Shown piece by piece: positions 1-54,519 of a stretch of 54,519 bases of DNA. How positions within the stretch are numbered: the stretch's first letter is position 1; each line of letters begins with the position of its first letter. The notes beneath the pieces were generated by a model that had not been told where the DNA came from, searched no databases, and worked only from the letters and a program-made list of their open reading frames with translations. The stretch is taken from positions 1 to 54,519 of the forward strand of contig CAZLLA010000001.1 of NCBI GenBank assembly GCA_964560315.1, written 5' to 3'. The DNA comes from an uncultured Candidatus Saccharibacteria bacterium (lineage in GTDB: Bacteria > Patescibacteriota > Saccharimonadia > Saccharimonadales > UBA4665). The position numbers and the translations under genes are program-made.

Positions 1-55
1 GAGCGTCGGTTTCCGGTACCGAAGGCCGGGGGTTCGAATCCCTTCGGGCGTACCA
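1..55 (+). tRNA. tRNA-Arg(CCG), 5'-truncated by window edge
   Basis: Anticodon arm TCGGT-TTCCGGT-ACCGA (anticodon CCG). T arm contains GGTTCGAATCC. Acceptor 3' strand CGGGCGT plus ACCA ends at 55. Confidence 0.75.
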
Positions 56-117
56 TTTTGATAATGTTTAAAAACTTTCTTATGGAGAGTTTTTTTATTT
101 TGATAAACTAATTACCA

Positions 118-732
118 ATGAGTGAGACATCTTCAGTACAAGCATCCAGCTTTGATGAACGAAAAGCTGCCATTGAAACATGGGAAGCAATGTTGAGCGT
201 TGGAGCGTTCGTAGAGGGTGAAGTCACCTTTGCTTCTGGACTTCATGCTACTCTTAAAGTTGATGCCGAGAAGCTTTACGAGCACCCAAAAGAACTCGCT
301 ATTGTTATGGGTCATTTTGCCGTATTCCCGCACGTACAGAATGCTGACGTACTTCTCTACGTACCAGATGGTATGAAGCAGTTTATGACTAAGCTGGGTG
401 AAGAGCTACAGAAACCGGTTGCGAACACGATACGTCGTCCAGGCGCTACATCTAAATACGATTTCATTTTTCAAACCCAAGAAGATCAAGAGTTAGCCTT
501 GTCAGCAAAGACACCGCTTATCGGAGAAGATGTAGTTACAACCCTGGGCTCTGTAGCGGGACTAAGAAAATTGTTGCGCCCCGATCAACCAGTACATTCT
601 CTAGCAATGTTGCTACGCGGTGAAGTAAATCCTGATTACCGAACGGGTCTAGAAGACCATTATCTCCTAATTAGAGAAATACCTACCGACAAATACGAAT
701 TTAGACGACGCCTACAAGGAGAGCGGTTCTGA
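118..732 (+). CDS. type I phosphoribosyltransferase family protein (orotate-PRT-like)
   Basis: 204-aa ORF. PRPP-binding loop PLIGEDVVTTLGS, with an OPRT-like N-terminal segment GEVTFASGLHATLKVD. Substrate cannot be assigned by eye. Confidence 0.55.
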   Translation: MSETSSVQASSFDERKAAIETWEAMLSVGAFVEGEVTFASGLHATLKVDAEKLYEHPKELAIVMGHFAVFPHVQNADVLLYVPDGMKQFMTKLGEELQKPVANTIRRPGATSKYDFIFQTQEDQELALSAKTPLIGEDVVTTLGSVAGLRKLLRPDQPVHSLAMLLRGEVNPDYRTGLEDHYLLIREIPTDKYEFRRRLQGERF

Positions 733-767
733 CTTCTCGGACTATGGCGTACCAAATAAGTTATCGC

Positions 768-1619
768 TCATCTTAAAGCGATGATCCTAGAGTTAGTGCG
801 TCCGTAACCATGAATGACCATTTTGCTATCAAATAATTCAACGTAGGCATAGGCTGTTTTGTCAGTAAAATCAAGCATTCCTTCGATATTCCAACAGGGT
901 AACCCTTTATGCAGTCCGTAGTTACCGTCGTGATTGTGCCCGTTAATATAAGCTTTGACAATCGGCTTATTGGTTAATAATTTTAGAAGTTCTTGATCAT
1001 TAAGCAAGTTATCAGAATGTTCGGGATAGATCCCATGATGTCCACAAACAATGACTTTCAACCCGTGACTGGCGGCGTCATCAATCGTCCGAACTAACCA
1101 TTCTAGCTGTAATTTGCCGATACCCCCATCCCAAGGAAGGCAGTTAATTTTACCTTCAGCCTTATTTTTTTCAATGTATTGCTGACCAATTTTCCATTCT
1201 ATTGTGCCTGGCGAATATTCAATCGTTCCCACTTCGTTAGTGTCAAGAATAATAAAGCGCCAAAGCCCAAAATCCCGAAAATAATACCGTTTATCATCAG
1301 TTAGGCCTAATGCTGTTAACGCTTCTTCTTTGTGACCATAATCGTACTGCGGGCCACAAAAATCATGGTTACCAAGTGCATGCCAAACCGGTACCTTTAA
1401 GGTATTAACGACTGCCAATATTGGAGCAAAGCATCGAGCGTCCCGATCGATAAGATCACCTAGGTTAAGAACAAAATCAAGCGGCAATTTATTCAGCTCG
1501 CTTACTGCTTCGGTAAGTTTTCTGATACCTAAAGTAGCTGGCCTTTTTTCTGGATTATGTGTTTCTAAGTCAGAATATTGAACATCACTTATCACACCAA
1601 AAGTAACACAGTTCTTCAT
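768..1619 (-). CDS. calcineurin-like metallophosphoesterase
   Basis: 283-aa ORF with the metallophosphoesterase motif series GDLIDR, GNHD, GHHG, GHNH. Confidence 0.75.
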   Translation of the reverse strand: MKNCVTFGVISDVQYSDLETHNPEKRPATLGIRKLTEAVSELNKLPLDFVLNLGDLIDRDARCFAPILAVVNTLKVPVWHALGNHDFCGPQYDYGHKEEALTALGLTDDKRYYFRDFGLWRFIILDTNEVGTIEYSPGTIEWKIGQQYIEKNKAEGKINCLPWDGGIGKLQLEWLVRTIDDAASHGLKVIVCGHHGIYPEHSDNLLNDQELLKLLTNKPIVKAYINGHNHDGNYGLHKGLPCWNIEGMLDFTDKTAYAYVELFDSKMVIHGYGRTNSRIIALR

Positions 1620-1755
1620 AATAAATAGTCTAGCATGGGGGAAGTAAATCTTCCGGTTTGCTGTCTAGGCCATGTCATTGGAGAGGAATATCGCAGACAA
1701 TTCGAGATCATGTACGCAAAAGCTCAATGACCGTAAGAGCTAATAAACTAGGACT

Positions 1756-2979
1756 CTATCTATTTCTCAGGACTTCGAAAGGATTGATGCGACCAGCTCT
1801 TCTAGACGGGTAGAATGCCACTATGAATCCAACAACAAACGTAAGTAAGATGGTTATCAAAACCAGCATGGGTGTTACGGAAAATGCATGAATGGCACCA
1901 GGGACTCCCTTGCTATTGGCAAAATGAGTCAGGAATATATTAATAACCTGCCCGAGGAACCAGGCCGAAAAGATGCCGCCAAAACAACCGACAATGGACA
2001 ATAGCAAGGCTTCAATTACCAATAGCCGCTGGACATCGGCTTTACGAGCACCCATGGTTATCATAAGACCTATTTCCCTGGTTCGCTCCAGCAACGATAT
2101 AGTAAGCGTGTTAAACATGCCTAGGATAGCTATAACCATACCAATGCCACCAAAACCTATAACCACAAAGGTGAAGATATTGAAGATAGTATTAATTTGG
2201 CTAAGGGTATCAAGTGGCGAAGAAGTAGTGAAACCTAAGCCCTCTATGAGTTGTCGTACCACGGGTACGTTTTTCCGATTGTCAGCTAATACTTTGAGTT
2301 GCCCATACTGGTAAGCTCCGGCGTTTGCGAAAGTCTGACTGCCCATATAAACTTCTGCACCAGCTCCGGTATTCACAACCCCGACAATATTTAAATCACT
2401 CGTAACAGTTTTTTGAGTACCATCTACGGTAGTTATGGTACTTTGAACTGTTAATTTTTGATTAATGGCAGCACTGGGGTTCATTTGGCCGATTAGATCA
2501 AGTAGTGAGGTGTTGACGATGGCCTCATCAGCGGTTTTTAAACTATGTTGGCCGGCTTCAAATTTTAAGGCACTGAGGCTAATATATTGGTTGTCCGTGC
2601 CATAAACTACAGTATCACTTTGTGAGCCTTGATAGGAGATTTTGCCAGCCAGGATATAAGCTGGCGCCACAACAGTAACATGAGCAAATTGATTAATCTT
2701 GTTAACATTAGTGTCATTCAATAGGATGATCGTGTCATTTGGCGTAGTGACGTCAATGGAGCTGACAGATTTTGAACCTATCACCTGTTGATTGACAACG
2801 GCATGTAGACCAACTACAAGTGAGACCAAGAAAACAACAGCACCGATACCGATAATAATTCCAATGACCGTTAGAAAGGTACGTAAACGTTTAGCTAATA
2901 AATTTTTGATGGCAATGGACACTAGAATCTGCGGCTTAATGACAGGTCTTGAGTGATTCATTCTTCTGTGAAATATCAT
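1756..2979 (-). CDS. ABC transporter permease, FtsX/MacB type
   Basis: 407 aa. N-terminal TM, large extracytoplasmic domain, then three C-terminal TMs (FtsX-like). Start overlaps the upstream ATPase stop (ATGA at 2976-2979). Confidence 0.8.
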   Translation of the reverse strand: MIFHRRMNHSRPVIKPQILVSIAIKNLLAKRLRTFLTVIGIIIGIGAVVFLVSLVVGLHAVVNQQVIGSKSVSSIDVTTPNDTIILLNDTNVNKINQFAHVTVVAPAYILAGKISYQGSQSDTVVYGTDNQYISLSALKFEAGQHSLKTADEAIVNTSLLDLIGQMNPSAAINQKLTVQSTITTVDGTQKTVTSDLNIVGVVNTGAGAEVYMGSQTFANAGAYQYGQLKVLADNRKNVPVVRQLIEGLGFTTSSPLDTLSQINTIFNIFTFVVIGFGGIGMVIAILGMFNTLTISLLERTREIGLMITMGARKADVQRLLVIEALLLSIVGCFGGIFSAWFLGQVINIFLTHFANSKGVPGAIHAFSVTPMLVLITILLTFVVGFIVAFYPSRRAGRINPFEVLRNR

Positions 2980-3803
2980 TTTTGGGCCTCATCTTCCATT
3001 TTGGAAAGCGCAGCGATTTGAGCGCTTAGAGTATTGGCCATAGTAATCAATTGCTTCTGGTTGCGTTGAGCTGCCATAATCTTGCCATCCAAGATATATA
3101 GCTGGTTGTCACTAAGAGGTAAATATTCCAGATTATGCGTCACGAGCACGATCGTGCGTTTTAATTCACGCTGAAAGTACAAGAGTAAGTCCATAATCAT
3201 TTGGCCATTTTTAGAATCAAGATCACCAGTCGGCTCGTCGGCCAAAATAAGCTTGGGAGTCGCCACTAAAGCTCGGGCCATCGACACCCGTTGCTGCTGT
3301 CCACCAGATAGGACAGTTGGCAAATAGTTTTTATAAGAATCCATGCCCACTCGTCGCAAACTATCTAGAGCAACAGCTAAAGCTGACTCTCTTGGACTCC
3401 CAGCAAGATAAAGCGGCATGGCTACATTTTCTAGCACGTTTAGGCTATTCATCCAATAATTGTCTTGGTGCACTATGCCAATAGTGTGGGCCCTGAAATA
3501 TGCCCGCTGATCAGCGTCTAAGCCGTACAGATCCTGGCCGTCAATTATCACGCGCCCTTGGGTTGGTTGCTCTAATCCAGATAAAACATTAAGGATGGTT
3601 GACTTGCCGCTACCGGAAGGACCAAAAATAATCGTGAAGCTTTCTTCAGGAATACTGAAGTTGATATCGTGAAGTACTTCAATTTGGCCACTTTTAAGAT
3701 TGAATTGCTTATTCAGATCTGTGACACTAATAAGCGGCTTACTATCTTTCTTCGGATAAGCCTGGTTTTGTTTGGTGGAAGATTCGGGTAATATATTTTT
3801 CAT
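2976..3803 (-). CDS. ABC transporter ATP-binding protein (MacB/LolD-like)
   Basis: Walker [10 protein letters not shown], signature [15 protein letters not shown], Walker [12 protein letters not shown]. Confidence 0.9.
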
Positions 3804-3815
3804 TTAAGCTCTCTT

Positions 3816-6800
3816 TTATAGCCCAAAAATGCTTTGCAGAGCATTAAACACAATGCCTAGGGCATTGTCGGACGATTGGCCAATTATGGTTGTCTGGCTA
3901 CCAGACTCACCTTTGATGCCATCCGCATCATTAGAAATAACCTGCAAGTGATAAACTTCGGAAGTCGCCAAACCAGATACTACGACAACATGATTATTGA
4001 CTAGGGCGTTATTTTGGGCCGTGGTCGTTGAATAACCTCCACCTGTACCCTGTCCGTAAACAACTTGCGAGGTACCGGTTTTATCGGTCTTCCAGGAAAC
4101 TATTAGTTGGCCGTTGGCGTCAGCCCCGGTACCAATAATGCTCGGCTGAATGGTGATATCGCTGATGATTGGCGGTCTGGTATCAATACCGGATTTAAAG
4201 ACCTGCAAATCTGAGTTGGCAACATTACCAAGACCGTCAACTGACGTAGCTGTGACTGAATATTGCGTATTGTAATTTAAGTCGCTGATATCCATGGTGT
4301 GACTAGTGGTTAAGGTTGTGTCAAGTTGGTTTTGACGCGACCCGTTGAGCAGACCATAGCTAATCTGGGAGGTAGCCGGCACGTTAGTAACCCAACTAAT
4401 TTGCTCTGTACCAGTTAGGGCTCCAGGTACTGGCTCGAACTCCACGTTGGTGATAACCGGTTGGGGCGGCGTAGTAAAGGTAAAGGCTGTCGGATTATCG
4501 TAAATATCACCACTACTGTCGTAAGGATTAAGTTTAAAAGTGTAAGTTGTGCCAGAGCTCAAGCTGCTTAACGGGATACTATAAGTTGAAGTCATGGTAG
4601 AAGTATTTAGAGTTTGAGTATTGGAAAGAACGCCCCCGCCATACTCTAGCTGAACAGCTGTGGCATCGGTAGAAGTAAACTCGATAGTCGCCGAGCTTAA
4701 GTTGATGCTGCCAACCGAAACATTGCTGATAGACGGTGCCGGTAGCGTTGTAAAGGATATCTCAGGAGAAGTGCCTAAATTACCGTCGGTGTCTGTCCAT
4801 TGTGCACGATAGTAGTACGTCGTACCAGCATTTAAGCTATTTAACTCGACGCTATGACTAGTAACTTGATCGTTATTAGACGCTTCGGTCGTGAAATAAT
4901 GACCAGCACTTAAGCCATATTCAACACTGCTGTTACTATCCCGGTCGGTAACCCACGTGATGGTGGCAGTGCGCGTCGTAGCTGTAACATTTGGGCCAGA
5001 AATTAAATTGGCCGGGCTAGTAAACTTGCCGGTCGGTAAGAGATTTACTATGTCCGTGAATGCGCCACAGTTATTGGCTGAATCGCAAGCTTGAACCCTG
5101 TAGTAATAAGTCTGCTGACTTAAGCCAGCATCAACATAACTAGTACCTGCCGTGCTGGCAATGTTAGTGAAGCTGGTGTCGTCAGTGGAACGAAAGATTT
5201 TGTAATTGGCGATACCGGCACCAACAGTGCTCGGCACATTCCAAGACAGTGCTAACTTCCAGGTACTGGTGGCTTTAATACTGATATCGGCAATATCCAA
5301 ATTAAGTGGTATGCCTGGCGCAGGAGTATTAGCAGAAAAGGTCACACTGGCCGCTGTGGCATAATTGATATTCCCCGCTTCATCTTGAGCTACCACATAG
5401 AAAGTGTTGTCGCCTGGCTCACTGGCATAGGCCCCGGCGGCTAGGCTAGTCTGGCTAGCGGCGGTATAGGTACAGTCTGTACTGGAAGGTAATATATTAA
5501 CCGTGTAGCAATAGACAATGTTGCTAGCAGAACCGGTATAGGTAGCTGGTGGTAACCAAGAAAAAGCAAACGAGTTAACCGTATTGGTTGTGGGGGCAGC
5601 CGTCAAATTCTGGGGGGATGAGGGAGCAACGGTATTAATTTTGATGACTGCCGTGACATAGGCGGTTGAAACGTTGCCAGCATTATCCCAGGTTCTAAAA
5701 TAGATTAGGTTGTCACCATTGACCAAGCTACTGTAATCGGCCGGAACAGTCGTGTAAGAACCGTTGTTCGGCAATAAATCAGTCATGTCCTGATTACCGT
5801 TGTGGTTGGCTCCATACCAGACTCCACCGCTACCGATGCGATACTGCAAACCAGCCACGCCAGAGTTGGCGTCACTGGCGGCATTACTGCCGGTTGTGGG
5901 CCACGTCAGGTTGACTTGCTTATCGGATACAAATTCCGATGGAGCGCTGATGAAAACTGGATTCGTAGGAGGAGTATTGTCATAATAGAACTCAAATTGA
6001 GACGAGTCGCCATTATAGACATTGTAAGCATTATCTATCGCCTTAACATTAAGATAATACGGGCTATTGGACGTCGTCAGCGCAGTGACCAAGTAGCCGC
6101 TGATAGAAGTGTCAAGATTGGTGCTACTGACAATAAATTGGCAAGTACCGTTGGTATTGACTGGGCTGGTACCTAGATCTCCCTCAGTAGTTATGGGATT
6201 GCCAGTAGGATCTTGTCCCAAGTATAAACAGTAGCCTAAGATGCCAGATCCACCAGCGTTATCCGACCCGGCTGTCCAGCTAAAGTAGGGATCCGTATTA
6301 ACCCAGCCGGCATTAGTCACACTTGTCCCGCCGTTACTGCGATACATATCAATGTTACTGGCGTTGGTGGACGGTGGTGTTATATCTGGATTGTAGTCGG
6401 GTGCCGTGACATTACTAAAGTCTATCCAGCCTAAGTCCTCACTCCAAGCATATCCAGAAAACGTTCCGTTATTGACTACAACATCGGCGCCTGAAGTGTC
6501 GAAGTCTATATATCCACCGTTAAGGGCCTTAGCCTCACCGGAAAGTGTCCCGCTTTTATCTGCGACTACTGGACCATTCGGGTTGTTGGAATCAGCATTA
6601 AAATCAATCCACCCCAAATCAGTACTCCAAGCATATCCAGACATCTGTCTCGACCAGTTGTCGATCATCACATTACTGCCGTGAGAAGAGTCAAAATAAA
6701 TATCTTGACCCGTATCAATAACTGTAGCGTAACCCGAAATCGGTACGGTGCTTGAAGCCAGGGCTGGTCTTACATACGAAACAACGACGACACCCAAGAT

Positions 6801-7049
6801 AACAATAAAGCAAATCGCTAGACAAGCGTGGACGTGATTATGATACTTCCAGCCCCACCAGCGGGAATAGAGTTGAAAGCGATTCATTAGGTAATTATGC
6901 AATCGTTTAGTGGTTTTATGGTGAGTCCGGCTAAGTACCGTTTTCGATTTTCGTCTAATTGACGATACCGATAGACGCCTAAAGATATCACTTACAACAA
7001 ATTTAGGCGTACGTATGCCATACCCTATCTTGGTTGTTAGTTTATTCAT
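3816..7049 (-). CDS. giant membrane-anchored surface protein with tandem fibronectin-III/Ig-like domains
   Basis: 1077 aa. Basic N-terminus, single TM (aa 74-92). Two SGYAWSxDLGWIDF repeats. At least 6 FN3-like modules (recurring ...SW..P...Y.Y / TTYYYR / VEYG patterns). S/T/N/G-rich. Confidence 0.7.
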   Translation of the reverse strand: MNKLTTKIGYGIRTPKFVVSDIFRRLSVSSIRRKSKTVLSRTHHKTTKRLHNYLMNRFQLYSRWWGWKYHNHVHACLAICFIVILGVVVVSYVRPALASSTVPISGYATVIDTGQDIYFDSSHGSNVMIDNWSRQMSGYAWSTDLGWIDFNADSNNPNGPVVADKSGTLSGEAKALNGGYIDFDTSGADVVVNNGTFSGYAWSEDLGWIDFSNVTAPDYNPDITPPSTNASNIDMYRSNGGTSVTNAGWVNTDPYFSWTAGSDNAGGSGILGYCLYLGQDPTGNPITTEGDLGTSPVNTNGTCQFIVSSTNLDTSISGYLVTALTTSNSPYYLNVKAIDNAYNVYNGDSSQFEFYYDNTPPTNPVFISAPSEFVSDKQVNLTWPTTGSNAASDANSGVAGLQYRIGSGGVWYGANHNGNQDMTDLLPNNGSYTTVPADYSSLVNGDNLIYFRTWDNAGNVSTAYVTAVIKINTVAPSSPQNLTAAPTTNTVNSFAFSWLPPATYTGSASNIVYCYTVNILPSSTDCTYTAASQTSLAAGAYASEPGDNTFYVVAQDEAGNINYATAASVTFSANTPAPGIPLNLDIADISIKATSTWKLALSWNVPSTVGAGIANYKIFRSTDDTSFTNIASTAGTSYVDAGLSQQTYYYRVQACDSANNCGAFTDIVNLLPTGKFTSPANLISGPNVTATTRTATITWVTDRDSNSSVEYGLSAGHYFTTEASNNDQVTSHSVELNSLNAGTTYYYRAQWTDTDGNLGTSPEISFTTLPAPSISNVSVGSINLSSATIEFTSTDATAVQLEYGGGVLSNTQTLNTSTMTSTYSIPLSSLSSGTTYTFKLNPYDSSGDIYDNPTAFTFTTPPQPVITNVEFEPVPGALTGTEQISWVTNVPATSQISYGLLNGSRQNQLDTTLTTSHTMDISDLNYNTQYSVTATSVDGLGNVANSDLQVFKSGIDTRPPIISDITIQPSIIGTGADANGQLIVSWKTDKTGTSQVVYGQGTGGGYSTTTAQNNALVNNHVVVVSGLATSEVYHLQVISNDADGIKGESGSQTTIIGQSSDNALGIVFNALQSIFGL

Positions 7050-7077
7050 AGGCTCACGAGTAGTCCAATTTATTTAG

Positions 7078-7974
7078 TTATCTTACACAGCGCACCGACA
7101 AACCAGACGAATAGGGCTGTGTGACCGCATAGCCTACACCCAAGTTTACGTAGAAGGCACTGCCTGAATACATAATCGTACTAGACCAATAGTCTGAGCT
7201 AGGATTGGTAAGATTGAAGTAGGATCCGTCAATGTAGGCTTGCATTAGTTCCTTTTGACTTGGCAATCTCCAAATACCACCGCCGTCCATGCCCGAACAC
7301 AATTGCACAGCTGTCTTACCGCCTACTGCTATAGAATCGCTGGTACTCGTACCATCCCAGCTCCAATCCCAAAAAGCAGTAGTTGAAAAAGCCGGCGTTC
7401 CATCGTTATTGGTAATGTTCAGACTCCAGACTAGACCGGAAATCGGATCTTGTTTATCGTCGCCGGTTACGGTCGGACTGGCAGTTGTCCAGGTTTGGCT
7501 GCAGTTAGTAGTCGGCGTGACTGGGGAACCATAATAATCTGTATATTGCTGAGTCGGACAAACTCCTGGTGATTGATAAGTACCCGTCTGCTGGGTTCGA
7601 CTTCCGTTATAAAAGACATCGCCACTTTTGACATCACTTGCTTGCACGGTACCTGATGGCACCCACTCAGCAGCCGTTGCGATCCTGTTCCACAGAGCAC
7701 CCCAATCAGGAGTATTGCTAGTTGATCCATAGCCTAGGGTTGTCAGGGTGTTGGACAAGCTTACAATTCTTGAGGTTAGGCCGTTATCGGTTCCACCAGG
7801 ATAGGTCTCAGCTTTAACTGTAACGGTGGTAATACCACCAATTAATAATGCAGTCACTAAAACGACCGCTTCAAACTTTAGCTGCCGACCCCTGAACACT
7901 CTCGCTTTGATAACTCTCATGAACTTTTGTCTGTCAGGTTGGCTATATTTATTTTTTGTTCTAACCTGGTCCAT
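7078..7974 (-). CDS. membrane-anchored DUF1566 (Lcl C-terminal, C-type-lectin-like) domain protein
   Basis: 298 aa. N-terminal TM. C-terminal motif set GLVWS, WRLPSQKELMQAY, YWSST and terminal VRCVR, typical of DUF1566. Strong SD AGGAGGAG directly upstream of ATG 7974. Confidence 0.7.
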   Translation of the reverse strand: MDQVRTKNKYSQPDRQKFMRVIKARVFRGRQLKFEAVVLVTALLIGGITTVTVKAETYPGGTDNGLTSRIVSLSNTLTTLGYGSTSNTPDWGALWNRIATAAEWVPSGTVQASDVKSGDVFYNGSRTQQTGTYQSPGVCPTQQYTDYYGSPVTPTTNCSQTWTTASPTVTGDDKQDPISGLVWSLNITNNDGTPAFSTTAFWDWSWDGTSTSDSIAVGGKTAVQLCSGMDGGGIWRLPSQKELMQAYIDGSYFNLTNPSSDYWSSTIMYSGSAFYVNLGVGYAVTQPYSSGLSVRCVR

Positions 7975-8237
7975 AAACTCCTCCTAAAATCCGAGCTGGC
8001 CGAGGCTTGGAAGCACACAACGACAAAAGGCAAAATGCTCTTGCCATCTAAGTTTGGCTTCGAACTTATGCTTTGATTCTAGGCTTTAATACCGCCATAT
8101 GCAACATAAGCGGCTTGCGGGATCATAACATTTTCCAATCAGCGCGTAATTGATCAAGGACACTAGGTTTCAGTATTTTACAGACCAACCTATGACTAAA
8201 TGCTATAATGACCAGTCATAAATCTTAGGGGGTACTG

Positions 8238-8414
8238 ATGGATCAAGATTCTCAGCAAACAAATAAACCGACCAGAAGTTATGGTAAGCATCCTATCTGG
8301 TGGTGGGTCTTGCTCTACGTCATAATCGCAGCTATTGTTTACGGCGTAATTTACTATTTCGTCATTCGCAAGAGTGGCGGTAGTACCGGCGGTTCCTCAA
8401 CTTACACATATTAA
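8238..8414 (+). CDS. small (58 aa) single-pass membrane protein, unannotated in ORF track
   Basis: ATG 8238, TAA 8412-8414. SD-like AGGGGG 6-12 nt upstream. Extended -10 TGCTATAAT at 8201-8209. TM segment IWWWVLLYVIIAAIVYGVIYYFVI. Confidence 0.55.
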   Translation: MDQDSQQTNKPTRSYGKHPIWWWVLLYVIIAAIVYGVIYYFVIRKSGGSTGGSSTYTY

Positions 8415-8474
8415 AAGAAAGTACAGAGTAACCAATAGCCTAAACAAATTTGCACAAGGATTTTACTGAAAACT

Positions 8475-9014
8475 CTAAGCTTTGTCGCCTGGTGATAATA
8501 GATGCATTTTGGGTAGATATTTGTGTCGTAAAACAGCCAGCTCTAGTTCTCGTAAAACCTCGGCAGCCTCAGCGTAACTCATGCCGACTCGGGAAACTAC
8601 CATAGACTGATCTTGATCGCCTTTTTGTAGAAAATTCATAATAACACCTTTATCGTTACCTGATATGGCAATCCCATCGCTATACATAACTCGGACATCA
8701 AGTGCAAGCAGTATAGTGGCAATCTTAGTCTGTGGGTCCTCAAAAATATGAAAATGTTCCTCGTTACCTCTGGTATAGCCAGCCGTGTCCCAAAGTTTTA
8801 CGGCCTCGTGATCTTGTAAATCAAAATAGTTAATCAATAACATCAACAGATCCTCGCTTGGGCGTTCTTCGCCTATTTCGATTTTCTCAAGGGTATCAGT
8901 ATCAATTTCGATTGCCCCAGACACTTCGGCGAGACTTTTTCGGCGACTTTCGCGTAGATCTTTCAGATGGCTGCCGAGCGTTCTAAAAGGTGTTTGGCGT
9001 TTAGGTTCTTGCAT
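8475..9014 (-). CDS. XRE-family helix-turn-helix transcriptional regulator with uncharacterised C-terminal domain
   Basis: HTH_3-like segment KSLAEVSGAIEIDTDTLEKIEIGEERPS. Start placed at ATG 9014 (MQEPKRQ). The longer ORF to 9053 would run through the murB promoter. TATAAT on the minus strand at 9021-9026. Confidence 0.7.
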   Translation of the reverse strand: MQEPKRQTPFRTLGSHLKDLRESRRKSLAEVSGAIEIDTDTLEKIEIGEERPSEDLLMLLINYFDLQDHEAVKLWDTAGYTRGNEEHFHIFEDPQTKIATILLALDVRVMYSDGIAISGNDKGVIMNFLQKGDQDQSMVVSRVGMSYAEAAEVLRELELAVLRHKYLPKMHLLSPGDKA

Positions 9015-9078
9015 GAGTATATTATATCGCCTCCCGAGAAAACTGAACAACACAATTGAGGTAAGCTATACTACTTGT

Positions 9079-10107
9079 ATGAAATTCCTATCCGACGTTA
9101 GCTTGGCAAATTATTCAACAATGCGTCTTGGCGGTAAAGCCGCCTTTGTAACAGAAATTCATGATCGCCGTGAATTGACCGAGGCCTTGGCTTGGGCGGA
9201 AGAACGAAAATTACCGGTGATTATGATTGGTGGCGGTAGCAACATTGTTTGGCGCGATGAAGGCTTTGATGGTTTGCTGCTAGTTAATAAGGTCATGCGT
9301 TACGAGGTTTTTGATGAAGATGAGACAAATTACTACGTCACTATCGGCGCCGGTGAAAACTGGGATAACACCGTTGCTCGAATGGTTGAAGCTGGTTTAA
9401 GCGGCACGGAGGCCCTAAGCCTAATTCCTGGAACCGCCGGGGCTACGCCAATTCAAAACGTTGGTGCTTACGGACAGGAGATTGCCAACACATTAGTTAC
9501 CGTTGAGGCCTATGACACCACTACGAAAAGCTTTGTGACTATACCTAATGCGGACTGTGCTTTCGGTTATCGCACCAGCCGTTTTAAGACTACGGATAAG
9601 GGACGTTTTTTCATTACTGCTATTACGCTTCATTTAAGTCGTACTAATCTGCAGCCACCATTTTATGCTGATCTGGAAGCTTATTTTAGTGAACATAAGA
9701 TTACTGAGTTTACCCCTCAAGCGACCAGGCTAGCTGTTATTGATATTCGCTCTCGTAAACTACCCGACCCTGCTCATGTAGCTAATAGCGGCTCATTTCT
9801 GGCTAATCCGGTTGTCGACAACAACACCTTTATGCAATTGGAAGACACGTATAGCAATATCCAGCATTGGCGAATAGACGATAACCACGTCAAACTGGCA
9901 GCTGGTTGGTTGCTAGAACAAGCCGGCTTTAAGGGCTACCATGATCCAGAGACGGGCATGGCGACTTGGCAAACTCATGCCCTGGTGCTGGTTAATGAGC
10001 ACGCTAAGTCAACTGCCGATCTTCTGAAATTCAAACAGAAGTTAGTGGGCGCCGTTCAAACAAAATTTGGTGTCACCTTAGTTCAAGAACCAGAGATGCT
10101 ACCGTAA
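9079..10107 (+). CDS. murB: UDP-N-acetylenolpyruvoylglucosamine reductase
   Basis: MurB N-terminus (LANYSTMRLGGKA), FAD-binding domain, C-terminal GWLLEQAGFKG motif. Start placed at ATG 9079, with TATACT at 9067-9072. Confidence 0.85.
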   Translation: MKFLSDVSLANYSTMRLGGKAAFVTEIHDRRELTEALAWAEERKLPVIMIGGGSNIVWRDEGFDGLLLVNKVMRYEVFDEDETNYYVTIGAGENWDNTVARMVEAGLSGTEALSLIPGTAGATPIQNVGAYGQEIANTLVTVEAYDTTTKSFVTIPNADCAFGYRTSRFKTTDKGRFFITAITLHLSRTNLQPPFYADLEAYFSEHKITEFTPQATRLAVIDIRSRKLPDPAHVANSGSFLANPVVDNNTFMQLEDTYSNIQHWRIDDNHVKLAAGWLLEQAGFKGYHDPETGMATWQTHALVLVNEHAKSTADLLKFKQKLVGAVQTKFGVTLVQEPEMLP

Positions 10108-10115
10108 GTGCAACT

Positions 10116-11402
10116 TCATGCTGGTTTGTCGCTCGGGAGTGGGAAATGTAATGAAAATTCTTTAACGGCTCGATGGAGCTCGTCTAGTTTAGCTTGGTCA
10201 TCCCGAGCATTAATAGCAGTTTTCATCCATTCAGCCAAAGTTACCATGTCTTTTTCGACTAGACCTCGAGTAGTTATCGCCGGTGTCCCGAGACGAACAC
10301 CACTCGGCCTAAAAGGGGGCAATGTGTCATTAGCAATGGCATTCTTGTTAAGGGTTAGGCCGATTTTATCGAGCGTCTCTTCAACTATCTTGCCGTCTAT
10401 GCCAAAACTTGCGTAAACATTGGCAAGAATAAGATGGTTGTCCGTACCACCAGTCACAAGTTTGAAATTGCGATCTAACATCTCAGCCGACAGCTTTTTA
10501 GCATTCTTCAGGATCTGCTCGGCATATGTCCGAAATTCTGGTCGCAAGGCTTCACCAAAACAGACTGCTTTAGCCGCAATTATGTGCATCAGCGGTCCAC
10601 CCTGCACGCCAGGAAAAACCGTTCGGTCAATCAGTGTCGGGATGTTTTCAATCGTCTTTTCTGGCGCTTTCAACGGGTTACTAACGACGCCTTTACTCAA
10701 AATTAAGCCTCCCCGTGGACCACGTAGAGTTTTGTGGGTTGTCGACGTAATAACATGAAAGCCGTAGTCTAGCGGATTTTTGGCCACCCCAGCGGCAATC
10801 AAACCGGCAATGTGAGCCATATCGGCCACCAGCAGCGCACCAACTTCTTGACCGATAGCAGCAAACTTGGCGTAATCCAGTTCACGCGGATAAGCCGAAA
10901 AGCCAGCCAAGATAATTTTTGGTTTATGTTCAAGAGCCAATTCTCTGAGATGCTCATAATCAATTTCGCCGGTATCGACATTTTTCATACCATAGCGGAT
11001 AAAATTATAGGTTCGGGCTAAAACGGTCACTGGTGATCCGTGAGTTAAATGGCCCCCATGGCTTAGATCCATAGCTAGGACAGTGTCGCCTGGCTCCAGC
11101 CATGAATGGTAGACAGCCTCGTTGGCTTGAGCGCCTGAGTGAGGCTGAACATTAGCGTGATCGGCTCTAAAAAGTTTTTTGGCTCGTTCAATAGCAATCG
11201 TTTCAACCTGATCAGTGTTCTCTTGACCACCATAGTAGCGTCGGCCAGGATAACCTTCCGAATACTTATTGGTAAACACACTGCCCATAGCCGTTAAGAC
11301 ATCACGCGATACGTAATTTTCGCTTGGAATCAGTTCTAAGCCTTCGTGTTGTCGTTTCTCTTCAGCGGCAATCAAACGTTTGATCTCTGTATCTTCCATC
11401 AT
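10116..11402 (-). CDS. glyA: serine hydroxymethyltransferase
   Basis: 428 aa. PLP-lysine motif TSTTHKTLRGPRGG. Full-length SHMT architecture. Confidence 0.95.
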   Translation of the reverse strand: MMEDTEIKRLIAAEEKRQHEGLELIPSENYVSRDVLTAMGSVFTNKYSEGYPGRRYYGGQENTDQVETIAIERAKKLFRADHANVQPHSGAQANEAVYHSWLEPGDTVLAMDLSHGGHLTHGSPVTVLARTYNFIRYGMKNVDTGEIDYEHLRELALEHKPKIILAGFSAYPRELDYAKFAAIGQEVGALLVADMAHIAGLIAAGVAKNPLDYGFHVITSTTHKTLRGPRGGLILSKGVVSNPLKAPEKTIENIPTLIDRTVFPGVQGGPLMHIIAAKAVCFGEALRPEFRTYAEQILKNAKKLSAEMLDRNFKLVTGGTDNHLILANVYASFGIDGKIVEETLDKIGLTLNKNAIANDTLPPFRPSGVRLGTPAITTRGLVEKDMVTLAEWMKTAINARDDQAKLDELHRAVKEFSLHFPLPSDKPA

Positions 11403-11534
11403 CTATACTCCCCTCAAGTTATGCAGTTCAATCGATCGCAATAACGACGGTTTAACTAGATCATGCTGACATTGTAACTCACCGATCAGAATTCGAGAAA
11501 ACCCTAGGAATCAATGTGAATTGATTATTGCACT

Positions 11535-11556
11535 AAAATATCACATGTGATATTTT
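11535..11556. promoter_or_regulatory. perfect 22-bp palindrome AAAATATCACA|TGTGATATTTT (candidate operator / back-to-back extended -10 elements)
   Basis: Read directly; 11+11 nt with no mismatch. Ends 9 nt before the ATG of the HTH-MurA gene, in the glyA/murA divergent intergenic region. Confidence 0.6.
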
Positions 11557-11565
11557 TAATCAGTT

Positions 11566-13086
11566 ATGCCTAAGACATACGAAAAAATCGGACAGCTTGT
11601 AGCTCAAGTTAGACAAGATCGTGGTTTAACCCAGGCGGAGTTTGCAAAATTACTCGGTACTAGCCAGTCAGCCATTAACCGCATCGAACACGGCAAGCAA
11701 AATTTGAGCCTTCAAACTTTAGGTCGGATCAGTGAGGTATTAAATAAGCAGCTGATTACCCTCAGTAGTAATGCTGTCAATCTTCATATTGAAGGTGGCC
11801 ATGAACTACACGGAACGATCGGGCTTAAAACAAGTAAAAATGCTGCGCTACACCTTCTTTGCGCTAGTTTACTTAATTACGGTGTCACACGTTTCAAATC
11901 GTTCCCGCGAATCGAAGAGGTTTATCGTATTATTGAAGTCTTTGAAAGTATCGGCGTGCAGGTTAAATGGCTACCCGGTAATGACTTAGAGATCCGCCGG
12001 CCAGCAACTCTGAATCTCGATAACTTAAACGCTGAAGCGGCCCGTTCCACTCGCTCAATCTTGATGATGATTGGTCCACTAATCCATGACTTTAAATCAT
12101 TCAAAATACCCTACGCCGGTGGTTGTCAGTTGGGTACTCGTACCGTTGCGCCACATTTATACGCCATGGAAGCTTTCGGCGTGGATATCGTTGCCACTCA
12201 GGGACACTACAATATAACAGTTCAGAAGAAACCAGCCGGCGATATTGTTCTTTACGAGTTTGGCAATACCGTGACAACAAACGCGCTCTTAGCATCAGCC
12301 AGGTTTGCCGAAACAACCACTATTGCTTCCGCGAGTGGCGACTATATGGTGCAGGATGTTTGCCATTTCTTACAGAAGCTTGGTGTGCGCATAGACGGCA
12401 TCAGCACCCAGAACCTCACGGTCAGGGGCGTGCCATTTATAAAGAAAAATGTCACCTATGCACCGGTTGAGGATCCAATTGAGGCAATGTTTTTCATATC
12501 AGCAGCAGTGACAACTAACTCCAAAATCACAATTGAGCGGACACCGTTTAAGTGGATTGGGTTGGAACTTTTAAAGCTCCAAAAGATGGGCCTTGAATAT
12601 AGTCTTAGCGAACCCTATAAAGCCGATAACGGCATAATCGACTTAGCCGATTTAACTATTGAAAAACACAACGGCAAATTACGTGCCTTGGCCGATAAGT
12701 TACACCCGAGCCTGTGGCCGGGGCTTAACCCTGACAGTTTACCGTATTTTGTGCCTATTGCAGCCGTCGCAAGGGGTCGAACCCTCATACATGATTGGAT
12801 GTATGAGAATCGAGCGATTTATTATACTGAACTAAACAAAATCGGGGCCCAGATAGAATTGGCTGACCCGCATCGTGTATACGTTGACGGACCGACCAAA
12901 TTCAGACCAGCTAATGTTGACTGTCCCCCGGCTCTCCGGCCGGCGAGTTTATTGTTAATAGGTATGCTGGCCGCAAATGGCGTAAGCATATTGCGTAATA
13001 TTTATACTATTCAGCGCGGTTACGAAGACCTAGCAGAAAGACTTAATTCGCTAGGGGCACACATTTCTTTGATACATGAACCATAA
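11566..13086 (+). CDS. murA: XRE-HTH domain fused to UDP-N-acetylglucosamine 1-carboxyvinyltransferase
   Basis: 506 aa. aa 8-62 are HTH_3 (GLTQAEFAKLLGTSQSAINRIEHGKQN). The rest is full-length MurA: KTSKNAAL, catalytic-Cys loop PYAGGCQLGTRTVAPH, WPGLNPDS, ENRAIYYTEL, C-terminal RGYEDLAERLNSLGA. Confidence 0.85.
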   Translation: MPKTYEKIGQLVAQVRQDRGLTQAEFAKLLGTSQSAINRIEHGKQNLSLQTLGRISEVLNKQLITLSSNAVNLHIEGGHELHGTIGLKTSKNAALHLLCASLLNYGVTRFKSFPRIEEVYRIIEVFESIGVQVKWLPGNDLEIRRPATLNLDNLNAEAARSTRSILMMIGPLIHDFKSFKIPYAGGCQLGTRTVAPHLYAMEAFGVDIVATQGHYNITVQKKPAGDIVLYEFGNTVTTNALLASARFAETTTIASASGDYMVQDVCHFLQKLGVRIDGISTQNLTVRGVPFIKKNVTYAPVEDPIEAMFFISAAVTTNSKITIERTPFKWIGLELLKLQKMGLEYSLSEPYKADNGIIDLADLTIEKHNGKLRALADKLHPSLWPGLNPDSLPYFVPIAAVARGRTLIHDWMYENRAIYYTELNKIGAQIELADPHRVYVDGPTKFRPANVDCPPALRPASLLLIGMLAANGVSILRNIYTIQRGYEDLAERLNSLGAHISLIHEP

Positions 13087-13099
13087 TAAGATTGCCTTG

Positions 13100-13118
13100 T
13101 GATATAATCACCTCTGTT
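13100..13118 (+). promoter_or_regulatory. tRNA operon promoter: extended -10 TGATATAAT plus conserved CACCTCTGTT
   Basis: TATAAT at 13103-13108, 10 nt before tRNA-Gly. The 16-nt string TATAATCACCTCTGTT is identical to the one upstream of tRNA-His. Confidence 0.55.
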
Positions 13119-13193
13119 GCGGGATTCGTATAACGGCTAGTATGTAAATTTTCCAAATTTACGGTGGGGTTTCGACTACCCCATCCCGCACCA
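13119..13193 (+). tRNA. tRNA-Gly(UCC)
   Basis: Hand-folded cloverleaf, 75 nt. Acceptor GCGGGAT/ATCCCGC, anticodon arm TAAAT-TTTCCAA-ATTTA, T arm GGGGT-TTCGACT-ACCCC, encoded ACCA. Confidence 0.85.
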
Positions 13194-13194
13194 A

Positions 13195-13271
13195 GCCCCG
13201 GTAGCTCAGTTGGATAGAGCAAGAGACTTCTAAGCTCAAGGCCAGGGGTTCGAATCCCTTCCGGGGCGCCA
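13195..13271 (+). tRNA. tRNA-Arg(UCU)
   Basis: 77 nt. Acceptor GCCCCGG/CCGGGGC, D arm GCTC-AGTTGGATA-GAGC, anticodon loop CTTCTAA, T arm AGGGG-TTCGAAT-CCCTT, GCCA end. The anticodon stem has only 3 Watson-Crick pairs (AGAGA/GCTCA). Confidence 0.75.
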
Positions 13272-13279
13272 TTTTATCG

Positions 13280-15781
13280 CTAGTGATTATTGCCGATGTT
13301 GGTCTTATAAAACCATATTTTAATTGTGTCTATAACCCCTAGGTAAGCAATTATCATGAAAACCGTGACGGATATTAGTCCGACGGAAAGTGGTGTGAAG
13401 GACAATAGTTTCTGGGTAGCTGGCAAGTAAACGAACAGCAGAGTCAGGACAGCTATTAAGGCGAAAGATATTTTCATTGGCTGCGATAGCTTTGGTGCTA
13501 GCCAGAAATGATCTTTATTACGAATTGAGAAGATCACTATCAGAGCCGAGAATGTTAAGAATAGATAAAGGCCCGTTTCAGCCACAGTTGCCGAATGACT
13601 CTTGATGATCGCGTAGTACATAATCTCGAATACAGCTGTTACTGAGCCTAAAAACATCGAAATGAACATCAGTGAATGGACATTAAATTTACTCGGTTGT
13701 AACAATTCTTTTGTGTCAACATTGTCGGTTGCGATCGTGATACACGGCAAGTCAGTTAGTAGACTAGTTAATAGAATTTGAACCGGTAAAATCGGCAATG
13801 ATCCAACCGATAACAGATACAGTGCGGACAAAGCAAAAAAATTACCCCAGTTGCTGACAAACGAAAAACGAATGTATTTATTAATATTGGTAAATATTTG
13901 GCGTCCATAATGAACGCCGTTGACGATCACGCCAATATCACTACGTAGAAGTAATATATCGGCGCTTTCCTGAGCCACATCGGTGGCATTATTGACGGCT
14001 ATAGCCACGTCAGCCAACTTGAGAGCTGGTGCGTCGTTAATACCGTCGCCTTGATAGCCAACTACATCACCGTGAAGTTTAAGTAGTTTTATGATCCGGT
14101 ATTTTTGTTCTGGGTTGAGCCTAGAAAAAGCATTGTTCTTTTGGGCCACATCAGCTACTTGATCGTCTGACATTTTATCCAAATCTTCTCCGGTGTAGAC
14201 AATCTGGTTCTTACCTACCAAGCCAACTTCCGTGGCTACGTATTGGGTAACTTCGCGACTATCGCCCGATAATATCTTAATGGCCACCCCGAGCTTCTCA
14301 GCTAATGCAATAGTGTGCTTGGCCGACGGCCGTAGTGGATCTTCGAGAGAAACAAAGCCAGCAAACTGTAAATCTTTTTCGTGCTTTAGGATATCGAATT
14401 CCCCGTGCGAGTCGTAATGGATTTCTTTGTAGGCTATACCTAGATGTCGCAGACCCATGGCCCCATCTGTTTTTAAAACGCTTTTGTATTGTTCGGCCTT
14501 AGATTCCTTTGCCAGATCAAGCAACGTTTCAACTGAGCCGACTTCCACTAGGTAGGTTCTTTCACCATCGCGGTAGACCACTCGGCGGCGGCGAGCCGTT
14601 GGGTCAAACGGCAACTCTTCAAGGCGTTCATAGACTTTAACTTCCTCTTGAATATCTGCTGGTACATATTCAAGGAAAGCTTTATCAAAAGAGCTCTGGA
14701 ATTTTTTACGTTTTTCGTCTAAGGTTTCCAGGCTTGCGACGGCCATCTGCTGGAAGAGTTTTGGATCGGCGGCAGTTAAGTTTTTAATCGTTAGCTTATT
14801 TTCTGTCAAAGTACCAGTCTTATCACTACAAAGTACCGTAATATTGCCGAGATCTTCCACGGCGGTCAGAGTTTTGGCAATAACGTGTCTTTTTGCCAAG
14901 TTAAGTGCCCCGCGGGACAATGTTACCGTTACAATAACCGGCATTGCCTCGGGGACCACGGCAATCGACAATGCAATAATGAACAACAATAAAGTGCCCA
15001 CGTTCGATGTATCGTGAATAAGAAACAACTTCAATATAAATACAACTACCAGAGTCAGGAAGGTCACTTTTACTAGAAAGCTGCTAAAAGATGATAACGA
15101 CTTCTCGAACTGTGTTTCACGCTTTGTCGAACTGGATAAATGAGCGATTTTACCAAGTTCAGTAAGTCCGGCCGTAGCATAGACAACACCTTTAGCCTCG
15201 CCCTGTTCAATCACGCTACCGGCATAAGCAATGGCTTGATTGCCGGATGTACTCTTTGCTACCGGTGCTGATTCACCGGTTAACTGTGATTCGTTGACCA
15301 TCGCGTCATCGACTTCAAAAAGGCGAATATCGGCCGGCACTATGTCGCCTTCACGGAGGACAACAACGTCACCTGGGACTATTAGCTTTTCAGGCGCCAA
15401 AGTCTGTTGGCCACCACGTACGACTAAGATATCCCTGTCGACTAACTTCTGTAACTTTTCAACGGCCTTTTCGGATCGAAACTCCTGAAAGAAACCAAGA
15501 CCGGTATTGATCAGTAGTATGGCAATGATTACCAATCCATCATTAAAGTCCTTAAGGACAAAAGACAAAAGAGCCGCCACAAGCAGTAGATACACCAAAG
15601 AGCTTCTGAATTGTTTTAGAATTAGCTCAGAGATACTTTTCTTACTTTCGTTTTTGAGTATATTTTGGCCGTAGCGTAGCAAGCGGCTTTGCGCTTCAGC
15701 TGCCGGTAAGCCAGCTGGTGACGTATCCAGCTCAGTCATCAACAAATGGAAGTCAATGCTTTTAGCTTTCTCTTTATCCAT
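13280..15781 (-). CDS. cation-transporting P-type ATPase (P2/P3-like, Mg2+/Ca2+ type)
   Basis: 833 aa. Canonical motifs TGESAPV, CSDKTGTLTENK and GDGINDAPALKLADV. TM4 motif PEAMP. About 10 TMs. Confidence 0.9.
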   Translation of the reverse strand: MDKEKAKSIDFHLLMTELDTSPAGLPAAEAQSRLLRYGQNILKNESKKSISELILKQFRSSLVYLLLVAALLSFVLKDFNDGLVIIAILLINTGLGFFQEFRSEKAVEKLQKLVDRDILVVRGGQQTLAPEKLIVPGDVVVLREGDIVPADIRLFEVDDAMVNESQLTGESAPVAKSTSGNQAIAYAGSVIEQGEAKGVVYATAGLTELGKIAHLSSSTKRETQFEKSLSSFSSFLVKVTFLTLVVVFILKLFLIHDTSNVGTLLLFIIALSIAVVPEAMPVIVTVTLSRGALNLAKRHVIAKTLTAVEDLGNITVLCSDKTGTLTENKLTIKNLTAADPKLFQQMAVASLETLDEKRKKFQSSFDKAFLEYVPADIQEEVKVYERLEELPFDPTARRRRVVYRDGERTYLVEVGSVETLLDLAKESKAEQYKSVLKTDGAMGLRHLGIAYKEIHYDSHGEFDILKHEKDLQFAGFVSLEDPLRPSAKHTIALAEKLGVAIKILSGDSREVTQYVATEVGLVGKNQIVYTGEDLDKMSDDQVADVAQKNNAFSRLNPEQKYRIIKLLKLHGDVVGYQGDGINDAPALKLADVAIAVNNATDVAQESADILLLRSDIGVIVNGVHYGRQIFTNINKYIRFSFVSNWGNFFALSALYLLSVGSLPILPVQILLTSLLTDLPCITIATDNVDTKELLQPSKFNVHSLMFISMFLGSVTAVFEIMYYAIIKSHSATVAETGLYLFLTFSALIVIFSIRNKDHFWLAPKLSQPMKISFALIAVLTLLFVYLPATQKLLSFTPLSVGLISVTVFMIIAYLGVIDTIKIWFYKTNIGNNH

Positions 15782-15852
15782 AACCTAATTCACATCATAC
15801 CAGAACTGCTTAAGCAACTTCTTGTTGTTCAATCGGGCTTTCGAAGTGAAAA

Positions 15853-17490
15853 TTAAGTATTCCAGTTTTGGCCTAATATAATGACGAAATCGGCATTTGG
15901 ATAATTAGCAGCCTCATAAGCTTCTGTTGACCCAGCGGTACTAGTTACGACAGTGCCCGGGAAAAGCTGACTAAGTAACTGCTTAGTTGATGGATCTTTG
16001 CCGCTGGATTGGTCAACAATCATGGTGCCCGTGTAGAGACTACTGGCATCAGCAACCGATACCTCGTCAACCCCCTTAGTTTTGAGAACGCCCTGTTCCT
16101 TACCGGCTAGGCCATTAACACCACTGCCATTTAAAATAACCACGCTGGCGCCTTCCTTAACAACAGGATTGTTGGACGTCAACTGAAGATAGTATTGCTG
16201 CAGGCCGCCATAATTCCCAATACCGGCAGAGGGTATCAAAGCATCCTGGCCTGAAGCTGGGTCGAGGTAGCCAACCAATAGCGGGTTCGTTGCGCCCGTT
16301 AAGCTAGCGCTGTATTCATAAGACCCCAAGGTTGAGGGTGTGATACCTTTAGTAAGCTGCACCAGCCTGAGTACATCTTGAAGGTTAAGATTTGTCTGAA
16401 CGTTGTTGCCAATCGCGCTAAAAAGACTGGAAATTTTTACCGGGTTAGTAATCACACCTAGCGTTTTGCCTTTAGCGGCCAAGGCAACTAACATTTCCCG
16501 CTGGTACATTGTCCGAGTGTAGTCACTATTTGGTATACCATAAGTTATGTCCCCAGCCGGGACATCACCACGAGCTCTGGCTAAGTTAAGTGCCTCTTGA
16601 CCATTTAGAGTCACTTCACCATTTGGCAACTTAAGGTGTGTATACGAATCATAGATACCCCTAGGATCAGGGCTTTGAATATCTATAGTTATGCCATCGA
16701 CTGCGTTGACTGCGTCCTGAAAAGCGGCGTAGTTAATTAACGCATAATAATCAATCGGTATCCCTAGATCATTTTGGACAATTTGCTGGAGTTGTCCCAT
16801 ACCACCTTGCGGATAGCCGGATTGATTAAAGTTTGTCACGTCGTTAGCTGCGTTAATTTTTTGATAAGACCCCAAGCCCGGAACATAAACCCACAGGTCT
16901 CGAGGAATACTCATCATAAAAGCTGTGTGATTATTGGTATTGATACTGAGAACCATAATTGAGTCAGTCAGATCAGCTCCGTTGTGACCTGGGTCGTCAG
17001 CTGAGTCCCCGGCTAGCAGTATATTAACTCGGCCCTGGCTTTCGCCGTTCAGTCTGGTGCTACTAAACAAAGCCTGAAAGTCACTAATCGGATTGCCGTG
17101 AAAAACTTTATCCAGGCTATTAATAATCTGACCACCATACCAGGAACCGACGCCTATAAGGATCAGAAAAAGGACTAGAAAAGTTGTCAAAACTTTACGC
17201 TTTCGTGACCATTTTTTCCGCCTTGATGGTTTGGATCCAAAAGTCTTCGAAGATTGGTATCGCGAGTTAGGAATAGTGGTGTTTAATAGTGACGGCTGAT
17301 TTGAGCTCGACGGTTTTGCAGAACTTTCGGATAATGCCGGCAGCTTAGGCTCATTAATTGGAGCATTGGGATTATAGTCTTCCTGAATAACTGGGCTAGG
17401 TAATTTCTGAGGATTATTGTGCTGAACACGACTAGGCAAGATACCGTCCAAGCTCACGGGCTGGCGGGGGCTAATCGGCTTATAATCCAT
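15853..17490 (-). CDS. LytR-CpsA-Psr (LCP) family cell-wall polymer transferase with LytR_C domain
   Basis: 545 aa. Disordered basic N-terminus, one TM. LCP core (NILLAGDSADD...DSIMVLSI...SIPRDLWV). C-terminal VVILNGSGVNGLAGK segment. Confidence 0.8.
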   Translation of the reverse strand: MDYKPISPRQPVSLDGILPSRVQHNNPQKLPSPVIQEDYNPNAPINEPKLPALSESSAKPSSSNQPSLLNTTIPNSRYQSSKTFGSKPSRRKKWSRKRKVLTTFLVLFLILIGVGSWYGGQIINSLDKVFHGNPISDFQALFSSTRLNGESQGRVNILLAGDSADDPGHNGADLTDSIMVLSINTNNHTAFMMSIPRDLWVYVPGLGSYQKINAANDVTNFNQSGYPQGGMGQLQQIVQNDLGIPIDYYALINYAAFQDAVNAVDGITIDIQSPDPRGIYDSYTHLKLPNGEVTLNGQEALNLARARGDVPAGDITYGIPNSDYTRTMYQREMLVALAAKGKTLGVITNPVKISSLFSAIGNNVQTNLNLQDVLRLVQLTKGITPSTLGSYEYSASLTGATNPLLVGYLDPASGQDALIPSAGIGNYGGLQQYYLQLTSNNPVVKEGASVVILNGSGVNGLAGKEQGVLKTKGVDEVSVADASSLYTGTMIVDQSSGKDPSTKQLLSQLFPGTVVTSTAGSTEAYEAANYPNADFVIILGQNWNT

Positions 17491-17539
17491 AGGCCCCTAT
17501 TATACTAAAAGTTATCTGCTTATGGAAAAACTACTGGAA

Positions 17540-18778
17540 TTATTTTATTTGTTTAGCAAACCAACGGGCGCTGGGTCGAATGGTCCGACGCATTGTGCGA
17601 CGATCGACAGCTACTAGACCGAACTTTGGCCACCACCCATAGGCCCATTCAAAATTATCAAGTAAACTCCAGTGTAAATAGCCCATGAGTCGGACACCAT
17701 GACGCTGTGCATTTTGCATGGCCAATATTGTTTGCTCAAGCCACCATTGGCGGTACTCATCACGTTCATCGGCTACTCCGTTTTCAGTAATCATCAGCGG
17801 TTTTTTGTACTTATCCCATATTTTTTCTAATAAAGGTTCAATGCCCTTGGGCTCCATGTACCAACCTAGATCATTAACTGGCTGCGTCGGGTTCTTCATC
17901 ATCCCCAGCCCATTAATATATTGCGTGAAGTAGTAATTAAGACCAATAAAATCCAAATGCTTCTTGATGCGGTTCAAGAACCACCAGTTAAAAATATAGT
18001 CAGCAATTTTGACGCTTAACTTATTGAAGGTGCTACCATTAACCGGTTCGATGTCGCTTAGCTGCGCAGCAATTCCAACAACTAGATTTGGTTGAATTAA
18101 TTTTATTGATTGATAGGCATTTCTGTGAGCCAAAGCCAGATTGTAATAAACTTGCAAGGTTCGTAACGGATTTTTGCGCTGGGGCGGCCAAGCACCCTGA
18201 AGATAACTAAAGATTACGTAGACATTGGGTTCGTTCAGAATCAAAACATACTTTAGCTGATCACCGTATTCTGTTATGACCTTAGCCACAAATCGTTCAA
18301 AATACTTTAAATTAAGTCTTTTTTCAAAACCACCTTTTTTCGTAAACCAAACCGGCATTGTCCAATGCCATAGAGTTAGGACCGGTTCAATACCGAGTTC
18401 TTTCATGGCGACAATATATTGTCGATAATGTTCGACTTCCTTTTCGTCCCACTGCCCTTCGGTTGGCTCAAGCCGTGACCATTCCACGCCAAAACGAAAA
18501 GCATTCATATTTAATTCTTTGACTAATCCAAAATCTTCAGCATAGCGTGAATAATGTTCTGTGCCTTTACCAGATATATAGTTTTCGGGGCTTTGGGCTT
18601 CAGACTTCACGGCTTGCCAATTTGGCAACCAACCAAGTCGTTTTTGGGCCGATTCAGCTAGACGGCGAGCATTGGCCACCTCCCACTCACTCCACTGGTT
18701 GTGCGTACCGCCCTCAACCTGGTGTGAAGCTACGCTGGCACCCCATAAAAAATCTTTTGAAAATGGTGGTTTCGACAT
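17540..18778 (-). CDS. glycoside hydrolase family 1 (beta-glucosidase-like)
   Basis: GH1 motifs FLWGASVASHQVEG, acid/base LNEPN, nucleophile ITENG. Start placed at ATG 18778 (MSKPPF). The ORF-track start at 18853 would overlap the tRNA-His promoter. Confidence 0.85.
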   Translation of the reverse strand: MSKPPFSKDFLWGASVASHQVEGGTHNQWSEWEVANARRLAESAQKRLGWLPNWQAVKSEAQSPENYISGKGTEHYSRYAEDFGLVKELNMNAFRFGVEWSRLEPTEGQWDEKEVEHYRQYIVAMKELGIEPVLTLWHWTMPVWFTKKGGFEKRLNLKYFERFVAKVITEYGDQLKYVLILNEPNVYVIFSYLQGAWPPQRKNPLRTLQVYYNLALAHRNAYQSIKLIQPNLVVGIAAQLSDIEPVNGSTFNKLSVKIADYIFNWWFLNRIKKHLDFIGLNYYFTQYINGLGMMKNPTQPVNDLGWYMEPKGIEPLLEKIWDKYKKPLMITENGVADERDEYRQWWLEQTILAMQNAQRHGVRLMGYLHWSLLDNFEWAYGWWPKFGLVAVDRRTMRRTIRPSARWFAKQIK

Positions 18779-18821
18779 TGCCTGTATTGTACCAACGGTA
18801 CGGTAGATTACGATAGGGTGT

Positions 18822-18860
18822 TTGGATTTTGTGGCTCTATTTGTTATAATCACCTCTGTT
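18822..18860 (+). promoter_or_regulatory. tRNA-His promoter: -35 TTGGAT, 17-nt spacer, extended -10 TGTTATAAT, conserved CACCTCTGTT
   Basis: TTGGAT at 18822-18827, TATAAT at 18845-18850, then the same CACCTCTGTT seen before tRNA-Gly. Confidence 0.6.
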
Positions 18861-18875
18861 TAAAACCATTTTCGT

Positions 18876-18954
18876 GGCGGAAGTAGCTCAGTTGGTTCAG
18901 AGCGCCTGTCTGTGGCACAGGAGGTCGTGGGTTCAATCCCCATCTTTCGCCCCA
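18876..18954 (+). tRNA. tRNA-His(GUG) with genome-encoded G-1
   Basis: Anticodon arm CCTGT-CTGTGGC-ACAGG. Acceptor GCGGAAG/CTTTCGC. Extra 5' G at 18876 lies opposite discriminator C. Encoded CCA. Confidence 0.85.
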
Positions 18955-18998
18955 TTTTGATATAAACGCAAATTAATTATATACGATAGTCAATCTAA

Positions 18999-20840
18999 AT
19001 GCTTCACCGATTAACTAATTTTTTACAAAGTTACCGATTGTTTAGCTGTACGGCTTTCGGATTAGCCGTTGGCATAGTGCTCTGGTTATGCCATCTACGA
19101 ACACTCGCTAATTGGGAGATTAGTGCTTTTGCGCTTATCGCAGTCGTCGCCTCGATGGTGGGCATGTGGCAAACAATACGGGCTGGCCGATACGGCATTG
19201 ATGCGGCAGCTTTAATAACCATCGTAGCTTCGATTGTCTTGCATCAATATTGGGCAAGCATTGTCGTGGCTATTGGCTTAACTAGCCGGCCGTGGCTGGA
19301 GAGTGTCGTGACTCGATCTGCCAGAAAGTATCCCGATAAACTCTTAGAGCGCTTACCGCATCGGGCTCAAGTTCTTCGAAAAAATAAGCTAGTTGACATA
19401 CTCATTGACGATATCCTCGTCAGCGACAAGTTATTAATTCATCCTGGCGAAATCGTACCAGTTGATGCCCGAATAATTGAGGGCTCCGGAACTTTCGATG
19501 AGGCGGCTCTAGGTGGCTCTAGCCAACCACAAATTAGAGGTGTTGGTGACATAGTTTTAAGTGGCTCCATAAATATTGACGGCGAAATAACCGCTAAAGT
19601 CACTCGACTCGCAATCGATAGCCAGTATCAGCAAATCGTTCGAATAACCAGATCAGCCATCGACAGTCCACTGCCTCTGGCCCATTCAATTGATTGGTAT
19701 AGCGCGTTCTTCATGGTGGGTAGTTACATCATTGCCACGGCTGCCTGGCTAATTAGTGGCCAACCTCTAAGATTTTTGGAAGTATTCATAGTGGCTACAC
19801 CATTGTCTTTCTTACTAACTCCAACAGCCATCTACATTATTGGTTTATCGCGAGCTTTTCGTGATGGCATAATCGTTAAAACCAATACGACCTTGGAGCA
19901 ACTGGCTAAAGTTAAGGGAATAGCTTTTGATAAAACCGATACGCTTATTAGTGACCTGCCGGCTGTCGATACTATTGTCCCCTCTAGCCCATATAATCAA
20001 CGTGATGTCCTGACTTATGCCGGTAGTCTTATGCAGCGCTCCAACTACCTCTTAGCCAAAGCAGTTAATTCTGCTGTGGCGGCTAAGAACCTAAGGCTCC
20101 TAAGGGTGAAGCACATTGCTGAGGTGGCTGGTCTTGGAGCTGAAGCACACATTAGCAATAAAGACGTTCTAGTGGGCCGCCTCGACTTGATCCAACAACG
20201 TGGTGTCAATATGCCCAAACAAATCAAAGCATCACGTATCAATCAAGCAGCTGTCTTTGTGGCCATCGATGGAAATTTTGTCGGCTATATAACCTTCAAG
20301 GAAAATATTCGAGCTGACGCCAAACCAATGTTTGATGCACTGTCGCTGTTCGGCATTACTCGGTCACTAATGATAACTGACGACAGTCAAACAACCGCCA
20401 GTAAAGTTGCTAAACGATTGGGTATTTCCGACACTAGAGCCGGTATATTGCCTGGCGACGAGCTTTTGGCAATTGAATCTTTTGATGCGCGACCACTAGC
20501 CTATATTGGTAATGCACTGAGCGATGCCACAATTCTGACGGCTGCTGATATTGGCATAGCCCTTGGCGCTCGTGGCAATGTCGTTGCCGGTGAGGCAGCT
20601 GACGTTATTATTATGCAAAATGATTTGAGTTATATCGTTCGGGTAGTCGCTAATGCCAAACGGACGCTGCGCCTTGTCAAGCTAAGCGTTGTCCTTGGTG
20701 CTGCAATATGTTTGGCAGCGATGCTGGTTTTTGCCAGCGGTCGATTCTCGTCACTCACCAGTGCAATTGTTCGCAGTGCGATTGAGATCGTTATTACTTT
20801 AGGCGTACTAAGAACCTATAGATATAAGACTAGGATCTAA
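18999..20840 (+). CDS. P1B-like P-type ATPase homologue with degenerate catalytic motifs
   Basis: 613 aa with overall heavy-metal-ATPase architecture. Motif substitutions: TGES->GGSS, CPC->TPL, DKTGT->DKTDT (19929-19943), SEHPL->SNYLL, GDGIND->GNALSD. No N-terminal metal-binding domain. Confidence 0.7.
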   Translation: MLHRLTNFLQSYRLFSCTAFGLAVGIVLWLCHLRTLANWEISAFALIAVVASMVGMWQTIRAGRYGIDAAALITIVASIVLHQYWASIVVAIGLTSRPWLESVVTRSARKYPDKLLERLPHRAQVLRKNKLVDILIDDILVSDKLLIHPGEIVPVDARIIEGSGTFDEAALGGSSQPQIRGVGDIVLSGSINIDGEITAKVTRLAIDSQYQQIVRITRSAIDSPLPLAHSIDWYSAFFMVGSYIIATAAWLISGQPLRFLEVFIVATPLSFLLTPTAIYIIGLSRAFRDGIIVKTNTTLEQLAKVKGIAFDKTDTLISDLPAVDTIVPSSPYNQRDVLTYAGSLMQRSNYLLAKAVNSAVAAKNLRLLRVKHIAEVAGLGAEAHISNKDVLVGRLDLIQQRGVNMPKQIKASRINQAAVFVAIDGNFVGYITFKENIRADAKPMFDALSLFGITRSLMITDDSQTTASKVAKRLGISDTRAGILPGDELLAIESFDARPLAYIGNALSDATILTAADIGIALGARGNVVAGEAADVIIMQNDLSYIVRVVANAKRTLRLVKLSVVLGAAICLAAMLVFASGRFSSLTSAIVRSAIEIVITLGVLRTYRYKTRI

Positions 20841-21040
20841 AAGCTCTAGACCATTCAGCGGAGTTTTTAATCTTTATATCGGCAGCAAGTGTACCAGTTA
20901 ACTAAGCGTTGTTAATGGATTTGGTTTAGGCTGTTAGGTAGCTTCGTTTTGAAAATCTGAAACGAGTCCACTACACATAATATATATAGTAGAGGGAGAA
21001 TTATTTACGATTATTACATCTGTTAGACACATCAACTATT

Positions 21041-21068
21041 ACATACATCGGAGTATGTATTTTTGTGA
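21041..21068 (+). terminator. rho-independent terminator-like hairpin
   Basis: TACATAC-ATCGGA-GTATGTA (7-bp stem) followed by TTTTTGTG. Lies 200 nt downstream of the ATPase-like gene stop. Confidence 0.45.
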
Positions 21069-21130
21069 TGATTTATTGAGTCAAATAATCGAATTTAGGC
21101 ATTCACTTTTAGAACGGTTTATTTGCATAT

Positions 21131-21796
21131 TTAACGAACAACGTTTAGGGCCACGGCTACAAACAGCGGCACTAGTAGATTATCGAGGCCTCGAACAGCT
21201 ACATTCTCTAGGATTGTGGCAACCACAGCAATGGCTATAAACCACAGGCTAAAAACACTCGGTTCAAAGATTGCCATGCCAGTCAAAATAGCCATCGAGA
21301 CGATAAAAAAGGTCAGTGTCCCGACAACACTCTTGGCATAGCCGAATACTTTATATCGAGTCGTTTTGCCGAACTTCATGCCAAACACTGCCGCCAGACC
21401 ATCGGCTAAACTCATGTTTAGAAGAGCTGCGCAGTATATCCAGTGGCTGTGGGCGACAAAGGCCAAAATACCCACGGTGGCGGCAAACATTATTTCACCC
21501 CAGGTGGGTCGTTGGACACTGTGAATAGCTTTGAAAAGGTTAGCATATTTCGATATAACGACTACCGCCACAAAAGCGATACTTAGAAATACAATCTCAC
21601 CGCGGCTTAAATAAAGTGACCAAAAGGCCACAAACGATCCAGCTGTAATATGTACAAATTTTCGAGTAAATTCGGTATTAATATCACGATGTCGCCAGAG
21701 TGTTTCTGAAATACATAACAGTAAGAATACAATGACGACGGATATTATTAAGTTCATGCCACCTATTGTACAGTTGACCAACAAAAATAGAAGCAC
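21131..21796 (-). CDS. polytopic membrane protein, dolichol/phytol kinase - CTP-transferase_1 superfamily-like
   Basis: 221 aa, about 6 TMs. Motif FGMKFGKTTRYKVFGYAKSVVGT resembles the G-K...KS.EG loop of the CdsA/dolichol kinase family. The real start may be Met14 (21757). Confidence 0.5.
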   Translation of the reverse strand: MLLFLLVNCTIGGMNLIISVVIVFLLLCISETLWRHRDINTEFTRKFVHITAGSFVAFWSLYLSRGEIVFLSIAFVAVVVISKYANLFKAIHSVQRPTWGEIMFAATVGILAFVAHSHWIYCAALLNMSLADGLAAVFGMKFGKTTRYKVFGYAKSVVGTLTFFIVSMAILTGMAIFEPSVFSLWFIAIAVVATILENVAVRGLDNLLVPLFVAVALNVVR

Positions 21797-21830
21797 GTCG
21801 CATAAAACTCAGAAAATCAATAATCTAAAA

Positions 21831-21907
21831 TGGTCGGGGATGGCAGACTTGAACTGCCGACCTCATCGTCCCGAACGATGCGCGCTACCAGGCTGCGCCA
21901 ATCCCCG
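21831..21907 (-). tRNA. tRNA-Pro(CGG)
   Basis: Reverse complement folds as CGGGGAT..GCGC-AGCCTGGTA-GCGC..CATCG-TTCGGGA-CGATG..GGCAG-TTCAAGT-CTGCC-ATCCCCG-ACCA (77 nt). Confidence 0.85.
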
Positions 21908-21917
21908 ATGTTCATAA

Positions 21918-22289
21918 TTATTGATCCACCTCCTTGTAATGTACAATTCTGTGACAGTTTGCGCAAAGTAGAGAACACTTTTCCACTTCTTTTTTTAGTT
22001 TTTTAAAACCTACTTTGTAGCGAAAATCAGCCACGTTAAAATCTTTCTCTCCAAAATCATCATGATGAAAGTCTAACACTCGAAAATCAGCGTTACCACA
22101 TCTTTCACATAGTCTTTGGCGCTTGTATTCTTCGATCCATCTACGATAACGAGCTATTAAAAGTTTTTTTGTTTTCCTATAACAATACCTACATTTCTGG
22201 CGACGATATATTTTGTCCGGAAGCGTTAAAACTATGCCGAAGTCTGTTTCTGGATATTGCTTATGACAATACCTGCAAGCCTTAAGCAT
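21918..22289 (-). CDS. stand-alone HNH endonuclease with zinc-ribbon CxxC pairs
   Basis: 123 aa. CxxC pairs CRYCH, CRYCY, CERCG. HNH core LDFHHDD...N...CANCHRIVH. AT-rich. Extended -10 TGATACAAT (22296-22304, minus) lies 6 nt from the ATG. Confidence 0.8.
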   Translation of the reverse strand: MLKACRYCHKQYPETDFGIVLTLPDKIYRRQKCRYCYRKTKKLLIARYRRWIEEYKRQRLCERCGNADFRVLDFHHDDFGEKDFNVADFRYKVGFKKLKKEVEKCSLLCANCHRIVHYKEVDQ

Positions 22290-22368
22290 TTTTGTATTGT
22301 ATCATATTTGGGTCTAGACCCAGCGTCCCAAATATTATGTGCTTGTTAGATTGCTCAACTCCAAAATA

Positions 22369-22445
22369 TGGTCGGGGATAGAGGACTCGAACCTCCGACC
22401 TCGCGCTCCCAAAGCGCGCGCGCTAGCCAACTGCGCCAATCCCCG
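22369..22445 (-). tRNA. tRNA-Pro(UGG)
   Basis: Reverse complement folds as CGGGGAT..GCGC-AGTTGGCTA-GCGC..CGCGC-TTTGGGA-GCGCG..GGAGG-TTCGAGT-CCTCT-ATCCCCG-ACCA (77 nt). Confidence 0.85.
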
Positions 22446-22472
22446 TTAAATTCTTTCGTTAAAGCATTATGT

Positions 22473-22493
22473 AACAGCGGTGATTATATCTCA
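22473..22493 (-). promoter_or_regulatory. tRNA-Pro operon promoter: GATATAATCACCGCTGTT (third copy of the tRNA promoter motif)
   Basis: Minus-strand TATAAT at 22483-22488 followed by CACCGCTGTT, one mismatch to the motif before tRNA-Gly and tRNA-His. Confidence 0.5.
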
Positions 22494-22519
22494 AACAGAA
22501 TAATACTGCCACTCTACGA

Positions 22520-23314
22520 TTAGAGATATTGTTGAATCTGCTCAACTTTTTCGGCTAAACCATTACTATTGGTTGTCACCAAAAGAGCATTGAACTGACG
22601 CGGTCCTTTGGTTTCCAGCTCGTTCTTGGTGACCAATCCATCGCGCCAACGTGCGACAACACCGTCATAAGTTATGCCTAGCGAGGACTCTAACGCACCA
22701 CACATGCCCACGTCAGTAACATGAGCCGTTCCCTTAGGTAAAATACGGGCATCAGCTGTTGGCACATGCCAATGATCACCCACAACTAGACTAATGCGAC
22801 CATCTAGATAGTGCCCGATAACCACCTTTTCGCTGCTATAGTCGCCATGAAAGTTAACTACACAGGCTATTTTTACTGCTCCCACTTGTGAAGCCAGAAT
22901 TTGATCAACTACCCGCAAGGGGTTGTCGAGCGGTTTGTCCGCATCACGGCCGACAACATGACCCAACAAGCTAATAACCAATACTTTACCCTGAGAAGTT
23001 GTGGCGTATTTATAGCCTAATCCTGGGGTTCCTTCCGGGTAGTTGGCTGGCCGGATGATCGGTTCTTCGGCGTTGTTTAGTAACGGTATAGCCTCTGGCC
23101 GAAACAACGACCAGTTACCGCCAGTCAAGAAATCTACACCGTAGGATTTGATCTTCTGAAAATCTTCGGGCGTAATGCCCTTACCCTCAGTTACGTTTTC
23201 ACCCTGGGCAATGACCAAATCAATCTGGCGATTCTGGCGCAACTTGGGCACTATCTCACTAACGGCCGATAGACCGACCTCGCCCATTACATCTCCGACG
23301 TAGAGAATATTCAT
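22520..23314 (-). CDS. ymdB: YmdB-family metallophosphoesterase (2',3'-cyclic-nucleotide phosphodiesterase-like)
   Basis: 264 aa. N-terminus MNILYVGDVMGEVG...AQGEN...GNW matches the TIGR00282/YmdB pattern. Sits immediately downstream of rny, as in Firmicutes. Confidence 0.85.
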   Translation of the reverse strand: MNILYVGDVMGEVGLSAVSEIVPKLRQNRQIDLVIAQGENVTEGKGITPEDFQKIKSYGVDFLTGGNWSLFRPEAIPLLNNAEEPIIRPANYPEGTPGLGYKYATTSQGKVLVISLLGHVVGRDADKPLDNPLRVVDQILASQVGAVKIACVVNFHGDYSSEKVVIGHYLDGRISLVVGDHWHVPTADARILPKGTAHVTDVGMCGALESSLGITYDGVVARWRDGLVTKNELETKGPRQFNALLVTTNSNGLAEKVEQIQQYL

Positions 23315-23332
23315 ATTAAACCCTGTAAAAGA

Positions 23333-24847
23333 TTATTTAGCGTATTCAGTAGCCCGTGTCTCACGAATGACATTGACCTTAATAGTACCCGGATATTGCA
23401 TTGACGATTCAATTTTGTTGGCGATATCTCGAGCCAGTTTAATAGCCGACAGATCATCAATCTCTTCTGGCTGCACAATGACTCGAACCTCACGACCGGC
23501 ACTAATGGCATATGCTTTTTCAATACCCTTGAAACCAAGGGCCACATTTTCCAGATCCTTCATGCGCTCTACAAAATTCTCAGCCGAGATGTTACGAGCC
23601 CCAGGACGAGCCGCGCTGAGAGCATCACATGTCCTAACGATTAGAGCTTCTACGCTTGTTGCCTCCATGTCGTCGTGGTGCTGTTCAGCGGCCAGCGCGA
23701 CAGCTTCGGGTGCTCCATACTTGCGTAACATTTCGCCACTAATATGATGATGCTTGCCTTCCATCTTGTGGGTTAGGGCTTTGCCAATATCATGGGTCAA
23801 CGTCGCATATTTAACGATAGCCACATCAGCCCCAACTTCTTCGGCAATCATAGCCGCTAAGTGAGTCATTTCGGTCGAATGTTTGAGCACGTTCTGGCCA
23901 TAGCTAGTTCGGTATTTCAGTTCCCCGAGCAAATGCAGGATTTCTCTAGGGATGCCGATGACGCCAACTTCACGGGCAGCATCTTCGCCGGCCCGGACAA
24001 CTTCTTTCTCGACATTTCCTTGAGCCTTCTCAACAACTTCCTCAATCCGTGCGGGGTGAATACGCCCATCTTTGATCAGCATTTCCAATGACTGACGAGC
24101 TATTTCTCGGCGCACTGGATCAAAACTAGACAGCACAACATAACCTGGTGTGTCATCAACTAGGATGTCGACGCCGGTAGCTCGCTGGAGAGCCTGAATA
24201 TTGCGACCTTCTTTACCAATGATGCGACCCTTCATCTCCTCGTCTTCTAACTTGATACTAGAAACGGTCCGCTCGGCCGTTACTTCGCTAGCCATTCGTT
24301 CCATGGCGGTAGTTAGGATTAAAGCGGCCTGCTCTTCAGCGTCTTCCTGAGCATTATTTTGTAGTTTGGCAACTAAACCAATCAGGTCATTTTTAATATC
24401 TCGTTCGGTCATCTGCATTAACTTATCAGCGGCTTCGGCTTTGCTGAGTTTGGCAATTTTTTCTAGCTTATCTTGCTGACGACCACGGATCTCACGGATT
24501 TCGTCTTTTAATTTATCGACTTCATCTTCGCTATTGCGAAGATTGGCTGATCGTTTATCTAGATCATCCAGTTTCTTATCAAGCGTTTCTTCACGAGTGA
24601 CTAGCCGCTGCTCTAGATCTTTTAGTTCGCGGCGGTGAGCTTGCTCATCTTTACGGGCTTCCTGGACCTCTTGAGCGGCTTCGTCACGAGCTTGAGCGAC
24701 AACTTTTTCGGCTTCTCTTTGGGCTTTGGCTAGTTCTTTTTTGGCCTGGTCTTCAGCCGAGCCGATTCGTTTTTTGGTATAGACAGTGGTTGCTCCAGAA
24801 CCAGCAACAACGCCCACCACGGCGAACACTACTATTAGTGGGATCAT
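23333..24847 (-). CDS. rny: ribonuclease Y
   Basis: 504 aa. N-terminal TM, long charged coiled coil, KH domain (GRIIGKEGRNIQAL), HD domain (LHDIGKA-like THDIGKAL). Confidence 0.95.
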   Translation of the reverse strand: MIPLIVVFAVVGVVAGSGATTVYTKKRIGSAEDQAKKELAKAQREAEKVVAQARDEAAQEVQEARKDEQAHRRELKDLEQRLVTREETLDKKLDDLDKRSANLRNSEDEVDKLKDEIREIRGRQQDKLEKIAKLSKAEAADKLMQMTERDIKNDLIGLVAKLQNNAQEDAEEQAALILTTAMERMASEVTAERTVSSIKLEDEEMKGRIIGKEGRNIQALQRATGVDILVDDTPGYVVLSSFDPVRREIARQSLEMLIKDGRIHPARIEEVVEKAQGNVEKEVVRAGEDAAREVGVIGIPREILHLLGELKYRTSYGQNVLKHSTEMTHLAAMIAEEVGADVAIVKYATLTHDIGKALTHKMEGKHHHISGEMLRKYGAPEAVALAAEQHHDDMEATSVEALIVRTCDALSAARPGARNISAENFVERMKDLENVALGFKGIEKAYAISAGREVRVIVQPEEIDDLSAIKLARDIANKIESSMQYPGTIKVNVIRETRATEYAK

Positions 24848-25019
24848 TATAGTTCCTTTCTATCGGCAGACAAGATGTGCGGGCAATCGCTCTCACTTCA
24901 CTAGCCCAAATCCACCTTATCTGAAATTCAATTAAAGAGTTAGATCAAATAGGATCGCACGTACATCATTCGCAGTAGCTAATCCTACCTAAAACTATAC
25001 CTCCACTCGATGAGTGCGG

Positions 25020-25412
25020 TCAATGTTTCGGTTCGGTAATATGGACTGGCGCACCGTATTCTGGCAGAGCAATTTTGTTATTGTGACCACTCTTCAGTTC
25101 GGCCCGACCATGTTCTAACCAGTCGGTGCCACTGGTTCCCACAATCGGTATGCCTAGACTTTCGGCTAGGGCATTAGCCACGCTAAGACCGATTCGAAGT
25201 CCCGTAAAACTACCGGGACCCCTAAAGATTACGATACCACCTAGATCGCTAAGGTTTTTGTTGGAGCGCTTAAGCAAATCACGAATTTTAGTATGAATCG
25301 TGACCGATAGTTCGCGGTGAGCCGTCCAGGTCTGATAACCAAGCTGGCGATCATCGTTAAACAGACCGACTTCGGCTTCTGGATTATCTGTTTTGATTGA
25401 TAAGATCAACAT
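25020..25412 (-). CDS. tsaB: tRNA t6A biosynthesis protein TsaB, short (N-terminal domain only)
   Basis: 130 aa. ILSIKTDNPEAEVGL... and FRGPGSFTGLRIGLSVANALA are the TsaB N-domain signature. About 100 aa shorter than typical TsaB. Confidence 0.75.
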   Translation of the reverse strand: MLILSIKTDNPEAEVGLFNDDRQLGYQTWTAHRELSVTIHTKIRDLLKRSNKNLSDLGGIVIFRGPGSFTGLRIGLSVANALAESLGIPIVGTSGTDWLEHGRAELKSGHNNKIALPEYGAPVHITEPKH

Positions 25413-25413
25413 C

Positions 25414-25920
25414 TTAGACCTCTTTAGAAACTAAGTAACTTAACTTGTTAGGATACTGAAAAATCAGCTGACGCATAGCTTCGCCCGTACTTTGGAACGT
25501 GATAGTCAGACGGCCAGCGGGCAGAACATTCTCGACAATTTCGCCCCACTCTATCACGACAATCGCTTTTGGATCATCAATCACTTCTAGAAGTTCGGCA
25601 GCCACAATGCCCGGTTCGCCTAGCCGATAAAAATCGAAGTGGTAAAGTGTCAGTTCACCAGCACGGTATTGGCGGCTGATTGTAAAGGTCGGGCTGGCTA
25701 CAACATCTTGGCTGCCAAGACCGCGCGCTATGCCTCGGACAAAAGTTGTCTTACCGCCACCTAGGTCACTGACCAATTCGATAACTTCACCGCCGCGCAG
25801 CCTGCTCCCGAGTTTCTGACCAATCGTTTCAGTGGATTCAGAACTATTAGAAGCGGTCTGCCAACTTAGCACTTTATTCTTCACCTCTGTATAGTAACTC
25901 GCCATGAGTAACACCCGCAA
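25414..25920 (-). CDS. tsaE: tRNA t6A biosynthesis ATPase TsaE
   Basis: P-loop SDLGGGKTTFVRGIARGLG, then SPTFTI and HFDFYRL motifs. The true start may be an internal Met near 25905. Confidence 0.85.
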   Translation of the reverse strand: MRVLLMASYYTEVKNKVLSWQTASNSSESTETIGQKLGSRLRGGEVIELVSDLGGGKTTFVRGIARGLGSQDVVASPTFTISRQYRAGELTLYHFDFYRLGEPGIVAAELLEVIDDPKAIVVIEWGEIVENVLPAGRLTITFQSTGEAMRQLIFQYPNKLSYLVSKEV

Positions 25921-25943
25921 GTAACTCAGGTTCAGGCCTGTCG

Positions 25944-26477
25944 GTGTACAATGAAAATATGTTGCAGCTGAGTGGGTCGCTTTTAAGCAAGCCGGTCCTG
26001 TCGCTACGAAGCGGCGGGCCTGTTGCTTGGATTACGTCGCCAATCTTTAACCCCAACAACTTGAAAATTGAGGGTTTTTACTGCAACGACACGATTGATA
26101 AAAAGCAGCTGGTGTTGCTTTATCAAGACATCCGAGAATTTTCCCAACAGGGTTTTATTATTGACGACCATGACATACTAGCCCAGCCACACGAGTTGGT
26201 CCGCTTAAAGCGTTTGATTAATCTAAATTTTGTATTGCTCAAGAAGCCAGTCGAAACAGTCTCGAAGGAGAAAATCGGCAAGGTGAGTGATTATGCTGTT
26301 GAGACAACCACGATGTACGTCCAAAAGCTGTACGTCTCCAGGTCAATTATCAGGAATCTGACCGGCGGTGGCTTGAGCATCGACCGTAGCCAAATCGTCG
26401 AGATCACCAATAGCCGGATCATTATCAATGACCTGCTACAGGGTACACCGTCACCAGTCACGGCTAGTATCGCCTAA
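25944..26477 (+). CDS. hypothetical protein with two PRC-barrel-like repeats
   Basis: 177 aa. Two internally similar segments (LLSKPVLSLRSGGPV...IEGFY and LLKKPVETVSKEKIGKVSDYAVE...). Weak assignment by eye. Confidence 0.35.
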   Translation: MYNENMLQLSGSLLSKPVLSLRSGGPVAWITSPIFNPNNLKIEGFYCNDTIDKKQLVLLYQDIREFSQQGFIIDDHDILAQPHELVRLKRLINLNFVLLKKPVETVSKEKIGKVSDYAVETTTMYVQKLYVSRSIIRNLTGGGLSIDRSQIVEITNSRIIINDLLQGTPSPVTASIA

Positions 26478-27097
26478 TTAGCTTCAGTTTTATTTTCGCC
26501 TAAGATATTTTTGATATCGCCGTAATTGAAACCCTGTGTGGCTAAATACTGCATTAATTTAAGGTCATCGACTTTATATTTAGATAACTGGCGTTTCTTG
26601 GCTATCAACTCACGTAAGACATCCTGTTCGGTAGTCTCGTCCTCTGCCAGGACTTGATCAATTACCTCGTCATCGACCCGCTTAGCTCTTAGTTCTTGTT
26701 GTAATTTTCGCTTCGAGGTAGGGCGGAGTAGGCGACGGTTTGCTACCCAGCTACGGGCAAACGCTAGATCGTCAAGAAGACTAATGTCAGTTAACTTGTT
26801 AAGTATCTTTTGTGTCAGAGCAGGGGAGATGGTTTTTCGTTTCAGATAATTTTGCATTTCCCACCGACTATGCGGCCTTAGAGCGGCATAACGTAAAGCC
26901 TGATTGGATATCTTGTCCTCTGATGATTGGCGCTTCCAGTTTTGCAGTTCTCCCTCGCTAAGTTGTTGGCCTCTTACTAGTTGGCTCTCCAACAACGCCG
27001 AAGCACTGAGCGAAAAAGCGTACTTACCATCAACATATATCGAATAACGATCCTGCTGTTTGATCTGCTGGCTGATTTGCGTAATTTTCATAATCAC
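26474..27097 (-). CDS. recX: recombination regulator RecX
   Basis: 207 aa helical-repeat protein immediately downstream of recA. RecX-like repeats (ALRYAALRPHSRWEMQNYL..., ARSWVANRR...). Confidence 0.75.
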   Translation of the reverse strand: MIMKITQISQQIKQQDRYSIYVDGKYAFSLSASALLESQLVRGQQLSEGELQNWKRQSSEDKISNQALRYAALRPHSRWEMQNYLKRKTISPALTQKILNKLTDISLLDDLAFARSWVANRRLLRPTSKRKLQQELRAKRVDDEVIDQVLAEDETTEQDVLRELIAKKRQLSKYKVDDLKLMQYLATQGFNYGDIKNILGENKTEAN

Positions 27098-27116
27098 CAG
27101 ATAAGGCTACTGCCGA

Positions 27117-28136
27117 TTATTCTTTAACGACTGAGTCAAGAACTTTCTTGGCAATTTCTAGCGTTACCTTCGGGTTATCTTGAAGATATTGTTTGGCGGC
27201 TTCCCGGCCCTGAGCGATATTTTGACCATTGTAGGTAAACCAAGCCCCGGCTTTGTCGACTATACCCCTAATCACAGCCTGATCGAGGATGTCTCCAGTA
27301 CGGGAAATACCTTGATCGTACATGATATCAAACTCGGCTTCGCGAAACGGTGGAGCAATCTTGTTTTTGACAACCTTAACTCGCGTTCGGTTGCCGACAA
27401 TAACCTCTCCTTGCTTAATTTGGCCAATGCGCCTAATGTCCATCCGGACTGAAGCATAAAACTTCAAGGCGTTACCGCCAGAGGTAGTCTCCGGATTACC
27501 GAACATAACGCCGATCTTCATACGAATCTGATTAATAAAGATGACTGTCGTTTTGGAACGGCTAATAACACTTGTCAATTTACGCAGCGCTTGACTCATC
27601 AGCCGAGCTTGAAGACCGGGTAAGCTTTCACCCATCTCACCCTCAATTTCAGCTCTTGGCACTAGCGCCGCAACGGAGTCTATGACGATCAAATCAACGG
27701 CATTGGAACGGACCAACGTTTCAGTAATCTCCAGGGCCTGTTCACCATTATCAGGTTGACTCAAAAGCAAGTTATCGACATCGACACCAATTTTTTTAGC
27801 ATAAGATGGATCAAGAGCATGCTCAGCGTCTATAAAAGCGGCGTTGCCGCCAGCTCGCTGGACTTCAGCAATCGCATGCAGCGCTAGTGTCGTCTTACCC
27901 GAAGATTCTGGACCATAGATTTCTACCACCCGCCCCTTAGGCAACCCGCCGCCCAAGGCTAAGTCGAGCGAGATACTACCCGATGGTACAGTTTCCACCT
28001 TGGTATGTGTTGACTCGCCGAGTTTCATAATGGAGCCCTTGCCGAACTGCTTTTCGATGCTATCAAGCGCTAAATCTAGTGCTTTGGCTTTACCCTCGGT
28101 GGCGGCAGCCGTTGATGGTTGTTTGTCTGTTGCCAT
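27117..28136 (-). CDS. recA: recombinase RecA
   Basis: 339 aa. Walker [10 protein letters not shown], plus [29 protein letters not shown] upstream. Confidence 0.97.
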
Positions 28137-28270
28137 AACCTTATACCTCCATAGTTACTGTAGCTATTTGCCACCCGATCGGACTATTTCTTTTCCATTA
28201 GTATACCAGACAAGTCAGCCCATGATAGACCAATTACCCCAGTAAAACGCTTCTGGTTTTTCTGGTTTGC

Positions 28271-28279
28271 TGCTAGAAT
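28271..28279 (+). promoter_or_regulatory. candidate extended -10 (TGCTAGAAT) for the pilB-pilC transcript
   Basis: Read directly, 78 nt upstream of the pilB ATG. The -35 is weak (TTCTGG). Confidence 0.3.
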
Positions 28280-28356
28280 AGCCTTAAACGTCATGATGGG
28301 CAGACTAAAATGTTAACAGCAGACAAAATAGCTATTGATGGTGGAACGAGTTTGAT

Positions 28357-30180
28357 ATGCGCATAGCCGATTCGCTGACCGAACAGCTCCTCAAAAAAGC
28401 TGACAAAAAAATTACCGACGAACAATTGGCTGACTTACGAAAACAAGAAGTCAGCGAAAAAAAGCCGCTCCAGGATTTAGCTATCAAAGATAATTTGATC
28501 AGCGAAAAAGAACTGACCAAGTTATACGCCGACGAAATTGAAGTCCCACTTATCGAGCTGAACGCTAAAGATATTAAACGCGAAGTTCTGAAATTATTAC
28601 CTGAAAGAATCGCTCGACAATATCACGCTGTAGTTTTTGATATTGACCAAGATAACACAAAACTAGTGGCCATGGAGGACCCGGATGACATCCAGGCCCT
28701 TAACTTTTTACAAAAGCAACTTAGCAATAACATCCGAGTTTACATTACGACCGACAGCCAACTGCAAGCGGCTCTTGACCAGTATCGGGAAAATGGCAGT
28801 ATCGGTAGCGAACTGACAAAAGTTATTTCGGGGGAGGACGAAGCAGACGATGCCGAAGAACCCGGCGAAGACGATCTGGCCGAGGACTCACCAATTGCTC
28901 AAACGGTTAACCTAATTATTGAGTACGGTGTCAAGTCAACAGCCAGTGATATTCATATAGAGCCGCGCGAGAATATAGTCGTTGTTCGTTACCGGATTGA
29001 TGGCATATTACGGGAAGTCAATAAACTGCCACGTAAGATGCTCAACGCTTTGGTGTCGAGAATCAAGATCTTGTCGAACTTAAAAATTGATGAACACCGA
29101 GCACCTCAGGACGGAAGGTTTAAAGTTCAGGTGGCGGGTAATTTATACGCTATCCGGGTTTCGGTTCTACCAATTGTCGATGGCGAGAAAGTGGTCATGC
29201 GTATCCTCAATGAATCAAACAAAGCGACCGGGTTAGCTGACCTAGGTTTTTGGGGTGCCGCCAAGGATACCCTGCAACGGGCCATTATCCAGCCTCACGG
29301 CATGGTTTTGGTAACCGGACCAACCGGGTCTGGAAAATCTACTACCCTATTTAGTGTCTTAAGTATGCTTAATACCCCGACCGTTAATATTTCCACAGTT
29401 GAAGACCCGGTCGAATACCGTATACCTGGTGTCAATCAAACTCAGGTCAACCCAATTGCCGGCATGACATTCAGTAATGGTTTGCGAGCTATGCTGCGTC
29501 AAGATCCTAATATTATTATGGTCGGCGAAATCCGTGACGGTGAAACTGCTGAGTTAGCTGTTCAGGCAGCCTTGACTGGGCATTTGGTTTTTTCAACACT
29601 GCATACTAACAACGCTGCCACTTGTTTGCCACGTTTACTGGATATGCATGTCGAGCCTTTTCTGATTGCCAGCACAGTACGGGCTGTCATCGGCCAACGA
29701 CTAGTCCGTCGTCTCTGTGTGGAATGCCGCGAATTATTGGTCCCTGATGAAACCGAGCTACAACATATCGAAAAAGTATTTCATCTGGAAACTGCTGCCA
29801 ACATGAAACATATCAACGAGCTGGAGAAACAAGCACTGGACGGTGGCATTGGGCGACCCCACACCGCCAAAAACACCAAAAATGACCAGACAACAGAACT
29901 AAGTACAAGCGAGAGTGGCATCAAACGGCTTTGGAAAGCTCACGATGATGGTTGTGTGGTCTGCAATCATTCTGGCTACCGCGGTCGAATCGGTATTTAT
30001 GAGGTTTTACATAATTCCGAGGAGATTCAAAAATTAATTGTATCTAACAGCACCAGTGACAATATTCAAAAGGCAGCTATCGATGAAGGTATGCTAACTA
30101 TGCAGCTTGATGGATTTATTAAAGCTTTACGCGGCGAGACAACTATTGAAGAAATATTACGTGCCACTTCGGAAGAATAA
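28357..30180 (+). CDS. pilB: type IV pilus assembly ATPase PilB (GspE family)
   Basis: 607 aa. N-terminal GSPII_E_N-like domain, Walker A GPTGSGKST, Asp/His boxes, tetracysteine CVECRE...CVVCNHSGYRGR. Confidence 0.9.
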   Translation: MRIADSLTEQLLKKADKKITDEQLADLRKQEVSEKKPLQDLAIKDNLISEKELTKLYADEIEVPLIELNAKDIKREVLKLLPERIARQYHAVVFDIDQDNTKLVAMEDPDDIQALNFLQKQLSNNIRVYITTDSQLQAALDQYRENGSIGSELTKVISGEDEADDAEEPGEDDLAEDSPIAQTVNLIIEYGVKSTASDIHIEPRENIVVVRYRIDGILREVNKLPRKMLNALVSRIKILSNLKIDEHRAPQDGRFKVQVAGNLYAIRVSVLPIVDGEKVVMRILNESNKATGLADLGFWGAAKDTLQRAIIQPHGMVLVTGPTGSGKSTTLFSVLSMLNTPTVNISTVEDPVEYRIPGVNQTQVNPIAGMTFSNGLRAMLRQDPNIIMVGEIRDGETAELAVQAALTGHLVFSTLHTNNAATCLPRLLDMHVEPFLIASTVRAVIGQRLVRRLCVECRELLVPDETELQHIEKVFHLETAANMKHINELEKQALDGGIGRPHTAKNTKNDQTTELSTSESGIKRLWKAHDDGCVVCNHSGYRGRIGIYEVLHNSEEIQKLIVSNSTSDNIQKAAIDEGMLTMQLDGFIKALRGETTIEEILRATSEE

Positions 30181-30182
30181 CC

Positions 30183-31472
30183 ATGCGTTTTAGTTATAAA
30201 GCAATCGATCATGAAGGTAAAACTATTAGCGGTTTCTATGAAGCATCGGACCGTGACGTGTTAATTGCTGCCTTGAACAAACAGGATCTTCGACCGATAT
30301 TGATCAAGTTGGATACTGCCACGGTTGGCAAAAAAGGGGTTAGTAACATTTTCCGTCCGAAAGTTAAATTAAAAGATTTAGTGATATTTAACCGTCAATT
30401 GTCGACGTTAATATCAGCCGGGGTACCGCTACCACGTTCTTTGGCAACACTCGGCTCCCAGACTGAGAATAAATACTTCAAGTCGGTGATTGCCAGTCTA
30501 GCCAAAGATATCGAAGCTGGACTACCACTTGGCGAAGCCTTTGCTAAGTTTCCAGACGTTTTCTCTGATGTTTACGTTAACATGGTCAAGGCTGGTGAGG
30601 CTGGCGGTATTCTGGAAGAAATATTAAAACGCCTCGCCTATCAAGCCGAGAAAGATGCCACCATTCGTAAAAAAATTAAAGGCGCCATGGCTTATCCGAC
30701 CGTTATTATGACTATCACTGTTATCGCTTTTTTCTTTATTATGACGTTTATTATTCCCAAACTAGGTAACATTTTTACCCAGTTGGCGGGGCCTGGTGCC
30801 AAACTGCCAATCTATACTCTAGCTATGCTAGGCATTAGCAACTTTTGTATTGGCAGTAACGTTATTCGGGCCATACCGGGGTTGAATCTGCTGCCAGTCA
30901 TCAATAGAACGCCCAATTTATTGTTCTTGATCGTCCTGGTAGTCATCATTGTTGCTTACCTGTTGCGCTATATTAGAACACCGAAGGGCAAGTTTCGTTA
31001 TCACAGTCTGCTCTTGAAAATACCAATTTTAAATACCATCATTATTAAAATATCTGTTGCTCGCTTTGCTAGAACATTTTCATCGTTAACTTCATCCGGC
31101 GTGACTGTGCTTGACGCTCTCGAAGTAACTGGTGGCGCTCTAGGTAACAAAGTCATCGAAGCTGAGCTAATAGCGGCCGCTAAAGAGGTTCGGAATGGTA
31201 AACCGCTTAGTGAACCACTTAGTAAAAGTAAAATTTTCCCGCCAATTGTCGCTCAAATGCTCGCTGTAGGCGAAGAAACTGGACAAATTGACACTATTCT
31301 GGTTAAAATTGCTGACTTTTATGAAGAGGATGTTGATACAGTTATTGATTCATTAAGCGCCATCATTGAACCGATTATGATTATCATATTGGGGTCGATT
31401 GTTGGTCTAATCGCGCTCAGTGTTATGGGGCCGATTGCGACACTGAGCCAGAAGATTAGTCCAACAGATTAG
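30183..31472 (+). CDS. pilC: type IV pilus platform protein PilC (T2SS-F family)
   Basis: 429 aa. Duplicated T2SSF domains (FNRQLSTLISAGVPL...; FARTFSSLTSSGVTVLDAL). 3-4 TMs. Confidence 0.9.
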   Translation: MRFSYKAIDHEGKTISGFYEASDRDVLIAALNKQDLRPILIKLDTATVGKKGVSNIFRPKVKLKDLVIFNRQLSTLISAGVPLPRSLATLGSQTENKYFKSVIASLAKDIEAGLPLGEAFAKFPDVFSDVYVNMVKAGEAGGILEEILKRLAYQAEKDATIRKKIKGAMAYPTVIMTITVIAFFFIMTFIIPKLGNIFTQLAGPGAKLPIYTLAMLGISNFCIGSNVIRAIPGLNLLPVINRTPNLLFLIVLVVIIVAYLLRYIRTPKGKFRYHSLLLKIPILNTIIIKISVARFARTFSSLTSSGVTVLDALEVTGGALGNKVIEAELIAAAKEVRNGKPLSEPLSKSKIFPPIVAQMLAVGEETGQIDTILVKIADFYEEDVDTVIDSLSAIIEPIMIIILGSIVGLIALSVMGPIATLSQKISPTD

Positions 31473-31527
31473 TCGAAATCAAGCCCTTAATGCGAAAACT
31501 AAAATTTGTACACACCCGGACAGATGC

Positions 31528-31555
31528 TTGACTAGATTTAGCTTATGGTTATAAT
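31528..31555 (+). promoter_or_regulatory. strong sigma70-type promoter of the major pilin gene
   Basis: TTGACT (31528-31533), 16-nt spacer, TATAAT (31550-31555). SD AAGGAGGG at 31637-31644. Confidence 0.65.
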
Positions 31556-31568
31556 CAAGGCAGATACT

Positions 31569-31601
31569 GATACTTCTCTGGCAACAGAGACAATAAGTAT
31601 C
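31569..31601 (+). other. 5'-UTR hairpin in pilin leader
   Basis: GATACTT-CTCTG-GCAA-CAGAG-ACAAT-AAGTATC, two stacked helices, read directly. Confidence 0.35.
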
Positions 31602-31652
31602 ATCGTTACCAAAACGATCAAGAACAATTAAATATAAGGAGGGTGGGCTCTT

Positions 31653-32186
31653 ATGATCTCACTGAAAAAACAAAAGGGTTTCACAATCGTGGAACTGCTA
31701 ATCGTCATTATTGTCATCGGCATTTTGGCAACGCTGGTCTTAGTGACATATGCGGGTGTCCAAGCGAAAGCTCGTGATACCAAACGACAAACGGATATTG
31801 ATGCGCTTCAAAGCCATCTCGAGACGTTTTATGCACAGTACGGTTTCTATCCGACTCTGTGTGATTTGCAAACTATAAGCTATGGCTTCACAGCCAACTG
31901 TAATACTAGTGCTGGAGCTACTCTAGCTACTAGCTTTGTTGAGACTTTCATGCAAGGTCTTGACCCAAGTGGACTAGTTAGCCCATCGGGTGGCGCAATT
32001 GCCGCAACTGCGACAAGTACTGGTGGTTACTCCTACGGTTACGTGGCTACGGGTACTGGTTGTACTAATACCACTGCCACAACTATTACCGGTGGCGTGC
32101 CCCAAAACAACGGCTGTACAGCGTTCACACTGACTGCCGATCTGGAAGCTAGTTCAACGCCGTTCGTCAAGAATAGCTTGACCTAA
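31653..32186 (+). CDS. pilA: major type IV pilin
   Basis: Class III signal MISLKKQKG|FTIVELLIVI (G-1, F+1, E+5). 177 aa. C-terminal Cys pair (CTNTT...GC). Own promoter and terminator. Confidence 0.85.
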   Translation: MISLKKQKGFTIVELLIVIIVIGILATLVLVTYAGVQAKARDTKRQTDIDALQSHLETFYAQYGFYPTLCDLQTISYGFTANCNTSAGATLATSFVETFMQGLDPSGLVSPSGGAIAATATSTGGYSYGYVATGTGCTNTTATTITGGVPQNNGCTAFTLTADLEASSTPFVKNSLT

Positions 32187-32212
32187 ACTCTAGGCTAAGT
32201 CATCGCCAAACA

Positions 32213-32240
32213 AAAAACCGGGGTTTTTGCCCCGGTTTTT
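32213..32240 (+). terminator. rho-independent terminator after the major pilin gene
   Basis: AAAAACCGGGG-TTTTTG-CCCCGGTTTTT: 6 GC pairs extended by A/U pairs, then a U-run. TATAAT follows at 32242-32247. Confidence 0.8.
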
Positions 32241-32260
32241 GTATAATAAGCATAGCCATC

Positions 32261-32659
32261 ATGAAATTAGAAAAAGATAATGCCGGTTTTACGATCATTG
32301 AATTAATAGTTACCATTTTAGTTTTCGGCTTCGTGGCAGCTGGTTTGACAGAAGTATTTTTAAGCGTTACTAATGTTCAACGTAATGCTGGCTACCTGCA
32401 GAATGCCACCACCGCCGCTCAAACCGAAGTTGAGTCACTCAGAAACAACAACTACGATCAGTTGCCAAATGGCCAAAATATCAACTTCACCAGTCAACTA
32501 CCTAGTAATCTACCGGCGCCACGCAGCGGTACTGTGGCGATAAGTCAACCTATCGCAGGCGTTAAACGGGTGGATGTGACGATTACTTATACCCAGGATG
32601 GCCACACTGAGACAGTCGAGCTCAGTTCGCTAATAGGTATCATCGGTATATCGCAATGA
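32261..32659 (+). CDS. minor (pseudo)pilin
   Basis: Prepilin signal MKLEKDNAG|FTIIELIVTIL. 132 aa. Confidence 0.75.
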   Translation: MKLEKDNAGFTIIELIVTILVFGFVAAGLTEVFLSVTNVQRNAGYLQNATTAAQTEVESLRNNNYDQLPNGQNINFTSQLPSNLPAPRSGTVAISQPIAGVKRVDVTITYTQDGHTETVELSSLIGIIGISQ

Positions 32660-33324
32660 ACAGAACGTCAGCCGAACGTGGTTTCACTATTGTTGAGTTA
32701 TTGATTGCCATCACAGTCAGCGTTATATTGTCGGGTGTTATTTTAGGCTTCATGGCTGGCGAGATTGACCAGAGTACTGTCGCCACAGCCAAAGCCGCAC
32801 TATTAAACCAGGCTGAAGTCGGACTAGGCCGGGTGAATACTGACGTTCGCTTATCATCTAACGCTGATGATCAGAACCGCTGGCCTGATTCGTACGCCCC
32901 TGTCACTGGCAACGCCTACAGCTGGGCGTCCAACAGCTCCACCCTCATACTGGCGACTGCAGCCGAAGGTCCAAACTATAGTATTCTGTGGCAAGACGCC
33001 AATGAATATATCCCTTATAAAAATAATCTTATTTACTTTGTTAAAAACGGTACACTGTATAAGCGAACGCTAGCCGCACCGGAAAGTGGCAATGTGGTTA
33101 AGACTTCTTGTCCGGCTCAATACGCCTCTAGTTCTTGTCCAGCCGATGAGATTGTTTTAAGCAATGTTTCGTCCTTTACTGTCACCTACCTAGACGGTAA
33201 CGGCAATAGCATAACCCCATCCAGTGCTCGTTCGATAGTTTTACAAATTTCACTGTCAGAAAAATCATTCGGTCAGATAATTAATGCGTCGTATACTACA
33301 CAAATGGTATTCCGCGATGATTAA
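32656..33324 (+). CDS. minor (pseudo)pilin, PilW-like
   Basis: Prepilin signal MNRTSAERG|FTIVELLIAI. 222 aa. ATGA overlap with the upstream gene. Confidence 0.75.
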   Translation: MNRTSAERGFTIVELLIAITVSVILSGVILGFMAGEIDQSTVATAKAALLNQAEVGLGRVNTDVRLSSNADDQNRWPDSYAPVTGNAYSWASNSSTLILATAAEGPNYSILWQDANEYIPYKNNLIYFVKNGTLYKRTLAAPESGNVVKTSCPAQYASSSCPADEIVLSNVSSFTVTYLDGNGNSITPSSARSIVLQISLSEKSFGQIINASYTTQMVFRDD

Positions 33325-34750
33325 AACTTTTAAAAAAATCAGCCGATCATTATTCAGTCATCTGGATCGTCAGAGTGGTTACATACTAGTGGCCGTGCTT
33401 TGGATCTCGATTGTTTTGACACTCATTGCTATCGCTTTACTCAGCGGCGGCTCTGACCAATACGCACTTGCTAGTGATAATTTCTATACCACCGATGCAC
33501 TTTACACTGCCGAAGCCGGTATCGAACAATCAATCAGTCAACTTAATCAAAGCGGCAGCTTTACGGGTTACTCAACCAACCAGACATTTTTCAACAACAG
33601 TAGCCAAGGTCTTGGTACATTCACTACAACTATCGCCAATGTAGCTGGCAGCAATGCTAAGACTATAACCTCAACAGGTGTCACCTACCGACTAGGTAAC
33701 CCCATACCGGTTGCCTCGCGAACAGTTAAAGTAACCGTGGTTGGCACCAGTTCAAGTAGCAATTCAGTGATCAGTGGCCCAGGTGGTTTGATTCTCAGTG
33801 GCAGTGCCAATATCACCAACGGTCCAGTTTATGTTAATGGCACGATATCCATGAGTGGGGCGGCTCAAATTGGCACCAGCTCCCAACCATTAGTGGTTAA
33901 TGTAGCTAACGACGCTTGTCCTACCGGCTCAAGCCCGGGATCAACTTATCCCCAAATTTGTATCACTACTCAACCGATTTCACTAGCCTATAGTACTGAT
34001 ATTTACGGAACGGTTTGTGCCACTGGCCAAACCTCCGACGGACCCGCCGGGAACAATATCCAGGGCGGCAGTGGCGATCTTGGTCTTGAGGCTGGCTGTA
34101 CGGCTCCAGTCGTCTCGCCACCAACTTACAATCGCGCCAGCCAAATAAGTGCTGTTACTACAACCGCTTCCGGAACTAGCAATACTTATACTTGTCAGCA
34201 ATATCCATATAATCGTACTTGGCCGGCCAATCTAGAACTAACAGGTAACGTGACGATTGGTGGCAGTTGTGATGTGACCATTGATGGCAACGCTTATATT
34301 TCCGGTAGTCTCAATATCGGTGGTGCTTCAAATATAACGGTTGCCAACAGTGTCGGTACCACTACCCCGGTAGTAATCGTTGACGGCACGATAACAGTCG
34401 GTGGCTCAGCTGCCATGATCGCCAACAGTAGCGGAACTGGTATAGAATTTATTAGTTTTGATAGCGCCGCTGCGTGCGGTGCAACTTGCACAAGTTTGTC
34501 CGGCAATGACCTATACAAGTCCTCGCAATTAACAACTGTAAATATTGGCGGAGCGGTTAGTTTACCAGGGATGATTTTTCAGGCTTACTGGGGTGAATTG
34601 GTGTTGGGTGGCAGCGGTCACATCGGAGCAGTCGCCGGTCAAACTATCAACATGAGCGGCGCAGGTACCATCGTCTTCGGAACGACTCTTTCATCTGGAA
34701 CCAGTACATGGACCATCACTAGCTACCAACAATTGCCATCTGCCCCTTAA
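33317..34750 (+). CDS. large PilX-like minor pilin / putative tip-associated beta-helix protein
   Basis: Start placed at ATG 33317 (overlaps the upstream stop). Hydrophobic N-terminus SGYILVAVLWISIVLTLIAIAL without E+5. G/S/T/N-rich with periodic G-x-x-x-I/V-x-G repeats suggesting a beta-helix. Confidence 0.6.
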   Translation: MIKTFKKISRSLFSHLDRQSGYILVAVLWISIVLTLIAIALLSGGSDQYALASDNFYTTDALYTAEAGIEQSISQLNQSGSFTGYSTNQTFFNNSSQGLGTFTTTIANVAGSNAKTITSTGVTYRLGNPIPVASRTVKVTVVGTSSSSNSVISGPGGLILSGSANITNGPVYVNGTISMSGAAQIGTSSQPLVVNVANDACPTGSSPGSTYPQICITTQPISLAYSTDIYGTVCATGQTSDGPAGNNIQGGSGDLGLEAGCTAPVVSPPTYNRASQISAVTTTASGTSNTYTCQQYPYNRTWPANLELTGNVTIGGSCDVTIDGNAYISGSLNIGGASNITVANSVGTTTPVVIVDGTITVGGSAAMIANSSGTGIEFISFDSAAACGATCTSLSGNDLYKSSQLTTVNIGGAVSLPGMIFQAYWGELVLGGSGHIGAVAGQTINMSGAGTIVFGTTLSSGTSTWTITSYQQLPSAP

Positions 34751-34810
34751 CCAGTAAAGTCGGCTCATCTGATAGAAAATGATATACTTACAGCTAAAGG
34801 TTGACGCTTG

Positions 34811-35890
34811 ATGGGCAGCACAAACATACCGACTTTATTAAGAAATAAACCAGTTTTTGGTCTTGATGTTGGGCATAGTTCGCTAAAAGTTATGCAGGTG
34901 GAGCAATCTACTACCAATTCGCCAACACCTCGTTTGATCGGTTACGGAACAATTACTTTTGACACCGCGGCGCTAAATGACGGTGTTATTGTTAAGCCTG
35001 AAATTATTGCCGAAGCTTTGTCGCATTTGTTTAAACATCAACTAATTGGCGACATTACGACGCGCCGAGTTGCTATGACCATCCCCTCATATCGTTCTTT
35101 CTCTCGTTCCATGCAGTTACCTAAATTATCTTCCAAAGACTTGCGTGAGGCAGTCAAGTTAGAGGCCGAGCAATATATTCCCTTACCACTTGACGACTTG
35201 TATCTCGATTACACCATCACCCAGGTCGGCAAAGAAATGGATGATTTGCTAGCTGTCGCTGTACCCAAAGAAATCGTCGATTCATACCTAACCCTAGCCC
35301 GACTGGTAGACTTGGAGATCATATTATTAGAAACTACAATGGCAGCTGATTCTCGATTGTTCGCTCATGATAAATCCCATGACTATACCAGCGTTATTAT
35401 TGATTTTGGATCACTGTCGGCAGACATTAGTATTTTTAATAAGAACACCCTCGTCACCGGTACTGTACCAGCTGGTGGGCTGGTCTTTACTGACAGTATT
35501 AAGGAAAGTTTGAAAGTAACAATGGCCGAGGCTGGTGTTATTAAGACAAAGTACGGCTTAAGCTTAAGCAAAAAACAACGTGAGATTACGAGTTCGCTCA
35601 AACCAACCTTACAAAAACTGACTAAGGAAATACAACGTATGATCCGTTATCATGAGGAGCATTACGGGTCAGAAAAACCGATTGAGCAAGTCATCATGCT
35701 CGGTGGTGGCTCAAACATGCCGGGTTTAAGTGAATATTTAACCGACTCCTTGCGCTTGCCGGTGAGCGTGCGTAACCCGTGGCAATATCTAGACTACAAA
35801 GGTTTTCAAACGCCCAACAAGGCTGATCAGTTGATGTATGCTACAGTGGCTGGTTTGTCACTAGTCAATCCGAAAGAGATATTCGCATGA
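34811..35890 (+). CDS. pilM: type IV pilus assembly protein PilM (actin-like ATPase fold)
   Basis: About 359 aa. FGLDVGHSSLKVMQV N-terminus and GGGSNMPGL C-terminal motif. The ORF-track start at 34808 is TTG; the ATG is at 34811. Confidence 0.8.
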   Translation: MGSTNIPTLLRNKPVFGLDVGHSSLKVMQVEQSTTNSPTPRLIGYGTITFDTAALNDGVIVKPEIIAEALSHLFKHQLIGDITTRRVAMTIPSYRSFSRSMQLPKLSSKDLREAVKLEAEQYIPLPLDDLYLDYTITQVGKEMDDLLAVAVPKEIVDSYLTLARLVDLEIILLETTMAADSRLFAHDKSHDYTSVIIDFGSLSADISIFNKNTLVTGTVPAGGLVFTDSIKESLKVTMAEAGVIKTKYGLSLSKKQREITSSLKPTLQKLTKEIQRMIRYHEEHYGSEKPIEQVIMLGGGSNMPGLSEYLTDSLRLPVSVRNPWQYLDYKGFQTPNKADQLMYATVAGLSLVNPKEIFA

Positions 35891-36495
35891 TTAACTTACT
35901 ACCGCCAGAACTCAAACAGTCTTATCGTTATGCCTATCGTAACGTTTCTCTGGTGCGTTGGGCTGTAGCCTTTGGACTGAGTTTTATTGGTTTGGTTATC
36001 ATCAGTACGGCAGGACTTATCTTCATGCAGCAAACTACTCAAACTTATGCCACGCAAGTCACAGACGAACAAAATTTATTGAACCAGCAAAAGTTGTCAT
36101 CAACTCAAACCCAAGTCCAAAATATCAGTAACAACTTGAAGTTAGCCGTTCAGGTATTGTCACAAGAAGTTCTGTTTTCAAAACTGCTAGAGCAGCTGGC
36201 TATTGTTACACCCAGCAACGCCATTTTAACCAACCTTGATCTCAGTCAGTCTGAAACTGGGGTTACTATTACTGCCTTAACTTCTAGCTATAGTGTTGCA
36301 ACCCAGCTTCAAATCAACTTGGCCTCCCCAGCCAACAAAATTTTTAGTAACGCCGATATCGTTAGCATTAATTGTCTGTCACCGTCAGAGTCCTCTGGTG
36401 AACAAACTACACAACAATATCCCTGCACCGCAATCATCCGTGCTTTGTTTGTTACCAATAATCCTTTTCTATTTATTAATAATAGCGGGCAGTAA
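35887..36495 (+). CDS. pilN: PilN-like bitopic pilus alignment protein
   Basis: MINLLPPE N-terminus typical of PilN. One TM. 202 aa. ATGA overlap with pilM. Confidence 0.7.
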   Translation: MINLLPPELKQSYRYAYRNVSLVRWAVAFGLSFIGLVIISTAGLIFMQQTTQTYATQVTDEQNLLNQQKLSSTQTQVQNISNNLKLAVQVLSQEVLFSKLLEQLAIVTPSNAILTNLDLSQSETGVTITALTSSYSVATQLQINLASPANKIFSNADIVSINCLSPSESSGEQTTQQYPCTAIIRALFVTNNPFLFINNSGQ

Positions 36496-36498
36496 ATT

Positions 36499-37104
36499 AT
36501 GACCAGTAAACACCTATACTTCGGGATGATCGCTATAATCGTTTTGCTGATTGGCGGTTTAGTTGTCGGCGCTTATGGTGCTGATCAACTGTTGCAAGCT
36601 CAGTCAGCCCAACTTGTCAGTAATCGTTTACAGACCTCCGTTCTGGCCCAAGAACAAACGGAACTTATCCAGGCAAAACAAGACGTTAAGAAATACCAAA
36701 ATCTGGCCACAATTGCTCAAAGCATTGTACCTCAAGACAAGGATCAAGCTGAAACAGTCTTACAGATCGTTAATATCGCCAGCGAAAACGGCGTCGCACT
36801 AGCTTCAATTACCTTTCCGTCTTCATCCTTAGGACTGCAAACCGGCCAACCCGCGAGTAGTTCCAGTATTAGTTTGTCACAGTTGACTCCAGTCACGGGC
36901 ATCCCGGGAGTTTATGACCTACAACTGGTCATTCAATCTGATACCGCCAACCCAGTACCATACAGTAATTTTATCGGCTTCTTGAGCGCCCTAGAGAACA
37001 ACCGCCGGACAGCTCTAATCAGTGACGTCTCGATTCAACCCAACGCTCAAGACCGTAACACGTTAACCTTTTCATTAACTCTAGACGAGTATGTTAAGCC
37101 ATGA
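36499..37104 (+). CDS. pilO: PilO-like bitopic pilus alignment protein
   Basis: 201 aa. N-terminal TM, coiled coil, then a ferredoxin-like C-terminal part. Position after pilN. Confidence 0.6.
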   Translation: MTSKHLYFGMIAIIVLLIGGLVVGAYGADQLLQAQSAQLVSNRLQTSVLAQEQTELIQAKQDVKKYQNLATIAQSIVPQDKDQAETVLQIVNIASENGVALASITFPSSSLGLQTGQPASSSSISLSQLTPVTGIPGVYDLQLVIQSDTANPVPYSNFIGFLSALENNRRTALISDVSIQPNAQDRNTLTFSLTLDEYVKP

Positions 37105-37418
37105 AGAACAGTAACATCAACCTCAAACTTGATTTGAAAGCTCTGCCGGACCTTTTAGATTCTATATCGCACCGTGTCAAACGTTACACCGTCATATTGT
37201 TTTCATTATTGCTCTTAGCTGTTTATGGCTTCGTTTTAATGAGAATCAGTTCTCTAATTAACGCTGAACCTAGTGCGTCGGCCATTAGCGCCCAAGCCCA
37301 AACAGTGGCGATACCGCACATCAACCCAAATACCGTACAACAAATCCAGAATCTCCAGAGTAACAGCGTTAACGTTCAGGCACTTTTCAATCAGGCCAGA
37401 ACTAACCCATTCCAGTAG
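37101..37418 (+). CDS. small bitopic protein, last gene of the pilus cluster
   Basis: 105 aa. One TM (YTVILFSLLLLAVYGFVLM). ATGA translational coupling to the pilO-like gene. Confidence 0.5.
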   Translation: MKNSNINLKLDLKALPDLLDSISHRVKRYTVILFSLLLLAVYGFVLMRISSLINAEPSASAISAQAQTVAIPHINPNTVQQIQNLQSNSVNVQALFNQARTNPFQ

Positions 37419-37427
37419 CACTAAATA

Positions 37428-38462
37428 TCACACCAGCGTTGGCTGATTCTGGTTGGCCTGAGATTGCTTTTTACCTAGATGTTTGTAGGCTTTAGGGGTG
37501 GCTTTTCGACCCCGCGGGGTTCTTTCCAGCAAACCGATCTGCATAAGGTATGGTTCAATAAAATCTTCAATAGTTCCCCGTTCTTCAGCCGTTAAAGCTG
37601 CTAGTGTTTCAACACCAACCGGACCGCCCCGGTAATTATCAATAATGGCATTAAGTAGCAACCGATCAACCGGATCAAGACCAAGCTCGTCAATCTCTAA
37701 CATCGCCAAAGCTTTAACACTGATTGACGTGTCAATCATGCCATCGCCGTTGACATCAGCATAGTCGCGCACTCTTTTCAGTAAACGGTTGGCAATTCTT
37801 GGGGTTAAACGTGACCGGCCAGCTAACAGTTCGGTGCCACCCTGATCAATCTTAATGCCTAAGATCTTAGCCGAGCGCTTAATTATCTGGCCGATTTGTT
37901 CCGGTGTATAAAATTCCAGACGGTGAATATGCCCAAAGCGGTCTCTTAGCGGTGCGGCCATGGCTCCTGTTCTGGTTGTCGCCCCGATCAAAGTAAAGTG
38001 TGGTAGGTCAAGCCGCAAACTTCGAGCACTGGGACCTTTGCCGAGCATAATATCGAGTTTGAAATCTTCCATGGCGCTATATAACACCTCTTCGACCGTG
38101 CGATGAAGACGGTGAATCTCATCAATAAACAGAACGTCGCTGTCCTGCAGATTAGTTAGTAAGCTTGCCAAGTCGCCGGCCCTTTCGATAGCTGGGCCGG
38201 AAGTAATTCGAATCTGGGTGCCCAGTTCATGGGCAATAACGCTAGCCATGGTAGTTTTGCCAAGACCAGGAGGCCCATATAAAAGCACATGATCGAGTGG
38301 TTCGTTGCGCTTCTTAGCGGCTTTGACGGCTAGCTGCAAATTTTGCTTTAGACGGTCTTGGCCAATATAGCTGGCAAAATCATGTGGTCTTAAACGAGCT
38401 TCAAATTCTTCTTCGGCTGGACCTTCTGTGGTTGGCTTAGTCGGCGCAATATGCTCAATCAT
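37428..38462 (-). CDS. ruvB: Holliday junction helicase RuvB
   Basis: 344 aa. Walker [10 protein letters not shown], Walker B FIDEIH, RuvB C-terminal winged helix. Confidence 0.95.
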
Positions 38463-38522
38463 ATGGTCCTATTATACCTTGACAGCTGTTTGTAGACATT
38501 ATTATTTGATAGAAAAGACTCT

Positions 38523-39098
38523 CTACTGCTTCAGGGCCTGTCTGACCCGTTCTTCAACTGGCAATGTCGGATCGACCTTATACAGAGCTGTAATGGCATC
38601 TTGCGGAGAGTAGCCTAGACTAGTCAGGGCTTCAACAGCTTCATCTCGACCGTTGACGCCAGGACGATTGACAATATCCTCAGCTGATTCGCTAGCCAGC
38701 TGTCCAACTTTATCGCGGAGCTCAACGACAATTTGTTCGGCTGCACGTTTGCCCACCCCTTTGGCGCTTTGCAGTAACTTGACATCACCGCCGGCAATGG
38801 CCTGACGAACACTAGTACTACTGCCGATATCTATAACTGCTAGGGCAACTTTTGGTCCAACATTCTTGACACTCAAAAGCTGCTCAAATAGACGTTTTGT
38901 GTCGAGTAACATAAAGCCGTAGAGATCATGATTTTGTTCACGTATATGCTCATAAACGTAAAGTTTAAATTTCTGTCCGGTTATCAATTGCCCGTAGTCT
39001 TCGTTGGTTACAGCTAGCCCGTAGCCGACCCCGCCAACGTCAAGTACAACGACATCCATCGTTTTTTCACTGACAAGTCCCTCGAGTGTCGCAATCAT
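38523..39098 (-). CDS. ruvA: Holliday junction DNA-binding protein RuvA
   Basis: MIATLEGLV start (ATG 39098), two HhH motifs (VKNVGPKVA, AKGVGKRAAE), C-terminal domain III. The 20-codon Cys-rich extension in the ORF track overlaps ruvC. Confidence 0.9.
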   Translation of the reverse strand: MIATLEGLVSEKTMDVVVLDVGGVGYGLAVTNEDYGQLITGQKFKLYVYEHIREQNHDLYGFMLLDTKRLFEQLLSVKNVGPKVALAVIDIGSSTSVRQAIAGGDVKLLQSAKGVGKRAAEQIVVELRDKVGQLASESAEDIVNRPGVNGRDEAVEALTSLGYSPQDAITALYKVDPTLPVEERVRQALKQ

Positions 39099-39106
39099 CT
39101 TCTTTA

Positions 39107-39577
39107 TTATCGCACAGTCTGGGCATGCGTTAGGGCGGCAGCTAAAGCATCGGCACAATCATCTGGCTGTGGCATGTCCTTGAGTTGCAATATAACTCGC
39201 ACCATCTCTTGAATCTGCTTTTTTTCAGCCCGGCCATAACCAGTAATAGCCATTTTGATTTGCAAGGGAGTATACTCAAAAATACTCAATCCGGCTTGCT
39301 TACCGCACAATAGAACTACGCCTCTGGCTTGAGCTACCGTCATGGCGGTCGTAATATTACGGATAAAGAATAGCTTTTCAACCGACATGGTTGTTGGCTT
39401 TGTGGCAGCAATAATATCTGTCAACTCTTCATAAATCGTCTGCAGACGAACGGCATCATCTTGTTTAACCGGTGTTCTTATGACACCGGCGTCAACGAGC
39501 TGAGCCTGGCTACCACTTGTTTCAATGATCCCAAAACCCAAGATACCAGTCCCGGGGTCGATACCTAAAATACGCAT
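39107..39577 (-). CDS. ruvC: crossover junction endodeoxyribonuclease RuvC
   Basis: MRILGIDPGT N-terminus (catalytic Asp). Conserved E, D, D positions. ORF-track start 39595 is possible but less likely. Confidence 0.9.
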   Translation of the reverse strand: MRILGIDPGTGILGFGIIETSGSQAQLVDAGVIRTPVKQDDAVRLQTIYEELTDIIAATKPTTMSVEKLFFIRNITTAMTVAQARGVVLLCGKQAGLSIFEYTPLQIKMAITGYGRAEKKQIQEMVRVILQLKDMPQPDDCADALAAALTHAQTVR

Positions 39578-39607
39578 AAGAACAGTATATGCCAACTGCT
39601 GGCTTTC

Positions 39608-40063
39608 CTAGCGTAGCAAAGGAATCAGAAGCACTATGGCACCTATAAACCAAGCAACTTCAACAACTACTCCGATGGGACGTTCAAACCATTGGATCTG
39701 GCTGGCAAATTTAGAATATAGATTGGGATGATACTTGGTGTGCGCTAGAGCGTGACGATATTTATTAATCGATAATAAATCAGGGGCGGCGGCCAAGAAA
39801 GCGCAGATAACTGCCAGCTGCCAGTTGATAGGCCGATTTATCGCCAGTAGGATTACCAGGCCAAAACAAAGAATAGTATCGAAATATATTAATCGCCGAA
39901 ATAGCGATGACTGAAGTCTTTGATCTTCTGGATCATTCTGCCCATAATGCGGAATAGCATCGCAAACGAAATGTGAGACTATTGCCAATGGTATTGCCGC
40001 TGCTGGCTCAGCAATTGCCAAACCAATAACTGCACCAGTTAAAGCATGATTAATCGCTCGCAT
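39608..40063 (-). CDS. DUF457/YdjM-like membrane-bound putative metal-dependent hydrolase
   Basis: 151 aa, 4 TMs. HALTGAV N-terminus and HFVCDAIPH motif. Confidence 0.55.
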   Translation of the reverse strand: MRAINHALTGAVIGLAIAEPAAAIPLAIVSHFVCDAIPHYGQNDPEDQRLQSSLFRRLIYFDTILCFGLVILLAINRPINWQLAVICAFLAAAPDLLSINKYRHALAHTKYHPNLYSKFASQIQWFERPIGVVVEVAWFIGAIVLLIPLLR

Positions 40064-40077
40064 ATTACTTGAACCTT

Positions 40078-40803
40078 TCAGAGTAAAGCTTCGGGAATGT
40101 CAAAATTGACATGAGTATTGGTGACATCATCGATTTCATCAAGCGCATCCATTAAACGCATGACTTTATCGGCCGTATCCTTATCGCCGACTTCGACAGT
40201 ATTATTTGGGACGTAGGTCATCTCCGAATCCAAGATTCTTAAACCAGCCGTGACTAGATTATCACGTACTTTTGCTAGTTCGGTCGGATTAGTATAAATT
40301 ACCGATTCGTCACCTTCCTCTTGAACGTCCTCAGCCCCCGCATCCAAGGCTTGCATTAATAACTCATCGCCAGTGCCTTGGACTCTAAGTAGGCCTTTTC
40401 GATCAAACTGAAAGGCGACTGCCCCTTTTTCGGCCAAACGGCCACCGTGCTTAGAAAAAGCTAATCGAACATCTGGGTAAGTTCGATTAAGATTGTCTGT
40501 CGCGCATTCAACCAGGATTGCTACACCGCCCGGTCCGTAACCCTCGTACATGACTTCTTGAATCTGTGATCCACCGAGTTTACCGGAACCACGATCAATC
40601 GAGCGCTGAATGTTGGCCGCTGGCATGTTAGAGGCACGGGCTTTATCGATGGCTAATCGTAATGCAAAGTTAGTCTCCGGATCAGAACCCCCGCGAGCAG
40701 CTACAGCTATAGTGTTGCCCAACTTCGTAAATATGGCACCTCTAACCGCGTCTTTACTGGCCTTTTGCCGTTTTATCGTTGACCACTTGCTATGACCTGA
40801 CAT
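40078..40803 (-). CDS. yebC: YebC/PmpR family DNA-binding regulator
   Basis: MSGHSKWSTIKRQKA...YEGYGPGGVAI, diagnostic YebC sequence. Confidence 0.95.
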   Translation of the reverse strand: MSGHSKWSTIKRQKASKDAVRGAIFTKLGNTIAVAARGGSDPETNFALRLAIDKARASNMPAANIQRSIDRGSGKLGGSQIQEVMYEGYGPGGVAILVECATDNLNRTYPDVRLAFSKHGGRLAEKGAVAFQFDRKGLLRVQGTGDELLMQALDAGAEDVQEEGDESVIYTNPTELAKVRDNLVTAGLRILDSEMTYVPNNTVEVGDKDTADKVMRLMDALDEIDDVTNTHVNFDIPEALL

Positions 40804-41018
40804 TTCTCATAAACCTCGGGATTAAACTATCAATAATGTTAAAACTTAACGATTTCTCGTTAATGTGAGTATGTGTGACTAATGCGACCCGGTCGTTAGC
40901 TGACCAGATTTATCATATAGCATTGCTGTTACCTTATTCAAATGCGCAGTTCACTTTTTATTCTTATAGCACTAAACCGTTTGTTGCAACCAATAGTCAT
41001 TGTTGAGTTTCCGATCAT

Positions 41019-42311
41019 ATGCTTGCTCTATTGCGCTTTAAAGTTATACATTTGGAGAATAAACCTAATGTGTTTAAATACCTACAGATGGCTACATTCT
41101 TGTTAGTTGGTAAAAGTTTTTTTCGGCTACGTGATTATCTAGATAAACATAATCATACTTACGTGACACTCCTGGATCAGCTTGCAACAAAAGCTCACAG
41201 GTCAGATAACACAATTGTCTGTGATTTTTCATCAATAGAAACGGTTATTGATACGGTTAAAATAATCGATAAACAATTCCATATTGATGGAATAATTGCG
41301 ATATACGAGAACTATATACTTACTGCCGCACATATAGCTAAAAGTCTTAACCTACCAGGATTACCCATCGGCGCGGCTGAGGCTTGTACGGATAAACAAT
41401 TAATGAGACAGCTATTTGCGCAAGCACCGGAAAAGATTAGTCCAGAATTTAGGCAAGTCAGAAATAAGGATGATTTAATAGAATTCGCTAATAGCCATAA
41501 TTTTCCGCTAATTCTTAAGCCAACTAACTTAGCTAAAAGTCTATTGGTCACAAAAGCCAATAGTAAAGACGGGCTGCTAGAAAATTATGATCATGCAATT
41601 AATCAAATAGCCGACGTTTATAAGAAATATGCCCCCAACCGTACCCCTAAACTACTGGTTGAGGAATTTATTGAAGGTAGCATTCATTCGGTAGATGCTT
41701 TTATAGATCAATCCGGTGAAGTTCACGTTCTTAAAGAGGTTGTTGATTATGAGACAGGCCAGGAAATTGGCTACAATGACAACTTCCACTACAGCCGGAC
41801 CTTACCTTCTAAACTAAAAAATGAAGACATAGAAGCCATTAGACATTGCGCCGTTGTTGGGTGTCATTCGCTTGGAATGCTAAGTTCCCCTGCACACGTA
41901 GAAGTAATTCTTAGCAAAGATGGCCCTCGGGTAGTTGAAATTGGAGCTCGAAATGGCGGTTACCGAGAACGAATGTACGATTTTGCCAATGGGATAGACA
42001 TTGTTGGCAATGCAATCTCAGTAGCTCTAGGGAATAAGCCAAGCATAAAAGCTAAATATAATTTTCCATGCGTAACACTAGAACTATTTCCCAAAAATGA
42101 TGGAATTTTTCTAGATATCGCAAACGAAAATGAGTTAGAAAAACTACCTTCACTGGCTTATTATAATTCAAAAGTAAAACCAGGAGATTTTGTAGGAAAA
42201 TCGTCGGCTGGCTACAAAGCTTGTGCAGTAATAATCTTACATAACAGAGATGTTTCAAAGTTTGAAAAAGACTATTCTTATGTGCGAAATAACGTTCGTG
42301 TCCAAACCTGA
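41019..42311 (+). CDS. ATP-grasp carboxylate-amine ligase family protein
   Basis: 430-aa ORF. ATP-grasp motifs PLILKPTN, LVEEFIEGSIHSVDAF, HVEVILSKDGPRVVEIGARNGG. Start uncertain (ATG 41019, GTG 41070 or ATG 41088). Confidence 0.7.
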   Translation: MLALLRFKVIHLENKPNVFKYLQMATFLLVGKSFFRLRDYLDKHNHTYVTLLDQLATKAHRSDNTIVCDFSSIETVIDTVKIIDKQFHIDGIIAIYENYILTAAHIAKSLNLPGLPIGAAEACTDKQLMRQLFAQAPEKISPEFRQVRNKDDLIEFANSHNFPLILKPTNLAKSLLVTKANSKDGLLENYDHAINQIADVYKKYAPNRTPKLLVEEFIEGSIHSVDAFIDQSGEVHVLKEVVDYETGQEIGYNDNFHYSRTLPSKLKNEDIEAIRHCAVVGCHSLGMLSSPAHVEVILSKDGPRVVEIGARNGGYRERMYDFANGIDIVGNAISVALGNKPSIKAKYNFPCVTLELFPKNDGIFLDIANENELEKLPSLAYYNSKVKPGDFVGKSSAGYKACAVIILHNRDVSKFEKDYSYVRNNVRVQT

Positions 42312-42450
42312 TACTGAAGATTGTTCTTAGACTGAAATATTTTTTACATATTTGGAGTGCAGCCAGTGATAATTTACGCTCCTTGCTTGATGAAATGCAA
42401 CGTTGGAGGGGTATTATTGGAGATGAGTACCTAGCAAAAAAGCACACATA

Positions 42451-43377
42451 TTAGATATTTTTCTCAAGTGAATTCATTAAATTACTTAAATCAAGTTTAT
42501 ATTGAGTTAATTGCTCGCTCTTCATTTCGTGATTGGATTGGTATAGTTTCCAATAGAGATAGACGGCCGCTCCGAGTTTATCCAAGTTAAGCCACACTTT
42601 TAGTCTCTCGTAGTTAAGGTGACCTCCCGCATCTTTATAGGCACCGAGTAATGCCTCACGTTCATTGTCTTTGATATGAACACGCCACTTGCCTTTGTTG
42701 TACTCCATATCTTCATAAAACATAGTGGAGAAGTCTGACATCGGGTCTTTGAATTTAGAGAACTCCCAATCTATTAAAGAAATCCTGCTTTCGTTTGCGA
42801 GCATATTGTTTAATGTCACGTCACCATGTATTAAAGAAGCTCTTAAAGACATAGCTGGTCGGGATTTGAAGTAATCACGCGCTCTATTAATGAGGGTTTT
42901 TAGTCGTTCGTCGGGATGGCTTAGAAGAAATGCTTCGTCACCAAAATGCACACTTGCCTCTAGAAAATCATTCCAATAATCAAGTATCGTTTGGTGCTCA
43001 CTTTTTACTTCGTGTACTTTGGCAAGCAATTCACCGATTGATTCAAATTGTTCTATAGTTAGGCTATCGGGCGTTTTGCCACTTATGTAAGTTTCTAAAA
43101 TCCAAGCTCTGTCTTTTATTCTGTTTTCTTCATTGAAGTAAAGAAGTTTTGGAGCTTGGTCAGTATCAATCAGTGACAATGCCCTGGCCTCTTGTTTCAG
43201 AGTATTAACATCATGATATCTGGTTATTCGTAAAATAACCTTCTGCAAAGAACAGTCCAATATAAGCGTATCGTTAACTTCTCCGCCGCCAAGAGCAGTA
43301 CATTTACCAGTAAATCCAGTAACTTTGGCAGTATCAAGCAAGTTTTGAATATCTTTAATGTTTATATCAACGGGCAT
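42451..43377 (-). CDS. APH/choline-kinase family small-molecule phosphotransferase
   Basis: 308 aa. Catalytic loop LIHGDVTLNNML and IDWEFS motif. Extended -10 TGTTATCAT lies 6 nt from the ATG. Confidence 0.75.
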   Translation of the reverse strand: MPVDINIKDIQNLLDTAKVTGFTGKCTALGGGEVNDTLILDCSLQKVILRITRYHDVNTLKQEARALSLIDTDQAPKLLYFNEENRIKDRAWILETYISGKTPDSLTIEQFESIGELLAKVHEVKSEHQTILDYWNDFLEASVHFGDEAFLLSHPDERLKTLINRARDYFKSRPAMSLRASLIHGDVTLNNMLANESRISLIDWEFSKFKDPMSDFSTMFYEDMEYNKGKWRVHIKDNEREALLGAYKDAGGHLNYERLKVWLNLDKLGAAVYLYWKLYQSNHEMKSEQLTQYKLDLSNLMNSLEKNI

Positions 43378-43440
43378 AAAGACATGATAACAGAGCGATA
43401 ATCAATTTGATGTAAACGGCTCAACGGGTGGTGTTTAAAT

Positions 43441-43475
43441 TTAACAGATATAAATTCTAAATGGAGGGCCATCGT
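43441..43475 (+). repeat. short copy of repeat TTAACAGATA...TGGAGGGCCATCGT (tRNA-Lys 3'-end-like)
   Basis: TTAACAGATA at 43441-43450 and TGGAGGGCCATCGT at 43462-43475, both exact matches to the copy at 44615-44701. Followed by hairpin TCGTA-N8-TACGA (43472-43489). Confidence 0.7.
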
Positions 43476-43549
43476 AGAATTAAGTACGACGAAAATCCGA
43501 GGAAGTTACGGATTATTTATTGCTAGTGAACAAGCAGTATAATTAACCC

Positions 43550-44608
43550 ATGAACGTAAAAGGTGTTAATTACGATGTAGGCACAGTAATGGGTGTAAAC
43601 TGGCGACCTGACTACGACCCAAATACCGTTCAGAAAGAACTAGAGATTATTCAAAAAGACTTGCACTGTAACTCTGTTGGTATTAGCGGTAAGGACATTG
43701 GACGTGTGATGTTGACTGCCGAAGCTGCGCTAAGTTTAGGTTTAGAAGCCTGGCTAAATCCAGCAGATTGGGGTAATAAGCCCCCTGAGCCTACACTTTC
43801 TTATATTACTGAAGCCGCTAAGGCCGCACAGCCACTGCATGAACACTATCCAGGTAAAGTAGTATTTAGTCTAGGTTCGGAATTTACGCTATTTATGCAA
43901 GGTATCATAGAAGGTAGAACTTTTATGGCACGAGCAAAAAACCTTAGTCAAGGTGGTGCTGGTATTAAAGAGGGTAAACACAATCAACCACTTAACGACT
44001 TTTTAACCAAAGCTGTTTCAGAAGTACGAAAGGTCTTTAGTGGGCAAGTTATGTATCGTTCGCTGGTTTGGGAGCAAGTTGATTGGAGTATCTTTGACGT
44101 AATTGGCGTTGACCACTATTGGGCTGAAAAGATAAAAGACCAGTATATAGATATGGTGAAGCCTTTGTTTACTTATAATAAGCCAGTTATTAACACAGGG
44201 TTTGGTTTTAACACTACATCTTCACCCGTCACTGGAATGCTGTCATCACTTGGTCATGAACCCTCCGTCCTACTACACCAAGTACCAGTAGTTGGACGAT
44301 TTATTAGGCCTAAGCTCAAAGTTATTGAGGAACGTGATGAAGCACTCCAAGCGAAACGCTTAATTGATAACCTGAAGCTTATTGATAGGGCTGGTTTTAG
44401 TGGTGCGTTTATGGATATGTTTATATTCCCAATAAGACCTTATAGCGATACGCCAAAATATGACTTAGATAGGGCGAGTTCAAGTCTGGTGAAATACTTT
44501 GAAGGCGGCAGGCACGGCACCACCTATCCGGACATGACTTGGGAACCAAAAGAAGCGTTCAAAGCAGTAGCTAATTATTATGATTCATCTAGACCCACCA
44601 AGGACTAG
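43550..44608 (+). CDS. hypothetical protein, possibly (beta/alpha)8 glycoside-hydrolase-like fold
   Basis: 352-aa ORF. GVNYD N-terminus, LGSEF and VINTGFGF strand-end patterns reminiscent of clan GH-A, with no clear nucleophile Glu. TATAAT (43538-43543) lies 6 nt from the ATG. Confidence 0.35.
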   Translation: MNVKGVNYDVGTVMGVNWRPDYDPNTVQKELEIIQKDLHCNSVGISGKDIGRVMLTAEAALSLGLEAWLNPADWGNKPPEPTLSYITEAAKAAQPLHEHYPGKVVFSLGSEFTLFMQGIIEGRTFMARAKNLSQGGAGIKEGKHNQPLNDFLTKAVSEVRKVFSGQVMYRSLVWEQVDWSIFDVIGVDHYWAEKIKDQYIDMVKPLFTYNKPVINTGFGFNTTSSPVTGMLSSLGHEPSVLLHQVPVVGRFIRPKLKVIEERDEALQAKRLIDNLKLIDRAGFSGAFMDMFIFPIRPYSDTPKYDLDRASSSLVKYFEGGRHGTTYPDMTWEPKEAFKAVANYYDSSRPTKD

Positions 44609-44614
44609 AATTTT

Positions 44615-44701
44615 TTAACAGATAGGAATGAAGCTCTAAAAACAACAATTCCGACTTAGAGACTAATTCTCATCTGTTAGCAACTTTTGGAGGGCCATCG
44701 T
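44615..44701 (+). repeat. long copy of repeat TTAACAGATA...TGGAGGGCCATCGT with internal inverted repeats
   Basis: Same end motifs as 43441-43475. The 63-nt insert carries TAACAGAT/ATCTGTTA (44616-44623 / 44672-44679), GGAAT/ATTCC and CTCTAA/TTAGAG pairings. Confidence 0.7.
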
Positions 44702-44779
44702 GAACGCTGTAGCAACCAAGCTTAAGGAGAATAAAGAACTATTTATTATAGAACTATCAAATGATGGCTTAAACCATCG

Positions 44780-45766
44780 CTACACTTCGCTTATGACTTC
44801 AAAGCCCTTGAAGCTGCCAGTAATTGCAAGCCCGATAATTTGACCCCTGCATAGCCCTCTTTGGCGTATCTTCTTAGCTGTTTCATTGAGAGTAGAGCCT
44901 GACCCGACAGCGTCATCTATGAGCAAAATATTGCTATAACTACCGCTAGCTTCAACAACAATTGTTTCCCTGGCATTTATAACTCTGTCTTCAATTTTAT
45001 TTAGAGTCTTTTGCGGTACGGCTACTGGAGTTTTAACTTTATTAATTACTAAGGTTCTTGTGTCAAGATTTAGCCTTTTTTGAATTTGCCTTATAAGTTG
45101 CAGTTCCCTTTTAACCGTAGGTGGTATAAATCCGACGCCATCAACGTTATACTCTTTAATTACTTTTAGAACAGATGGTTTAATAATGTCCGCCAGTTCG
45201 TTGATTAGTTTTCTGTTTTGGCTCTGCTTGGCAAACAGCAGGAGCTGGCCAAGCTTTGTTTTCCCAAATATTTCTGTAGCATAGAAATCAATATAAAAAA
45301 CCTTGTTTAGAGCAACCTCGTCAAAGGTTGACTTCATCTTGTACATTCCGTCAATGAGACCTTGTTTAGCATATTTTTGGTATTTATTGACCGTCTTTTT
45401 ATACGTAATGGCAGTCTTTACAGGGTCAAGTTTTCTTTCCTGGCACCAAACGAAAAAGCCATCCAAACCCGCTAGCATAGTTCCTCTAGGTGTAATGTAC
45501 AAAAAATTGTCTTTAATTGTTCGTTGTGTAATTTTATCAATTGATCTAAGTCGATCATCAACTTTTTGATTTGTATTAGTGTCGGATCGGATGAAGTAAT
45601 AAACCTTAGGTGGCTTCCCCGTTTTTACGACCACACCACCTTCCAGCAATGTTTTTAGTTGCTTCCTAACTGCACGGTCAGTTATAGATAGATAGTCTAC
45701 GAGCTCGGATCCTGTTACTTGACCATGCTGTTCAATATACTTAGTTATTTTCTGTGACGTATTCAT
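44780..45766 (-). CDS. winged-HTH domain fused to ComF-like phosphoribosyltransferase
   Basis: 328 aa. N-terminal wHTH (GQVTGSELVDYLSITDRAVRKQLKTLLEGG). C-terminal PRTase loop ILLIDDAVGSGSTLNE, preceded by a ComF-like middle region (DGVGFIPPTVKRE...). Confidence 0.65.
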   Translation of the reverse strand: MNTSQKITKYIEQHGQVTGSELVDYLSITDRAVRKQLKTLLEGGVVVKTGKPPKVYYFIRSDTNTNQKVDDRLRSIDKITQRTIKDNFLYITPRGTMLAGLDGFFVWCQERKLDPVKTAITYKKTVNKYQKYAKQGLIDGMYKMKSTFDEVALNKVFYIDFYATEIFGKTKLGQLLLFAKQSQNRKLINELADIIKPSVLKVIKEYNVDGVGFIPPTVKRELQLIRQIQKRLNLDTRTLVINKVKTPVAVPQKTLNKIEDRVINARETIVVEASGSYSNILLIDDAVGSGSTLNETAKKIRQRGLCRGQIIGLAITGSFKGFEVISEV

Positions 45767-45785
45767 GCTGTTAGTGTAACATAAA

Positions 45786-45807
45786 AGTTCCTAGTACACT
45801 AGGAACT
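45786..45807. promoter_or_regulatory. 22-bp palindrome AGTTCCTAGT-AC-ACTAGGAACT (operator and/or tRNA-Lys terminator)
   Basis: 10-bp perfect arms, read directly. Lies between tRNA-Lys and the wHTH-PRTase start, just upstream of its -10 (TACACT, 45773-45778, minus). On the minus strand it is followed by TTTTAT. Confidence 0.55.
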
Positions 45808-45835
45808 AGGAACTTTTTTACTTTGATCTTTTTCG

Positions 45836-45912
45836 TGGAGGGCCCAGTGGGACTTGAACCCACGACACCCTGCTTAAAAGGCAGGTGCTCTAACCAGCTG
45901 AGCTATGGGCCC
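45836..45912 (-). tRNA. tRNA-Lys(UUU)
   Basis: Reverse complement folds as GGGCCCA-TA-GCTC-AGCTGGTTA-GAGC-A-CCTGC-CTTTTAA-GCAGG-GTGTC-GTGGG-TTCAAGT-CCCAC-TGGGCCC-T-CCA (77 nt). The discriminator appears to be U. Confidence 0.85.
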
Positions 45913-46001
45913 TTATTAAGGTTAAACTGCCCGAGAAGGCAGCAATAACTTCTTACATTATCTGCAAAACAACTGAAAAGTCAAACTGATATACGAGAAG
46001 C

Positions 46002-46487
46002 TCAGTGCGCTTTCTCGCTATTTCGTCTCGGTCGTATAAGCCATAATGACATAAGGCTAGCCAGCGCGCTAACACCAATAATTAGATCCTGCAACCGCAC
46101 TGCTTGATGCCAAGCTGACGTGTTTGTTATAGAGTGCGAAAGTCCCGGTGGTAATAACGGAACAACTAACAGAGCCAAAAGACAGCCAACACCAAGAGCC
46201 GGCAAAACGTTAATTATTAGTTTTGTACCCCGGACGGTTCGTACCATAAACAATGCCGTAAAAACAGGCGGGAATAGTAACAGCACGAGCTTCATGACGC
46301 TCGTACTAATAGTAGTGTGTCCCAGAAACGTTTGCGCAAAAGATTTGGCATCACCACCCAGAAATTGTGTTAGTACATAGCCCAGGCATAATCCAAGAAA
46401 TACCATAGTGGCGTTGATGCGAAGCAACATCAGTATTAAAACGGGCACAACCACAAGCCCAACAACAAAAATCAGGTTATGGTCCAT
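46002..46487 (-). CDS. hypothetical polytopic membrane protein
   Basis: 161 aa, 4-5 predicted TMs. Follows rimK by 45 nt on the same strand. Confidence 0.5.
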   Translation of the reverse strand: MDHNLIFVVGLVVVPVLILMLLRINATMVFLGLCLGYVLTQFLGGDAKSFAQTFLGHTTISTSVMKLVLLLFPPVFTALFMVRTVRGTKLIINVLPALGVGCLLALLVVPLLPPGLSHSITNTSAWHQAVRLQDLIIGVSALASLMSLWLIRPRRNSEKAH

Positions 46488-46532
46488 ACGCCAAAGTATA
46501 GCATGAGCAGATTGGTTTCTGCTCGTTAAGGG

Positions 46533-47435
46533 TTATGCCCCAACTTTGTCTTTTTTGCGGCGTGCCTTGGCGTTTTGCTCAACATACTCAAGGATCTTTC
46601 CGGCAACGTTGTGTCCGGTGATTTTCTCAATTCCAAATCCCGGACTAGCATTTACTTCAAGTATCAATGGGCCACGATCCGATCGCATCAAATCTACACC
46701 GCAAACCTGTAACCCCATAGCCCTTGCGGCATGTTGGGCAGCTTTGCGTTCCTCTTCGCTTAATTTTATTGGCTTGCCTGAGCCACCCTGATGCAAATTA
46801 GAGCGGAAGTCGTCATCCAGACTCCGTCGTTCCATGCTTGCCACGACATGACCATTAACAACAAAGGCTCGTATATCAGTGCCGGCACTTTCGGCGATAA
46901 ATTCCTGGACCAGAAAGCTTACCCCTTCGACATAGAAGGCCTGCATCACTGCTTTGGCTGCTCGCCGTGTCTCAGCAAGTACCACCCCAGCTCCGTGAGT
47001 TCCACGGATGACTTTAATGATCACGGGGACACCGCCAATCTGATCAAGAACATCGTCAAAATCTGCCGTCTCTAAGGCAAAGACTGTCTTCGGAATACCG
47101 ACGCCTGCTTTGGATAGTAATTGCATGCTCCTCAACTTGTCACGAGTGCGGGTGAGCGATATAGAAGTGGTAGTCGTGAATACATTCTGCATCTCAAATT
47201 GGCGCACAATGGAGCCTCCGTAGCGAGTCAGGTTCGTGGCAATGCGAGGAATTATAACGTCAACATCAGTAATTACTTCACCGCCGTAGCGTACTACCGG
47301 CTTATTGCTCTCGATTGAAACATAGCACTTGGCGTAATTAATAATGCTGACATTGTGCCCATGCAGCAGCGCCTCTTCTTTGAGTCGCTTTGTTGAATAA
47401 TTGCCTGGACCTTTAGATAAAATAACAATGTTCAT
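46533..47435 (-). CDS. rimK: RimK-family alpha-L-glutamate ligase (ATP-grasp)
   Basis: 300 aa. MNIVILSKG...STKRL N-terminus, VIIKVIRGTHGAGV, LVQEFI, SNLHQGG and LEVNASPG motifs typical of RimK. Confidence 0.85.
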   Translation of the reverse strand: MNIVILSKGPGNYSTKRLKEEALLHGHNVSIINYAKCYVSIESNKPVVRYGGEVITDVDVIIPRIATNLTRYGGSIVRQFEMQNVFTTTTSISLTRTRDKLRSMQLLSKAGVGIPKTVFALETADFDDVLDQIGGVPVIIKVIRGTHGAGVVLAETRRAAKAVMQAFYVEGVSFLVQEFIAESAGTDIRAFVVNGHVVASMERRSLDDDFRSNLHQGGSGKPIKLSEEERKAAQHAARAMGLQVCGVDLMRSDRGPLILEVNASPGFGIEKITGHNVAGKILEYVEQNAKARRKKDKVGA

Positions 47436-47437
47436 AA

Positions 47438-47902
47438 TTATTCCGCCTTATCGGTAAGTTGTTGCCTTTGGGGCCGTTGTTGACCTTTGGATAGTACATT
47501 CTCTCTAGTAACATCTACCATAAATTTGCCTCGCAAAATATTACGGCCGACCAGTACAGGATATGCTTGGGTAGACCTATTGGCAAGTGTAAAAGTTGCT
47601 CGAATATTACGACCCAAGATATTGATTAGTAACCTAACTGCATAGCGGTTTTCTACATGTCCATTTGAGCTCGAGATAGCTCGGTAACCAAAATCTCTTG
47701 TCTTAATAATGTCACCGGTATAGTGTTTGCTCTGCACATTAAAAAGCGTAAATCTCAAATTACCATCATTTTCTTTAATGTTGGAGGCCCAGACCGAAGA
47801 AGTTTTAGCACCCGTATCAATACGTGACGGTACATCATAAATTCCTAGCTCACGAAATGTGGCTACTTCAGTATTACCAATGACGTCCAGTTGTCTAATC
47901 AT
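47438..47902 (-). CDS. RimK-associated retropepsin-like / 'ATP-dependent zinc protease' (COG4067/DUF785) protein
   Basis: 154 aa. IDTGAKTSS aspartic-protease-like motif. Stop is 2 nt before the rimK start. Confidence 0.65.
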   Translation of the reverse strand: MIRQLDVIGNTEVATFRELGIYDVPSRIDTGAKTSSVWASNIKENDGNLRFTLFNVQSKHYTGDIIKTRDFGYRAISSSNGHVENRYAVRLLINILGRNIRATFTLANRSTQAYPVLVGRNILRGKFMVDVTRENVLSKGQQRPQRQQLTDKAE

Positions 47903-48007
47903 GTCTTACCCGACTAATCCAATTGTGCTCACTCACTAATGCTTAACGATGAAAGTTGTATTATTATACAATGTGTTACGGTTTAATTCAATAGTGGGCA
48001 AGTGGAA

Positions 48008-48124
48008 TCAGTGTTGGGCAGAGTGAACTCGTTGATAGGCTAATATCACAACCACGACTACTACGAGCAAAATGACTATCAGGATAGGTATTAGCCCAGA
48101 CTGGCTGGATGCTGTTTTCTTCAT
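48008..48124 (-). CDS. possible 38-aa single-pass membrane peptide
   Basis: Hand-translated MKKTASSQSGLIPILIVILLVVVVVVILAYQRVHSAQH*. No convincing SD. Below the ORF-track cut-off. Confidence 0.3.
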   Translation of the reverse strand: MKKTASSQSGLIPILIVILLVVVVVVILAYQRVHSAQH

Positions 48125-48178
48125 TTAATGGTAATTATCTAACCATAAGTAGTTTTTTTCAATAGACGACTGGTTTGG

Positions 48179-49282
48179 CTAAAATAGGTGTCGTTTTTTA
48201 CCATTCGGCGCTACAAATTGCTCGAGCAATTCTCTTTGTTCTTTTGTCAGTTTTGTCGGTGTATCAACCATCAATGTAACGATGTGTGCCCCACGGGTAT
48301 TATTCCGTAAATGCGGGACACCGTGATCAGACAGCTTAAAGTCGCTGCCCGATTGCGTACCAGCTGGTACTTTCATGTTGACATTGCCATCCACGGTCTC
48401 GACAGAAATTGTTGCCCCTAAAGCCGCCTCGACCATATCAATATGTTCATCGCTAAGAATTAAATCGCCCTCACGGGTAAACTTTTTATGTGGTTTAACC
48501 CGTATATTGACGTAAAGGTCGCCCTTCGGTCCATTAGCAATAGCTTCACCGTGTTCACGTAATCTAATAGTTGCTCCATCATCTATGCCAGCAGGTATTT
48601 TTAGGGTAATGCGCTGCTTCTTATCCTGTGTTCCGCGACCTCGACAAACACTGCATTCCTTCTCAGGAATTTTTCCAGTACCGCGGCACTTAGGGCAAAT
48701 ACTAGCCTGCTGAATGTTGCCAAAAATCGTCCGAGTTACATTGACAACTTGGCCACTACCTTTACATTGATCACAAGTCTTTAAACTAAAGCCGGGCTCG
48801 ACCGTAGTTCCTTTACAGTGTTCGCAAGCATCTTCCAAATTAAGTGAGAGTTCGGTTTCGGTGCCAAAAACAGCTTGCTCAAAGCTAATTTCGACACCCG
48901 TCTCGACATCCCGACCACGCCTGGCCTGACGCTGCTGTTGTGCCGAGCCACCACCAAAGAAACTACTAAAAATGTCACCAAGCCCAAGATCACCAAAATC
49001 AAAGTGCATTTCTTGGCCGTTGGCGTAGCCTCCGTAACCGTCAAAACCATTGGTTCCGCCGGCCGCACCACCCACCCCGGCATGCCCAAATTGGTCATAG
49101 CGCCGGCGCTTTTCGGTGTCTTTCAGAACTTCGTAAGCCTCGTTAAGCTCTTTAAACTTATCTTCACTACCGCCCCTATCTGGGTGATGCTCAATTGCTA
49201 AACGTCGGTAAGACTTCTTAATCTCATCGGGGCTAGCCTCTTTGCTAACACCTAGCACTTCGTAGTAGTCTCTTTTTGCCAT
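48179..49282 (-). CDS. dnaJ: molecular chaperone DnaJ
   Basis: J domain with HPD, G/F region, four CxxCxGxG zinc-finger repeats. Confidence 0.95.
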
Positions 49283-49377
49283 CTTCCTAATTCTACTTTA
49301 GATTTTGGACAATCCAGTTAAAGCGTATTTTATTGAGCTCAAAAAATCGTCAATTCGGGTGTGACTTAGCAACTAAT

Positions 49378-51300
49378 TTATTCTTCTTTGTCTTTTTTGT
49401 CGTCGACAACTTCACCCTCAATCGGACCATCCTCTGGCTTTGTATCGCCACTCTCGGGTTGTGCTGTGCTACCGCTATCTGAACTCGTCTTGGCCGACTC
49501 ATACATCTTGGCGCCAATTGGCATGATTTTGTCGCTCAACTCTTTAGCGGCAGTTTCCAGCGCGGTCTTGTCTGCCTTGTCGTCGCTGATTATTTTTTTA
49601 GCGGCATCAATTGCTTCATCCAGAGCTTTAATATCATCCTCAGCCAATTTATCCTTGTAATCAGACTTCATTTTTTCCGCTTGGTAAACCGTCGAGTCAA
49701 GCAAATTACGAGCTTCGACGGCTTCTTTTTTCTGCTTGTCTTCTTCGGCATGAGTCTCGGCTTCCTTGGCCATCTTTTCAACTTCATCTTTGGCTAAGTT
49801 GCCAGACCCTTGAATGGTAATGCTCTGTTCCTTGCCGGTGCCCTTGTCCTTGGCCGTAACATTTAAAATGCCGTTGGCATCAATGTTAAACGTTACTTCA
49901 ATCTGTGGGACGCCGCGCGGTGCTGGCGGAATGCCATCTAGGATAAATCGTCCTAGACTTTTGTTGCCGTCAATCATTTCTCGTTCACCCTGTAGAACGT
50001 GGATCTCGACTTGCGGCTGGTTGTTGGCGGCAGTTGAGAAGACTTCACTCTTGCTGGCTGGAATAGTGGTGTTACGTCCGATTAACTTAGTCATGACACC
50101 ACCCATCGTCTCAATACCCAGAGAAAGCGGAGTAACGTCCAGCAGCAAGATATCTTTAACGTCGCCTTGAAGTACTCCACCTTGTATGGCGGCTCCAACA
50201 GCTACTACCTCATCAGGGTTAACACCCTTCATTGGATCTTTACCAAAAATCTGTTTGACCTTCTCCTGAACGGCTGGCATGCGAGTCATACCACCAACTA
50301 GTACTACCTGATTGATGTCGGCTGCTTTTAGACCGGCATCTTTTAAGGCTTTCTCGCAAGGTCCAGCGGTTTTATCGATCAATTCGCCAACCAAGCTCTC
50401 CAACTTTGCCCGGGTCAGCTTGTGTTCAAAATGCTTTGGACCGGAGGCATCAGCCGTTAAGAAAGGCAAGTTAACATTAACCTCTTGGGCAGTTGACAGT
50501 TCAATCTTGGCTTTCTCGGCCTCATCGCGCAGCCGTTGCATAGCTGGTTTATCATCAGAGATGTCGACACCACTCTCTTTTTTGAATTCCTCAGCAAAGT
50601 AATTTACAATCACACGGTCAAAATCCGCTCCACCCAGGTGAGTATCACCATTGGTTGATTTGACCTCAAAAACACCGTCACCCAGCTCCAAGATAGAAAT
50701 ATCGAAAGTTCCACCACCGAGGTCATAAACAGCAATTTTTTCTTCAGTCTTTTCCTTGTCTAGACCATAGGCTAAAGCCGCAGCAGTTGGTTCGTTAATG
50801 ATTCGACGAACTTCCAATCCAGCAATTTTACCGGCATCTTTAGTAGCCTGACGTTGACTGTCGTCAAAATAAGCTGGCACCGTAATGACGGCTTCGGTGA
50901 CTTTATCGCCCAAAAAATCTTCGGCGTCGGTCTTGAGTTTAGCCAAAATCATAGCACTGATCTCTTCGGGGCTGTACTCTTTGTCGTTCATCTTGACCTT
51001 AACGCCGCTGCCGCTTTTGACCATTTCATAACCGAGCAGTTTGAGGTCGCGTTGAACTTCCGGATCGTCCCATTTACGGCCGATCAAACGCTTGACTTCG
51101 TAAATAGTATTCTTAGAATTTGTTACCTGTTGGCGACGGGCTAGCTGACCAACCAATCGTTCACCGTTCTTATTAACGGCTACCACACTTGGTGTGGTGC
51201 GCCCGCCCTCGGAATTAGCAATAATCTCCGGCTTGCCGGCTTGCATAACGGCCATGGCCGAGTTAGTCGTGCCAAGGTCAATACCAATAATCTTTCCCAT
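49378..51300 (-). CDS. dnaK: molecular chaperone DnaK (Hsp70)
   Basis: [18 protein letters not shown] and [10 protein letters not shown] signatures. 640 aa. Confidence 0.98.
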
Positions 51301-51319
51301 TTAATTTATTCCCTTCTTA

Positions 51320-51346
51320 TTAGCAAGAACTATATTAGAGTGCTAA
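51320..51346 (-). promoter_or_regulatory. CIRCE-like operator (imperfect): TTAGCAAGA-N9-GAGTGCTAA
   Basis: Read directly. The right arm is perfect; 6 of 9 left-arm positions match the CIRCE consensus TTAGCACTC-N9-GAGTGCTAA. Lies 20 nt upstream of the dnaK start. Confidence 0.6.
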
Positions 51347-51366
51347 AACAATTCTAGCATAAATAA

Positions 51367-51393
51367 TTAGCACTCTCAAGTCAAGAGTGCTAA
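51367..51393 (-). promoter_or_regulatory. CIRCE operator (perfect): TTAGCACTC-TCAAGTCAA-GAGTGCTAA
   Basis: Exact match to the HrcA-binding CIRCE consensus. Abuts the stop codon of the upstream gmk-like gene. Confidence 0.9.
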
Positions 51394-52146
51394 TTAGGGC
51401 AGGGTGTGGTGCGCGTGCTCACCAAGGTAAGCTTCGACATTTTCATAAAGCCGTTCGGTAATTTCCCGTACTAAACGCTCTTTGAACGGGTCGTAGTAAC
51501 CGGTCGAGAGAAATCTATCAACTTCAGAGGTGGTGCCCTGCACCGTGTCGTTTAAGACTAGTCGAAAGTAGTCACACCGAAGAGCTGTGGAGAGTTCTCT
51601 TTCGGCACTCTCCAGGCGCCTAGTCAGTTCATCGGGTGGCATTTGGCCACGGGAGTGTATCCGTTCTAGCCAGATATCAAAACTTGGTGGCACCATAAAA
51701 ATTACCGAGGTATCCGGCTTTAGTCGGTGGATATTAGCCGCTCCAATGATTTCAACATCCGTGATAGCAATTCGATCATCCTGTTGGGCTTTCTTTAGTT
51801 CCCGTAAACTAATACCGGAGACCTGTTGGTTGTGAATCACGGCTGCTTCCAGAAACTCGCCATTTCTAATCTCCTCAAGCATTTCCTCTTCAGTCCTAAA
51901 CCAGTACTCCCGGCCGTCCTGTTCAGGCACCCCATTATTAACTCGCGGCTGTCGGGTAGTATCCGAAATAATAAAGTGGTATTGGTCATTTTTAACTAGT
52001 TCGCGAATGATAGTGTTACGACCGCTGGCTGATGGTGCAACAAAAATAGCTAGCTTAACGTTCTTGAGAGCGTCTTTGGCCGAATCGGAAAGTTTGTAGT
52101 TGGCTAGTGCTCTACGAAATTCGGCAGCGTGCACTAATTGGTTCAT
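51394..52146 (-). CDS. guanylate-kinase-like protein with divergent P-loop
   Basis: 250 aa. Gmk-like core (SDTTRQPR...GREYWF...FLEAAVIHN...ITDVEIIGA...IFMVPPS...RG), but the P-loop reads APSASGRNT instead of GPSGxGKxT. About 35-aa N-terminal extension. Confidence 0.6.
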   Translation of the reverse strand: MNQLVHAAEFRRALANYKLSDSAKDALKNVKLAIFVAPSASGRNTIIRELVKNDQYHFIISDTTRQPRVNNGVPEQDGREYWFRTEEEMLEEIRNGEFLEAAVIHNQQVSGISLRELKKAQQDDRIAITDVEIIGAANIHRLKPDTSVIFMVPPSFDIWLERIHSRGQMPPDELTRRLESAERELSTALRCDYFRLVLNDTVQGTTSEVDRFLSTGYYDPFKERLVREITERLYENVEAYLGEHAHHTLP

Positions 52147-52274
52147 TAATACGTAGAGTATCAGAGGTAATCAGCTAGAGCAACTAAACTCTCTGTCGGT
52201 TATCATACATAGCCGCTGTCCGATTTATGATAAAGTGCAAAATTGAGTTAAAAAACAAGGAGAAGCCTGTCATT

Positions 52275-52736
52275 ATGCAAAAAGCACCTGACTTTAAATT
52301 ACTCGACCAAAATGGTGATGAACACACTCTTGATAGCTACCACGGTCAGTGGTTGGTCTTATACTTTTACCCCAAAGACAACACGCCAGGTTGTACAGCT
52401 GAGGCTTGTAGTTTCCGGGATGAACGAGAAGTTATCGCACAGCTAGGGCAAGCCGAGGTTGTTGGTGTTAGTAAAGATTCGGTCGCTTCCCATAAGAAAT
52501 TTGTTGATAAACATCACCTCAATTTTACGATCTTGAGCGACCCCACCCACCAAGCTATCTCCGCTTACGGGTCATGGCGCCCGCTAAAGTTCATTGGGCG
52601 AGAATATATGGGCACCCAGCGAAATACCTTTATCATTAATCCGGACGGACTGATCGCCAAGAAGTATGAGGGCGTCGATCCGAAAACTCATGCGGCCCAG
52701 ATCATTAAGGATTTGCAGGCTCTGCAAAAGGTCTAG
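52275..52736 (+). CDS. bcp: thiol peroxidase Bcp (peroxiredoxin)
   Basis: FYPKDNTPGCTAEACSFRD peroxidatic-Cys motif. Start placed at ATG 52275, preceded by SD AAGGAGAAG. Confidence 0.9.
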   Translation: MQKAPDFKLLDQNGDEHTLDSYHGQWLVLYFYPKDNTPGCTAEACSFRDEREVIAQLGQAEVVGVSKDSVASHKKFVDKHHLNFTILSDPTHQAISAYGSWRPLKFIGREYMGTQRNTFIINPDGLIAKKYEGVDPKTHAAQIIKDLQALQKV

Positions 52737-54511
52737 TCTCGTCTCAGCATGATCGTGAACGCCTCAGCTGGTATATCAACCCGGCCGAATCGCTTCAGAC
52801 GCTTTTTCCCCCGGGCCTGTTTAGATAACAGCTTCTTTTTACGCGAGACGTCACCACCATAAAGATATCCGGTGACATCCTTACGGTAAGCCGATATGTC
52901 TTCCCTGGCGATAAATTTACCGCCGATAGCAGCCTGTAAACTGACCTGAAAGTTTTGACGGGGAATTACCGCTTTGAGTTTGCTGACCACTTCATTGCCG
53001 ACTCGCTGAGCCTCGCTACGATGAGCCATGACGCTGAGAGCTCCAACCATATCCCCAGCGACATAAAAATCAACTCGCACCAAGTCAGATGCCTGGTAAT
53101 CGCTCAGCTCATAGTTAAATGACCCGTAGCCGCTAGTCAAACTCTTGAGCTGATCATAGAAATCAGTTAACAGATTGGCTAATGGTGCCTCAAAGGTCAT
53201 CAGCGCTTGGCTGCCAATATAGCTGACATTCTTGTGCAAACCACGTTTGCCGACAATCAACTGGATAACGGCTCCAACATACGTATCGGGTGCCACAATT
53301 TCCCCTTTTATCCACGGTTCGCGAATTTCCTGGATACGCTCCTGATCGGGTAGCTCGGCGGCCGATTTAATGTCTAATTCCTCTCCACTAGTTAACAATA
53401 CGTGGTAGTCGGTTGAAGGGTTAGTTACAATCAGTTCCAAGCCGTATTCACGCTCCAGTCGTTCACGGACAATATCCATATGTAGTAACCCCAGAAAGCC
53501 GAGGCGGACGCCAAAACCAAGCACCGGGGAATTCTCCGGGCTAAATTGTAGAGCCGAGTCGCTGAGTGATAGTTTTTCGACGGCCTCCTTAAGCTCCAAA
53601 TAGTGTTCGTTACTCTCCGGGAAAAAGCCGGCGTAGACAAACGGCTTTACTTCCCGATACCCCGGTAATGGCTGAGTAGCCGGATCATTAGCCAGTGTCA
53701 CTGTATCTCCAACTTGTGCCTGACGGGTTGATTTTAAGTTAGTCACCAAATAGCCAATCTCACCGCTCTTTAAGACGGCGGCCGGAGACATGTCCGGTTT
53801 TAGGATGCCGACTTCGAGCGTTAGCTCGTGAGCATCAGTAGCCATCATTAACAATTGATCACCCTTACGTAAACTGCCGTCAAAGACTCGCACGTAGAGA
53901 ATAACACCCCGGTAATCGTCATAATAACTATCAAAAATCAGAGCTCTAGTTTGGGTGGAGACAGCCGATTTTGGTGATGGTATGTCAACAATAATGCTGT
54001 CTAGAACTGCCTCAATACCAGCCCCGGTTTTAGCCGAGATCCGTAAAATGTCGGCCGCTGGACAGCCCAGCAGGCTAGCTAGTTCATCGGCAACTTTTTC
54101 AACATTAGCGGCTGGCAAATCAATCTTATTGATAATCGGCACGATTGTTAACTCAGCCGCCATAGCTAAATAAACATTGGCTAACGTTTGGGCTTGAACA
54201 CCTTGAGTTGCGTCAACCACCAACAGGGCGCCTTCACAGGCCTCCAAACTGCGAGAAACCTCATAACTAAAATCGACATGTCCTGGGGTATCAATCAGAT
54301 TGAGTTCGTGACCGTGATATTCCATCCGAACAGCTGCCAGTTTAATTGTGATGCCCTTCTCTCGCTCCAAATCCATCCGATCCAGGAGTTGAGCCTTCAT
54401 GTTTCGCTTCTCAACCGTACCGGTTGACTCTAGTAATCGATCGGCTAGTGTCGACTTGCCATGATCAATATGCGCAATGATACAAAAATTGCGGATGTGA
54501 TTTTGGTCCAT
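52733..54511 (-). CDS. lepA: translation elongation factor 4 (LepA)
   Basis: IRNFCIIAHIDHGKSTL G1 motif, DTPGH, NKID, and a LepA-specific C-terminal domain. 592 aa. Confidence 0.97.
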   Translation of the reverse strand: MDQNHIRNFCIIAHIDHGKSTLADRLLESTGTVEKRNMKAQLLDRMDLEREKGITIKLAAVRMEYHGHELNLIDTPGHVDFSYEVSRSLEACEGALLVVDATQGVQAQTLANVYLAMAAELTIVPIINKIDLPAANVEKVADELASLLGCPAADILRISAKTGAGIEAVLDSIIVDIPSPKSAVSTQTRALIFDSYYDDYRGVILYVRVFDGSLRKGDQLLMMATDAHELTLEVGILKPDMSPAAVLKSGEIGYLVTNLKSTRQAQVGDTVTLANDPATQPLPGYREVKPFVYAGFFPESNEHYLELKEAVEKLSLSDSALQFSPENSPVLGFGVRLGFLGLLHMDIVRERLEREYGLELIVTNPSTDYHVLLTSGEELDIKSAAELPDQERIQEIREPWIKGEIVAPDTYVGAVIQLIVGKRGLHKNVSYIGSQALMTFEAPLANLLTDFYDQLKSLTSGYGSFNYELSDYQASDLVRVDFYVAGDMVGALSVMAHRSEAQRVGNEVVSKLKAVIPRQNFQVSLQAAIGGKFIAREDISAYRKDVTGYLYGGDVSRKKKLLSKQARGKKRLKRFGRVDIPAEAFTIMLRRD

Positions 54512-54519
54512 GCCAATAT

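What the first reader, a model, noticed from the sequence alone, without database searches (positions are those of the whole stretch)
11535..13086. MurA fused to an XRE helix-turn-helix, with a perfect 22-bp palindrome at its own promoter
The only murA in the window encodes a 506-aa protein. Its first 65 or so residues are a classical XRE/HTH_3 DNA-binding domain, joined to an apparently catalytically intact MurA. The MurA part keeps K in KTSKNAAL, the catalytic Cys in GGCQLGTR, and the conserved C-terminal RGYE motif. The palindrome AAAATATCACA|TGTGATATTTT (no mismatch) ends nine nucleotides upstream of the ATG. Each half also reads as an extended -10 element (TGATATTTT). The site can therefore be seen either as an operator or as two back-to-back divergent promoters (murA and glyA) that a dimeric HTH would occlude together. 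An enzyme-transcription-factor fusion at the first committed step of peptidoglycan synthesis could tie transcription directly to UDP-GlcNAc/PEP flux, a trigger-enzyme logic like BirA, PutA or NadR. I know of no characterised case of this for MurA. The half-site TGTGATAT recurs at the tRNA-Gly promoter directly downstream (13098-13105).
Basis: partly seen in the sequence, partly recalled or inferred. Interest (0 to 1): 0.7.

Follow-up and report, generated by a model that had tools for sequence, protein, structure and literature searches.

The report
Self-regulating MurA enzyme with built-in repressor
The only MurA (first committed cell-wall enzyme) of this Saccharibacteria-like genome carries a DNA-binding domain. 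A matching palindrome sits on its own promoter in three bacterial lineages and changes together with the DNA-reading helix, so the enzyme very probably represses its own gene.

Summary
ORF 11566-13086 encodes a 506-aa XRE-HTH + MurA fusion, and a perfect 22-bp palindrome (11535-11556) ends 9 nt before its ATG.

- **Not an artefact.** The fusion is full length in 80/80 Saccharibacteria species. It also occurs in Nomurabacteria/Paceibacterota and, at 509 aa, in Streptomyces, Nonomuraea and other actinomycetes.
- **Essential.** In Southlakia epibionticum it is the only gene annotated as a carboxyvinyltransferase, and published Tn-seq calls it essential.
- **Conserved core.** The core is 16 bp, ATATCA-N4-TGATAT. 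Its right arm is the promoter's extended -10 (TGnTAT), and the mRNA is predicted to be leaderless.
- **Left arm.** It is specific to murA: absent from other promoters and independent of the glyA neighbour.
- **Other lineages.** A palindrome of the same geometry (ATCTCA-N4-TGAGAT) lies 27-29 nt before the start codon in 70-77% GC actinomycete DNA.
- **Covariation.** Proteins with recognition helix xSQS have ATATC..GATAT sites. Those with xTQS have ATAGC..GCTAT sites, with no exceptions.

Best reading: an active MurA that represses its own promoter. Control by a ligand is plausible but untested. The tRNA-Gly "half-site" is an ordinary extended -10, and the divergent-promoter idea is not supported. 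I found no published characterisation.

The parts
11566..13086 (+). HTH-MurA fusion gene (506 aa plus stop codon)
   Evidence: ORF list. Pfam HTH_3 plus EPSP_synthase. NCBIfam MurA. Full-length orthologues in 80/80 Saccharibacteria loci.
11566..11760 (+). XRE-type helix-turn-helix domain (residues 1-65). The recognition helix is TSQSAINRIE, residues 32-41.
   Evidence: Pfam residues 13-63. AF2 helices at 4-18, 23-30, 34-41 and 49-59. T32 S33 Q34 S35 A36 R39 E41 are invariant across Saccharibacteria, actinomycetes and Nomurabacteria.
11756..11772 (+). Short flexible linker between the HTH and the MurA body (about residues 64-69)
   Evidence: AF2 pLDDT is below 50 at residues 64-68. The PDB MurA alignments start at residues 65-75.
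11773..13083 (+). MurA (enolpyruvyl transferase) body, residues 70-506. Active-site residues: K91/N92, R163, C187, R192, D390, R416, R458, R484.
   Evidence: phmmer against PDB MurA over residues 74-502. Foldseek TM 0.85-0.92 to MurA structures. Catalytic-residue table.
11538..11553 (.). Conserved 16-bp operator core ATATCA-CATG-TGATAT (positions 1-16). Half-site centres are 10 bp apart.
   Evidence: Alignment of 80 Saccharibacteria promoters: A1 Y2 R3 Y4 100%, C5 91%, A6 90%. The same geometry is found in actinomycetes and in other Patescibacteria. It covaries with the recognition helix.
11535..11556 (.). The outer AAA/TTT is specific to this window.
   Evidence: The flanking columns have low information content.
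11528..11533 (+). -35-like hexamer TTGCAC, 17 bp upstream of the -10
   Evidence: Read from the sequence. A TTG is conserved at this offset in relatives. It falls below the threshold of the consensus scan.
11546..11556 (+). Extended -10: TGTG (TRTG motif), then A, then TATTTT. It overlaps the right arm of the operator.
   Evidence: TG at positions 11-12 in 78-79 of 80, T14 and A15 in 80/80, T16 in 78/80, T19 in 74/80. The modal distance from TG to ATG is 18 nt.
11563..11566 (+). Predicted transcription start, giving a leaderless or nearly leaderless mRNA with no Shine-Dalgarno sequence
   Evidence: Inferred. The -10 ends 9 nt before the ATG in most of the 80 species. No purine-rich stretch lies at 11557-11565.
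13098..13108 (+). Extended -10 of the tRNA-Gly/tRNA-Arg promoter (TGTGATATAAT). It is not an operator.
   Evidence: Sequence. tRNAs at 13119-13193 and 13195-13271. No AYRYCA left arm at 13090-13095. The octamer frequency is not above chance.
10116..11402 (-). glyA (serine hydroxymethyltransferase), the divergent neighbour. It is context, not part of the system.
   Evidence: Pfam SHMT E 2e-153. Divergent and adjacent in 71/80 species, and the palindrome persists in the other 9.
9013..10107 (+). murB, the next enzyme of the pathway. Context.
   Evidence: Pfam FAD_binding_4 plus MurB_C. Present upstream in most Saccharibacteria loci.

Best explanation
The gene encodes a bifunctional protein. It is a catalytically competent MurA (UDP-GlcNAc enolpyruvyl transferase, the sole and essential MurA of Saccharibacteria). 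Its N-terminal XRE helix-turn-helix binds, presumably as a dimer, to the 16-bp palindrome ATATCA-N4-TGATAT. That palindrome lies in the spacer and extended -10 of the gene's own sigma-70-type promoter. A protein bound there would exclude RNA polymerase, so the level of MurA would limit its own transcription (negative autoregulation of a leaderless mRNA).

**Shown by comparison**
- The fusion and the active-site residues are conserved.
- The site is conserved at a fixed place in three lineages.
- The site is specific to this gene.
- The site co-varies with the recognition helix.

**Inferred**
- DNA binding as such.
- Dimerisation.
- The sign of regulation. Repression is inferred from the overlap with the -10.
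- The leaderless transcription start.

**Speculative**
- That the ligand state of the MurA body modulates binding. Candidate ligands are UDP-GlcNAc, the feedback ligand UDP-MurNAc, and the PEP adduct. The open/closed movement of MurA is established knowledge.
For: 1. **Fusion real and widespread.** The top 120 homologues are all about 506 aa with HTH plus EPSP domains. It is full length in 80/80 GTDB Saccharibacteria species. It occurs in Nomurabacteria/Paceibacterota and in Streptomyces, Nonomuraea, Streptacidiphilus, Peterkaempfera, Marinactinospora and Thermoactinospora.
2. **Enzyme intact.** The equivalents of K22 N23 R91 G114 C115 R120 D305 R331 L370 R371 R397 are kept in the window protein and in 52 of 53 parsed metagenomic relatives. 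The AF2 model matches MurA structures at TM about 0.9. murB lies two genes upstream.
3. **Essential in a cultivated relative.** In Southlakia epibionticum the orthologue SEML1_0687 has PF00275 plus PF01381. It is the only carboxyvinyltransferase in the gene table and is called essential at all three time points (PMC10633639 Tables S1/S2).
4. **Site conserved.** The left arm A-Y-R-Y-C-A scores 100/100/100/100/91/90% over 80 species, while the flanking columns are unconstrained.
5. **Not a generic promoter feature.** 1206 other TGnTAnnnT sites and 55 leaderless-type promoters in the same loci show no conservation at those positions.
6. **Independent of neighbours.** The site persists without glyA in 9 Saccharibacteria. 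In 8 actinomycete loci of 6 genera with entirely different neighbours and 70-77% GC, ATCTCA-N4-TGAGAT lies at -27 to -29.
7. **Tied to this gene.** 54 of 57 strict sites in 427 kb of metagenomic loci lie within 200 nt upstream of the fusion gene.
8. **Specificity covariation.** Of 62 proteins with an xSQS helix, 56 have a class-A site and none an ATAGC site. Of 18 with an xTQS helix, 16 have ATAGC-N6-GCTAT and none a class-A site. All 74 sites have complementary bases at positions 4 and 13.
9. **Geometry.** Half-site centres are 10 bp apart, and the operator centre lies about -18 to -20 from the predicted start, overlapping the -10.
Against: - There is no experimental evidence of DNA binding, dimerisation or regulation for any member.
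- The right arm is also the extended -10, so its conservation alone proves nothing. The case rests on the left arm and on the covariation.
- The covariation reflects few independent events: about three or four clade-level switches (xTQS, actinomycetes, L089, L118), not 74.
- Within Saccharibacteria, positions 4 and 13 vary independently (T/C against A/G).
- The window's own promoter is below the threshold of the consensus scan.
- Canonical MurA is monomeric, so the source of dimerisation is unknown.
- Asp369 (E. coli numbering), described as highly conserved, is replaced by Ala/Pro, and the protein misses the TIGR01072 equivalog cut-off. Catalytic competence is therefore inferred, not shown.
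Confidence: 0.75

Rival explanations
1. The palindrome is only promoter DNA: an extended -10 plus a conserved spacer, or two back-to-back promoters for murA and glyA. On this reading the fused HTH binds elsewhere or not at all.
For: The right arm TGnTAT coincides exactly with the TGnTATAAT extended -10. Read on the other strand, the left arm also looks like TGATAT. glyA is divergent in 71/80 species. A minus-strand promoter-like match overlaps the site.
Against: The left arm is not conserved in 1206 other extended -10 sites or in 55 leaderless-type promoters. It persists where glyA is absent, and in actinomycetes and Nomurabacteria with unrelated neighbours. glyA has its own extended -10 directly before its ATG in L012 and L027. 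In actinomycetes the arms are TGAGAT, which is not a -10, yet the symmetry is kept. Arm sequence changes with the recognition helix.
Confidence: 0.07
2. The MurA-like body is a ligand-sensing pseudoenzyme of a transcription factor. It senses UDP-sugars and is not the working MurA.
For: A rarer branch of the family has lost the Cys loop, R120 and RGYE but keeps the HTH. That branch comprises P0175, P0164, P0173, P0143, P0153, P0185, P0178 and L089. L089 still has a palindrome at -30. The window protein misses the TIGR01072 cut-off and lacks Asp369. S. coelicolor is reported to have two MurA enzymes, MurA and MurA2 (PMC12161575).
Against: All other catalytic residues are invariant across three lineages. 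In S. epibionticum the fusion is the only carboxyvinyltransferase in the genome table and is essential, in a genome with murC-F type ligases also essential. The gene lies beside murB.
Confidence: 0.08
3. The site is bound by another regulator, for example the neighbouring 192-aa HTH_31 protein at 8475-9053. The fused HTH would then serve protein-protein contacts or localisation.
For: A separate XRE-type gene lies 2.5 kb upstream. In Streptomyces venezuelae the murA2 promoter is bound by BldM-WhiI (PMC4125116), so other factors do act on such promoters.
Against: The neighbouring gene is not conserved in the actinomycete or Nomurabacteria loci that still have the site. The half-site changes track the fused domain's own recognition helix. 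The BldM-WhiI motif is described as non-palindromic.
Confidence: 0.05
4. The protein activates, rather than represses, its own promoter or other promoters.
For: Some XRE-family proteins activate transcription. In some Nomurabacteria loci the site lies far from the ATG, at -46 to -159.
Against: In those loci too the site is followed at once by TATAAT-like bases and preceded by TTG (55 of 74). It therefore always overlaps the core promoter, the classical position of a repressor.
Confidence: 0.05

Closest known systems
Trigger enzymes and bifunctional enzyme-repressors: BirA (biotin ligase/bio repressor), PutA (proline dehydrogenase/put repressor), NadR (own knowledge of the concept, Commichau and Stulke 2008)
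   Same: A metabolic enzyme and a DNA-binding domain share one polypeptide. The operator lies at the promoter of the enzyme's own pathway gene. The expected logic is homeostatic feedback.
   Different: The enzyme fold and pathway differ (first committed step of peptidoglycan synthesis). The DNA-binding domain is XRE/HTH_3, not the winged helix of BirA or the ribbon-helix-helix of PutA. Dependence on a ligand, which defines BirA and PutA, is untested here. So far only self-regulation is indicated, with no wider regulon.
PtrEPSP-TF of Populus trichocarpa: an EPSP synthase isoform with an HTH motif that binds DNA and regulates phenylpropanoid genes (PMC6941116)
   Same: It belongs to the same enolpyruvyl transferase fold superfamily, carries an added HTH, and acts as a transcription factor.
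   Different: It is eukaryotic. The enzyme is AroA-type, not MurA. It regulates other genes rather than its own promoter. The fusion is probably of independent origin; homology between the two HTH segments was not tested.
Canonical MurA (E. coli / Enterobacter cloacae MurA; MurAA/MurAB of Firmicutes)
   Same: The whole 420-residue two-domain fold is aligned at TM about 0.9. The Cys115 loop, K22, R120, D305 and R397 are kept.
   Different: It has an extra 65-residue HTH plus a linker. Sequence identity is only about 25-27%. There is an insertion around residues 355-385. Asp369 is replaced by Ala/Pro. The protein scores below the TIGR01072 equivalog cut-off. The known control of canonical MurA is post-translational: ClpCP/ReoM in Firmicutes and CwlM in mycobacteria (own knowledge), and feedback by UDP-MurNAc (PDB 3su9, 3swd titles).
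Streptomyces MurA2 (SCO5998 / sven5810 / vnz_28735)
   Same: The actinomycete 509-aa HTH-MurA lies near the aconitase gene, as SCO5998 does beside SCO5999. It is a second MurA in those genomes, is 52-53% identical to the window protein, and has the same palindrome geometry.
   Different: MurA2 is a developmental target of BldM-WhiI, which is not relevant to Saccharibacteria. The half-site is ATCTCA instead of ATATCA.
Autoregulating XRE/Cro-C1-type repressors (phage 434 and P22 repressors, SinR, antitoxins such as HipB)
   Same: The HTH_3 fold. A short palindromic operator with half-sites one helical turn apart, overlapping the protein's own promoter. The best PDB hit for the HTH segment is HipB.
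   Different: In those proteins the partner domain is a dimerisation or toxin-binding module. Here it is a complete essential enzyme.

Membership tests
MurA (UDP-N-acetylglucosamine 1-carboxyvinyltransferase) | Two-domain EPSP-synthase/enolpyruvyl transferase fold over the full length | tested here: met
   Pfam PF00275 at residues 76-493, profile positions 2-417 of 417. phmmer against PDB MurA at residues 74-502. Foldseek TM 0.85-0.92.
MurA (UDP-N-acetylglucosamine 1-carboxyvinyltransferase) | Catalytic loop Cys115 (or Asp) with R120, plus K22, N23, R91, D305, R331, R371, R397 | tested here: met
   All are present in the window protein and in 52 of 53 parsed relatives, and invariant in alignment A4.
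MurA (UDP-N-acetylglucosamine 1-carboxyvinyltransferase) | Asp369 (E. coli numbering), described as highly conserved and linked to PEP/fosfomycin interaction | tested here: not met
   It is Ala or Pro (motif PPALRP) in the whole HTH-MurA family. For the role of Asp369 see PMC4790336 and PMC4062475.
MurA (UDP-N-acetylglucosamine 1-carboxyvinyltransferase) | Score above the curated family cut-offs | tested here: inconclusive
   NF006873 subfamily 303.4 against 297 (pass). TIGR01072 equivalog 284 against 392.7 (fail). NF009470 201 against 552 (fail).
MurA (UDP-N-acetylglucosamine 1-carboxyvinyltransferase) | Enolpyruvyl transfer from PEP to UDP-GlcNAc; required for growth | not testable with these tools
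   Indirect only. The orthologue SEML1_0687 is the sole annotated MurA and is essential by Tn-seq in S. epibionticum.
XRE / HTH_3 (Cro/C1-type) DNA-binding regulators | Five-helix HTH_3 domain above the Pfam cut-off | tested here: met
   PF01381 56 bits against 23; PF13560 39.6 against 27. AF2 gives four helices in residues 4-59.
XRE / HTH_3 (Cro/C1-type) DNA-binding regulators | Cognate inverted-repeat operator, half-sites about one helical turn apart, usually at the regulator's own promoter | tested here: met
   A 16-bp palindrome with 10-bp centre spacing, conserved in three lineages and co-varying with the recognition helix. This is comparative evidence only.
XRE / HTH_3 (Cro/C1-type) DNA-binding regulators | Sequence-specific DNA binding as a dimer | not testable with these tools
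   Only a monomer model was made, and there is no binding assay.
Trigger enzymes (BirA / PutA / NadR type) | Active enzyme and DNA-binding domain in one polypeptide | tested here: met
   Domain architecture and intact active site. Activity itself is inferred.
Trigger enzymes (BirA / PutA / NadR type) | DNA binding switched by the enzyme's substrate, product or catalytic state | not testable with these tools
   No data. This is the feature that would make it a true trigger enzyme rather than a simple autorepressor.
NikO-type enolpyruvyl transferases (nikkomycin pathway) | Closer to NikO than to MurA | tested here: not met
   NikO (4fqd) scores 64.8 bits, against 130-170 bits for MurA entries.

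The most novel reading that the evidence does not exclude
HTH-MurA is a true trigger enzyme and the ancestral MurA of Patescibacteria. On this reading the open/closed or ligand-bound state of the MurA body controls how the tethered HTH dimerises on the operator. Candidate ligands are UDP-GlcNAc, UDP-MurNAc, the PEP adduct and fosfomycin. Flux through the first committed cell-wall step would then set murA transcription directly. This would replace the proteolytic and kinase-based controls that these tiny genomes lack. The same module, exchanged between Patescibacteria and their actinomycete hosts, would act as the sporulation-phase MurA2 of Streptomyces. A single Ser/Thr in the recognition helix would define a simple protein-DNA recognition code (ATATC against ATAGC).
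Probability: 0.3. Interest if true: 0.85.

Novelty: new variant of a known kind. Interest (0 to 1): 0.72.

Why it matters
- **A new layer of MurA control.** MurA is the gate of peptidoglycan synthesis and the target of fosfomycin. Its known control is post-translational. A MurA that carries its own repressor domain and sits on its own promoter would add a transcriptional layer.
- **Breadth.** This form is the sole and essential MurA in cultivated Saccharibacteria. It appears to be standard in at least two classes of Patescibacteria (Saccharimonadia and Paceibacteria/Nomurabacteria), which have very few regulators. It is also present in most Streptomyces-like actinomycetes.
- **Ready predictions.** The comparative data give the exact 16-bp site, its position on the promoter, and a one-residue/one-base specificity switch.
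- **Tractable organisms.** Southlakia epibionticum and Streptomyces venezuelae can both be manipulated genetically.
- **Drug relevance.** The family-wide loss of Asp369 may bear on fosfomycin sensitivity in these groups.

Tried and rejected
- **RNA hairpin.** The transition-only variation in the left arm would give C-A mismatches on either strand, and the site lies upstream of the predicted start. Rejected.
- **Generic promoter element.** Rejected with the control set.
- **Divergent glyA promoter.** Rejected.
- **Regulon inside the window.** The full palindrome has no second copy at up to 3 mismatches. The degenerate consensus AYRYCA-N4-TGRYRT hits 5857 and 40097 (0.2 expected). Both lie in coding DNA with no promoter context, so they are weak leads only.
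- **Extra sites in Saccharibacteria loci.** There are 8, against 1.9 expected. Four are the same glyA codons (YVSRDV).
- **tRNA-Gly half-site.** Not significant.
- **Covariation of positions 4 and 13 within Saccharibacteria.** Absent.
- **Rfam.** Only tRNAs in the window.
- **Transfer between Saccharibacteria and their actinomycete hosts.** An NJ tree puts the two clades together in only 84-96 of 200 bootstraps, so this is unresolved. A first tree script timed out.
- **Metagenome scan with the broad alignment A2.** A3 was used instead.
- **Literature.** Ten full-text searches found no paper describing the fusion.
- **Names for the degenerate and unfused relatives.** None on record.
Full report
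**1.

ORF 11566..13086 (+) encodes 506 aa.
- Pfam places an HTH_3 domain at residues 13-63 (E 4e-15) and an EPSP_synthase domain at residues 76-493 covering the whole profile (E 9e-38).
- NCBIfam calls it MurA. It passes the NF006873 subfamily cut-off (303 bits against 297) and fails the TIGR01072 equivalog cut-off (284 against 392.7), so it is a divergent MurA.
- The palindrome AAAATATCACATGTGATATTTT is at 11535-11556. It is perfect, unique in the window at up to 3 mismatches (0.01 expected), and ends 9 nt before the ATG.
- No other MurA-like sequence is in the window.

Local context:

| Coordinates | Strand | Feature |
|---|---|---|
| 8475-9053 | - | 192-aa HTH_31 protein |
| 9013-10107 | + | murB |
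| 10116-11402 | - | glyA |
| 11566-13086 | + | the fusion |
| 13119-13193 | + | tRNA-Gly |
| 13195-13271 | + | tRNA-Arg |
| 13280-15781 | - | P-type ATPase |
| 15853-17490 | - | LytR-CpsA-Psr protein |

**2. The fusion is not an artefact and is far more widespread than one genome**

- The 120 best database homologues are all 505-511 aa with both domains and are named Candidatus Saccharibacteria/Saccharimonadales.
- A scan of one genome per GTDB species returned 80 Saccharibacteria species. Every one has a full-length, uninterrupted fusion.
- A search of 1.8 billion cluster representatives with residues 1-160 found more distant full-length fusions.
- One of these clusters is from Nonomuraea. 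Searching with it showed a 509-aa version, 86-96% identical among genera, in Streptomyces, Nonomuraea, Streptacidiphilus, Actinacidiphila, Peterkaempfera, Marinactinospora and Thermoactinospora.
- A metagenome scan gave 80 further loci with GC 29-57%. Their low-GC majority belongs to Candidatus Nomurabacteria/Paceibacterota.
- In Streptomyces the gene lies near the aconitase gene, as reported for murA2 (SCO5998) beside SCO5999 (PMC12161575). murA2 is a BldM-WhiI developmental target (PMC4125116). That the fusion is MurA2 is therefore likely, but it rests on synteny only.

**3. The enzyme part looks functional and is the working MurA**

- Alignment with E. coli MurA shows that the equivalents of K22, N23, R91, G114, C115, R120, D305, R331, L370, R371 and R397 are kept. 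This holds in the window protein, in the actinomycete proteins and in 52 of 53 parsed metagenomic proteins.
- The one family-wide departure is Asp369, replaced by Ala/Pro (motif PPALRP). In E. coli this residue is described as highly conserved, and D369N lowers fosfomycin susceptibility (PMC4790336; PMC4062475).
- An AlphaFold model (pLDDT 86.5, pTM 0.82) shows a confident MurA body. It also shows a less confident four-helix HTH (residues 4-59), a disordered linker (64-68) and a flexible Cys loop (186-190).
- The model superposes on solved MurA structures at TM 0.85-0.92. No listed match (all about 410-440 residues) carries an HTH.
- The published Tn-seq table for the cultivated Saccharibacterium Southlakia epibionticum lists SEML1_0687 (1524 bp; PF00275 79-494 plus PF01381 14-65). 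It lies next to SHMT and to tRNA-His/Gly/Arg. It is essential at all three time points: 48 insertions in the input DNA, then 1, 1 and 0 after growth. It is the only "carboxyvinyltransferase" in the gene table (PMC10633639).
No unfused copy is annotated there.
- The main text of that paper does not mention MurA or the HTH.

**4. What the palindrome is**

Alignment of the 70 nt upstream of the 80 Saccharibacteria genes is almost gapless. It shows this layout:
- a TTG-containing -35;
- a 17-bp spacer;
- TRTG-n-TATAAT, an extended -10;
- the ATG 9 nt after the -10, with a modal distance of 18 nt from TG to ATG and no Shine-Dalgarno sequence.

This indicates a leaderless or nearly leaderless mRNA.

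The right arm of the palindrome (TGATAT, window 11548-11553) is therefore the TG motif plus the first half of the -10. The left arm (window 11538-11543) lies in the spacer. It is more conserved than the -35: A 100%, Y 100%, R 100%, Y 100%, C 91%, A 90%. Neighbouring columns are unconstrained. Only the central 16 bp are conserved. The outer AAA/TTT of the 22-mer is peculiar to this window.

**5. The left arm is specific to this gene**

- Among 1206 other TGnTAnnnT sites in the same loci and window, and 55 that are followed by an ATG-ORF at 14-23 nt (leaderless-type promoters), positions 1-10 carry no information. AYRYCA occurs at that offset in only 7 and 1 of them.
- glyA is the divergent neighbour in 71 of 80 species. 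In the 9 where it is displaced or absent, the site is unchanged.
- In relatives such as L012 and L027, glyA has its own extended -10 directly before its ATG.

**6. Independent lineages**

- In 8 actinomycete loci from 6 genera (GC 70-77%, all with different neighbours) the AT-rich palindrome ATCTCA-N4-TGAGAT lies 27-29 nt before the start codon. That is the same distance as in Saccharibacteria.
- Position 3 has changed in both arms together.
- In the 80 metagenomic loci, 54 of the 57 strict sites found in 427 kb lie within 200 nt upstream of the fusion gene.
- The three exceptions are two copies inside the HTH coding sequence and one in front of an upstream ORF in L127.
- Where the site is further from the ATG, it is still flanked by TTG and TATAAT-like bases. 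It therefore always overlaps the core promoter.

**7. The protein and the site change together**

| Recognition helix | n | Class-A site (ATATCA-type, AT[ACT][TC]CA-N4-TG..AT) | ATAGC-N6-GCTAT |
|---|---|---|---|
| xSQS | 62 | 56 | 0 |
| xTQS | 18 | 0 | 16 |

- All 16 ATAGC sites in the 427 kb are upstream of xTQS genes.
- Positions 4 and 13 are complementary in 74 of 74 sites.
- The variable base is exactly the free "n" of the TGnTATAAT extended -10. This explains how an operator can be embedded in a promoter and still diverge.
- Caveat: these are a few clade-level switches, not 74 independent events. Within Saccharibacteria, transitions at positions 4 and 13 occur independently.

**8. Mechanism proposed**

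- An XRE HTH, tethered by a short flexible linker to an active MurA, binds as a dimer to two half-sites whose centres are 10 bp apart.
- The site is centred about 18-20 bp upstream of the predicted start, over the spacer and -10. It would block RNA polymerase, so MurA limits its own synthesis.
- Binding, dimerisation, the sign of regulation and the start site are inferences.
- Modulation by UDP-GlcNAc, UDP-MurNAc or PEP is attractive, because MurA changes conformation and forms a dormant UDP-MurNAc/PEP complex (PDB 3su9 and 3swd titles). It remains untested.
- A rarer branch of the family has lost the Cys loop, R120 and RGYE but keeps the HTH. Its one available locus still has a palindrome at -30 (L089, ATAAC-N6-GTTAT). 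The regulatory half can thus outlive the enzymatic half.

**9. What is not supported**

- The tRNA-Gly "half-site" at 13098-13105 is TGTGATATAAT, an ordinary extended -10 10 nt before the tRNA. It has no left arm. The octamer is not over-represented (5 against 2.0 expected).
- No second operator was found in the window.

**10. Comparison and novelty**

- It works like the bifunctional enzyme-repressors BirA, PutA and NadR (own knowledge).
- Within its fold superfamily it resembles the poplar EPSP synthase isoform PtrEPSP-TF, which has an HTH and acts as a transcription factor (PMC6941116).
- It is a member of MurA by fold and active site, with the Asp369 and equivalog-score reservations. It is a member of HTH_3 regulators by domain.
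- Whether it is a true trigger enzyme depends on ligand-switched binding, which cannot be tested here.
- Ten full-text searches found no description of an HTH-MurA. The databases label it MurA or "helix-turn-helix domain-containing protein".
- I rate it a new variant of a known kind.
- The relationship between the actinomycete and Saccharibacteria clades is unresolved: they are sister groups in 42-48% of NJ bootstraps.

Noticed in passing
window gene starts at 118(+), 1619(-), 15781(-), 22289(-), 43377(-), 45766(-), 46487(-), 52146(-): Each of these ATG starts has a TGnTAnnnT extended -10 beginning 15-21 nt upstream and no room for a Shine-Dalgarno sequence. Leaderless mRNAs therefore seem common in this genome, not only at murA (coordinates converted from the reverse-strand index).
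   Followed up: partly
L096, L103, L118, L121, L123, L130, L137, L146, L147, L149, L160 (upstream of the operator): A DnaA-box-like TTATCCACA (at most 1 mismatch) sits 23-34 nt upstream of operator position 1 at 14 of 80 pattern-matched operator sites in the metagenomic (largely Paceibacteria-type) loci. Across those loci the motif occurs 42 times on the murA strand against 11 on the other. It is not enriched in the Saccharibacteria loci. It may be a second input, such as DnaA, or a lineage-specific promoter element.
   Followed up: partly
P0175, P0164, P0173, P0143, P0153, P0185, P0178; locus L089 1615-3129: A rarer branch of HTH + MurA-like proteins (488-517 aa) has lost the GGC..R catalytic loop and RGYE but keeps the HTH. 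L089 still has a palindrome (ATAAC-N6-GTTAT) about 30 nt before its ATG. These look like pseudoenzyme regulators. Their taxonomy is unknown.
   Followed up: partly
L081-L088 (actinomycete loci), e.g. L081 5975-5990: Streptomyces-like actinomycetes carry a highly conserved 509-aa HTH-MurA with ATCTCA-N4-TGAGAT before the start codon. Synteny with aconitase suggests it is the developmental gene murA2 (SCO5998/vnz_28735), whose HTH is not mentioned in the murA2 passages of the papers read.
   Followed up: partly
window 12925-12942 (residues 454-459, PPALRP): The residue equivalent to E. coli MurA Asp369 is Ala/Pro in every HTH-MurA examined. D369N in E. coli reduces fosfomycin susceptibility, so this family may differ in its handling of fosfomycin or PEP.
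   Followed up: partly
window 8475-9053 (-): A 192-aa protein with an HTH_31 domain (residues 26-84) is encoded divergently from murB. Its 5' end overlaps the annotated murB start by about 40 nt. Its function and its relation to the cell-wall genes are unknown.
   Followed up: no
window 5857-5872 and 40097-40112: Two further matches to the degenerate operator consensus AYRYCA-N4-TGRYRT (ACGCCAGAGTTGGCGT and ATGTCAAAATTGACAT), against 0.2 expected. Both lie in coding DNA. The second is at the 3' end of a YebC-family gene, 34 nt before the next ORF (39608-40063).
   Followed up: partly
L021, L030, L057, L078 at about 2753-2799: The glyA codons for the conserved peptide YVSRDV happen to read ACGTCACGACTGACGT, a match to the degenerate operator consensus, in four species. 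This is probably a coding coincidence, and the window's glyA does not match.
   Followed up: yes
window 15853-17490 (-) and 13280-15781 (-): A LytR-CpsA-Psr (cell-wall polymer ligase) gene and a P-type cation ATPase lie directly downstream of the murA-tRNA block. The neighbourhood is thus enriched in envelope functions (murB, murA, LCP).
   Followed up: no

Follow-up and report, generated by a model that had tools for sequence, protein, structure and literature searches.

A probable footprint of repeated site-specific insertion at the tRNA-Lys(UUU) gene of an uncultured Saccharimonadales genome

We describe an AT-rich 5-kb stretch in the genome of an uncultured Saccharimonadales (TM7) bacterium that is probably the tRNA-proximal part of a slot built by repeated site-specific insertion at the 3' end of tRNA-Lys(UUU). 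The stretch lies in a window of 54.5 kb (W), and we read it as a footprint of such insertion rather than as a new defence system. The observations made in a preliminary description of this DNA are confirmed, and the interpretation given there is partly supported. The features concerned are the following:

40078..40803, minus strand: yebC, first gene of the conserved yebC-ruvCAB block, which bounds the variable slot
41019..42311, plus strand: ATP-grasp protein, L-amino-acid-ligase-like, 430 aa (Pfam ATP-grasp_4, ATPgrasp_N, LAL_C2); distal to the last repeat
42451..43377, minus strand: APH-family small-molecule kinase, 308 aa (Pfam APH, 1.7e-19); distal to the last repeat
43462..43522, minus strand: repeat copy W_A, core 43462-43470 with a more divergent arm (nhmmer E = 1.1e-7; alignment)
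43550..44608, plus strand: unit 2 gene, KijX/AcvX-family clan GH-A (TIM-barrel) glycosidase, 352 aa (PDB 7y4h AcvX, E = 1.5e-51, full length)
44609..44686, plus strand: imperfect hairpin (31-nt arms, 74% complementary) followed by a T run, terminator-like, just past the glycosidase stop
44688..44748, minus strand: repeat copy W_B, core 44688-44696 with the conserved arm (nhmmer E = 2e-13)
44780..45766, minus strand: unit 1 gene, wHTH (HTH_11/DeoR-like) with C-terminal ComF/GntX-like PRTase, 328 aa (Pfam; NCBIfam comF/GntX)
45787..45813, no strand assigned: palindrome GTTCCTAG-TACA-CTAGGAAC (+TAGGAAC), seen in the sequence between the tRNA and the PRTase start
45836..45912, minus strand: tRNA-Lys(UUU), CCA encoded (ARAGORN; Rfam tRNA, 73.9 bits; 9-mer count)

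The tRNA gene, on which ARAGORN and Rfam agree, and the four open reading frames on alternating strands stand where they had been placed before, and ORF calls together with profile and structure searches return the same assignments (ATP-grasp, APH, TIM-barrel, and HTH with PRTase). The region had been judged AT-rich by eye, and windowed G+C is indeed 0.37-0.41 over 40.5-46 kb versus ~0.45 in the flanks, with GC3 of 0.29-0.36 in the four genes compared with 0.42-0.47 in yebC, ruvABC, RimK and dnaK. The tetranucleotide deviation, proposed as a check, is the strongest in the whole window here, peaking in the 4-kb windows 41001-45000 (z = 2.7) and 42001-46000 (z = 3.25). The comEC gene, which precedes yebC in most relatives, is absent.

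The 9-mer TGGAGGGCC occurs at exactly three sites in the 54.5 kb (43462, 44688 and 45836), all on the plus strand as previously noted, compared with a shuffle expectation of 0.19, and a count of three was reached in 0 of 100 shuffles. The longer 14-mer TGGAGGGCCATCGT, likewise reported as repeated, has two sites in the window. The copy at 45836-45844 is the last 9 nt of tRNA-Lys, which read GGCCCTCCA in the tRNA sense and form the core common to the repeats; we propose this 9-nt 3' end as the primary insertion site. Each of the two other copies of TGGAGGGCC terminates a conserved ~60-nt repeat, ...GGTTGCAACAGCGTTCACGAT followed directly by GGCCCTCCA, in which an arm of the form ...GCAATAAATAG...TTGGTTGCAACAGCGTTCACGAT precedes the 9-nt core. 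In most copies the identity with the tRNA extends over the full 9 nt and then stops (6-8 of the 9 bases match in the remaining copies), and position -10, a G in every tRNA-Lys, is occupied by T or C in the repeats. The arm beyond the core is conserved among copies and unrelated to the tRNA; on the opposite flank (P') conservation is poor. The preliminary description had aligned 43462-43490 with the 3' part of the tRNA at ~60% identity and seen a T-arm-like hairpin there. Neither is confirmed, and the repeats are not degraded tRNA 3' halves: at most 9 nt are shared with the tRNA, the rest being the element's own conserved arm, and the alignment of repeat copies has no consensus secondary structure or conserved hairpin. 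The insertion point of the Dehalococcoides ssrA islands was placed by the same end-of-identity logic by McMurdie et al. (PMC3146451).

The repeat family comprises ~20 distinct copies, in W and in the related loci L092, L097, L100, L170, L174, L177 and L183; in an nhmmer search of 185 loci (2.3 Mb) the copies are confined to one Saccharimonadales clade, and a search of viral contigs gave no match. Copy W_B is 82% identical over 61 nt to L174:11048-11108, and by position it is orthologous to the repeat that follows the PRTase gene in L174-176, L177 and L183; W_A bounds the glycosidase unit on its distal side. Downstream of tRNA-Lys, co-oriented arrays of the repeat are present in at least six other Saccharimonadales lineages. 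In every locus whose fetched DNA includes tRNA-Lys (W, L092, L100, L183), the copies are found downstream of the tRNA 3' end and share its orientation, and in L100 the tRNA and the array are inverted together. The units between repeats measure 0.5-2.1 kb and hold 1-4 unrelated genes in either orientation, with content that differs by lineage:

L092: RibD_C-like protein and peptide deformylase, both identified by inspection of sequence only
L183: EamA, PRTase, AAA_33, a 120-aa ORF and Phd antitoxin
L170: DUF347 and a PIN toxin-antitoxin pair
L174: NUDIX, HicAB and RHH-PIN

Co-oriented arrays with differing gene content support the earlier view that the repeats are att-type junctions left by successive site-specific insertions into the 3' end of tRNA-Lys, and the unit boundaries suggested at 43462-44688 and 44688-45836 coincide with repeat positions. 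We infer that each inserted unit would bring one ~60-nt site made of arm and 9-nt core, that strand exchange within the core would leave the tRNA intact and deposit the arm and core at the far end of the unit, and that successive insertions would build an array of tRNA, unit, repeat, unit, repeat and so on. The array in the window reads tRNA-Lys, wHTH-PRTase, repeat B, KijX-like glycosidase and repeat A, followed by APH and ATP-grasp. The PRTase unit would be ancient, and the comparison with L177 suggests that the glycosidase unit (gene and repeat A) was inserted later at repeat B. The order in L177 is repeat, PRTase, degenerate repeat, APH and, further on, yebC, and W differs by the additional glycosidase and repeat A, which fall exactly at the junction of the PRTase repeat with APH. 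The tRNA's place upstream of the PRTase gene is taken, at an equal distance, by a repeat in L170 and L177 and by a bare core in L174, as expected if newer units entered between tRNA and PRTase. Presence or absence of the cassettes as units had been proposed as a check: L177 lacks exactly the glycosidase unit, but no such polymorphism is found within the species among seven contigs from different samples (L001-L007), three of which span the whole or nearly the whole island. The units appear to be fixed now, the DNA being identical or near-identical (99.9-100%) over the part of the island that each contig covers. The sole strain-level breakpoint (L178/L179), at 44586, lies inside the 3' end of the glycosidase gene, ~100 nt off the core.

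The wHTH-PRTase is an old resident gene, widely conserved in Saccharimonadales and vertically inherited. It has 3395 homologues in the order, with identity graded from 84 to 56%, and adjoins tRNA-Lys or its remnant in at least six lineages, which contradicts a reading of the unit as recent cargo. Its synteny is seen in L170, L172, L174-177 and L183, and its neighbours in relatives are DUF347, PIN, NUDIX, EamA or AAA_33. The palindrome at 45787-45813 is kept upstream of the gene in L170, L172, L174, L177 and L183, even where no tRNA precedes it, and is probably a PRTase promoter/operator or 5' element.

The glycosidase is horizontally mobile and moves between phyla, with 78% identity to a homologue in Peptococcaceae CEB3 and 60% to one in Ktedonobacterales. 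Its AF2 model (pLDDT 80.7) has Foldseek TM scores of 0.80/0.86 to 7y4h, followed by GH113, GH5 and GH10. The enzyme is plausibly an antibiotic deglycosylase. Homologues with 87-88% identity occur in other repeat-delimited arrays (L168, L180-182). In L180-182, five co-oriented ~40-nt repeats separate VanZ, PEMT, SnoaL and glycosidase, the array adjoins a large serine recombinase as well as the tRNA-Ser 3' end, and a 4-kb block common to L180 and L182 extends from exactly the start of a repeat to the tRNA. In L168 the gene lies between 38-nt direct repeats and a serine recombinase abuts tRNA-Gly. Both repeat families end in ...CCA and differ from the window repeat, with which they agree at 14-15 of 27 positions when anchored at the CCA end (p ~1e-3). 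DNA homology between W and L168/L180 covers only the ORF, with the flanking repeats outside it, and no intact travelling cassette was caught in this comparison. In relatives the gene neighbours GH10, SnoaL or EamA.

As the preliminary description stated, the 54.5-kb window holds no recombinase detectable by tblastn with four serine recombinases or by a heuristic tyrosine-recombinase motif scan; there is likewise none beside the arrays of L092, L100, L177 and L183, and the enzyme must work, or once have worked, in trans. Both the short core and the two other glycosidase-bearing arrays, with their large serine recombinases, suggest an enzyme of the large serine type. The nearest known parallels are the Dehalococcoides ssrA islands and the SCC composite islands. 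The array is not an integron, as the repeat lacks a conserved hairpin and there is no integrase in the vicinity.

Alternatively, the slot could be ordinary low-synteny DNA of a fast-evolving reduced genome, with a local intergenic repeat family spread by homologous recombination or gene conversion, no site-specific recombinase being involved, and a tRNA match that is one inherited accident. Gene order around yebC-ruvCAB is loose throughout the Saccharimonadales compared, with further insertions between yebC, ruvC, ruvA and ruvB, the variable slots of remoter relatives lack repeats and contain housekeeping-like genes, and both the missing recombinase and the fixation within the species would fit. 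We nevertheless consider this unlikely, as the core has kept its full or near-full identity with the tRNA end though the arms have diverged to ~60-80% across lineages, every array starts from the 3' end of the tRNA and follows its orientation even when inverted (L100, L183), and the independent L180 and L168 repeats likewise end in ...CCA next to tRNA genes and lie beside serine recombinases. Moreover, L017 and L027 contain classical 21-nt tRNA-Lys 3' duplications, so that this tRNA end carries further att-like duplication in the order. A regulatory role of the repeat, for example as an operator bound by the adjacent wHTH-PRTase, is somewhat less likely still. The best-conserved block of the repeat does contain a perfect palindrome, GTTGCAAC, and the repeat flanks the PRTase gene in W, L170, L174, L177 and L183; its likeness to the tRNA end would be incidental, helped by the complement of CCUCCA being the Shine-Dalgarno-like GGAGG. 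The plus-strand core indeed reads GGAGG with a GTG 6 nt on, and a gene caller predicts a 47-aa ORF (44700-44843), but the putative start codon is unconserved and variation is nearly flat over codon positions (334/269/371), so that there is no micro-ORF there. Against an operator, the L092 and L100 arrays have no PRTase homologue, and copy orientation tracks the tRNA rather than the adjacent genes, with 88 nt separating copy A from the next start codon and copy B facing a convergent gene at its 3' end. Wherever the tRNA is within the fetched DNA, copies in the 2.3 Mb lie only downstream of tRNA-Lys, and the sharp 9-nt end of tRNA identity in most copies is unexpected for an operator.

The preliminary description favoured an undescribed, possibly defensive system, and the four genes might form one such module, e.g., a PRTase effector and wHTH sensor with kinase, ligase and hydrolase partners. 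PADLOC profiles do match the wHTH-PRTase (PsyrT, C-terminal half, 3.5e-18; retron type III-A PRTase, 1.4e-6), and one NCBI record calls a 60% glycosidase homologue an 'abortive infection protein'. However, PADLOC finds no system and no match for the other three proteins, and the RecQ-like half, PsyrA, reverse transcriptase and ncRNA are all absent. The genes alternate in orientation and thus are not an operon but separate transcription units; they never occur together in relatives. The PRTase family is near-universal in Saccharimonadales and graded in identity like a core gene, and the glycosidase is homologous over its full length to an enzyme whose small-molecule substrate is known. We therefore disfavour the defence-module reading as very improbable; the four genes are independent accessory functions and not a joint system.

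In the insertion reading, a cassette structure is demonstrable for just about half of the region flagged earlier, as APH and ATP-grasp lack a flanking repeat (no copies in 40.7-43.46 kb). The APH protein, possibly an antibiotic or metabolite kinase, has weak NCBIfam matches to thiamine, homoserine and guanitoxin kinases and closest homologues of at most 60% identity; a 45%-identical APH occupies the same position in L177, directly after PRTase and repeat. The ATP-grasp protein matches the L-amino acid ligase PDB 3vot (1.5e-20) as well as BacD, and a 51% homologue stands alone elsewhere in L017.

The feature of this stretch that deserves attention is a recurrent cassette array anchored at the gene for tRNA-Lys(UUU). 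The preliminary description had placed this gene and four open reading frames next to the yebC-ruvCAB block, in DNA that appeared AT-rich by eye, and both points are borne out. The G+C content is 0.37-0.41 over 40.5-46 kb and ~0.45 elsewhere, GC3 is 0.29-0.36 in the four island genes and 0.42-0.47 in the flanking core genes, and the strongest tetranucleotide deviation in the window belongs to two 4-kb windows centred on the island (z = 2.7 and 3.25). The sequence TGGAGGGCC occurs three times (43462, 44688 and 45836; 0.19 occurrences expected), always on the plus strand, and the 14-mer reported to surround two of these occurrences is indeed found twice in the window. The features are as follows.

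41019-42311, plus strand: ATP-grasp ligase gene
42451-43377, minus strand: APH-family kinase gene
43462-43522, minus strand: repeat A
43550-44608, plus strand: glycosidase gene
44688-44748, minus strand: repeat B
44780-45766, minus strand: wHTH-PRTase gene
45836-45912, minus strand: tRNA-Lys(UUU)

Alignment with relatives places both extra copies of the core, i.e., of the last 9 nt of the tRNA gene, in a repeat of ~60 nt whose consensus, read in the sense of the tRNA, is ...GCAATAAATAG-(~20 nt)-ATTTTGGTTGCAACAGCGTTCACGA[T/C]GGCCCTCCA and which also holds GTTGCAAC. These relatives were reached via homologues of the PRTase and the glycosidase. An HMM search of 185 fetched loci (2.3 Mb; individual loci carry L numbers) detected ~20 distinct copies, all in one clade consisting of the window, L092, L097, L100, L170, L174-176, L177 and L183; in the genome under study the search covered 54.5 kb. 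The repeats are intergenic and separate units of 0.5-2.1 kb that contain one to four genes in either orientation. Wherever tRNA-Lys is within range (the window, L092, L100 and L183), the copies are direct repeats of its 3' end that lie downstream of it in the same orientation, and in L100 the tRNA and the array are inverted together with the co-orientation kept. The tRNA-Lys gene always ends in ...TGGGCCCTCCA whereas most repeats end in [T/C]GGCCCTCCA, and consequently the match to the tRNA stops at 9 nt in most copies. Most copies in L183 match only CCCTCCA (7 nt), and those in L174, L170, L097 and L177 have one to three mismatches in the core. The arm, which is the repeat's own part adjoining the core, is conserved between copies and is unrelated to the T-arm of the tRNA; conservation on the other side of the core (the P' side) is weak.

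The content of the units differs among the window, L092, L100, L170, L174, L177 and L183, with L183 providing the clearest case of an array.

Arrangement of genes and repeat copies (r) in the window and in relatives
Window: tRNA-Lys / PRTase / r (repeat B) / glycosidase / r (repeat A) / APH, ATP-grasp / yebC
L183: tRNA-Lys / EamA / r / PRTase / r / AAA_33 / r / 120 aa / r / Phd / r / epimerase...
L092: tRNA-Lys / RibD_C-like / r / peptide deformylase / r
L100: tRNA-Lys / 462-aa protein / r / 124-aa protein / r
L170 and L174: three or four copies between PRTase+DUF347, a PIN toxin-antitoxin pair, NUDIX+HicAB+RHH-PIN and a 136-aa ORF

The RibD_C-like protein and the peptide deformylase of L092 were identified solely by inspecting translations, and the L170 sequence is an error-prone assembly. 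The APH and ATP-grasp genes of the window have no flanking repeat, and this stretch either lies outside the array or is too old for recognition.

The preliminary description took the repeated sequences for remnants of att sites left by successive integrations into the tRNA 3' end. This reading is largely right, in that co-oriented repeats of the core bound variable units, but the copies themselves are not decayed tRNA genes. A tRNA pseudogene or a retained T-arm is rejected: the match to the tRNA does not exceed 9 nt, Rfam and ARAGORN report only the real tRNA, and there is no consensus structure, with RNAalifold predicting 0 pairs for 12 copies. Also rejected is a micro-ORF composed of a Shine-Dalgarno sequence, a GTG start and the peptide 'VNAVATKLKENKELFI', for which a few pairwise comparisons seemed synonymous-biased. 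The start codon is unconserved, differences are spread nearly flat over codon positions among 9-14 copies, and the copies show no codon periodicity; the 47-aa ORF predicted at 44700-44843 should be considered spurious. GGAGG as a Shine-Dalgarno sequence is rejected because of its position and orientation. If the insertion reading were nevertheless wrong, the locus would be a mere compositionally odd variable slot. The repeat pattern has 0 matches in viral contigs, so that no attP of a phage or provirus was found. A classical att-like duplication of the tRNA-Lys T-loop-to-CCA segment is present in two more distant Saccharimonadales (L017:8490-8692 and L027:5682-5888), where a 21-nt direct repeat, exact in L017 and with one mismatch in L027, lies 183-186 nt downstream of tRNA-Lys and encloses merely ~165 nt.

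Positional orthologues of the PRTase gene, together with its upstream palindrome and downstream repeat, are found in the window, L172/173, L174-176, L177 and L183. Repeat B and L174:11048-11108 share 82% identity, a value similar to the 79% of the PRTase gene at the DNA level. The PRTase unit directly follows the tRNA in the window and in L172. At the position of the tRNA end, L170 and L177 contain a repeat and L174 contains the bare core (GGTGGCCCTCCA), as expected if newer units had been inserted between the tRNA and the PRTase gene at these three loci, so that a repeat or core would replace the tRNA end. The arrangement in L177 is PRTase-(degenerate repeat)-APH, from which the window differs by exactly the glycosidase gene and repeat A. 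The arm of repeat A is the most divergent, and the glycosidase step matches a process in which a unit with its own arm and core would enter a resident core.

The cassettes had been expected to be present or absent as units in relatives. This applies to L177, which is without the glycosidase unit, but not to variation within the species. By its YebC, RuvCAB, DnaKJ and RimK, the window belongs to Candidatus Saccharimonadales (TM7, Patescibacteria). The nearest species-level GTDB genomes have YebC identities of 57-75%, and an identical YebC is encoded in seven contigs from peat and other metagenomes, all of them 99.9-100% identical to the window over the island parts that each covers, with no polymorphism of the island and no direct sign of mobility seen in these assemblies. 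The sole exception to identity among the seven is L002, which is divergent in 32.8-35 kb only. The only close-strain breakpoint found is that of strain L178/L179 (1555-1952), which is 97% identical to the window over the APH gene, repeat A and the glycosidase gene and diverges completely at window position 44586, 22 nt before the glycosidase stop codon and ~100 nt from the core; the replacement sequence has no match among all other fetched loci.

Among known systems, the ssrA-specific genomic islands (ssrA-GIs) of Dehalococcoides (McMurdie et al. 2011) are tandem units located downstream of a stable-RNA gene that is present in single copy. Every unit has as its boundary a direct repeat of this gene's 3' end, and immediately upstream of the repeat lies a conserved element-side motif that does not align with the RNA gene (PMC3146451). 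They have low G+C content, interrupt synteny and utilize CcrB-like serine recombinases, and some units are without integration genes (cis-mobilizable, accretion) (PMC3146451). The layout and logic of the tRNA-Lys array agree with them on all these features save the recombinase: the array is without an integration module of the DsiB/CcrB type. The two also differ in the target (tmRNA there, tRNA-Lys here), the core (20 bp and 9 nt, respectively), the size of the units (multi-kb islands as opposed to 0.5-2 kb units with mostly one gene) and the host, which here is an ultra-small CPR bacterium.

The composite islands of the SCC/SCCmec type insert at rlmH (orfX) by means of the large serine recombinases CcrAB/CcrC. 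The likeness lies in cassette arrays whose delimiting short direct repeats match a conserved gene's 3' end exactly, in the many cassettes that have no recombinase of their own and depend on one in trans, in cargo that includes resistance genes, and in the large serine recombinases found with related arrays here (L168, L180-182 and probably L174). In contrast to SCC elements, the target is a tRNA and not the protein-coding rlmH, the window contains no ccr-like gene, and the units are far smaller. Tandem accretion of ICEs, IMEs and CIMEs also takes place at the 3' ends of tRNA genes, with tRNA-Lys as a hot spot in streptococci. Such accretion shares with the array the insertion site, the att direct repeats kept between tandem elements and the persistence of decayed elements without integrase; it differs in that at least one member of an array carries a tyrosine (or DDE/serine) integrase, att identity usually extends over longer blocks, and element sizes range from kb to tens of kb. 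Integrons, and their integrase-free attC clusters known as CALINs, come close in another respect, as they too have mostly single-gene units between recurrent sites with a fixed primary site at one end, and cargo that includes toxin-antitoxin and resistance-type genes. However, attC sites are conserved in structure whereas the repeat is conserved in sequence and free of hairpins, gene orientation here is mixed, and the primary site is a tRNA 3' end. Where an integron has IntI with attI and Pc, the head of this array is tRNA-Lys, with a membrane protein and RimK/RimB upstream. The lack of IntI, the unstructured sites and the mixed orientation set the integron-like array apart from true integrons. 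What distinguishes it from the island systems above is that it targets tRNA-Lys with a 9-nt core, that its units are very small and mostly hold a single gene, that most such arrays have no recombinase within or beside them, and that the host belongs to the CPR.

No site-specific recombinase was found in a unit of the window array or beside it: neither tblastn with four large serine recombinases nor a scan for tyrosine-recombinase box motifs detected one in the window, in agreement with the initial remark that no integrase is present. None was found beside the arrays of L092, L100, L177 and L183, and no integrase is among the top 25 families listed in an aggregated Pfam scan of the variable slots of distant relatives. 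A metagenome scan with YebC yielded, among the matches listed, no relatives closer than 80% identity. Homologues of the glycosidase (87-88% identity) are found in other repeat-delimited arrays, and these do carry large serine recombinases.

L180:4976-11344 (also L181, L182): five co-oriented repeats of ~40 nt (TTGGCTGGGTATCTGTGACGAAGTTAGAACCATTCT) between VanZ, PEMT/ICMT, SnoaL_4 and glycosidase genes
L168:843-9081: island of ~8 kb with 44-48% G+C in a genome of 33% G+C

The array of L180-182 is followed by a gene for a 454-aa large serine recombinase and then by the 3' end of tRNA-Ser. A block of 4.07 kb common to L180 and L182 (99.6% identity) begins precisely at a repeat and extends as far as the tRNA, the genomes being otherwise different. 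At one end of the L168 island lies the gene for a 500-aa serine recombinase, which overlaps tRNA-Gly(GCC) with its 3' end; at the other end is the glycosidase gene between 38-nt direct repeats (82% identical, 1142 nt apart). Anchored at ...CCA, the repeats of L168 and L180-182 agree with the window consensus at 14-15 of 27 positions (p ~1e-3). In local alignment with the window repeat, the orientation of the 38-nt repeats of L168 is ambiguous, and the suggestive homology of the two comes from the CCA-anchored comparison only. L174 encodes a 554-aa serine recombinase 6 kb from the first repeat and 9 kb from the PRTase gene. A short core suits serine recombinases, and we infer a link between the window repeat family and enzymes of the large serine type. 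Three further observations concern such genes. A second serine recombinase gene in L182 (573 aa) ends within a repeat. The tRNA-Ser by the recombinase (11253-11344) has anticodon CGA in L180 and L182 and GGA in L181 in DNA that is otherwise 99.8% identical. In L170, ~3 kb upstream of the array, a 102-aa ORF (4585-4893) shows 42% identity to the large serine recombinase of L168, confined to the last 72 residues of that protein, and it probably represents what is left of a recombinase gene.

In Saccharibacteria, which combine tiny genomes with a life on other bacteria, the gain and turnover of accessory genes are poorly understood; a recurring tRNA-anchored array of single-gene units would reveal one concrete path by which genes flow among them. 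A broader possibility, which we advance tentatively and consider rather doubtful, is a gene-capture platform that resembles integrons and is built differently, present in this clade of Saccharimonadales and possibly in other CPR bacteria. Its fixed site would be a tRNA 3' end, unstructured sites of ~40-60 nt (with a few tRNA-matching bases and CCA) would bound mostly single-gene cassettes, a large serine recombinase acting in trans would move the cassettes, and related families of sites would be fitted to tRNA-Lys, tRNA-Ser and tRNA-Gly. Such a platform would give genome-reduced epibionts a compact exchange of resistance, toxin-antitoxin and metabolic genes. A site of ~60 nt is easily searched, and the idea of gene flux through tRNA-anchored arrays is therefore directly testable in many available genomes and read sets.

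The four genes had also been proposed as an undescribed system. They are separate transcription units that are never found together elsewhere, which means that they do not form one system, and PADLOC reports no full system. The annotation of two of them can be corrected. The 352-aa 'hypothetical' TIM-barrel protein aligns over its full length with AcvX (PDB 7y4h; E = 1.5e-51, residues 1-344, 33% identity). Its AlphaFold model (pLDDT 80.7, pTM 0.85) retrieves 7y4h with Foldseek (E = 2.3e-30, TM 0.80/0.86), followed by TIM barrels of GH113, GH5 and GH10. Judged by full-length sequence and predicted fold, it is a member of the KijX/AcvX glycosidase family; the assignment of function comes from the PDB title and a review (PMC12710036). 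According to that review, which cites Tan et al. 2023 and Cuthbertson et al. 2013, enzymes of this family occur widely and give resistance to spirotetronate antibiotics by removing their sugars. Their host is an actinomycete, whereas here it is a CPR epibiont and the activity is predicted. The gene is evidently exchanged across phyla, given that its homologues include one of 78% identity from a Peptococcaceae genome and others of 60% from Ktedonobacterales.

The wHTH-PRTase gene is conserved in the lineage and does not encode a defence effector. Databases contain 3395 homologues whose identity declines gradually from 84% to 56% and which, where named, belong to Saccharimonadales/Patescibacteria. 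Its C-terminus is nearest to ComF/GntX (TIGR00201 comF, 23.4 bits against a cut-off of 233) and its N-terminus is a wHTH and not the ComF zinc finger, so the protein resembles ComF and would not count as a member of ComF/ComFC. PADLOC matches it to PsyrT, at profile positions 366-682 of 689 only, and to the retron III-A PRTase, and gives no match for its island neighbours. Pfam detects no RT in eight proteins (the four island genes, three beyond the tRNA and the ORF adjoining yebC), and Rfam no retron RNA. PsyrTA and retron type III-A are rejected, as no full PsyrT, no PsyrA and no RT with ncRNA turned up in these scans; the two PADLOC matches reflect only the shared C-terminal domain. Just upstream of the gene, the palindrome GTTCCTAG-TACA-CTAGGAAC (+TAGGAAC; 45787-45813) is conserved in L170, L172, L174, L177 and L183, even without a preceding tRNA. 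It may serve as an operator for the regulator itself or as a 5' element, and not as the terminator of the tRNA. Homologues of the APH kinase do not exceed 60% identity, and its similarity to characterised kinases is weak; the ATP-grasp protein resembles L-amino-acid ligases (3vot, BacD).

Some further variation was seen in and around the island. In the otherwise identical contig L004 (3843-5135), two ORFs stand in place of the single ATP-grasp gene, and the glycosidase is fragmented in some assemblies of the same organism (members of cluster P0121); these are either real frameshifts, i.e., incipient pseudogenes, or assembly errors. The contig L002 differs from window positions 32821-35000 by ~13% (311 differences in 2.2 kb) and from 35000-45860 by one difference, the former being a hypervariable segment inside a pilus/T2SS-like block (N_methyl pseudopilins, PilM). 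At least 13 related Saccharimonadales genomes have a ComEC-like gene (~490 aa) immediately upstream of yebC; this gene is missing here from that position (40804-41018) and throughout the window. In a comparison of L008, L011, L012, L013, L027, L100 and L183 with the window, tRNA-Lys switches its orientation with respect to the RimK and yebC flanks from one relative to another, and the PRTase segment is inverted relative to RimK in L174 and L183. Inversions thus seem to have recurred here, with breakpoints at the tRNA or close to it.
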